The translations under genes and the position numbers were made by a program. From the IMG/VR virus record IMGVR_UViG_3300019366_000026: a stretch of 33,262 nucleotides of DNA; one strand, 5' to 3'. Below the pieces are notes generated by a model that was not told the origin of the DNA, did not search any database, and was given only the letters and a program-made list of their open reading frames with translations. Shown one piece after another: positions 1 through 33,262 of this stretch; the first letter of the stretch is position 1, and every line of letters starts with the position of its first letter. The DNA is from an uncultured virus (IMG/VR IMGVR_UViG_3300019366_000026) (taxonomy: Duplodnaviria > Heunggongvirae > Uroviricota > Caudoviricetes).

Positions 1-90
1 AAAGTTTGGGTTGAAAGCGAAGCACATCTCATCAGGATAGCGAACCACGCAATCCGCTATGTTCAAAAGGGTAAATGTTCCAGTTCTCAT
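1..90 (-). CDS. N-terminus of a probable virion structural protein (runs off the window)
   Basis: ATG at 90 overlaps the TGA of the upstream gene (ATGA); reads MRTGTFTLLNIADCVVRYPDEMCFAFNPNF with no stop to position 1. Confidence 0.65.
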   Translation of the reverse strand, partial: MRTGTFTLLNIADCVVRYPDEMCFAFNPNF

Positions 91-572
91 TCCGCAGATT
101 CATTTATGCCAGACACCTTGTCAAGCAGGTTTATAGCCAGTTCCTCGCTCATCTTCTCCAGTTCCTCGTTGAGGACAGTAGAGAAAATGTCGTTGTATTG
201 TTTATTCCTATAGAGCCGAGTCCCTTTCTTCATTATGCTGTATGCAACGGCTCCGGCGAAAGACCTCAAAGCACCTTCCGGCGATTGGGGCTGTCCTGCG
301 ATGGCTTTCGCTTTTGCAGAGATACCTTTTGACTTCGCCCATTCGTATATGATTTCCTGAAAGCCTTTGGGCACAGCACCAGGCCCGCGACCCTTTTCCA
401 TTACAAGAAATACCTTCGAGCCCCATAGAGTGCCGTGGTCGCCATTAACCTCTACCGAAAGGGAAGAAACAGTGCGGCCACTCGCATTACGCTTTTCAGC
501 CACCATGCGCTCTGCAACTCTCGTTTTTATTGTATTGAGGTGCTGTGTTAGTATGTCAGTTATTTCTGCCAT
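87..572 (-). CDS. Putative neck or tail-completion protein
   Basis: 161 aa; ASGRT..SL, EKGRGPG and AVAYSIMKKGT motifs typical of phage neck proteins; lies downstream of terminase. Confidence 0.55.
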   Translation of the reverse strand: MAEITDILTQHLNTIKTRVAERMVAEKRNASGRTVSSLSVEVNGDHGTLWGSKVFLVMEKGRGPGAVPKGFQEIIYEWAKSKGISAKAKAIAGQPQSPEGALRSFAGAVAYSIMKKGTRLYRNKQYNDIFSTVLNEELEKMSEELAINLLDKVSGINESAE

Positions 573-1078
573 TAGTCGTTCTCCAGTTCTTCAGGATTAT
601 ATATATCGGAGTCCTCGCAGATGCTAACTCCTTCTTCTTCTTCAAGAATGGGAGTGATAACAACGCCAGTCACATTTTCGTCAAGATGATCGTAGAGCAC
701 CTGATAAGGCAGTTTGCCTTCCAGTTGCACGAAATAGCCGCTCTCATTGATAGCATTGATGAATCGCATACAGAGGCGTTTCATCTGCTCAACAAGGGCA
801 TCATTTTCATCGCTTTCAAAATCAAACTCGGTGCTGCATACAAAGGCTATTTGGGCCTCCGGGTAATCCTTGATTTCTTGACGGCCGATATAGAAATCTC
901 CCGACGGGGGCAGGATATACACAATGGTCGGCTTGTTGATTTTATCAAAGTCAACATTGGCCTGCGCCCAGTTCATAAAGCGATACTCAATATTCTCGCC
1001 CATCTTCAGCACCACATCGCGGACTTTGCCCTCAACTGTGCCGAGTTTGTGTTCATTGTCAAATGCCGGGTTGCTCAT
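572..1078 (-). CDS. Hypothetical virion protein, possibly tail terminator-like
   Basis: 168 aa acidic ORF coupled to both neighbours; function inferred from position only. Confidence 0.5.
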   Translation of the reverse strand: MSNPAFDNEHKLGTVEGKVRDVVLKMGENIEYRFMNWAQANVDFDKINKPTIVYILPPSGDFYIGRQEIKDYPEAQIAFVCSTEFDFESDENDALVEQMKRLCMRFINAINESGYFVQLEGKLPYQVLYDHLDENVTGVVITPILEEEEGVSICEDSDIYNPEELEND

Positions 1079-1677
1079 CTTCTTGAAGGTTTAACTTGAT
1101 ACTGTTTACGAAGGCGACGCTCATAATTGTTCTGCTCCGTATCATTCTTCATACAGTTGTAAATGCGGACCCATGCCACTTCACGAACCTCATTCTGATT
1201 GCTGATGCCCATTCGCTTTGCATACCAGTCGAGCACGCCGAACGGTCCAAAATCCAACTCCTTCACGCCGGCCGACAATTCCTCTGAAGAATAATTGACT
1301 TTAAGTGCTGAGAACAGGTTATTGATATTTGTAACCTGCTCCTTGATGAAGTTCATAAAGCCGAACACATCAAATACATTCAGTCGGCTTATTTCCCATG
1401 GCTTGAGGTCAAGAAGAATCCTCAGACACTCGGCCGCCGGATCAGAAGCACTGGCCGCGTTCCTCAAGTCCACAAGTTTACCATAGCTAATCATACTAAG
1501 AGATTCCGGGACCTCTCGCCCGGCAAGAAAACCGGGTTTGTGTGCTTGCCCCAGAGTTGCCAACAGCTCTTTCTGATGACTTACGGAACAGCAAGGAAAC
1601 AACACGAGGAATTCCCCATAGGTGTAGTGCCTTTGGGTTCTTGTCCTGCGCTGTTTGTATTTTTTGTTCTTCTTCAT
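1075..1677 (-). CDS. Hypothetical phage protein (morphogenesis region)
   Basis: 200 aa ORF immediately after the large terminase; ATGA overlap with the next gene. Confidence 0.6.
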   Translation of the reverse strand: MKKNKKYKQRRTRTQRHYTYGEFLVLFPCCSVSHQKELLATLGQAHKPGFLAGREVPESLSMISYGKLVDLRNAASASDPAAECLRILLDLKPWEISRLNVFDVFGFMNFIKEQVTNINNLFSALKVNYSSEELSAGVKELDFGPFGVLDWYAKRMGISNQNEVREVAWVRIYNCMKNDTEQNNYERRLRKQYQVKPSRR

Positions 1678-1743
1678 TGGTTCAAAGTTACTTTTATTGA
1701 ATGGGGGAACGCTTGGCGTTTCAGGTGTTTCAAGTGCAACGGT

Positions 1744-3105
1744 TTATTCAGTAGCGTACGACTTGACATTCATTGTAGCACCTCTCGTTGGCTTGGTTCG
1801 GCGGAAGAACATGTTCATCATCATAGCGTCCATATAGTCAGGAGAGCGACCTATGATAATCTTCATCACTTCTTTCGAGATGATACCTTTTCGACGGACA
1901 TCGTTGTCGATGTAAGCCTGCTTCAATGCTCCCAGTTCCTCCATTAGCCTTTCTCGTTGGTCCGGAGTGCAGATTACACGAATCTTGCGCTCATTGATCA
2001 TCTCCGCTAACTTGAAGTAGCACTCGGCTCGCAGGTTCTCGTACTTCTCTCGGTTATTGGGGTGCCCACCTCCGTGGAACTCCTTAATGCCCGGTAGAAA
2101 ACTTTCGAGGAAGTTTCCTACGCCGTCAGCATCGACGATAGTGTATGATCTTGGTACTTTCTCTTTGATAAGAATGTCGCGGAGAGTTTCATAGACCTGC
2201 TTGCCGGGAGAATAGACTTCATCGACCACGAAGCGACACACATTGCCTTCCCATACGCACACCACAAAGCGGTCGTGTCCTTTGGTCGCGATGTCGGCCG
2301 AACAGGATCTTGCCGGTTTTGGAAGAATGTGCTCGTTGGTAAAGAGGTCGTTGATGGCATCGTAGTCACAGAGAGTTGAGGGGTCATCATCGTAATCAAA
2401 GTTGCCGAAATACAGACGCTGGATTGTAACCTTGTCCGCCTTGAGCAAGTTGTCGATGTAGGCTTGGTCCACATGGGGGTTATCGAGCGGCAGTGATTTG
2501 ATAAACCTGCGGTGCGAAGCCATTGTCCCCATCTTCGCCGGTTTTACGAAATCCGTGTATATCCAGTTGCGTCGAGGGTTACAAGTGTATAGGGCTTTAG
2601 GGATTGTATGCCATCTGGTACCGTCCGGGTTCTTTCCATTGAGCACTGAGAAACGACCTTTCAATACTGAGATTGCCTTTGCGCATATCTGCTGGGCCTC
2701 GTCGATGAAACAGTCTGTGATTCCATATGAGCCAAGACGGTCATACTCCGGGTCGGAGGGCATCAGTTTGAGGTCGCGGAAATACACCACGCTCCCGTTG
2801 GAGAAATTCGCTATAAGACGAGTCGAGTTAAATTCTACCACTGAGTTCAGGCGTAAATCTGTCAAAACCTCAAAAAACGTAACGACAGTCGTATCGCGCA
2901 GCTTCACACTCTCTTCTCGACAGATGAAGCCCACGGATCCGGCCATCGTTATTCTTCGCAAAATCTGCCAAAGGCAACCGAGATAGGTCTTACCTCCACG
3001 CGCTCCGCCACCATACAGCACTTCGGACACCTCACTATTGTCCGGGGACAAATAGTCAAGTGCCTCTGCTTGTTTGCTGAAAACGTGAACATCGACCGCA
3101 CTCAT
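1744..3105 (-). CDS. terL: Terminase large subunit
   Basis: Walker A YGGGARGGKT, Walker B FIDEAQQ, TCNP coupling motif, and nuclease-domain ADIA and SPDYMDA motifs. Confidence 0.93.
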   Translation of the reverse strand: MSAVDVHVFSKQAEALDYLSPDNSEVSEVLYGGGARGGKTYLGCLWQILRRITMAGSVGFICREESVKLRDTTVVTFFEVLTDLRLNSVVEFNSTRLIANFSNGSVVYFRDLKLMPSDPEYDRLGSYGITDCFIDEAQQICAKAISVLKGRFSVLNGKNPDGTRWHTIPKALYTCNPRRNWIYTDFVKPAKMGTMASHRRFIKSLPLDNPHVDQAYIDNLLKADKVTIQRLYFGNFDYDDDPSTLCDYDAINDLFTNEHILPKPARSCSADIATKGHDRFVVCVWEGNVCRFVVDEVYSPGKQVYETLRDILIKEKVPRSYTIVDADGVGNFLESFLPGIKEFHGGGHPNNREKYENLRAECYFKLAEMINERKIRVICTPDQRERLMEELGALKQAYIDNDVRRKGIISKEVMKIIIGRSPDYMDAMMMNMFFRRTKPTRGATMNVKSYATE

Positions 3106-3179
3106 TCACCTTTGGGATATTTGACAATTCAGGCTATTCCATGGATACTGTAAAATTCGTAAATGTTTCGTGCGAGAAC

Positions 3180-3416
3180 TTATACCTGCACTCCGGGGTC
3201 AATCTGGGGCTTTTCGCCCTGATAGACGAACTTGGATTTCGGCACGAGCGTGAGTTCAAGAGCATCAAGAATCGTGTCAAGATTCTCATTGCTGATGGCG
3301 CGGTTGCCGACAAGAAATGACGAGATAGTGCTGGGGTTTATCTTCGTCTTGGAGGCAAGGTCTTTCACAGAGATACCGGCCTCATTCATCTTACCTTTTA
3401 TCTTCTCTCTAAACAT
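3180..3416 (-). CDS. XRE-family HTH protein
   Basis: From MFREK (ATG 3416): ISVKDLASKTKINPSTISSFLVGNR helix-turn-helix. Confidence 0.85.
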   Translation of the reverse strand: MFREKIKGKMNEAGISVKDLASKTKINPSTISSFLVGNRAISNENLDTILDALELTLVPKSKFVYQGEKPQIDPGVQV

Positions 3417-3636
3417 TGTCTGTGGTTTTAGGTGATTTGTAAACTTCATCGGTGTTGCCCAGAGTCAGGCCAAGCACCATGCAGATTTTCTCAAGCACAT
3501 CGAAAGGGATCGTTCGGTTGCCCTTCAGGTAGGCTGAAAGATTCTGAGTCTTTATGCCAACCTTATCGCTGAGTTCAACCTGCTTCACATTGAGTTCTTT
3601 CATGCGGAGAAATATCTTCTCTCTAACTGTTGCCAT
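3409..3636 (-). CDS. XRE-family HTH protein
   Basis: KQVELSDKVGIKTQNLSAYLKGNR helix-turn-helix; 8-nt overlap with the next HTH gene. Confidence 0.85.
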   Translation of the reverse strand: MATVREKIFLRMKELNVKQVELSDKVGIKTQNLSAYLKGNRTIPFDVLEKICMVLGLTLGNTDEVYKSPKTTDNV

Positions 3637-3640
3637 ATTT

Positions 3641-5314
3641 TCAAATTTTATGTTTGTCTTTGTAATGCCGAAGAGCCATATCCACGATACGTTCTTCTAT
3701 GTTATTATCGGCGCCGGTTACGACGCTGGAATCATCGCGTTCCTTTTGGATAATCTCAAGGATTCTCTCGTCGATAGTGTTGCGCGCGAGGAGATAGTAG
3801 CAGTTAACAGCGTTCTTCTGCCCATTACGATGCGCACGGCACTCAGCCTGTTCACAATCCGAAGCCGTCCACGGAAACTCAATAAATAGAGTTCGGGAAG
3901 CAGCCGTGAGAGTGATGCCGACACCTCCGGACTTGTAATTGAGGGCTATGAGCCTACAATCTGGGGTGTTTTGGAACTTATCTATTGCCGCTTGCTTTTT
4001 CTCCTGCGAGTCAGAGCCAGTTACTGTTACCGTGCCGGGGAACGCTTTCATTATGTCCGCGATGACCGTCTTGTGAAATGCGAAGACAATGAGCTTATCG
4101 CCGCCATCGATGACATCGTGAATGAAGTTGATAGCCTCTTTCATTTTTCCGCGTGCCGATATTTGCCGGAGGTGGTTAATCTGTACCATGGCCGTGGCCC
4201 TTGCCGCGCTTCGGAGTTTAGAGTCCGAGGCAGATTCATATTCCATCAGATAGCGGATAAGATCATTCTCTGCAAATTCGTATTCCTGGCGGTTATCAAT
4301 ATCCACTGTGAGATACTGGCGGGTTTTCTCCGGAAGGTCTTTCAAGGCAAGACTTTTATCCCTGCGGAAATAGCACGATTGCCATAGGCGGTAATGAAGC
4401 TCGTATAGATTCGAGGATTTATCCGTGCCTTGGCAGTATCTCTCTCTGAATCTGGCCGCGCCCCCGAAATCATCTATGCGTCGCATGATACGGAGTTGCT
4501 GTATCAAATCCTCATTGCTGGTGACAATGGGAGTGCCAGTCAATAGCCATATGTATTCCTTGTTGGCGCAAAGTGCTTCGAGGTATAGGCTCCACAAAGC
4601 CGTCGTATTGCAACAGCGGTGGGATTCGTCGATGATAACCGACTTGAACATTCCGGCTCTCTTATCAAGGACAATGTTCTTGACAGTGGTTCTGCCACGT
4701 ACACGGCTTACAAAATACTTCTTGACGCTTTCATAGTTCGTGATGAATACATTGCAAGTGCCCGTTTCAAAATGCTTATGCCAGTTATTTTTATTCGCAT
4801 CAGAAAGTATTATGGCTTGCTTGCCAATGAATCGCTGAAACTCTCTTTGCCATGTCACTTTCATTGTCGCCGGAGCTACGACAAGACATGGATACGCTCT
4901 GGCAATAGATACCGCAGCGATACTCTGCATAGTTTTGCCGAGACCCATATCGTCGCCATTGAAGCACCGCTTATGCTCAATCATGTACTGAATTCCCTGT
5001 CGTTGGTAGTCAAAGGGAGGCAATTTCAAGTGAGTGATTGGGTACTGCAAGTCCGGCATGCGTTCCGGGAAGCCAAGAATCTCGGAACGGTCATCTACAC
5101 GATGGACTCCAGAGGCAAGACCTCGCTTGACAGCATATTCACAAAATTCCTTCAAGAACCGGCGATGCTGGAAATCCACTCTCCAACACCTATCACGCAT
5201 TATGAATCGCGCCGATGGGATTTTCTGAATAAAGTATGCCAAAGCAGGGCTATTATAGAAATTCAATTCATAATAGCCCTCCTTCTCTTTCTCTATGAAG
5301 AATATCTCAATCAC
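3641..5314 (-). CDS. SNF2-family helicase/translocase
   Basis: DDMGLGKT, IIDESH, LTGTP, GVGITLT and QAECRAHRNGQ motifs. Confidence 0.92.
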   Translation of the reverse strand: MIEIFFIEKEKEGYYELNFYNSPALAYFIQKIPSARFIMRDRCWRVDFQHRRFLKEFCEYAVKRGLASGVHRVDDRSEILGFPERMPDLQYPITHLKLPPFDYQRQGIQYMIEHKRCFNGDDMGLGKTMQSIAAVSIARAYPCLVVAPATMKVTWQREFQRFIGKQAIILSDANKNNWHKHFETGTCNVFITNYESVKKYFVSRVRGRTTVKNIVLDKRAGMFKSVIIDESHRCCNTTALWSLYLEALCANKEYIWLLTGTPIVTSNEDLIQQLRIMRRIDDFGGAARFRERYCQGTDKSSNLYELHYRLWQSCYFRRDKSLALKDLPEKTRQYLTVDIDNRQEYEFAENDLIRYLMEYESASDSKLRSAARATAMVQINHLRQISARGKMKEAINFIHDVIDGGDKLIVFAFHKTVIADIMKAFPGTVTVTGSDSQEKKQAAIDKFQNTPDCRLIALNYKSGGVGITLTAASRTLFIEFPWTASDCEQAECRAHRNGQKNAVNCYYLLARNTIDERILEIIQKERDDSSVVTGADNNIEERIVDMALRHYKDKHKI

Positions 5315-5320
5315 GGCACT

Positions 5321-5719
5321 TTAATCTCGCTTCACGTCGGGGTCACGCACAATATTGATGACTGTTGGCATTGGGTTCTCAAGATTGACATTAACAGATT
5401 CGCCGAAGCCTTCTTCTCGGCCGAGCGTCGATAGCATATACCGCAACATCTGGCCGTCTGGTTTCTCTTTCCAACCGATAATGTGGCCGGTAGCAGGATC
5501 GATATGGGGTATGCCAAGGGCTATAATACGGGCAGCATCGAGGCACTGGTCGAATAGCTTCATTCGCGAATCCTTTACAGCAGCCTTGAACATTTCGTCT
5601 TCGCGAATCCAGTTATGAATGGTCTGACGCGTCACGCCAAGAATGCCGGCGGTCTGTGTCAGATTGCCGCCGGTCTTTCTTATCGCGTCTTCAAACTCGT
5701 CAAAATTTGGTTTTCGCAT
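5321..5719 (-). CDS. Putative terminase small subunit
   Basis: N-terminal HTH (GNLTQTAGILGVTRQTIHNW), then ..YMLSTLGREEGFGE; size and position upstream of TerL. Confidence 0.7.
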   Translation of the reverse strand: MRKPNFDEFEDAIRKTGGNLTQTAGILGVTRQTIHNWIREDEMFKAAVKDSRMKLFDQCLDAARIIALGIPHIDPATGHIIGWKEKPDGQMLRYMLSTLGREEGFGESVNVNLENPMPTVINIVRDPDVKRD

Positions 5720-5722
5720 ATT

Positions 5723-6202
5723 TTAGGTTTTGGGGTCGTCAAATAATCCAAATTGCTGTTGAGTGGGAGACTGCGGCACGTCGGGTAGCGATGCAAGCAT
5801 ATTAGCGAATTGCCAATTTCGGCAAGTGCTGAAGAGCCGGTTTCTTGATTGAGGGAGTCGCCAATTTATGTATTTCGTGTCGATGAATATCTGCCGCGCA
5901 TTATTGATTTTCAGCTTGACAAATTCGTTGTCAATGATAATCTGACGGCCTACACTGCGCACGAAAGCCACATGGAGATTTTTGTTCCAATCAAAGTTCA
6001 CATCGACGCCACAGAGATAGTAGAATCGACTTTCTTCAAGTTCAAGATTTGGGGGCAATGAACGCATAAATCCACGGACACGCTTGTCATTATGACCGAG
6101 TAGGGATTTCATGCAGTGGGTGTTGAGGTCAACACCATAGACGTATCGCAACCATAGAATTTTGTAGGTGTTGCGAAACTCACAGTATTCTATTTCTACC
6201 AT
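5723..6202 (-). CDS. Hypothetical protein
   Basis: 159 aa ORF with its own promoter; WLRYVYGVDL..HC, YYLCGV and NLH motifs; no family recognised. Confidence 0.7.
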   Translation of the reverse strand: MVEIEYCEFRNTYKILWLRYVYGVDLNTHCMKSLLGHNDKRVRGFMRSLPPNLELEESRFYYLCGVDVNFDWNKNLHVAFVRSVGRQIIIDNEFVKLKINNARQIFIDTKYINWRLPQSRNRLFSTCRNWQFANMLASLPDVPQSPTQQQFGLFDDPKT

Positions 6203-6220
6203 TTGAGTCGTTGATTAAAT

Positions 6221-6301
6221 ATCTTATTTGCAATAACAAAGATACTGAATTTTAATCAATTATGCAAATTTTGGCAAGGTTAAGCCATCATCAAATTTGC
6301 A
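6221..6301 (-). promoter_or_regulatory. Bacteroidetes sigmaA-type promoter with three ATCWTATTTGCA-like boxes
   Basis: Minus strand: TTTG (6265-6268), 20-nt spacer, TATCTTTG (6237-6244); boxes start at 6221, 6255 and 6290. Confidence 0.75.
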
Positions 6302-6314
6302 AATTTTCAGCACC

Positions 6315-7694
6315 TTAATCGTTCAACCCAAACAGCGGAAGGATATCGCCCTGACGGTTGTATGACTGATTGTTCGGGAGGTTGAGATTGAACTCGTAGT
6401 TGATGGCGTTGATGTACTCTTCGCGTGTCAACTCACGGACTTTGTAAGCCCCCCAGCCCCAATAGCCGGATTTGTTATACTGCATGAAAGACTCAAAGCC
6501 GAAACGCTCGAACATAGCCTGAACCTGCTCCTTTGTGAGGAACTTCTGGAAGAACCATTGGCCCTCCTGCATGAAGGCGGTAAGACCGTTCTCATCGAAG
6601 AACTGAACGGTTGTCGTGCAATCCACAGTGTTGCGCTTAGCTCCGTACTGCTTCATTGCAACTTCCTTCGAGCGACCGGACACGAATACCTTGCCACCCA
6701 TCTTTGTGAATAGATTGAGACAGGTCAGTACGGCATCTTCAGCATACTGCGTGTTCACAGAGTTCAGCACTGCGTCGCAGATGGTGTAATCGAACACACC
6801 ACCATTGATTATGCCATTCTCTTTGATGTAGGAAATGAACGCATCAATCATTTCGTGGCCTTTGGCAATTGATATGCCCTTCAGGTTGTGATTGAAGAAT
6901 TCAAGACCGATGGCGTAGCGGTAGCCGAGTTCGCGGCGGAGTTTGTTGATGAACATTGCCTTGCCGCAACCGAAGTCCAAGATCTTCACTTTACGCTTGT
7001 CTTCTTTTTCCAGGTGGGGCACAACCTCACGATAAAGAACTGACCAGTCTATACCCTTGTGACGCGGGGGCTGGGCTCGCCCCTGCATAAAGTCGGCTCG
7101 CTCGATATGCTCATAGTTGAACACTCCGTAGTCTTTCTTGAAGTAGTAGTCGAAGATACCACGCTTGCCTCCCTCGAGGAAGTAGCAATGAATGGGATAG
7201 CCGAGAGTTGCTGCAGCTTTGATGTAGTTGTTTCCGAAGACCACCTCATCGCCACATACGATAGCGCAGAGAGCATCGCCGAATTTAACGATAAGACGGC
7301 AGATGTCTTTCACAATAGAAGCGTTGGCTTCGACAATCTCAAAGTCTGAGGCGGGAATGTCATCGTGAAAAGTCCCGGCTTCACGAGAAGCTTTGCACTT
7401 GCTCAACTTTTCGGGTTCAAGTTCCACGCCATTGTGGACTTGGTTGAAGAGGATTTCAGATTCGATGTCAACACCGCTTATGAAGTAAACCGGTGCTTCC
7501 GTGAGTCCTACAGCCGTTGCGGCCTTGGTACGTTGGTGCCCGGCAACGATTGTCATGTTGTCGCGGTTGACGATAATCGGAAGAATGAAGCCGAGTGTCT
7601 TTAAGCTACCCTGCAACTCCACAAATGCCTCGTCAGTAATCTTACGGGGATTGTAAGATGCTGGTCGGATGTCTGCGAATTTTACGTAATCCAT
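6315..7694 (-). CDS. ParB/Srx-like N-terminal domain fused to a class I SAM-dependent methyltransferase
   Basis: YNPRKI..LGFILPIIVN..IVAGHQR (ParB-like); ILDFGCGK SAM-binding motif; ICDAVLNSV. Confidence 0.85.
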   Translation of the reverse strand: MDYVKFADIRPASYNPRKITDEAFVELQGSLKTLGFILPIIVNRDNMTIVAGHQRTKAATAVGLTEAPVYFISGVDIESEILFNQVHNGVELEPEKLSKCKASREAGTFHDDIPASDFEIVEANASIVKDICRLIVKFGDALCAIVCGDEVVFGNNYIKAAATLGYPIHCYFLEGGKRGIFDYYFKKDYGVFNYEHIERADFMQGRAQPPRHKGIDWSVLYREVVPHLEKEDKRKVKILDFGCGKAMFINKLRRELGYRYAIGLEFFNHNLKGISIAKGHEMIDAFISYIKENGIINGGVFDYTICDAVLNSVNTQYAEDAVLTCLNLFTKMGGKVFVSGRSKEVAMKQYGAKRNTVDCTTTVQFFDENGLTAFMQEGQWFFQKFLTKEQVQAMFERFGFESFMQYNKSGYWGWGAYKVRELTREEYINAINYEFNLNLPNNQSYNRQGDILPLFGLND

Positions 7695-7729
7695 GATTGT
7701 TGTGATATTTAGTCGTTTTGGGGAAATAT

Positions 7730-8452
7730 TTATTCAGGCATTTCAAATACCGTGTCAGAATCCTCTCCACTGTCCTGATCGATAGGCGCGGAATCCTCCA
7801 GTAGGCTCTTAACGAAACCGAAGTTGACACCGGTCTGGTCCACGTAGTCATTGTAGCGACTCACAAGGGCTTCGTATTCCTCCTTGGTTACAGACACGAC
7901 ATACTTGCCGAATGTCAGCATGTTAATTTTCTTCGGAGTAGAACCCTTAATCTTGGTCATTACAGTGTCATCATCGTCAGGATTATAGAACAGACCTTCA
8001 TCGAAGCCGAAATTTACGAGGTTGATTTCATCGTACATTTGCTGGAGCTTGGTGTAGTCGAACTCGCCAAACTCATTGTTATCTTTGATAATCAGTTCCT
8101 TTTCCTCTTCTTCGGATAGGTCGGCCACCGTGACATGAACAATTGGATTTTCGAGCCATTCTTTCCAGTAATCGATTACTGCGTCACGCTGTTTCTCGGT
8201 CATGCCGAGCCACTTTTCGTTCTCCTGAAGGATTACCATCCAATCCATCGGGGTAGTTGTCAGGATTTCCTTGAGAATTGTGGTGCGCTGGTTGCCGGCA
8301 AGCACTACATTGTCTTTGTTGACAATAATGTCGCGGTAATAGAGCATCTTCGGGAAGAGCATTATGCTCTGCTGAAGACGACGCTTTTGCCCCACGACAA
8401 TCTTACGAGGATTGATGGGGTTTATGATAAGTTCTTTGATGTCCTTTTTCAT
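7730..8452 (-). CDS. ParB/Srx-like domain protein (paralogue 2)
   Basis: NPINPRKI..FPKML..IIVN..VLAGNQR..IIKDN..FGEFD. Confidence 0.8.
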   Translation of the reverse strand: MKKDIKELIINPINPRKIVVGQKRRLQQSIMLFPKMLYYRDIIVNKDNVVLAGNQRTTILKEILTTTPMDWMVILQENEKWLGMTEKQRDAVIDYWKEWLENPIVHVTVADLSEEEEKELIIKDNNEFGEFDYTKLQQMYDEINLVNFGFDEGLFYNPDDDDTVMTKIKGSTPKKINMLTFGKYVVSVTKEEYEALVSRYNDYVDQTGVNFGFVKSLLEDSAPIDQDSGEDSDTVFEMPE

Positions 8453-9120
8453 TTGCCGAGAAGTAATTCAGTTAAAAATCCATCACTTATGCCGTCGTGC
8501 TCCTGAAGATATTCATCAAGACGTGCAGAAAGGCCTTTAAATTCTTGGTCTGTCATCTGACATTCCACATAACCGCATTTGAATTTTTCAGGATATGTCT
8601 TGGATAGGTCAAGATTCTTGTCGTTGATTTTGTCGTCGTAGTCGTAGAGGTTCCACGCCACATAGCCGAGGTAGTCGCCGATGGCCTCACGCTCGAAATG
8701 GCGCTTCATTATTTCGATGTCATCTTCGCCGTAGTGGAGATTGTCTTTTATAAGAATCTCTTTCTCTTCCTCGGCAGAAACATTATCGAGTATGCGAACG
8801 AACACTGTGGGCTTTTTCTTCCATTTGGCCCAGAAAGCGAGAAGCGCAGTTTTCTCCTCGTCAGAGGCCATACGGAATTTCTTCTGGTTGAACAGATAAT
8901 CCTCAATCTCATTGTCATCGAGTTCAAGAATTTTGTTCAGGCACTGTACGCGACCGTTACCGCCAACAATTACATCGTCTTGGTTTACGAGAATGGGGCG
9001 CAATTCGAGCATCTTCGGAAATACGAGCAGACTCTCGATCAGCTTTCCCTCCATAAACTCGCTCATGGTACGAGGATTGTCAGGATTGGGTTTAAGTTTT
9101 CGTATGTCTTTTTTATCCAT
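8449..9120 (-). CDS. ParB/Srx-like domain protein (paralogue 1)
   Basis: PNPDNPRTM..FPKMLELRPILVN..IVGGNGR..LIKDN..YGEDD. Confidence 0.8.
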   Translation of the reverse strand: MDKKDIRKLKPNPDNPRTMSEFMEGKLIESLLVFPKMLELRPILVNQDDVIVGGNGRVQCLNKILELDDNEIEDYLFNQKKFRMASDEEKTALLAFWAKWKKKPTVFVRILDNVSAEEEKEILIKDNLHYGEDDIEIMKRHFEREAIGDYLGYVAWNLYDYDDKINDKNLDLSKTYPEKFKCGYVECQMTDQEFKGLSARLDEYLQEHDGISDGFLTELLLGK

Positions 9121-9145
9121 TGTGATATTGATAGTTTTCTAAGCG

Positions 9146-9177
9146 CAAAGATAATCAAAATGCGTAGCTTAGCCAAG
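9146..9177 (-). promoter_or_regulatory. Promoter for the ParB/methyltransferase operon
   Basis: Minus strand: CTTG (9174-9177), 20-nt spacer, TATCTTTG (9146-9153). Confidence 0.65.
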
Positions 9178-9280
9178 TATTTATAGATAAAATAATCAAT
9201 ATGATTAGTTGATAAGGTTAGGGATTGCGCTTTTGGTGATTTTTCACACTTAAAATGATGATTATTTGGGCTTTTTTCGT

Positions 9281-9410
9281 TATCTTTGCACTATGGATAT
9301 TTAGTTTAGAGTCCCTTGCCCTTTTTACTGGGGCAACTGGGGTTTTTGATTAAATATCTTATTTGCATTTAAGTGAGTTAACCCGTGAGGGCCCGCTCAC
9401 TTTCTTTGTT
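9281..9410 (+). ncRNA. Candidate small RNA (promoter -7 box, two hairpins, U-rich tail)
   Basis: TATCTTTG at 9281-9288 (no consensus -33 box); stem TTGCCC/GGGCAA at 9316-9336; stem AAGTGAG/CTCACTT at 9371-9402 capped by CCC-GTGA-GGG; T-rich tail. Confidence 0.4.
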
Positions 9411-9787
9411 TATGGCTCCGGCAGTTTAATGATGTGAAGCCATATCCACGGAAGCCAAATCCGTTTGAGTTTTATCCACCACGAGCACTTGACACTTTTG
9501 GCAAAGAAGAACGTGCGTGAATACTTGCCTCTTGGCACACATGGATTGAACCAGTGTTTGTAACCCATAGCCTCCATCAATGGGATTGATTCTGGCGCCA
9601 CGACTATTGATGGAATTGTCTTGTTGTGGCCGCAGCAACTACCGGTAGTTTTCACGCCATTACTAAGTAGCTCGATAACTTCTTCGACGATGCAAGTATC
9701 TACCCATATCTTTCTTCCGAGTGTTTCGTGGTATATCTCAATCTGATTGTCGAAAGAACCGAGCTCTACATTCTTACAATTACACAT
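9410..9787 (-). CDS. Hypothetical Cys/His-motif protein
   Basis: VDTCI..L..GVKTTGSCCGH motif, possibly metal-binding; follows the radical SAM gene. Confidence 0.65.
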   Translation of the reverse strand: MCNCKNVELGSFDNQIEIYHETLGRKIWVDTCIVEEVIELLSNGVKTTGSCCGHNKTIPSIVVAPESIPLMEAMGYKHWFNPCVPRGKYSRTFFFAKSVKCSWWIKLKRIWLPWIWLHIIKLPEP

Positions 9788-9817
9788 GATGTTTTTTTCG
9801 TTTATTATGGGGGTGTA

Positions 9818-10888
9818 TTAAATTCCTCTGGTTGAATAACTGAGCTGGCTACCACTACATTCGTAAGGCAAGAGAATATCTTCATCTTCGAGCCAAGATC
9901 CGCATAGGTTTCCATTTGGATGGAAGACCATTTCAAAAACCGTATCTGGTGTTTTTTCTTTTTGTGGGTCTATGGCGGAAAGATCTGCGCTCTCCATTAC
10001 GACATCGATATTCTTATACTTGTAAACCTCGCAATAATAGTAATATCCCAACACTTGAGTTATAGGCCGGAAAATATGCGGCATGAGATCAATCTCGCTC
10101 CAGATGTCATCCAACTTAATCTTTTGTTCTTCAAGAAAACGTAACTTCGGAATGTTATGCATTACTGACTTATCGTAATCCATTGTTTCCCGGAATATTA
10201 TATTATCTACCCCCATTTCTCCATAGAAATCCAAATAACGCATCATTGCCTCAATGCTACTGATTCCACTTTTCAGAAGAAGGCAACTTAGGCGTGGCCT
10301 AACATTTCCAGACAAGGCTACTTTTACAACTTCGTGCATCTGCTCATTGCAGAAGTAGCTGTTACTGAATTTCATAATATCCGCATTCACATTCTCAAGA
10401 TAATGCGTTTTGGAAATATTCAGATGATGAAACCCATTTTCAATAATATGGTCTATTATGCGTTTCCCATCAACAATATCGAGTAATCCACTTCCATTAG
10501 TTGTGATTACTCGCTTTCGGAAGTTGTATTTGGAAACAAGTTTTAAGATACGCAGTAGTCGATGGGATTTAGTTGGCTCCCCACCAGTGATAGATATTGA
10601 CGGATTAAGGGGGCGTATGGTTTCCAATACCTCAGCCAACCGGGTAAAATATTCTTCATCATCAGAGATTCTTTCTTTGATGAAAGTCTTGCCTTTGCCC
10701 TCAAATCGCAACTGATCTATACAGAACCGACAGTCTGCATTACACGATTCGTTTACAAATATTGATAGGTTCGCATTCTCATAGACTGACTTCTGCTTAC
10801 CATTAAAGGCAAATGGTTTTGTAATATAGTTCTCAGCATCAAATTCCTTACGTCGTATAGAGCGGAGAACGGAGAATTTAGATTTCAT
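9818..10888 (-). CDS. Radical SAM enzyme
   Basis: CNADCRFC (CxxxCxxC), SITGGEP, ITTNGSGL. Confidence 0.92.
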   Translation of the reverse strand: MKSKFSVLRSIRRKEFDAENYITKPFAFNGKQKSVYENANLSIFVNESCNADCRFCIDQLRFEGKGKTFIKERISDDEEYFTRLAEVLETIRPLNPSISITGGEPTKSHRLLRILKLVSKYNFRKRVITTNGSGLLDIVDGKRIIDHIIENGFHHLNISKTHYLENVNADIMKFSNSYFCNEQMHEVVKVALSGNVRPRLSCLLLKSGISSIEAMMRYLDFYGEMGVDNIIFRETMDYDKSVMHNIPKLRFLEEQKIKLDDIWSEIDLMPHIFRPITQVLGYYYYCEVYKYKNIDVVMESADLSAIDPQKEKTPDTVFEMVFHPNGNLCGSWLEDEDILLPYECSGSQLSYSTRGI

Positions 10889-10905
10889 GTTTGGTATGCT
10901 ATTAA

Positions 10906-11080
10906 AAGCCGATGACCCGCCGTTTCGCTTTTCGCGGCCGTCGAAACCCCATGTGCATCTCGTGCTGAACCGCCGGGGTAGTGGTAACTTATGCGATAGG
11001 CTCTGGCTCCTGTCTATGCGATGTGGCGGAATCTCCAGGTCAAGTGCGAACGTACCATTTGCTGCGGGGTGTGTCGGCTT
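10906..11080 (-). ncRNA. Candidate structured RNA element upstream of the radical SAM gene
   Basis: GC-rich 195-nt gap closed by AAGCCGA/TCGGCTT (10906-10912 with 11074-11080) and a second 7-bp helix (10913-10919 with 11036-11042), plus further short stems. Confidence 0.4.
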
Positions 11081-11083
11081 ATG

Positions 11084-11476
11084 TTATTGAATTTCTTCGC
11101 AATACTCCCATAAAGAGAGTTTGCCTTTTACATTTTCGATTGGTTTGTCAAACTTAATGGGATTGGCAAGAACCCAGTTCCAAACACCTTTCTCGGCCCA
11201 TTCTGATGGGTGGTTTTGAACACAATCGACAATCTCTACACTACCTATAATCGCGGAAGTGGGATATAAGGCCCTATTACTGGAATTATAGAGAAGCGCA
11301 GTACGTGCTACTGGAAGAGGGTAGCAATCCCGTATCTCAGCATAAGGCACTGGAGTTTTCGCTGCGTGAATTAACACTCTTCCCCGGTACGACGTTCTCC
11401 ATGTGCGGTTCTCAATATCCTTGCCGCCCGCGACAATTAAACCGGCCCAAGGTTGCTTTACTGTCAACGCTTTCAT
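11084..11476 (-). CDS. ASCH domain protein
   Basis: ALTVKQPWA.LIV.G.KDIENRTW..YRG.VLIHA; GKLSLW. Confidence 0.92.
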   Translation of the reverse strand: MKALTVKQPWAGLIVAGGKDIENRTWRTSYRGRVLIHAAKTPVPYAEIRDCYPLPVARTALLYNSSNRALYPTSAIIGSVEIVDCVQNHPSEWAEKGVWNWVLANPIKFDKPIENVKGKLSLWEYCEEIQ

Positions 11477-11685
11477 TGCTTGCTTTCTTCAAATAATTGC
11501 TTCTGCTTGCGCAATAACTGTTCGTGTGTATGTTTGTGTATAGCCGGGAGCCTATAACTAACATCGGAACTGCCTGGAGTGGGGATTGCTTTGGAACTTG
11601 AACAACCTCCGGCAACCAAGACTATACCGAGCGCGACTAATACGCTCAGGACATGCGATGAATGAATTTGGTCTTTTATGCTCAT
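11473..11685 (-). CDS. Putative small lipoprotein
   Basis: From MSIKD (ATG 11685): hydrophobic VLSVLVALGIVLVAGG followed by Cys (lipobox-like). Confidence 0.5.
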   Translation of the reverse strand: MSIKDQIHSSHVLSVLVALGIVLVAGGCSSSKAIPTPGSSDVSYRLPAIHKHTHEQLLRKQKQLFEESKQ

Positions 11686-11686
11686 T

Positions 11687-11920
11687 TCAGAAAAGTTTAA
11701 GTTGAATAGGTCTATTTTTGGTGGTTCTTGCATACACAGGGCAAACAGCCGCAAACTCACACTGCCCATTGGCGGCCAATATATGAGCTTCGTGCCATTT
11801 GTTCCAATCCTTCACGTCCTTATCCGTAAGGAAGCGAATCAACTGCATACAGTTAAACCCTCGTTCTTTGACTTGCTTATTTACAGCAATCTCGACAATA
11901 CCATTTCCGTCAGGTGACAT
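11687..11920 (-). CDS. Hypothetical phage protein
   Basis: 77 aa, coupled to the upstream gene; three Cys; QLKLF C-terminus. Confidence 0.65.
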   Translation of the reverse strand: MSPDGNGIVEIAVNKQVKERGFNCMQLIRFLTDKDVKDWNKWHEAHILAANGQCEFAAVCPVYARTTKNRPIQLKLF

Positions 11921-12396
11921 TACAGTTTTTTCTTTCTATAGTTGAATACTTGTCCCTTGATCCCTTCCCTGCGCATTATAGAGCAAAGAATTGATATTGA
12001 TGACAAGGAGGTGCTTTCCTGATAAGAGGCGATGCGTACAAGTCGCACCATCTTACCCGATTCATCGGCTTCCACCAATCCCCAGTTTTCCGGCAATTCG
12101 GTTTCCTTTATGATACCTTCGAGAGCATAGTACCATCTGAAATTACCCATTCCGGAGATTGGATCTTTACGATGCTGTTTCTCTCGGTCTTTTAGGAAAT
12201 CTGCACGAGAGGTTTTAACCTCAACGAGTGTAGTGGAAGCACCATTCGTGCCCCATACATCAGCGTCCTCTCGTCCGTATGTGATAAGTTCTACTGCGAC
12301 GTACTTGTGTGGATTGGTGCCATCAAGTCCACTCCTATGAAGTATTTTAGCGGCTTCACAGCACATATCGTAGTGAAGTGATTTTGTTTTGCTCAT
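11920..12396 (-). CDS. PD-(D/E)XK-fold protein, MmcB-like
   Basis: E.ADVWG..LVEVKTSRADFLKD..ELPENWGL. Confidence 0.7.
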   Translation of the reverse strand: MSKTKSLHYDMCCEAAKILHRSGLDGTNPHKYVAVELITYGREDADVWGTNGASTTLVEVKTSRADFLKDREKQHRKDPISGMGNFRWYYALEGIIKETELPENWGLVEADESGKMVRLVRIASYQESTSLSSISILCSIMRREGIKGQVFNYRKKKL

Positions 12397-13148
12397 AGTT
12401 TTGGATTGCTTAATTGTTTAAATCTTATTCCATACTTAGTTGCGTGGCTCTCCATAATTGGACGGCGCATTTCCTCTGATGGATAGAAATAAAGATTGTG
12501 GTCTTCCGGAGATTCGATATATCCTTTCTTGCGAAGATTGTAGCGATAGCACAGTTTACTTTTGGTCTGTTTTACAAAGCGGAATTTAGTGCGCTGTTCA
12601 AAACCCCACGAAAGAGTTCTTCTCTTATCTCGATTATAAGTTTCGCGCCAGGACGCACGCCGCTTTTCCTGCATTTCAGCATATCTTTTGGGAGATAGGC
12701 GTTCCTTATTGCTTTGTCCTTTTTTGAAGCCGTTATTCTCGCTTCCTGGAATTCTAAAACCTTTTGGGGGATAGGTGCCATTTCTACGATGACTTTCGGC
12801 TGCGGCCACCTGTGCTTCATCTTGTGTTTTCTTCATAAACTGTCGAGATTTGGTTAATCCATGCTCCCTCGCTATCCTATGCAATGAAGAATGGCTAATC
12901 CCTAATTTCTCCATTATCTCATCGTTCTTTGTGTGTTTGTAATGGCGGATAACCCAAGTCAGCTCTTTTTCGGTTAATTGCCGACCGCGCGTTGCGACCT
13001 TTCTTATCGGTTTATTGTATATTTTATGCTCTACGGCTTTACGTGTGCGACCAAGTCTTACCGCTATTTCGCTCCACTCCATTCCCAAAGATCTCAGCCG
13101 GCGAAGTTCATCAATCTCATTTTGAGTCCATTTCCGGTTGTTAGCCAT
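12393..13148 (-). CDS. Basic DNA-binding protein with Myb/HTH-like repeats
   Basis: KWTQNEIDELRRL..WSEIAVRLGRT and LTEKELTW..IMEKLGISHSSL; FKKG motif. Confidence 0.65.
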   Translation of the reverse strand: MANNRKWTQNEIDELRRLRSLGMEWSEIAVRLGRTRKAVEHKIYNKPIRKVATRGRQLTEKELTWVIRHYKHTKNDEIMEKLGISHSSLHRIAREHGLTKSRQFMKKTQDEAQVAAAESHRRNGTYPPKGFRIPGSENNGFKKGQSNKERLSPKRYAEMQEKRRASWRETYNRDKRRTLSWGFEQRTKFRFVKQTKSKLCYRYNLRKKGYIESPEDHNLYFYPSEEMRRPIMESHATKYGIRFKQLSNPKL

Positions 13149-13197
13149 AGTTGTAAATCAGGTTGTTATTTTTTTAATTCCCCCGAATTCGAGGGGT

Positions 13198-13596
13198 TTA
13201 GACAAACAAGAATGGAAACATCTTTTTCAGGTCACGGTGGTTAGGCGCATAAGTAGAATACTTGGTCGTTGCCTCAACCAAACGGAACCGCTTGTTGTCG
13301 TAATTAGTGGTGCAATACTCTTGCCTTATTTCCACCGCATTAAGCTGGCGATTCCCATACCTGCCAGTCGATTTCATCACAAAGGATTCATCAACTTTCA
13401 CTGTAATGCAATAATCAAGGTCAACTATTCCCGACAACATGTGAATAGCCTCGTCCGGGTCTTCTACAAAAAAGCAAAAGCCTATCGATGTCGAAGCGTT
13501 TCCTCTATGAAGACTATGGTTAGTTTCGTTGACAAGAACTTCGCCACGCTGATAGGCTTCAAATTCCTCTTTGGAGCAAAAACGATGCAGGATCAT
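13198..13596 (-). CDS. Hypothetical phage protein
   Basis: From MILHRF (ATG 13596); STSIGFCFF and EYC motifs. Confidence 0.65.
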   Translation of the reverse strand: MILHRFCSKEEFEAYQRGEVLVNETNHSLHRGNASTSIGFCFFVEDPDEAIHMLSGIVDLDYCITVKVDESFVMKSTGRYGNRQLNAVEIRQEYCTTNYDNKRFRLVEATTKYSTYAPNHRDLKKMFPFLFV

Positions 13597-13598
13597 AA

Positions 13599-14252
13599 CT
13601 ATTCTTGCTTCAAGTGCAACTCCCGACACGGCTCTACGCCAATGCACGGCATGATAATGACATCAATACCTTTCTTAAGCTGAATCAACATAGGGCGTGA
13701 ATCCTTGGCCTGATATGCTATTACGCTATAAGACAATCCAATGTCGTTCATGGCCTCAGCTATTGTCTGAAGTAATCCGGCATTAAATGATGTTCCGTTA
13801 ATCGCAATGGCACGTTCTTCACGCTCGTATTCCTTGGTTTTGACTTTTCCTTTGCCATCACATATGGGGCAATCAAAGTAGTCAAAATGCTCTTCACCAT
13901 TGGAGTCCTCATAAGTCCATTCGACTTCTCCGCGGCCCTCACATTCGTCGCATTCTGCTTCCTTCCCTGAAACAGCAACGGTTTCGTACTGTGGTATGCT
14001 CTTTAATACTTCTATGAGTTCCTTTAAGTCAAGTTTGTAATTACTCTCCGGTGCTGGAAATGATGGCAATTTTTCCGGGCCGCCTTGATGATTATAAGAA
14101 TCTTCGCAAAGACATTTTTCAACTCGCACCATAATCCTCGCGTCTGAAGCATAAATAAAACCGTTACGCTCAAAAGGTTCTTTCAAGCAAGCCCTATTTA
14201 TAAACTCCCCATTATATACGAACCGGGAGAAGAATAGTTTCTCGTTTTGCAT
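13599..14252 (-). CDS. Hypothetical protein with a DnaJ-like zinc finger
   Basis: CDECEGRG and CPICDGKG; YASDARIM at the N-terminus and VIIMP at the C-terminus. Confidence 0.7.
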   Translation of the reverse strand: MQNEKLFFSRFVYNGEFINRACLKEPFERNGFIYASDARIMVRVEKCLCEDSYNHQGGPEKLPSFPAPESNYKLDLKELIEVLKSIPQYETVAVSGKEAECDECEGRGEVEWTYEDSNGEEHFDYFDCPICDGKGKVKTKEYEREERAIAINGTSFNAGLLQTIAEAMNDIGLSYSVIAYQAKDSRPMLIQLKKGIDVIIMPCIGVEPCRELHLKQE

Positions 14253-14254
14253 CT

Positions 14255-14437
14255 CTATGTTATTATATACTGCACATTCAGATAGAATTCACGGTGTAAG
14301 CGCTCTATCTGCACATAATCACTAATCTTCTCGCCATACGGGAGAAAGATTACGCGCTCTTTGGTATTTACACGTATTCCTTTCTTCCGCAGGCGATAGA
14401 TTAGACAATGTGCTGCTGTACAGAGAGGTTTTGACAT
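14255..14437 (-). CDS. Small hypothetical phage protein
   Basis: 60 aa ORF tightly packed between neighbours. Confidence 0.6.
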   Translation of the reverse strand: MSKPLCTAAHCLIYRLRKKGIRVNTKERVIFLPYGEKISDYVQIERLHREFYLNVQYIIT

Positions 14438-14440
14438 TAC

Positions 14441-15157
14441 TTACATCACCAGTTCCCAGTCGTTAGCAAATACGTCGGCAATTGAGGGAGTCCACGAATC
14501 GGCTCGTCCAGTATCAAGATTGAAAATGAGTCACTGCGCAACATAGTCTATGTGGTCGCCGGCGGCGAGGATATGACGCTTTGCTTCCTCCGGGAGCGAC
14601 TGCATATTCGGTATTTTTTCAGACGTGATGTGGGCCGGCACTTGCTTGAACACCATGAGACTTTTACCATTCCATCTGCTACGACGGATAGAGAAGCCTT
14701 CGCGGAGCATAGGCAGGATTTGCTCGAATGAGAGACCTGAAGGCCGACACTCTTCGTTCCCCTCCATACAGGATTGGCGAAGGGCTGCAAGATTGAAGTA
14801 CGCCTCCATAGTGTCGAGTTGAGCGACAAGGAAAGCACGAGTTCCGAGTGGGAGAGCCTGAAAGTCTTTGCCGTCGTTCTGGAAGTATATGAAATTTCTG
14901 AGTTTCTTACGTTTCAGATTAAGATCAGAGAGCTCGATATTGAGTCGGTCGAGTGGTGTTTCAGACACCTTGTAAGCGTCCTCAAATACTTCTGCCGGCG
15001 ACCACGACTCGTAGTTGTCAGGGTAAACTACATGGTAGCCTTTGTTGTCGGAATATTCCTCGACATAGGCGTTTTCTCGGATAAGGCCACGCTTGTATGC
15101 CTCTCCGTAGGTCATCGGCTCTGCCTTGACCGTCTTTGTTCCAGTGTACTGTTTCAT
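14441..15157 (-). pseudogene. Multi-domain Tad2 (DUF2829)-like anti-defence gene interrupted by an in-frame TGA at 14531-14533
   Basis: From MKQYTGTK (ATG 15157). LSFEQIL..LREG..IRRSRWNGK precedes the TGA; the frame continues LIFNLDTGRADSWTPSIADVFANDWELVM to TAA at 14441, giving the W.PS..D..A.DW signature. Confidence 0.75.
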
Positions 15158-15394
15158 ATGTTCTTTTTTGGGGTTGTTATTTGTCTGATGCTCTTTAAGT
15201 ATTGTTTCTTGAAGCATCTTCAGGTCGTTCATTGCGCAGCGTAATGTGGCGTTCGCTTTATTGAGCATATTCCTTGATTGCTGTCCCAGATCAGCCTTTA
15301 TTTGCTGTAACCATTGACAGTCATGCTCATACTCTTGAAGCATTTCGTCGATGTAACCGACACCAAGGGTCGATATAAGTTCGTCTGTTTCCAT
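15158..15394 (-). CDS. Hypothetical coiled-coil ORF in frame with the Tad2-like gene
   Basis: METDEL.. (ATG 15394) has no stop before MKQY; the junction is A-rich like a leader. Confidence 0.45.
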
Positions 15395-15681
15395 TATTCG
15401 TGTGGTTTGGATGATAGATTGAATAGTTTTCTGAACCAAGCAAAGCGAATGTTTTCAAACCAATCGTCATTTGGATCTGGTTGATTCTCTTGTATGAATC
15501 GGTTGTAACATTCCGGGCAATACCATTGGTCCAGAACAGCCACATAGAATCCATTCGTAGGCATCGCAGAACAATAGTCACAAATACCCACTGCGCCCAT
15601 GTGGCCGAGTTTGCCTACAAGTTCGCTTCTCGATATCTCTATGACCTTGAACCCGGCTGGATTTTCGATAATCTGAGCCAT
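15394..15681 (-). CDS. Hypothetical zinc-finger protein
   Basis: From MAQII (ATG 15681); GICDYC..WYCPEC. Confidence 0.7.
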   Translation of the reverse strand: MAQIIENPAGFKVIEISRSELVGKLGHMGAVGICDYCSAMPTNGFYVAVLDQWYCPECYNRFIQENQPDPNDDWFENIRFAWFRKLFNLSSKPHE

Positions 15682-16121
15682 TACTTGAAAATCATAAAGA
15701 GGGCCACAAGCCACCCAGATAAGGATAGAATCAGAAAGAGGGTGTTCCACTTCCACCGGTTCTCGTTCGCTCGGCGGTATTTATTTACCTGCTCTATGCT
15801 GAAGCCATAGCGTTTTTCCACAGTTTCAGCCATCCAACGTTGTATGCGCACAGCAAGTTTTTTGCAAGCCTCGTAGGAGAGAACCTTCGGTGGCTCGATA
15901 GAGTTATAGGGATTGTAACTTCCTGACGATACAGCGACATAGGGTTTGATGGAAAATACATCGTTCCAATCCCGGCCAACGTTCATTTCAAGTTCAATCG
16001 TAACGTTGCAGGATTTCTTTATTTCCTTCTCCATAGCCTTGTCGATGGCAGCCTGATTCATATCAGCCTTTTCCTTAAGAGCGTTATATTCGTACTCTCG
16101 GAGTTGGACTATCTTTTCCAT
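15681..16121 (-). CDS. Hypothetical protein with a C-terminal transmembrane helix
   Basis: 146 aa ending TLFLILSLSGWLVALFMIFK. Confidence 0.65.
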   Translation of the reverse strand: MEKIVQLREYEYNALKEKADMNQAAIDKAMEKEIKKSCNVTIELEMNVGRDWNDVFSIKPYVAVSSGSYNPYNSIEPPKVLSYEACKKLAVRIQRWMAETVEKRYGFSIEQVNKYRRANENRWKWNTLFLILSLSGWLVALFMIFK

Positions 16122-16123
16122 AG

Positions 16124-16309
16124 TTATTTCTTTTTGGGATTGTCTATTTTATTGCACAGCCAGTGTCGGTATCTTTCCCAGCCGGTCAGAACACTATTGC
16201 TGATTGTTCCAAGAAACACAAAGAACATCAAGAATGGCGAGAATATGAATGACTGCACGGCCGCAAGTATTTTGCCGAACCGTATCTGTATTTTGGGTTT
16301 TCTTTTCAT
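16124..16309 (-). CDS. Small hypothetical membrane protein
   Basis: 61 aa with a central hydrophobic stretch; ATGA overlap. Confidence 0.55.
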   Translation of the reverse strand: MKRKPKIQIRFGKILAAVQSFIFSPFLMFFVFLGTISNSVLTGWERYRHWLCNKIDNPKKK

Positions 16310-17118
16310 TGCTTGAAAATGTTATAATCCTGGTTTACGAAATGGTGAGGCAACTTTTCACGGTCAAGATTGAGATATTCCACCATGCTGTCCTTGATGT
16401 AGAATTTACTTCCACGAGTATCGGCTTTCAGCATTTCAAAGAGGAATTGAATCTCGCCGGGCTTGTAGGTTCGTTTTCCACCACTCAACAAGCCAACTTT
16501 AATGAGATCACACCAACCTGACACGGCATTGATCATTGCATAAGATGCCTGCACTGATATTACCGGCTCTATGCTTGCGAAAGTCTTAAATCCTCGCTTG
16601 TGCAATTCAAGCATAGCCTTTACCCGGTCAACATTGAGCGATGCTTTAGGCTCTTCTTCATCACACCCGGTAAAAGTGAATCCGACCGCGATCAGTTTCT
16701 TTTTCTCGGGATGAATGATTTGGTTTTCATCGAACAGCCAATAATGCAGGAAATCCGCTCTTTTCGTAAGGATTTGTACGGGTACATTATGATTTATGGC
16801 TAGACAGATAGCGTTCATATGGAAATCCAATGTTTCAGGAAGCATAGGATCAGTGGTAAATGAAAAGAACAGACCATACTTCTTGAGTTGGTCGATATTC
16901 TTTTCCATTTCCGCGATAAACACATCTGTTGCATGTTCCTCATCTTTGAAGCACTTCTTCAATGTTGGAGCCGGACTCCAGACATGGCTCATTACGCCCC
17001 GTTTGCAATAACAATAGTTGCAATCATTCGAGCAGCCATTGTAAAAGTTGCATGCCCACGGAGCGTATTCGGCAGCCTTGCCGGTGGGATTATATATTGC
17101 TTTTCCTTTGAAACTCAT
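16306..17118 (-). CDS. Radical SAM protein (SPL/DUF5131-like phage type)
   Basis: ACNFYNGCSNDCNYCYC, FSFTTDP, ILTKR, ASIEPV. Confidence 0.85.
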   Translation of the reverse strand: MSFKGKAIYNPTGKAAEYAPWACNFYNGCSNDCNYCYCKRGVMSHVWSPAPTLKKCFKDEEHATDVFIAEMEKNIDQLKKYGLFFSFTTDPMLPETLDFHMNAICLAINHNVPVQILTKRADFLHYWLFDENQIIHPEKKKLIAVGFTFTGCDEEEPKASLNVDRVKAMLELHKRGFKTFASIEPVISVQASYAMINAVSGWCDLIKVGLLSGGKRTYKPGEIQFLFEMLKADTRGSKFYIKDSMVEYLNLDREKLPHHFVNQDYNIFKQ

Positions 17119-17123
17119 TGTAT

Positions 17124-17378
17124 TTAGTTTTTAGATATTCTGAGAAGATCTATCGACCGCTGTCGTTTGACATATTCTCCGACGGCATCTACAAAAAGAG
17201 AGGCATATTGCTCTTCCTGAAGCATCAGGGTCACGATTGATGACTTGAGTATTTGTGGAGTGGTGCAGGAAAACAGTTTAACCTTTTCTTCGTCTTTGAC
17301 GATGGTAAACCAGTTATCAGCAGTGATTAGTTCGTCTATCACGCAGGACCGCAGACTGTCTTTACTTCTATTTGGCAT
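17124..17378 (-). CDS. Hypothetical protein
   Basis: 84 aa ORF in a packed array. Confidence 0.6.
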   Translation of the reverse strand: MPNRSKDSLRSCVIDELITADNWFTIVKDEEKVKLFSCTTPQILKSSIVTLMLQEEQYASLFVDAVGEYVKRQRSIDLLRISKN

Positions 17379-17382
17379 TGAT

Positions 17383-17562
17383 TTATTGCCGATTAGGGCA
17401 TTCTTTATTTAGTTTCTTGTTGATTTTCTCCAGTAGCAAACCGAGCATTCTCGTTTCGTTTATCTCTCGCAAGCCTCCGTCGCGCCTCGTCTTCCTCGAC
17501 TGAAATATTTCATTCAAATGACGGCACACCCTTTCTGCATCAGTATTGGAAAGCTGTATCAT
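17383..17562 (-). CDS. Hypothetical protein
   Basis: From MIQL (ATG 17562, ATGA overlap). Confidence 0.55.
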   Translation of the reverse strand: MIQLSNTDAERVCRHLNEIFQSRKTRRDGGLREINETRMLGLLLEKINKKLNKECPNRQ

Positions 17563-17894
17563 AAGCCTTTGAGTTTTTGAATAACCCACGCGCCAAACTC
17601 ATCTTGAACCTTGTTCGCTGCATCAACTGAAAGTCCAAATGCCCCTGCCAGCGTGCCCCAACCTCTGACTGTAAGGAACACACTTCCGTTGAGAAGTATA
17701 TCCGGGCCTATATATTCGAGGGACGGAACTTTCTGTGGCTTGGCAGTTCCATTCAGGATTTCACATGTGCGCTGGAGTATCGAATCTGAACGTTCCGAGA
17801 GCTGATTTGCCATTAAGGACATATTGCCATTGTTACTCCAGATGAAAACGCCGTCGGACCAAAAGGGAGGCTCGTAGAATTCAGAGAATGTCAT
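17559..17894 (-). CDS. Hypothetical phage protein
   Basis: 111 aa; YEPPF and LTVRGWG.L motifs. Confidence 0.7.
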   Translation of the reverse strand: MTFSEFYEPPFWSDGVFIWSNNGNMSLMANQLSERSDSILQRTCEILNGTAKPQKVPSLEYIGPDILLNGSVFLTVRGWGTLAGAFGLSVDAANKVQDEFGAWVIQKLKGL

Positions 17895-18091
17895 TCCTCA
17901 ACTTCGCAAAGACCCTGGGATAAAGCATAATCATACAGACTATCCGCAGTCAGACAGTCATGCCGATTCCAATTATGCTTAACGTATCTTTCCACGACGT
18001 CATCTTCGATGAAACACCATGGATAATTCTCTTTCTGTGCTTGGTGGAGTCTTTCGGCGCAAGCCTTAATTTCCTCTTATGAAGGGTTCAT
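17891..18091 (-). pseudogene. 66-codon ORF with an in-frame TAA at codon 5
   Basis: MNPS*EEIKACAERLHQ...LSQGLCEVEE*; the ATG follows the promoter leader, and the terminal TGA overlaps the next ATG. Confidence 0.65.
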
Positions 18092-18116
18092 TGTGAGTTG
18101 ATTTTTGATTAAATGT

Positions 18117-18165
18117 ATCTTATTTGCAATGCTCAAAATTACGCAAAATTTATCAAATACGCAAG
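18117..18165 (-). promoter_or_regulatory. Promoter with ATCWTATTTGCA-like boxes
   Basis: Minus strand: CTTG (18162-18165), 20-nt spacer, TAATTTTG (18134-18141); boxes at 18117 and 18152. Confidence 0.7.
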
Positions 18166-18184
18166 ATTACGACTTAAAAAATCA

Positions 18185-18631
18185 TCATTCCTGCATATAT
18201 CTAATGATTTTGCCGATGTATACACTATTTTCATCAAGCCACTCTTTCGCTATTAGCCACGAAAGCGATTTCTTGGGATTGAAATTGTCGATTTTGATTG
18301 AGTGATGGGAGAGTTTGCCCTCGGTCGGCTTAAGTCCTTTGTCGTGTAGTTCACACTTGCCTTCGTGAAAGAATGTGCAGTAGCCATTTTCTACGTTGGC
18401 TTGTATCATATACACCGGCTTAGAACATACCCCGGTTATCATTCCTACAGCCCATTCGATAGGCGATAGACGATCCTTGTAACCAGCTTCAATTAACTTC
18501 ACAATGTCTTCAGGTGTACCAAGACAAGGAGTGTGGCATTGCGATTGGCACTTGGCACATTGGCAACATGTGGGCTTACGGCCGGATTTGCGCATTATGT
18601 ACCGAAAAGTTGTTTCTCCAAATCTGCTCAT
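18185..18631 (-). CDS. Cysteine-cluster protein (YkgJ/CxxCxxCC-like)
   Basis: CQCAKCQSQC..PC and CTFF...KCELH..LKP. Confidence 0.7.
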   Translation of the reverse strand: MSRFGETTFRYIMRKSGRKPTCCQCAKCQSQCHTPCLGTPEDIVKLIEAGYKDRLSPIEWAVGMITGVCSKPVYMIQANVENGYCTFFHEGKCELHDKGLKPTEGKLSHHSIKIDNFNPKKSLSWLIAKEWLDENSVYIGKIIRYMQE

Positions 18632-18933
18632 ATTTCTTCAAGTTCTTTCTTTAGTTGTTGGTAATAGGTTTCTCCACGAGATAGGTCTGTTATCACATCT
18701 TTGTACTTGGCACTTTTGCCATTGATGGTGTATTTCAACTTCAGACCACATTTTCGGCCATACAGTTCCAGAATCTTAACCGCCTCTACTGTATTTACGT
18801 TGACCTCGAATTTGGTATCAGGAGTGGAATTGATACGGTCGATCATTCGCTTGGCTGCAACGGCACTGCTGTATGGGTGGGAGGGAGATGTCATTGGGTA
18901 ATCCGTCCCGACATTTACAATTAACTGCTTCAT
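18628..18933 (-). CDS. Hypothetical protein
   Basis: 101 aa, coupled to both neighbours. Confidence 0.65.
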   Translation of the reverse strand: MKQLIVNVGTDYPMTSPSHPYSSAVAAKRMIDRINSTPDTKFEVNVNTVEAVKILELYGRKCGLKLKYTINGKSAKYKDVITDLSRGETYYQQLKKELEEI

Positions 18934-19692
18934 TCAATCAAATAAAGAATATTGAATTGGTTCTTGGGGTTTCTTGGGTTGAATGACGGCGGCTGGAGTC
19001 TTCACCTCAGCAGATTCAACCTCAATTTGCTTCATCATAGCCATACCGGAGCGATATGAGAATGATTCCTCTTTCTTCATTGCCCTTGCACTTGGGATAC
19101 CAATTATGTTCAAGGTTTCATTGATTTTCCATCCCTCGCGATAATCGGTGGGATCGAGGCTGTTGCCACAGACAACCTCACCTCGGACTCCATGTATTAT
19201 GAAATTACATACAGTCATTAAACAGCAGATTCTATCCATGTCTTGGGCACAGCAATAGTTTCCGGGATGTAGTACATGAGAGGCCAACAACATTCTTCCG
19301 CTGCCACAGCAACAATCCATTACTGACTCACCTCCATTCTCTCCAGGATCAGTTATTTTAGCCATGAAATCACAAATGTGCTTAGGGGTAAAGAATTGTC
19401 CCGTCCATTGTTTTTTCATTGTTCCTGAAAGGTAACTCATATATACATCTCCGAGAATATCATACCACTCTTTGGTTTTCAGCACTTCGTTCATTGTCGT
19501 TACCCATGCGCTGAATAATTCCATACACGCCGTGCTTTCATCTAAGGTAAATGGCCTATCTAATTTTGAGAAAGTTACATCGAATCCGGCAATGACATAC
19601 TCCATAAACCTCTCAAATAGAGTATAGGGTTCTAATCTGGTGCGGTACTTTTCAAAGACCGCAATCAGTGGTTTTGTAGGGTCTTGAATCAT
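18934..19692 (-). CDS. N6-adenine DNA methylase-like protein lacking a visible NPPY/F motif
   Basis: DILGDVY, GQFFTP, MDCCCGSGRMLL, GNSL; no motif IV afterwards. Confidence 0.8.
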   Translation of the reverse strand: MIQDPTKPLIAVFEKYRTRLEPYTLFERFMEYVIAGFDVTFSKLDRPFTLDESTACMELFSAWVTTMNEVLKTKEWYDILGDVYMSYLSGTMKKQWTGQFFTPKHICDFMAKITDPGENGGESVMDCCCGSGRMLLASHVLHPGNYCCAQDMDRICCLMTVCNFIIHGVRGEVVCGNSLDPTDYREGWKINETLNIIGIPSARAMKKEESFSYRSGMAMMKQIEVESAEVKTPAAVIQPKKPQEPIQYSLFD

Positions 19693-20447
19693 AATTTGAT
19701 AGGATTTACATTCATAGTGTTAAGATTTACAAACGCCCCTTGGTAGTCAATGGAACTATTGTAGATAAGTTTCCAGAGAAGATCGCAGCCGACCTGTGCC
19801 AAGAAAGAGTTGATGAATAAATCCTGCTTTCTCAAGGCCTCCGCCAATGAGCAACTCGGGCCACTATCTTCGTCTTTTACGGAAGTGAGGTCAAACATTT
19901 CATCGACACACTTCAATGCCGGTTCAGTTTTAGTTTTGCGACTTTTGGGCTGCTTCACTTTCCCGATGGTTCCTAAAACTACCTGCCCTCGGTCAAGCTG
20001 ATTTCCGAAATCGAGCCAATAAATAGCCTTGGTATCATCGATTCCTGATGCTTGTTTACGAAGCCATTTGCCTATGGTAATGCGCGAGGCAACATTATCA
20101 ACGCAGGTGATGGTAATGTTGGCTATACTGTTTTTTTCCCCATATCGCTCCTGCACAGCCTCCCAATCAACACCAAAGAAAGTGTTGATTCTTGTAACAA
20201 GAACATTCGCTTTATTTTGCCCTATGTCGGCGCCACGGAATAGTTGGCGGCCTATGTTTGCATCAGTAACAACATCATCGTCATAGACCCGTACATAAAG
20301 TCCAGGGTGGCCGAGCTTGTATAGTGCGTAGTCCATTCGGGCAAGTGCACTAAGAACCTGACTACCCGTACCTCCGGCTCCGACTAAGTTTACTGTAACC
20401 CTATGGCTGGGGTTTAAGATATATTCGTGGGTAAAATGCGTTTTCAT
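19689..20447 (-). CDS. PRTRC system ThiF/E1-like protein
   Basis: LVGAGGTGS, D.D.V...NIGRQLF, NKA, CVDN, YWLDFGN, GPSCSLAEAL.KQDLFIN. Confidence 0.92.
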   Translation of the reverse strand: MKTHFTHEYILNPSHRVTVNLVGAGGTGSQVLSALARMDYALYKLGHPGLYVRVYDDDVVTDANIGRQLFRGADIGQNKANVLVTRINTFFGVDWEAVQERYGEKNSIANITITCVDNVASRITIGKWLRKQASGIDDTKAIYWLDFGNQLDRGQVVLGTIGKVKQPKSRKTKTEPALKCVDEMFDLTSVKDEDSGPSCSLAEALRKQDLFINSFLAQVGCDLLWKLIYNSSIDYQGAFVNLNTMNVNPIKL

Positions 20448-21139
20448 TTTAGTATTTGTTGGAGAGTCGTTTTGTGCGGGTTTAATTTATTCGTTGGAAA
20501 GGGTTCCCCGGTTTTGATGCAATGCTTCGTGATGACAGCAAGGTTTCCATCAATAGGAGTGCTGCCAATGAGATGTGAGAACTCTGAATTCCAAAATAGA
20601 TTTTCCCAATATTCTATGGCTTCAATGTATGTCAGTCTTGATGGCTTCTTCGCTCTTGCAGAACCGAGGCAAACTTTACCGTCACCGTAAACATTGAAGA
20701 ATGGTGCGTGGTACAGACGATTGGTCGGATGCTTGCCTTTGAAAGCAAATACTGATAGTACATTTCCATCTGCAATATATACGAGGCCCGGCATGAGCAT
20801 ATCCCCTTCAGGAATACCAAGGCTTTCCACAAAGAACAGATGTCGCTTCTGAGGTGGGTTGTACCAGACCATCTTTGTCTTGCCCGTGGTCGTATCAGCA
20901 TAGAGTAATGTCTTGGGGATAACTCCATGAAATCCCTTTTCGATCTCATCGTTGTCTTCTGCAAGAGCACTAATGATATTAGTGATACAGGATTTAGACA
21001 AGGGGCTTCCTGCTCCCATCTTTCCATTTTCTATTCCTCGCTGCTCAAGATAGACACTTCGGTCTGTATCGCATCGATACACTATAATCGCCATTTCAGG
21101 GATATAGGAGCTTGATAATTTTTCAGATAATCCGTTCAT
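20444..21139 (-). CDS. PRTRC system protein B (E2-like)
   Basis: MVWYNPPQKR.LFF, PGLVY, LYHAPFFNV...G.VCLGS, FWNSEFSH. Confidence 0.88.
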   Translation of the reverse strand: MNGLSEKLSSSYIPEMAIIVYRCDTDRSVYLEQRGIENGKMGAGSPLSKSCITNIISALAEDNDEIEKGFHGVIPKTLLYADTTTGKTKMVWYNPPQKRHLFFVESLGIPEGDMLMPGLVYIADGNVLSVFAFKGKHPTNRLYHAPFFNVYGDGKVCLGSARAKKPSRLTYIEAIEYWENLFWNSEFSHLIGSTPIDGNLAVITKHCIKTGEPFPTNKLNPHKTTLQQILK

Positions 21140-22299
21140 ATTTTATCTATCGCAGTTCTGAGATTGTTAAACCATTCACACCAACGAACTGTGAATTTGG
21201 CTGTTTGTAGTTCTTTTTTCACTTGCTCATCAATAATTTGACTATCATATAATCCTTGGATTTCAAGAGAGCCGCCATCGCTATTCAAGGATTCTTCAGC
21301 TCGTTCTGCGATGGGATCAAAGATGTCATAAACTACAGCGAAGAGTCTTTCAAAGTCAATAATGTTGTCATTGTTGGCATAATCTTCAAGCGTGCAAGAA
21401 TCTGGCGTTCTTAGGTAGTTACCGATATTGTCTGTCTGGTGGAGTTCGATGCCATTCTTAATTTCTTTCAATACTTGCCATATGGAGCTATCGATATTGT
21501 ACTCGGTTAAGGCTGCATCCAATTCTTTCCTCATCTTAGGAATATCGGTAGGACATCCACTAACTTCCTTTATGAGTTCATATATTGCGCCCTCATTATA
21601 GGACTCCATCGTTTCGCGATAAATCGTAGCGTACTCATCATCACCTTCACTTGCCAATATGTCATCTATCATTTCAACACCCCAATCGCCAAGAGCAATG
21701 GATATATCCATATGCTCAGATGGTGCATTAAGTCCACATACGCAGATTAGATAGCCAAGACAATCGGACACAAGTGGCTTTAGTCTGTCTGGCAACTTTT
21801 GATAAAATCTTACAGGAAGAAAGAATAGGGTATAATATTCAAATGAGCACAGTTCATATTCTACGAAAACGAGCCTATTCGAGTTATGATCATAGTCAAT
21901 GGATATTTCGCGATTGTCAGGTTTACAATTTTGCAACAACTCGAAGAGTTTACATAAATCATGCTTGGGGTTTCCACTTGGCTCATAGGCAAATGAACGC
22001 TCATGCACCAAGCAATATTTTTGAACACCTTTCTGCAAATACTGGATATTCTCCCGTGCGTCAATCTCAATATCTTCAGGAAGATGCCAAATTATTTGAT
22101 TCCCATTAGTTGACTGCCCGAAAGCAGCATTACTCTCGGGCAGATCAACGACAGGTATGGCATTTAGACATTCACTCAAAAAGGCGTATTGGTTGCTTTC
22201 TTGGGGAGCAAAACATCTTCTCTCTCTTGGATGCGCCTTGACTTTAGCCGTTCGCGTTCGTTGAGGAGAATTTTTCCGATTTTTGTGAGTAGTTGCCAT
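21136..22299 (-). CDS. Probable PRTRC-associated protein (protein F position)
   Basis: 387 aa acidic ORF between PRTRC C and B; assignment by synteny. Confidence 0.55.
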   Translation of the reverse strand: MATTHKNRKNSPQRTRTAKVKAHPRERRCFAPQESNQYAFLSECLNAIPVVDLPESNAAFGQSTNGNQIIWHLPEDIEIDARENIQYLQKGVQKYCLVHERSFAYEPSGNPKHDLCKLFELLQNCKPDNREISIDYDHNSNRLVFVEYELCSFEYYTLFFLPVRFYQKLPDRLKPLVSDCLGYLICVCGLNAPSEHMDISIALGDWGVEMIDDILASEGDDEYATIYRETMESYNEGAIYELIKEVSGCPTDIPKMRKELDAALTEYNIDSSIWQVLKEIKNGIELHQTDNIGNYLRTPDSCTLEDYANNDNIIDFERLFAVVYDIFDPIAERAEESLNSDGGSLEIQGLYDSQIIDEQVKKELQTAKFTVRWCEWFNNLRTAIDKI

Positions 22300-22327
22300 T
22301 CTTCTTTACTTTTTATGGGCGATGCGC

Positions 22328-22537
22328 TCATCCCTTGGTACCTACAGTGGTTTTGAACTCATACACGGCCTTGTCGTTCTCAATCTTGGGACCGAACACG
22401 TTTGAGGTTGTGAGTTCAGGATACTGGTTGGAGTAGTAGGCCATAACTTCTTCCGGGGAGAGTTGGGGATTCGGGTCTGTGAGTGTCTGATTCTTGTGCT
22501 TGAACACTCGCGGGTATTTAGTTGTATTCAGTGCCAT
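22328..22537 (-). CDS. PRTRC system protein C (ubiquitin-like)
   Basis: RVF..LTDPNP.LSPEEV..YYS.QYPELTT..YEF.TTVGTKG with a C-terminal Gly. Confidence 0.92.
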   Translation of the reverse strand: MALNTTKYPRVFKHKNQTLTDPNPQLSPEEVMAYYSNQYPELTTSNVFGPKIENDKAVYEFKTTVGTKG

Positions 22538-22540
22538 GGC

Positions 22541-23164
22541 TTATTCCTCCCCGTCGTTATCGTCGTTGTCTTCGGCATCTTCATTCACGGGTGCGGCTTG
22601 TTTCTTACCCTTTGCCTGAGTAAGTGTCACGTTCTTGCCGTCAGACTTATCATCGGCTGGGCCAAAGAGTGCGCCGGCACCTGAAGTCTCGTTGATTTTA
22701 CGCTCAAGGGCGTCTAGCACGGGCCATTCAGCATCGGTTGCTACTTTGCAGGCTGACTCTACGCATTTGAGAGCGTCGCGATATTTCTGCTCTTTGAGGT
22801 TGGTTTCAGCGAGTGCAACATAGCCGTTGTACTGCTCCTTGCGAGTCTTTTCGGCCGCCTTGCGTTCTTCTTCCATTTTGGACTTGGCCTTGGCTTCTTC
22901 TGCGGCTCTCTCATATGCGGCCATATCCACCAGGAGGCCCGTTGTCTTTTTGATTGGCTCTGCGATGGCCGAGACAAAACCCTCATCGAGTTCTTCCGGA
23001 GTGCCGGAGATATTGAGGGGGACTATGCTGTTCTTGGCGGCGTCTTTTACAAGATCGTTACCGGGGAGAACTCCGACGGTCATAATGCCGTCCTTCTGCG
23101 CGATTGTGATGGTTGCAGTGCAACCGTTTCCGAGAACATCGGAAAGAGTTGTGAATAAATTCAT
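22541..23164 (-). CDS. PRTRC system protein E
   Basis: MNLFT.L..VLP..KDAAK..IVPL.ISGTPEELDEGF..AI..P. Confidence 0.88.
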   Translation of the reverse strand: MNLFTTLSDVLGNGCTATITIAQKDGIMTVGVLPGNDLVKDAAKNSIVPLNISGTPEELDEGFVSAIAEPIKKTTGLLVDMAAYERAAEEAKAKSKMEEERKAAEKTRKEQYNGYVALAETNLKEQKYRDALKCVESACKVATDAEWPVLDALERKINETSGAGALFGPADDKSDGKNVTLTQAKGKKQAAPVNEDAEDNDDNDGEE

Positions 23165-23181
23165 TGGTTAAGAAATTTAGT

Positions 23182-23457
23182 TTATTTTGAGTCTTTGAGC
23201 TTCTCTACAAGAGAATCAGCAAAATCTACAGCCATATTAACTGCACTTATGCATATTTGTTGACAGGTCTTTTCTGCTTCGCCAACTTTAGTAGATGACG
23301 AAGCCATTTTGAATTGTTCGACCACTGTTGGCATAAGTGCGACGATACAATCTTTGGCTATTTCGTAACGGCGCTGATCCCAATCCACATTGGTTCTGGT
23401 ATTTGCCCGGAAGTATGCCCCTGCGGCTTCCATCGTTTGTTTCTCTAATACAGTCAT
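23182..23457 (-). CDS. Hypothetical phage protein
   Basis: VDWDQRRYEIAKD..AV..ADSL..L motif. Confidence 0.7.
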   Translation of the reverse strand: MTVLEKQTMEAAGAYFRANTRTNVDWDQRRYEIAKDCIVALMPTVVEQFKMASSSTKVGEAEKTCQQICISAVNMAVDFADSLVEKLKDSK

Positions 23458-23464
23458 AACGCTG

Positions 23465-23764
23465 TCAGATGAGATTTGCTACGGAGAATGAACGGAAGCC
23501 TTTCTTCTCGATGTCGAAGTAATACATCGCTGCACCATTGAACGCTATTAGTTTGTCAATGACCATGTTCTTGAGCGTACCCACAGCCTCGCGGATTTCT
23601 CCATTGCACTTGCGATAGCAAAATTTGACTTCTCCACTGGCGAGGGCAACTTGGAGTTTTGCTGCTTTCCACGCCATTTTCAGTGCTTCACTGAATGAAG
23701 TTGCCTTTTTGCCGGTGTAGATGGCATTGGCTACTTTGAAGAGGGCTGATTTGTCTATTTTCAT
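23465..23764 (-). CDS. SH3 beta-barrel / WYL_2 (DUF2693)-like protein
   Basis: From MKIDK (ATG 23764): SEALK.AW, VKF.YRK.NGEIREA.GTL, YFDIEK.GFRSF. Confidence 0.8.
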   Translation of the reverse strand: MKIDKSALFKVANAIYTGKKATSFSEALKMAWKAAKLQVALASGEVKFCYRKCNGEIREAVGTLKNMVIDKLIAFNGAAMYYFDIEKKGFRSFSVANLI

Positions 23765-23786
23765 CTTGTTTCGTTTTTGATTAAAC

Positions 23787-23865
23787 ATCTTATTTGCATA
23801 TACAAAAGTAATCAAAAATAATCATATCTGCAAATTATAGAGCGATTATTTTAATCATATTCGCA
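23787..23865 (-). promoter_or_regulatory. Promoter of the WYL_2-PRTRC operon with three boxes
   Basis: Minus strand: TTTG (23831-23834), 20-nt spacer, TACTTTTG (23803-23810); boxes at 23787, 23821 and 23854. Confidence 0.78.
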
Positions 23866-23871
23866 AGATTT

Positions 23872-24651
23872 TTAGCCATTATTATCATTGGGGTTATTTT
23901 CCCCGCTCTTAAGTCTTTCTCGTTCCTCGATTTCCTTAGCCATCTTTGCGAAATAGGGAACTTCACGAGTCTTAGCACGTTCTTCCTCGGATTTGCTCAA
24001 ATACCAATCCTCAAATGAGATACTGTTCTTCTTGCTTTCCTCATATTCTCGCTCACGGGCTATTCTCTCTTTTTCCTCATAGGCACGATTTATTTCTCTG
24101 CGTCTGTCATCACAGAAAGCATCAAGTGATTTCAGTATTCTCATTGGGTCAATCGAACCATAGAAATCTTCGTACTTGCCGGAACGTAATCGGGCGCAGA
24201 ATAAAATAAACTCAAAGAGATTCAAATATCCATACTCAAGGCGTATCTGTATTGCGAGTTCGTCTAATTGAAAATCTGTCAATTTTGCCTTGGCACCTGC
24301 AAATTCATTTACGGCCAATAACTGCTGTTGCACCCACTTCACGGCCACATCTTCATCATAGGCTTGCGCAACATGAACAATGGCCGGTATTTTAGTCGCT
24401 TCGTGGGCTTGCAGAATTGTAGGAAATGCCGACATTACTGCTGATTGTAATTGGGGCGAATATGCCTCACTCATCTGCGACGGCAGGAAGTTCTGTGTAA
24501 GGTACGTCACTAACGGATTGGCGACGCGCAAGGAATCTGCGGTCTGCCTCTGCGATATCTGCGAGGATAGTATTCCTTTGACGATCGCTGTCAGAGAGGT
24601 CGGCTCCGACACTGGCTCGCCCGGCTTGCGCCGTCTTATTATATCTGACAT
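23872..24651 (-). CDS. Replication-associated protein (DUF6633-like); start uncertain (24651 or 24474)
   Basis: EYGYLNLFEFILFC.RLRSGKY..FYGSIDP..I..L..F; directly follows the initiator gene. Confidence 0.65.
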   Translation of the reverse strand: MSDIIRRRKPGEPVSEPTSLTAIVKGILSSQISQRQTADSLRVANPLVTYLTQNFLPSQMSEAYSPQLQSAVMSAFPTILQAHEATKIPAIVHVAQAYDEDVAVKWVQQQLLAVNEFAGAKAKLTDFQLDELAIQIRLEYGYLNLFEFILFCARLRSGKYEDFYGSIDPMRILKSLDAFCDDRRREINRAYEEKERIAREREYEESKKNSISFEDWYLSKSEEERAKTREVPYFAKMAKEIEERERLKSGENNPNDNNG

Positions 24652-25537
24652 TTGGAGTAAGAGATTTTGAACGGTTTCTAATTTCTGAAACTATATTGTT
24701 GTATTGACTGCTGATGTTTGTCACCGAGAAATTGTCTCTCAACCACGCTTTCTCTATGCTTGATAGAAATTTTGTTAAGGCATCGAGGACAGAATCATCA
24801 TCTATTGGGAGCGGCACCGTCCTATGCTCACGACTGTAAGAGATTTTTTGAAGAAGCTTTTTCATGGCCACGGCATCTTTGGCTTCCCAATAGTATGCAC
24901 TCTCATATTCCTGCTCATAATATGCTTCAAAAATTTCTCTTGCCCTCGTTACAATTTTGGGCGGATCTTTTTTCTTGGGAGTGGATTTTTTCTTAGGCTT
25001 CTCTGGCTTGGGTATTTCAGGCTCTACCTCCTTCTTTTTGACAACCTTTTTTCTTGCCTTTTTAACAACGCCGTCCGCGTCAGCGGTCGGCACTTCTACG
25101 TCAGTAGAAGTAGTCTTAATGTCTATATTATATAATAAGGTGTCAGTGTTAACCTCGTTTACACTGCTGTTAACCACGTTTACACTACCGCTCTTTTTGG
25201 TGGGTTTGCAGTGTAAATCTCGTTTACACTCAGTGTTAACCACGTTTACACTGGAAAGGGTGTATTTTGAGGCGGCATTACCATTTTTACCCTCCTCATA
25301 TTGTATCAATCCGAGGGCTTCCAATTCCTTTCGGGCCTTACATATTGTCGGACGTGAAACGCCTAATATATGCTCTATGTGGCGAGTTTCGACATAAAAC
25401 GGATTCTCCCAACGGCCAATGTTGCACTCTTCCACAAGCATAAAGTACAAATCGGCTGCGTAGCTTGAGATACGCATCGTTTGCCTGAGCTTATGGAAAG
25501 CGCGGATAATACTGATATATGACCGTGCAGATGCCAT
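24467..25537 (-). CDS. Putative phage replication initiator
   Basis: N-terminal winged-HTH pattern (LYFMLV..CN..W..LGVSRPTI.KAR.EL...GLI.Y); internal iteron cluster; Lys-rich linker. Confidence 0.78.
   Translation of the reverse strand: MASARSYISIIRAFHKLRQTMRISSYAADLYFMLVEECNIGRWENPFYVETRHIEHILGVSRPTICKARKELEALGLIQYEEGKNGNAASKYTLSSVNVVNTECKRDLHCKPTKKSGSVNVVNSSVNEVNTDTLLYNIDIKTTSTDVEVPTADADGVVKKARKKVVKKKEVEPEIPKPEKPKKKSTPKKKDPPKIVTRAREIFEAYYEQEYESAYYWEAKDAVAMKKLLQKISYSREHRTVPLPIDDDSVLDALTKFLSSIEKAWLRDNFSVTNISSQYNNIVSEIRNRSKSLTPNVRYNKTAQAGRASVGADLSDSDRQRNTILADIAEADRRFLARRQSVSDVPYTELPAVADE
25147..25252 (+). repeat. Four 19-bp iterons (probable replication origin)
   Basis: TGTTAACCTCGTTTACACT at 25147, TGTTAACCACGTTTACACT at 25168 and 25234, TGTAAATCTCGTTTACACT at 25212. 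Confidence 0.85.
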
Positions 25538-25538
25538 T

Positions 25539-25994
25539 TTATTGAGCGAGATAACGGTTTATGGTTACCATAAACTCATCAAGGGATTTACATACTACAT
25601 ACTTGTTACCGTGGCGCTCGATATTCTTCTGCCAAGTTCTCTGCTCCGGTTGCTGGTAACAACCGGGGCGTTTCATTTCAATGTAGAGTGCCCCATAACC
25701 ATGCCGGGGGATTGCCAGACATAAGTCTGCCACGCCTTTCACTATTCCCTCTCGCTTTATACGGCCGCCTTGCCCTCCAAGGCGTATCCCTTCGTTGGCT
25801 ATATGAAATAGCACACCATCTTCCCACAATGCTCTATGCTGCATTTGGAACCACTTGATACATGATTGCTGTATTTGGCTTTCGGTGGGACCCTCAGACG
25901 GATCTCTCTTTGGACGCTTTACAGTCTTGGGGTCGCGCCCCTCACGGATTGCCTGAAGAACACGCATATTATATGAATCTTTCCTTGTTGCCAT
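25539..25994 (-). CDS. VRR-NUC domain nuclease
   Basis: ESQIQ..CI.WF, FHIANEG, GVADL, LYIEMK..Q. Confidence 0.9.
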   Translation of the reverse strand: MATRKDSYNMRVLQAIREGRDPKTVKRPKRDPSEGPTESQIQQSCIKWFQMQHRALWEDGVLFHIANEGIRLGGQGGRIKREGIVKGVADLCLAIPRHGYGALYIEMKRPGCYQQPEQRTWQKNIERHGNKYVVCKSLDEFMVTINRYLAQ

Positions 25995-26012
25995 TGGATG
26001 TGATGTATTAGT

Positions 26013-26423
26013 TCATAGAAGTTGAGGACGTCCATAACTTACCAATTCAAGTCCAAGTGCAGTCATAACACGCTCCAAAGACTCTAATTCAAGCAAGCGA
26101 CGTCCTTTGAGGAAGAGAGAAAGTGATGATTCATTTACGCTGCAAAGGGAGGATAACTCACGCAATTTTAGTCCGCGCTCTGAAATCCTATCCGCCACAG
26201 CAAGGTATATTTCTGCCGGAGGATATTTGCCGACTACGTATCGAGCATCGCCGACAGTCAAGCCGAGTATCTCCAACAGTGCGGTTAATTTACGCATAGA
26301 GAATGACCTCGTACCGCAGAGGAAAGAACTTAGGTTTTGTTCCCTCATTCCGGCATAAGAACATATCTCTCTTTGCGATAGTCCAAGATCCGCTATTCTA
26401 TTCTTGATTGCCTCTCGTATCAT
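26013..26423 (-). CDS. Tandem double XRE-HTH protein
   Basis: From MIREA (ATG 26423): two HTH units (..EQNLSSFLCGTR.. and ..NESSLSLFLKGRR..). Confidence 0.8.
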   Translation of the reverse strand: MIREAIKNRIADLGLSQREICSYAGMREQNLSSFLCGTRSFSMRKLTALLEILGLTVGDARYVVGKYPPAEIYLAVADRISERGLKLRELSSLCSVNESSLSLFLKGRRLLELESLERVMTALGLELVSYGRPQLL

Positions 26424-27390
26424 AGTTGCTGATTTTCCCGAAATACTTTTGTATAGAACTGGGGCGCCCGTTGTAAAACACAAGTACCCGCTGGTGCATT
26501 CTTACTACTTTACGACGATTCATGTATTGAGCAGCTCTGATCTGCGCATGGCTATCGTTATTCAAGTAGATTATGTCATTCCATAATATGCAGCCACGCC
26601 TACGAAAGATACTGATAATATCCTCTGGGAAACAAGAATAGGCCCCGGCCTTATCCCTTATGTCGCTCACGATAGCCACTGCAAAGCGGTTCTTCTTGAG
26701 GCTTATCAGAGATTGTGTGATTGCCTCATCAATAACCGTCAGAAACTCCCTATAAGTTTGTCTTGCTGAAGCATCGTTAGCGTTATTGCTATATATCTCT
26801 AAATCGTAGTATGGAGGGCAGGTAATGAACAAATCCTGCGTCGCACACCCCAGATGGTTCACAACGTTGCGGCCGTCATCTTGTACGTACCTGGCATTAA
26901 CTCCAAGTTCGGCGCACCTGACCTTGTTTTCCTCTACCTGTTCACTCCGCAATTCTATACCAGTGAATATGTGCCCGCATTTCGTCGCCACATATCCCTT
27001 AGTTATATCACCGGCAAAGCAGTCGAATATTTTTGAATTAGAACCTGGCGTAAACCAATGATAAATAATCTCCGCAAGCACTGGGTCGAAGCAGCTCACT
27101 CCATAGAATGGCATCTTCTGCATTTCTTTCTCCAACACTTCTTTATCAACATATCGTTGCACATAGTCTTTGAAAGATATGCCGAGTTGCTTGCGGTGTT
27201 CGTAAGTTGATACATATAAATCAGGCATACGCATAGCAAGGGATTCATACAGCGTTTCTTCCCGGCTATTTGCTACGGTTCCAATCTCTGACAGCCACAC
27301 CTTTTTACGCTCTTTCCATGAGCCTTTCCGGGCATCGATGACAGAGTAAGGTGGAACAATGAAGCGGTCGGCCAAACTATTCTTTTCCAT
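26398..27390 (-). CDS. Amino (N6A/N4C) DNA methyltransferase
   Basis: From MEKNS (ATG 27390): FDPVLAE, IFDCFAG, FTGIEL, ITCPPYYDLE.Y. Confidence 0.85.
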   Translation of the reverse strand: MEKNSLADRFIVPPYSVIDARKGSWKERKKVWLSEIGTVANSREETLYESLAMRMPDLYVSTYEHRKQLGISFKDYVQRYVDKEVLEKEMQKMPFYGVSCFDPVLAEIIYHWFTPGSNSKIFDCFAGDITKGYVATKCGHIFTGIELRSEQVEENKVRCAELGVNARYVQDDGRNVVNHLGCATQDLFITCPPYYDLEIYSNNANDASARQTYREFLTVIDEAITQSLISLKKNRFAVAIVSDIRDKAGAYSCFPEDIISIFRRRGCILWNDIIYLNNDSHAQIRAAQYMNRRKVVRMHQRVLVFYNGRPSSIQKYFGKISNYDTRGNQE

Positions 27391-27391
27391 A

Positions 27392-28666
27392 TCAAAAATA
27401 GCAGTTAGTAAGTTGCTTACACTGATTGTCTGCAATACCTTGAATAATATATTCTCCGGGTTTCCGCTCTATCAGGCTCAAATCCTCGACCTTGCCAAAC
27501 CTTTTTATGTTTCCACATAAATCGACAATCCACCCGGCTTCTTTGTCCTTATGAGGGCGTATTGCCCTGCCAAGTATCTGATAATACATTGCCAACGACA
27601 TCGTGGGTCGGGCCATAACAACAGTGTCTAGCTCCGGGTAGTCGAAGCCGGTTGTCAACACGCCGACATTAGCAAGAACTTTAATCTTGCCTGACTTGAA
27701 ATCATTGATGATTCGTTCTCGATCTTTTTTCTTGGTTTCACCGCTTAGCATTTCACAGCCATCGATGCTCTTGCACAATGCCTCGCTTTCTTCAAGGAAC
27801 TTAGTGAATACCAATATACCTTTGCGTGGAATCCCACTTTTTGGCTGTTGCAAGCGTTTGATGATACTCACAAGGTAATCCTGAAGATTGACTCTCTGAT
27901 ATTCTTCAAATAGGCTCCTATCGTCGAAGTCCATGCCGGTGGAGTTGCGACGCAATCCTTCCTGCGGGAGAATTGTCATGTCATAGTAGTTCAGCTTAGA
28001 CAAGTAGCCTCGCTGGAGCAGTGTCTGAATCGCAACTTGATATATGACTTTGTGAAAGACTCTTGGGCGTGTGCGGGTAAGGAATTTAAGGATACATTTG
28101 TTCTCAGCCGTGATTTCTCGGCTGTGTAACTTGTCATCAAATTCCTGGCTCCCGTGTTCGTCTTTAGGCCGGAATACTGTTTTTCCATTAGAATCAGTGT
28201 ACTGAAGTGATGCGCTCAGACGGTAGGGAGTCGCTGTTAAACCGAGGATTTTACGCGCTGCACAATCGAAAAAGTCCTTATACATACCTCCTTGCGGATT
28301 TATACCGTGACACTCATCAACTATGATGTACCTGAAGTGATTGAAGTCTTCCATGTGGGACTTTACACTTCCGATTGTTGCGAATGTTATTCGGTTTATC
28401 TCCTTGCTGTTGAATGAGGCGGAATATATTGAACAATCTTCCACTCCGTAGCTTTTCAACTTGGCGTAGTTCTGCTCAAGTATCTCTTTGGAGGGTTGAA
28501 ATACAAGAACATTACCATCAAGTCTATGGGCTATATCGGCAATTACAAGTGATTTACCGGCACCAGTAGGTAGCACAAGAAGTCCGTTCTCATTGCCGCT
28601 ACAACGGAAGAAACGAATTGCTGCATCAGAAGCCTCCTGCTGATAATCCCTGAGTTGGTATTTCAT
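27392..28666 (-). CDS. SF2 DExH helicase
   Basis: LRDYQ, LPTGAGKS, VDECH, GLTATP, LTTGFD, QILGRAIR. Confidence 0.93.
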   Translation of the reverse strand: MKYQLRDYQQEASDAAIRFFRCSGNENGLLVLPTGAGKSLVIADIAHRLDGNVLVFQPSKEILEQNYAKLKSYGVEDCSIYSASFNSKEINRITFATIGSVKSHMEDFNHFRYIIVDECHGINPQGGMYKDFFDCAARKILGLTATPYRLSASLQYTDSNGKTVFRPKDEHGSQEFDDKLHSREITAENKCILKFLTRTRPRVFHKVIYQVAIQTLLQRGYLSKLNYYDMTILPQEGLRRNSTGMDFDDRSLFEEYQRVNLQDYLVSIIKRLQQPKSGIPRKGILVFTKFLEESEALCKSIDGCEMLSGETKKKDRERIINDFKSGKIKVLANVGVLTTGFDYPELDTVVMARPTMSLAMYYQILGRAIRPHKDKEAGWIVDLCGNIKRFGKVEDLSLIERKPGEYIIQGIADNQCKQLTNCYF

Positions 28667-29061
28667 TTGTCTTTGTAGTCTTTAAGAAATGCAATGAATT
28701 CATCGCCGTCTTCCGGAATTGGTAAAGTAAAGCCGAGCGTGCCGGCAACATCGGCCTCGATCTCGTGCATAAAGTGCGTGAGCTGGGCTGATGTCATCTG
28801 CGACACGCTCGGCATATCTTCCAATAGGAACTTTCTACAGTAATAGTTATACAGTGATACTTTACTGTTTCCGGTTTCACGGGCCAGTAACGATAGCCAC
28901 ATAAATAATAGTTTACGTTGGGGTACAGAGTGATGTACGCTCTGCGGTTCAATGATGATTCGGTACTTGCCTTCCGGCAAGCTTTCTATCATTTCTACCA
29001 AAGAGCGGCTTATTCTCGTTCCCTCGGTTCTATTCTTTATAAGTGTAGCCATCGTTACCAT
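28663..29061 (-). CDS. NinB/Orf-like recombination accessory protein
   Basis: S..Q.KLLFMWL..LA.ETG..S.SQMT..Q...FM..IE..A...G..LP.P pattern. Confidence 0.55.
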   Translation of the reverse strand: MVTMATLIKNRTEGTRISRSLVEMIESLPEGKYRIIIEPQSVHHSVPQRKLLFMWLSLLARETGNSKVSLYNYYCRKFLLEDMPSVSQMTSAQLTHFMHEIEADVAGTLGFTLPIPEDGDEFIAFLKDYKDK

Positions 29062-29062
29062 A

Positions 29063-29932
29063 CTACGATGCTTCGTTGAAGATTTTCTTATCTGTAATCA
29101 GATGTCGGTATTTCAATAAGAATCGTATCAGATCCTCGCATCGTGCAACAAGGCGAGGCACATCACGCTCCGGCACGAACATATAGGATTCCGTAAAGGT
29201 TTCCCATCGTCCGTACTTGTCTATCTCCGCTATGTTGTACTCGAATAGCATGGGAGGCATGCCATTCTTCCAATAGCAGTATGGATAGACAATGTGCTGG
29301 GAATGATCCTTAAACTTTCCGACTGAGTAGCGACCGGTTGTCTTGATGTCGTGAACCGACTGAGGCATCAGTTCGTCAACATATCCGTACACCTCAACAT
29401 CGCCAAAGGCTGTCGGTACGATGGCAGATACGAACTGCTGTGTGAGAGCGCCTTTGTAGTAGTTGGAAAACTCACGCACCAATTTGATGTCAAAGTAGAA
29501 TACCCGGTTATTGTAGTGGGCACGAATCCCGACTACCTTTCCGGCATTGGGATTGTCCTCATACGAAACATCGGCCCAACGTTCGTCTGGCCCACAACCA
29601 TCTACTTGCCCGGTCACGCGCTCTATTACCTCCGGCTCCACAACACGCTCGAACTTGAACTTCTCCGATGGCTTGCGATTTTCAATCAGGCAATCAACAA
29701 GCTCATTGAACGCAGTTCCTTTGTCTGCCGCTTCGCTGTCGAATGGCACACGGTTGATGCGGTCAATGAGAGATTGGAATTGTTTCTGTCTGAACTCTTC
29801 GAGAGTATGGGGCGGATTCTCGCTCCAACCCCAATACTTCTCGTAGATTATATCGCTGTTAAGGTAGTCGGTAAAGCCGTCGAGCAAAGTCGCATAGAAG
29901 CGGAACTTTACGTTAGGCTGCCGGTTCTGCAT
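29063..29932 (-). CDS. PD-(D/E)XK-like exonuclease
   Basis: From MQNRQ (ATG 29932): AADKGTAFN, YGYVDE..VHDIKTT..QH.VY. Confidence 0.72.
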   Translation of the reverse strand: MQNRQPNVKFRFYATLLDGFTDYLNSDIIYEKYWGWSENPPHTLEEFRQKQFQSLIDRINRVPFDSEAADKGTAFNELVDCLIENRKPSEKFKFERVVEPEVIERVTGQVDGCGPDERWADVSYEDNPNAGKVVGIRAHYNNRVFYFDIKLVREFSNYYKGALTQQFVSAIVPTAFGDVEVYGYVDELMPQSVHDIKTTGRYSVGKFKDHSQHIVYPYCYWKNGMPPMLFEYNIAEIDKYGRWETFTESYMFVPERDVPRLVARCEDLIRFLLKYRHLITDKKIFNEAS

Positions 29933-30863
29933 CGTTGTAGGTCTTGGTTTCGGAATCGTAAACGAGTCCGAGTTCAGCGACCTTAGCACCGAATAGAGAA
30001 CGGGCCTTAGCCATTGAACTGCCGATGTGTTTGTATTCTTTGATTCTTGCAGCGAAGTCGTTGGCCGAGCGCGCATCTGTGATGTTGTTAACATCTTCAG
30101 TGATGGCCTCGATGAGTTCGTCATACTTGCGACGTTCCTCGGCCTTGACTTCGAGCATCGAGAGATAGGGGTTGATAACCTTGTCTGCGATGAACACGTT
30201 GGGGGCAGTAGGCTGAGCCTGCGCGTTGAGGACAGTTGGCACCCTCATCACCGATGGGAGGTTGCAGGTGTTCTTGCCATCATTGCGAGAGGTGGGATCG
30301 AATGTGATTGTTCGGGCCTGAACGCCGCGCTCTGATTTCATTTCGAGGTAGCCGAGCAGGTCGAGTTCGGTTACAATGGAGTTGTAGGACTTTTCGCGGA
30401 GAGCCGGAATGAATACGGTATCTTCGCCTTCCTTACGAGTGTCGCGGTGGGCAACAAAGACAATATGCTTGTTGAGGGCCGAAAGTGCGCGGGTGAACCA
30501 TGTGAATTCCTGGTTGATGCGGCCCCAATCTCTAATCTGAGGCTGACGGCCGTTGCAGCAATAATCCACGATGAAGTCCATCATCTTGCCGATGGTATCG
30601 ACGACTATTGTCTGATAAGGGGCGAGTTCAGACTGACTCTGCTGAAGAAGTTGCTGGATTTCACCCCAGTTGTCCACCTGAACGATGTCAACGCCTTCGA
30701 GGTGGGCCATGTTTACACGCTTGACACCGTTGTCGAAGTCAAGCAAAAGCGGTTTGGGCGCAGAGAGCGCCACCGTGGTCTTACCCATACCGGCCTGACC
30801 GTAGATCATCATCTTGACGGTCGAGGGTATGACCAATTCATTGGATTTCTTAATGAGTCCCAT
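29913..30863 (-). CDS. AAA_24 / Sak4-like ATPase (recombination)
   Basis: IYGQAGMGKTT, LLLDFDNG, TIVVDT, VFVAH. Confidence 0.85.
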   Translation of the reverse strand: MGLIKKSNELVIPSTVKMMIYGQAGMGKTTVALSAPKPLLLDFDNGVKRVNMAHLEGVDIVQVDNWGEIQQLLQQSQSELAPYQTIVVDTIGKMMDFIVDYCCNGRQPQIRDWGRINQEFTWFTRALSALNKHIVFVAHRDTRKEGEDTVFIPALREKSYNSIVTELDLLGYLEMKSERGVQARTITFDPTSRNDGKNTCNLPSVMRVPTVLNAQAQPTAPNVFIADKVINPYLSMLEVKAEERRKYDELIEAITEDVNNITDARSANDFAARIKEYKHIGSSMAKARSLFGAKVAELGLVYDSETKTYNDAEPAA

Positions 30864-30922
30864 TTTGAATTGTTTTTATTGATATTTAGTTTGTGCCGCT
30901 AATGCGGCGGTTCTTATTTGCA

Positions 30923-31132
30923 TTATTTGGTGCGGTGCACCGATACGGTGAAAGTGCGTCGGTCGTACTTGACTTCCGCTTCCCATCCAATCCGGGCCAT
31001 CTCCTTGCGGAATTTGCTACATACCGCAGTGACAGAACTGCTCTGCTCAATGGGGAAGATTGCCGTTTCTCCGATAGAGAGCGCTCTAATAGTCGGAGAG
31101 ATTGGCAGTTTCTTCACTGCTATACTTTCCAT
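30923..31132 (-). CDS. Small putative DNA-binding protein (Cro/Xis position)
   Basis: From MESIA (ATG 31132, preceded by AAAGGAGGT); near the start of the operon divergent from the repressor. Confidence 0.6.
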   Translation of the reverse strand: MESIAVKKLPISPTIRALSIGETAIFPIEQSSSVTAVCSKFRKEMARIGWEAEVKYDRRTFTVSVHRTK

Positions 31133-31227
31133 GCGACCTCCTTTCTCTCGGCTGCCGCGAGCTCCGAGCGTGGAAATTGATAACCACACTCGGAGATTTC
31201 GTGATGAATCATTGTGGATTTGCTCAT
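31120..31227 (-). CDS. Possible 35-aa leader ORF
   Basis: MSKSTMIHHEISECGYQFPRSELAAAERKEVAWKV; the ATG follows the conserved leader box and the ORF overlaps the next start. Confidence 0.4.
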   Translation of the reverse strand: MSKSTMIHHEISECGYQFPRSELAAAERKEVAWKV

Positions 31228-31250
31228 CTTTCTGCTGTTTTTGATTTAAA

Positions 31251-31366
31251 CTCTTATTTGCATTTAAGCGAGAAATTGCTTATCTTTGTGGCGGTCTGAG
31301 CCGTTATCGTAGTGCAAATATAATCATTTTCGCAATAATAGCAAAATTAGAATAATCATATTTGCA
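31251..31366. promoter_or_regulatory. Genetic switch region with face-to-face promoters and boxes
   Basis: Plus: TTTG (31257), 20 nt, TATCTTTG (31281-31288). Minus: TTTG (31342-31345), 19 nt, TATATTTG (31315-31322). Boxes at 31251, 31323 and 31355. Confidence 0.7.
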
Positions 31367-31469
31367 AGTTCTGCTTAGATTTAACATTTTTTAATCATCC
31401 TTGCAACTTCACGATGTGTTGTTGCAGAAATGATAAGAAAAGAAAAGTAGTTATAATACAATAGCAAAT

Positions 31470-31961
31470 ATGAAGGAAAATGTAAGGCAGGACGAATTTA
31501 TTCCTACCACCCAACGCATCATTCAAGAGGTGCTGGCAGCCGTTGGGCTGACCGCGCCCAAGTTCGCCGACGCCCTGGGCATAAACTACCAGAGGATATT
31601 CGACCTTATGAGAGGCCGGACGAAGAAGTTTAACCCTGGGATTGTAAACCTCATCTGTGAAAAATTTCCCGAAGTGAACAAATCTTACCTTTTCACAGGA
31701 GAGGGCAATGTGCTTAATACCGAACCTGAAGAAGTGGAGCCGGTTGAGGAAGTTCCGGCTCACGAAACAACTTCTGTTCCAGAGGGGAGTCTTGCTGACA
31801 TCAGTGGACTTCTCCACAAAGTTGTGGATATGCTCGATCAGGTGAACGAGCGGTCGGCGCGTCTTACCGAGTTTGAGCGAGAACTCAATGAAAGGGAAGC
31901 GGCCCTCAATGCGCGTGAGCTCGATATTGAGCAGCGCGAGGAGGAACTTGGCGGGAATTAA
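31470..31961 (+). CDS. Prophage repressor-like XRE-HTH protein
   Basis: LTAPKFADALGINYQRIFDL..GRTK..VN..YLFTGEG; C-terminal coiled coil; divergent orientation. Confidence 0.82.
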   Translation: MKENVRQDEFIPTTQRIIQEVLAAVGLTAPKFADALGINYQRIFDLMRGRTKKFNPGIVNLICEKFPEVNKSYLFTGEGNVLNTEPEEVEPVEEVPAHETTSVPEGSLADISGLLHKVVDMLDQVNERSARLTEFERELNEREAALNARELDIEQREEELGGN

Positions 31962-32022
31962 AAAAACAGTTTGACATTCTTACAACAGTATTATCATAAC
32001 CTCTTCCTCAGAAGAATCAAGA

Positions 32023-32310
32023 ATGTGCTCAAACATAAATGACTGTTGCCGGTTGCGCTCTAATGCCGACTGGTGTCGCCTTACTCCTGAGTGTTCTGGC
32101 TGGGGTTGTCGTTTGCTGACGATCCTGCCAGAATCTCTCCCGGCTTCTCCTATGGAGAGGGGAGCCTTATTTAGCCGTGTGTATCGACTCGCCGAAACAA
32201 TAGGCGTGTTGTCTTGCCCCCATTTCAACGAATCTGAACTTGACAGGCTTGTTGAAGATGACGAATTACTCGTTTTGATGAAAAATCTCACAAAAGATTT
32301 GCAAATATGA
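32023..32310 (+). CDS. Hypothetical Cys-rich protein
   Basis: 95 aa ORF downstream of the repressor with seven Cys. Confidence 0.5.
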   Translation: MCSNINDCCRLRSNADWCRLTPECSGWGCRLLTILPESLPASPMERGALFSRVYRLAETIGVLSCPHFNESELDRLVEDDELLVLMKNLTKDLQI

Positions 32311-32344
32311 TTAAAAGCGTGTAACTTTGCATAGCAAATATGAA
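32298..32344 (+). promoter_or_regulatory. Outward-facing promoter pointing at the att site, with two boxes
   Basis: TTTG (32298-32301), 20-nt spacer, TAACTTTG (32322-32329); TGCAAATATGAT at 32300 and AGCAAATATGAA at 32333. Confidence 0.7.
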
Positions 32345-32472
32345 GTGACAGAGCAAGAGTTGGCGAGGCCAACAAAAAATGTTAAAATTGCGGCTCTTGC
32401 GCAAATCACCCGCAAATGCAAAGCTCTTATAGTATAAACGTCTGTAATGCAGGCTGATATACTGGAGAGGCA

Positions 32473-32535
32473 CGCGCCTGGAAAGCGTGTATACCCCAAA
32501 AGGGTATCGCGAGTTCGAATCTCGCTCGCTCCGCA
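32473..32535 (+). tRNA. 3' fragment of tRNA-Ser(GGA); probable prophage att site
   Basis: Anticodon arm CGCGC-CTGGAAA-GCGTG, long variable arm, T arm GCGAG-TTCGAAT-CTCGC, acceptor 3' strand TCGCTCC-G; no matching GGAGCGA 5' strand or D arm upstream. Confidence 0.88.
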
Positions 32536-32576
32536 ACGGAAATCCGAAACCTAACGGCTTCAGGTTTCCGTTTTTT
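32536..32576 (+). terminator. Intrinsic terminator after the tRNA fragment
   Basis: ACGGAAA...TTTCCGT stem followed by a T run. Confidence 0.75.
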
Positions 32577-32607
32577 CATATAGCTCAGAAAAATACCACC
32601 TTACCAA

Positions 32608-32874
32608 ATGGCATTGAAAGCACACATAAAAAAAACGCGTGCGAAACTACAATCCTTGTCGTTTCGCACAGGAGTCGTTATTTTGGCCATGTGTGTGCCA
32701 TTCTACATCCTCAGTTTCGCCCAGATGCTATTGCCCATAAGCGCATACGCCAAAGGCACACTATGGTTCATCCTCTTTGGGCTTGCCAAAACATGCCAAT
32801 ACGCCGGCCTCACAATAATCGGAGTCGAAGGCCTGCGGCGCCTAAAAAAGGCACTCACCCGCAGACACCCATAA
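32608..32874 (+). CDS. Small membrane protein (probably host)
   Basis: 88 aa with two hydrophobic segments; lies outside the att site. Confidence 0.7.
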   Translation: MALKAHIKKTRAKLQSLSFRTGVVILAMCVPFYILSFAQMLLPISAYAKGTLWFILFGLAKTCQYAGLTIIGVEGLRRLKKALTRRHP

Positions 32875-32945
32875 CACCGCGCCATTCACCCTGCAAGTCC
32901 GCATTATGGCTCATTCATTATTAAAAGAAAGAAGCGAGCAGAGCG

Positions 32946-33262
32946 CCCATTTTTCTATGGAATATAAATGCATGTGACGCCGCGCTGGTGACGGTTGCCC
33001 CATATGCACGGCCGGGCATGGAGCAAAGGAGCAGAGCGCCGGGCGGCCGCGTAGCGGCAAGTCTCAATCTTAGCCCCGGGCAATGGCCGCAGAGCGGTCG
33101 CGGCCCGGGGGGAGGGTCGAAGCCCCGAAAAGGCAGAGCCGCATAGCGGCGGATCTTTCGCCGACAACGACACACGCGTACATCCATGATTACGAAATAC
33201 GACGGAACGGATGATATAAAAAAACGGAATGGGCGCAAAGCACCCATTTTCTATGGAATATA
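32946..33262. repeat. GC-rich intergenic segment bounded by a ~20-bp direct repeat
   Basis: CCCATTTTTCTATGGAATATA at 32946-32966 and CCCATTTTCTATGGAATATA at 33243-33262. Confidence 0.55.

Follow-up and report, generated by a model that had tools for sequence, protein, structure and literature searches.

The segment at 9281-9411 raises two questions: what it encodes, and why parts of it recur ahead of several phage operons. The window analyzed here is the whole stretch of DNA, 33,262 nucleotides from the uncultured virus IMGVR_UViG_3300019366_000026. The answer that we favor, and consider probable, is that 9281-9411 of the plus strand is a conserved, structured small RNA of ~115 nt, which would act in trans as an antisense to the leaders of phage operons, probably as a repressor. 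Such a structured small-RNA gene, one per phage, appears to be a feature of a family of gut Bacteroidales prophages (Muribaculaceae-type). The anatomy of this gene, its conserved structure and strand, and its complementarity to the leaders, with the co-variation of the two, are described below.

Anatomy and conserved structure of the candidate small-RNA gene

The locus has the following features.

9257..9289, plus strand: predicted small-RNA promoter, with the −7 box TATCTTTGC at 9281-9289 and GATG, which is non-consensus, at the −33 position (9257-9260)
9294..9411, plus strand: candidate small-RNA gene of ~110-118 nt, its start placed by the distance from the −7 box, its end by the U-rich tail
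9295..9359, plus strand: stem-loop SL1, placed from folds and the alignment, which sequesters the 5′ end of the RNA
9356..9370, plus strand: seed and linker ATCTTATTTGCATTT, a single-stranded stretch that carries AUCUUAUUUGCA
9371..9411, plus strand: stem-loop SL2, a GNRA-capped terminator hairpin with a U-rich tail
9145..9153, minus strand: −7 box of the divergent promoter of the ParB-like gene at 8449-9120, whose leader has no tag

The small RNA is predicted to be driven by a host-type Bacteroidota promoter. The box TATCTTTG(C) is found at 9281-9289 of the plus strand, ahead of both hairpins, where the initial annotation had placed it. The −7 consensus used here is TANNTTTGY, as given in an excerpt of PMC12632263. 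The window contains 18 instances of this pattern where 11.2 would be expected. One box alone is thus unremarkable, and the weight rests on its positional conservation. The box is kept in all 25 homologues (24 scanned together, and L097 added from a separate inspection), where it takes the forms TA(TC/AC/AT/CC/CT)TTTG(C/T), varies only at its two N positions, and sits 2-5 nt 5′ of position 1 of the covariance model. The −33 position had been called non-consensus. This is true of the window and its closest relatives, the 3 of the 25 in which the element is missing, and expression there might therefore be weak or conditional. The other homologues nonetheless have it, 19-20 nt from the −7 box: TTTG is present in 9 and xTTG in 12 of the 24, and L097, assessed by eye, brings those with TTTG or TTG to 22 of 25. 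The divergent homologues have the consensus TTTG, at the same 19-20 nt.

There is one copy of the gene per phage. Covariance model R1 scores the window RNA at 118.9 bits and matches 5 of the 151 genomes of the family searched. The 25 distinct homologues were drawn from prophages and viral contigs and represent perhaps 8-10 independent lineages. Genome records with homologues include those of isolates labelled Barnesiella sp. WM24 and Muribaculaceae bacterium IMSAGC_006. Two matches from a pattern scan (L078 and L081) were left out as chance, being without the promoter box and unmatched by the model. The RNA is oriented antisense to the phage genes, in the same direction as the CI-like repressor gene (31470-31961), and its U-rich tail (9401-9411) meets a convergent gene at that gene's stop codon (9410-9412).

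SL1 consists of a basal stem (9295-9306 with 9348-9359), a middle stem (9308-9315 with 9339-9346) and an apical stem (9316-9322 with 9330-9336), the last of which differs in sequence lineage by lineage. SL2 has an outer stem (9371-9378 with 9395-9402) and an inner CCC/GGG stem (9382-9384 with 9389-9391) closed by the loop GUGA (9385-9388), so that the core CCC-GTGA-GGG spans 9382-9391 and is followed by TTTCTTTGTTT. The loop is GUGA or GGGA among the homologues. Both are GNRA-type on the plus strand only, which bears out an earlier observation on the GTGA loop. SL2 (9371-9402) followed by UUUCUUUGUUU has the form of a Rho-independent terminator, and U-rich tails are found in 25 of 25 homologues.

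The segment 9346-9367 had been described as a linker between the two hairpins. Only its 3′ half is single-stranded; the 5′ half, GATTAAATATCT (9348-9359), pairs with 9295-9306 in the basal stem of SL1. The seed, (A)UCUUAUUUGCA, is invariant and lies in the single-stranded linker, and UUAUUUGC within the seed and linker is unchanged in 25 of 25 homologues. The mean unpaired probability of the seed is 0.46-0.93, compared to 0.25-0.40 for the whole RNA.

The predicted structure is strand-specific. The plus strand folds at −45.1 kcal/mol (z = −5.9) and the minus strand at −32.6. The minimum free energy is lower on the plus strand in 13 of the 14 distinct versions, comprising all 11 close versions together with G032 and G033, and is about equal between the strands in G116 (−38.4 for plus vs −39.0 for minus). 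For the 11 close sequences, 90.2% of the cells are paired on the plus strand and 77.4% on the minus strand. Moreover, the alignment of homologues contains 99 G·U cells and 22 A·C cells. With G·U so far above A·C, the plus strand is taken as the functional RNA strand.

Covariation had been proposed as a check on the structure, and both stem-loops covary strongly. RNAalifold on the 11 sequences gives 34 pairs, 7 of them compensatory; across the 25 distinct homologues, 27 of the 34 pairs are changed on both sides. These include 10 of 11 pairs in the basal stem of SL1 and 5 of 8 in the outer stem of SL2, where 99.5% of the cells are paired. Overall, 90.0% of the cells are paired compared to 73.7% after shuffling, and the covariation score is 0.495 compared to 0.232, and 0 of 500 shuffles reach either of these values or the 27 pairs changed on both sides. 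These statistics overstate the significance, because the homologues are related and alignment A3 was itself fitted to the model. Control alignments that were slid out of register have 35-52% of cells paired. The MAFFT alignment (A1) misaligns the apex of SL1, and the apex was therefore judged from single-sequence folds and the model-based A3.

Other readings of the locus were considered and set aside. SL1 with its T-run could be an intrinsic terminator that gives an RNA of ~50 nt; in every homologue, however, the T-run downstream of the first hairpin pairs inside SL1, its partner in the window being AGAGU (9308-9312) of the same stem. No ORF of at least 50 aa is present in 9121-9409 on either strand, and no small ORF of the region is conserved, the short frames ATGGATATTTAG (plus strand) and TTG CCC CAG TAA (minus strand) being absent as conserved frames from the homologues. 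A type I toxin-antitoxin pair is not indicated either, as no small toxin ORF overlaps or adjoins the RNA.

The region is represented in 18 sequencing runs, all as Logan assembled contigs, which carry no strand or end information. Metatranscriptome contigs from four runs (unstranded assemblies, contigs up to 25 kb) cover 5500-11500 continuously. The contigs of one metatranscriptome run break at 9403/9424, beside SL2; this break comes from a single study and is therefore no evidence for an RNA end.

Complementary tags in the leaders of phage operons

The linker is complementary to a leader tag, TGCAAATAAGAT. The 12-nt tag proper, with which the seed would pair, is UGCAAAUAAGAU, and most phage operons have it at or beside the start of their mRNA. 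With at most one mismatch, TGCAAATAAGAT occurs 8 times in the window, 7 of them on the coding strand, against 0.34 expected. The promoter-linked tags begin 4-5 nt after a −7 box, and the ATG follows 30-38 nt from the first base of the tag. An ORF of at least 25 aa starts within 10-59 nt at 15 of the 19 tag sites examined. The candidate targets in the window are as follows.

6211..6232, minus strand: target tag, 22/22 complementary; promoter TATCTTTGT at 6236-6244; 8 nt to the ATG at 6202
18102..18128, minus strand: target tag, after the −7 box TAATTTTG; ~14 nt to the ATG at 18090; cofold ddG −14.9
23773..23799, minus strand: target tag, 26/27 complementary; promoter TACTTTTGT at 23802-23810; 12 nt to the ATG at 23764
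31237..31268, minus strand: target tag, 29/32 complementary; 13 nt to the ATG at 31227; cofold ddG −16.3
30881..30924, minus strand: two-box target upstream of an AAA_24 gene (ATG at 30863); cofold ddG −13.6
7704..7713, minus strand: weak possible target, 10 nt complementary to the 5′ arm of the RNA; 10 nt to the ATG at 7694

The initial annotation had noted that the 22-mer TTGATTAAATATCTTATTTGCA (9346-9367) matches one further site perfectly and three others nearly, all on the minus strand and ~9-14 nt before a start codon. All four matches were recovered: 6211-6232 with no mismatch, 23777-23798 with 1, 31241-31262 with 3 (the match had been reported to 31270), and the site reported at about 18105-18128, which matches over 18102-18128 at 25 of 27 positions with a 2-nt insertion. 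Shuffled sequences are expected to give 0.00 such matches, and the copies end 8-14 nt before the ATG. In the nearest genome (2.7 Mb), all 7 matches to the 22-mer are in a prophage contig and in one orientation. In the prophage of this nearest relative, complementarity of 18-32 nt (E < 0.01) is found at 13 sites, each of them on the coding strand.

The tag at 6211-6232 heads an operon with a 159-aa gene first, which includes SNF2 and the large terminase; its cofold ddG is −17.1 compared to −4.0 ± 1.9 for shuffled targets. The tag at 23773-23799 (cofold ddG −21.3) precedes an operon with a WYL_2 protein first, followed by the PRTRC cassette. The early operon has a longer leader, within which the tag at 31237-31268 lies, and the complementarity extends toward the 5′ arm of SL2.

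The 5′ part of the RNA, GATATTTAGTTT (9296-9307), also recurs as had been noted, at 30881-30892 and, for ten bases, at 7704-7713. In the first case the leader contains, in order, a half tag TGCAAATAAGA (30912-30922), a hairpin, and AAACTAAATATC (30881-30892), the last being complementary to the 5′ arm of the RNA, and both boxes pair in the cofold. The second match, in the leader of the ParB-methyltransferase gene, has E = 2.8 and is not significant alone.

Across the targets, the net gain on cofolding is −13.6 to −21.3 kcal/mol; shuffled targets gain −2.9 to −4.6. No inhibitory structure that would need opening shows up when the A/U-rich leaders are cofolded. The basal stem of SL1 takes up half of the 22-mer, so the extended pairing needs this stem to be opened. 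In addition, the tag is 20-35 nt upstream of the AUG, and a duplex of the core only would therefore leave the start codon uncovered.

Co-variation of seed and tag among phage lineages

From phage to phage, a changed seed goes with a correspondingly changed leader tag, which defines at least three specificity groups. Here CUUUAUUUGC goes with GCAAATAAAG, and AACUUAUUUGCUU with AAGCAAATAAGTT. Phages G116 and G157 share the seed CUUUAUUUGC, and the tag in their leaders is GCAAATAAA(G); 12 of the 13 tag copies in G157 are of this type, and one leader of G116 matches its RNA at 24/24 positions, the SL2 arm included. G032 has the seed AACUUAUUUGCUUAUAAGCAAGUUU, with TAAGCAAATAAGTT in six leaders and matches of up to 30/30. 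In a cross-matrix of 8 RNAs and 8 phages, sites of at least 12 nt for the G032 RNA number 6 in its own phage and 0-1 elsewhere, and the G032 phage is matched by no foreign RNA. The sequences thus present an accessible seed, several complementary mRNAs, and a seed that changes with its targets, as would be predicted for a trans-acting small RNA. The proposal that a plus-strand RNA pairs with operon leaders gains support from this co-change, as it does from the conserved box, the covariation and the G·U asymmetry.

Seed and tag could also co-vary if all copies, including the one in the RNA gene, were kept alike by gene conversion or by a shared sequence-specific protein. In another reading, which we consider unlikely but worth weighing, the RNA acts mainly in cis: placed where early and late genes meet, it would be antisense to read-through from the upstream operon and terminate transcription in both directions, so blocking or processing that read-through. 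The tag would then be a DNA operator or an element close to the promoter, bound by a phage protein, and the complementarity a by-product of the RNA gene holding one copy of it. In each of the four phage types examined, the RNA indeed converges on the stop codon of the upstream gene and diverges from the promoter that comes next, and the next genes in three divergent phages are an HTH regulator and a small terminase, marking an early/late junction. The fixed distance of the promoter-linked tags from the −7 box would also suit an operator. Moreover, the tag resembles the −33 part of a repeated phage promoter cassette (TTGCATATATGAT), which leaves room for a DNA-binding protein recognizing both, and the window encodes several HTH regulators. 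However, an operator role is not obvious for the copies of the tag that lack a promoter and lie within an operon or follow a stop codon. The tag has no palindromic symmetry, and its copies all have the same orientation to transcription, on the strand opposite the RNA gene in 40 of 40 copies of four further phages (15 against 0 in the cross-matrix). Some leaders match their cognate RNA past the tag into the 5′ arm of SL2 (24/24, 30/30, and 27 nt with 1 mismatch), an arm that varies between phages and is compensated in the 3′ arm, and the seed itself is located in the accessible linker. A further idea, that the tag is a parS-like site for the adjacent ParB-like genes, was rejected, as the divergent phages have no ParB-like neighbor.

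Proposed function and relation to known systems

From these features we infer the transcription of the small RNA, the sign and timing of its regulation, and any role in immunity. In the trans-acting mechanism that we favor, the seed would pair with the 12-nt tag, and the pairing would extend into the flanking stem arms for a total of 18-32 nt. In leaders that are A/U-rich and without a Shine-Dalgarno sequence, this long duplex, 8-25 nt 5′ of the AUG, would block ribosome loading; alternatively, it may trigger cleavage of the double-stranded region. The RNA would thus be a genome-wide brake on phage gene expression, beside the protein repressor, and the specificity of the brake would differ among phage lineages.

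The same pairing could instead activate or stabilize the mRNAs, by shielding their 5′ ends or timing lytic expression, which we regard as rather improbable. Pairing at the extreme 5′ end of the mRNA could shield it from 5′-end-dependent decay, the start codon lies outside the core tag, and the promoter of the RNA is of the same host type as those of the operons, with nothing to mark the RNA as lysogeny-specific. Against this, cofolding of the A/U-rich leaders reveals no inhibitory structure for an activator to open, the extended duplexes reach within 8-14 nt of the AUG, and the RNA is oriented as the CI-like repressor gene, opposite all lytic genes; the known phage antisense RNAs of this kind repress. 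It is highly improbable that the locus makes no functional RNA and consists of DNA hairpins or terminators with a decayed copy of the leader cassette: a single plus-strand box could be a chance match given its frequency in the window, the tag copy at this locus has no ORF after it and no Rfam family matches, but the box is at the same place even in phages with unrelated neighbor genes, most pairs have compensatory changes, and the G·U excess and GNRA loops fit the plus strand only.

A parallel with the RNA-based immunity of P1 c4 and P4 CI had been suggested. The Rfam scan gave no match that would make the RNA a member of an Rfam family or a homologue of either: nothing reached the gathering score in the whole window, and in 9100-9500, at E values up to 10, there were only 6 hits, to unrelated families and at chance level. 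To our knowledge, a c4 covariance model exists in Rfam. A blastn search of 8449-10888 against phage records found no match, and no description of the small RNA or the tag was found in open-access papers and preprints.

The c4 RNA of P1 and P7 (immI immunity) is a small structured phage RNA with exposed stretches that pair near the ribosome-binding region of a leader and repress it, and differences in these stretches set the immunity specificity among related phages. It is processed from the transcript of its own target and controls one operon (icd-ant). The RNA described here likewise has an exposed stretch complementary to leaders, and its three seed/tag groups resemble the specificity differences of c4. 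In contrast to c4, it has its own predicted promoter on the opposite strand, it matches ~10-15 operon leaders of a genome of ~80-90 kb, and its host is of another phylum. No homology to c4 in sequence or structure was found with Rfam, and the likeness to c4 or P4 CI is one of mechanism only. The P4 CI and N15 CB RNAs are small, stable immunity RNAs that pair with repeated complementary sequences in phage transcripts; they are excised from the sense transcript and act within one operon, by premature termination. The RNA described here, in comparison, has a separate antisense gene, and its predicted targets are the 5′ tags of many operons, with no homology to these RNAs detected.

Among Bacteroidales mobile elements, CTnDOT encodes RteR, a small RNA acting in trans to turn down the operon of the element that encodes it. 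RteR, by contrast, is carried by a conjugative transposon, targets one operon only and has no repeated tag in leaders; it is not known to be related in sequence. The Bacteroidota are without Hfq, and small-RNA base-pairing in these bacteria is only starting to be worked out. As far as we know, the regulatory RNAs of their phages are almost unexplored.

The predicted gene architecture is the same as that of intergenic small RNAs of Bacteroides thetaiotaomicron such as GibS, which have a sigma-ABfr promoter, their own start, a Rho-independent terminator and extended unpaired seeds, as described in an excerpt of PMC7366714. That excerpt reports a canonical promoter for 76% of the intergenic candidates and 5′ UTR lengths with a mode of 23 nt and a median of 32 nt (PMC7366714), which agree with the tag-to-ATG distance of 30-38 nt in the present analysis. 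Those RNAs are chromosomal regulators of host metabolism, whereas the RNA described here is phage-borne and its predicted targets are phage operon leaders; no sequence relationship was found.

More tentatively, we suggest the possibility of a genome-wide leader-tag regulon in these Bacteroidales prophages of 65-95 kb, in which almost all operon mRNAs of the phage would start with the 12-nt tag and one antisense RNA, expressed alongside the protein repressor, would read it and silence the whole lytic programme and exclude superinfecting relatives, with changes in seed and tag creating heteroimmune groups. The antisense controls of P1, P4, P22 and lambda each act on one operon. If the proposal is true, immunity by RNA would bear on all operons at once, and not on one antirepressor operon, and one phage RNA that fits the tag of 10-15 operon leaders would give a temperate phage of 80-90 kb a compact global switch. 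The covariance model provides an annotation marker for this group of prophages, and the seed/tag pairs could serve as orthogonal RNA regulators for Bacteroidales engineering. For the phages themselves, the lineage-specific seed/tag pairs would be a testable code for phage-phage exclusion in the Muribaculaceae of the mouse gut.

Genomic setting of the predicted RNA locus

The window is part of a temperate phage, with genes for a large terminase, an SNF2 helicase, ParB-like and methyltransferase proteins, a PRTRC cassette and several HTH regulators. Nearly all of the long ORFs are located on the minus strand, and clearly annotated plus-strand ORFs are rare. The features bearing on the predicted small RNA (about 115 nt) are as follows (window positions).

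289-nt gap holding the RNA locus, between a 125-aa gene (9410-9787) and two ParB-like paralogues (8449-9120 and 7730-8452)
9281-9289, plus strand: -7 promoter box
9294-9411, plus strand: predicted small RNA
9295-9359, plus strand: first stem-loop (SL1)
9356-9370, plus strand: linker, bearing the seed
9371-9402, plus strand: GNRA-capped second stem-loop (SL2)
31470-31961, plus strand: CI-like repressor ORF (163 aa), with matches to phage repressor families

The same prophage is present in the nearest genome (G001), on a 100.7-kb contig, with 100% identity across 9121-9409. Plus-strand -7 boxes at 31281 (31281-31289) and 32322 (within 32296-32330) oppose early minus-strand promoters, and the leader downstream of the latter box carries a degenerate form, AGCAAATATGAAG, of the operon-leader tag (see below). 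Together with the plus-strand repressor ORF, the region 31281-32330 looks like a divergent lysis-lysogeny switch.

Elsewhere in the window, the protein at 14531-15439 has crAss001_48-related and Tad2-like (Thoeris anti-defence) domains, the PRTRC cassette at 19689-23164 is complete (ThiF, prokaryotic E2, prokaryotic ubiquitin and PRTRC_E); the two radical-SAM genes are located at 9818-10888 and 16306-17118. A repeat of about 22-24 nt (TCAGTGTTAACCNCGTTTACACTG) has four copies at 25143-25253, each internally palindromic, with spacings of 21, 44 and 22 nt. The copies, located within ORF 24467-25537 or close to it, resemble iterons or an origin-like array of protein-binding sites.

A conserved gene-like unit on the antisense strand

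Homologues were collected through a neighboring protein, with DNA patterns in metagenome, genome and viral collections, and with a covariance model of the RNA. One pattern search gave 27 hits, representing 19 distinct sequences (17 real homologues and 2 chance matches), and the covariance model finds matches in 5 of 151 genomes of the host family. Muribaculaceae and other Bacteroidales are named in the titles of records with pattern matches. One copy of the RNA gene is found per phage, and 25 distinct versions were aligned.

All of the sequence features in the initial annotation were confirmed, among them the plus-strand promoter box, TATCTTTG(C), at 9281-9289. In all 25 versions, the plus (antisense) strand has the motif TAnnTTTGY directly 5' of the modelled RNA (24 by script, and locus L097 by inspection). 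The boxes vary at the free positions alone (TATC, TAAC, TAAT, TACC or TACT, then TTTG and C or T) and agree with the published promoter consensus TANNTTTGY (PMC12632263). At -33, 9 versions have TTTG at a distance of 19-20 nt and 12 have xTTG at 20 nt (from a count of 24, with L097 by eye). Both are absent from the window and its two closest relatives, in agreement with the non-consensus -33 reported for the window. The three most divergent homologues are in phages that share no detectable neighbor genes with the window. They keep the layout of the locus: the upstream gene and the RNA converge at the stop codon of that gene, and the next promoter is divergent from the RNA. In these phages the promoter serves an HTH regulator and then a small terminase.

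The predicted plus-strand fold of 9294-9412 has an energy of -45.1 kcal/mol (z = -5.9; none of 200 shuffles is equally stable), compared to -32.6 for the minus strand. In SL1, 9295-9306 are predicted to pair with 9348-9359, and AGAGUCCC with GGGGUUUU; the sequence of the apical stem is lineage-specific. SL1 is followed by the single-stranded linker, SL2 and a U-rich tail. The core of SL2 is CCC-GTGA-GGG (9382-9391), followed by TTTCTTTGTTT. Its loop is GUGA or GGGA in the homologues and is of the GNRA type on the plus strand alone, as had been noted for the window. In 11 close versions, the minimum free energy is -40 to -52 on the plus strand and -23 to -39 on the minus strand, with the plus strand lower in every case; among three divergent versions it is lower in two and about equal in one.

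The hairpins proposed from the single sequence are conserved among the homologues. RNAalifold predicts 34 pairs for the 11 close sequences, 7 of them with compensatory changes. In the alignment of all 25, 90.0% of the cells are paired (73.7% after shuffling; 35-52% in slid controls), both-side changes are seen in 27 of the 34 pairs, and covariation scores 0.495 (0.232 after shuffling). None of 500 shuffles reaches any of these three values, a count not to be read as a probability since the alignment had been fitted to the model, and its related sequences represent perhaps 8-10 independent lineages. The outer stem of SL2 is gap-free and 99.5% paired, with both-side changes in 5 of 8 pairs; its arms read GUGAGU/GCUCAC, GCGAGU/ACUCGC, GCAAGU/ACUUGC, GCAGGC/GUCUGC or GCAGAUC/GGUCUGC. 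The paired fraction is also higher on the plus strand, at 90.2% versus 77.4% for the close sequences. For all 25, there are 99 G·U but 22 A·C cells, giving 90.0% versus 80.5%, and this wobble-pair asymmetry therefore indicates the plus strand as the RNA strand.

The promoter box, structured body and terminator form a conserved gene-like unit on the antisense strand, and we consider the existence of the small RNA very probable.

Leader tags and their co-variation with the seed

The 22-mer at 9346-9367 is repeated, as the initial annotation stated, at 6211-6232 (0 mismatches), 23777-23798 (1) and 31241-31262 (3), where shuffles give an expectation of none. A fifth copy, at 18102-18128, has a 2-nt insertion. 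On the minus strand it reads TGCAAATAAGATATTTAATCAA. At 6232, 18128 and 23798 it begins 4-5 nt past a Bacteroidota -7 box (TAnnTTTG), which has TTTG or CTTG (-33) 20 nt farther upstream, and ends 8-14 nt ahead of an ATG. Located between -7 box and ATG, the repeat is the first part of the operon 5' leader at these sites. The copy at 31262 is within a longer leader. A half copy at 30922 is followed by a hairpin and then AAACTAAATATC, the complement of the RNA 5' part. This part, GATATTTAGTTT (9296-9307), is repeated at 30881-30892, and 10 of its bases recur at 7704-7713. Only the copy at 9346-9367 lacks both a promoter upstream and an ORF downstream.

The 12-nt core of the repeat (the tag), TGCAAATAAGAT, occurs 8 times in the window with at most one mismatch, 7 times on the coding strand (0.34 expected). 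In the G001 prophage contig, the 11-mer TGCAAATAAGA has, at the same threshold, 20 sites on the coding strand and 1 on the other. All 7 matches to the 22-mer in the entire 2.7-Mb G001 genome are within this contig, in a single orientation. An ORF of at least 25 aa begins 10-59 nt downstream of 15 of the 19 tag sites examined. At promoter-linked sites the ATG follows the first tag base by 30-38 nt, a distance that agrees with 5' UTRs in B. thetaiotaomicron, whose measured lengths have a mode of 23 nt and a median of 32 nt (PMC7366714).

Near-identical cassettes of about 60 nt serve as the operon promoters (TTGCRTAnATGATTATTTTTGATTAnnTTTG, followed by the tag), located in the window at:

6236-6275, promoter cassette
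23802-23840, promoter cassette
31314-31366, promoter cassette

Many more are found in related-prophage stretches (L009-L013 and L025-L028). The cassette spacer holds a direct repeat of TGATTA, likely a protein operator. In the first ORF behind the 18128 leader (18076-18090, minus strand), the fifth codon is TAA; the G001 prophage (L009:14592-14792), although nearly identical, has TCA there and an open 66-aa frame. Another tag copy in G001 (L011:2778-2851; contig C35 42778-42851, plus strand) has 27 nt complementary to the RNA and is directly followed, on the coding strand, by a GC-rich hairpin and TTTGTTG, with no downstream ORF. This copy may represent a short sense transcript or a 3' end bearing a binding site, for example a decoy. 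At L012:12093-12157 (G001 C35 ~72100-72157), a tag copy and ATG come directly after a coding-strand hairpin, GTGGGTGAG-GAAA-CTCGCCCAC, whose GNRA loop is sense-oriented.

Within the linker, UUAUUUGC is invariant in all 25 versions, and the mean unpaired probability of the seed is 0.46-0.93, compared to 0.25-0.40 for the entire RNA. The related prophage has 13 sites complementary to the RNA (18-32 nt, E < 0.01), all on the coding strand and centered on RNA positions 49-86, a region running from the 3' arm of the SL1 base through the linker into the 5' arm of SL2. The RNA thus has an accessible invariant seed and many complementary sites at the 5' ends of operon leaders.

The seed and the leader sites co-vary by lineage. 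In phages with seed CUUAUUUGC, the tag reads GCAAATAAG in 15/16, 8/8 and 3/3 copies (counting that of the RNA gene itself). Among other phages, G157 has seed AACUUUAUUUGC and GCAAATAAA in 12 of 13 tag copies, G116 has seed UCUUUAUUUGCAUAUAAGCAGAUC and a 24/24 match in one of its own leaders, and G032 has seed AACUUAUUUGCUUAUAAGCAAGUUU and TAAGCAAATAAGTT in six of its own leaders, one matching 30/30. In an 8x8 matrix of RNA probes and phages, the G032 probe finds 6 sites of 12 nt or more in its cognate phage and 0-1 in the others, the G032 phage has no match to any foreign probe, and opposite-strand matches total 4 over the 64 cells. The RNA 5' arm shows a similar but weaker pattern (7 sites in its own phage versus 1 in a foreign one). 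The orthologous leader of a ParB-like gene has C changed to T where the RNA has G changed to A.

The pairing with several operon leaders proposed initially is also predicted by cofolding. With the opening of SL1 accounted for, the net gain for the window RNA with its five leaders is -13.6 to -21.3 kcal/mol, compared to -2.9 to -4.6 for shuffled targets (sd 1.5-1.9, best -10.5).

In the main alternative, a phage protein would recognize the tag as DNA, with the RNA acting in cis alone, at the early/late junction. The tag follows the -7 box at a fixed position and is similar to the -33 portion of the repeated cassette. However, there are also tags without promoters, and the tag is non-palindromic with all of its copies in one orientation. 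Moreover, some leader matches run on into the SL2 5' arm of their own RNA, which varies between phages and is compensated inside SL2.

Putative control of the leaders in trans

Regulation of the leaders in trans by the RNA is, on balance, the reading that we favor, with less assurance than the existence of the RNA. The RNA would be transcribed by the host RNA polymerase, and pairing would begin between its linker and the tag, at the 5' end of the mRNA. From there the duplex would extend into the stem arms, where the leader permits, and would block ribosome loading on the A/U-rich leaders or cause cleavage, and most phage operons would be lowered simultaneously. Repression is a less certain element than either the RNA or its action in trans, and the RNA may instead activate the leaders. 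A purely DNA-level explanation of the locus is at odds with the wobble-pair asymmetry and with the conservation of the promoter box.

The RNA gene has the same orientation as the CI-like repressor gene, opposite to the lytic genes, an arrangement compatible with expression during lysogeny. In that case, the seed/tag groups would be immunity specificities, although this immunity role is likewise less certain than the RNA or its regulation in trans.

By mode of action, the antisense immunity RNAs c4 of P1/P7 and CI of P4 are among the closest known systems, as is RteR, an RNA of the Bacteroides element CTnDOT. The gene architecture is similar to that of the canonical intergenic sRNAs of B. thetaiotaomicron (PMC7366714). 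A type I antitoxin RNA was ruled out, as a toxin ORF is absent. The Rfam family search places the RNA in no family, and no published description of it was found in the full text of open-access papers and preprints.

The system would represent phage antisense-RNA control in a new form, with one tag across most operon leaders of a large Bacteroidales prophage, and with seed/tag groups that appear to co-evolve.
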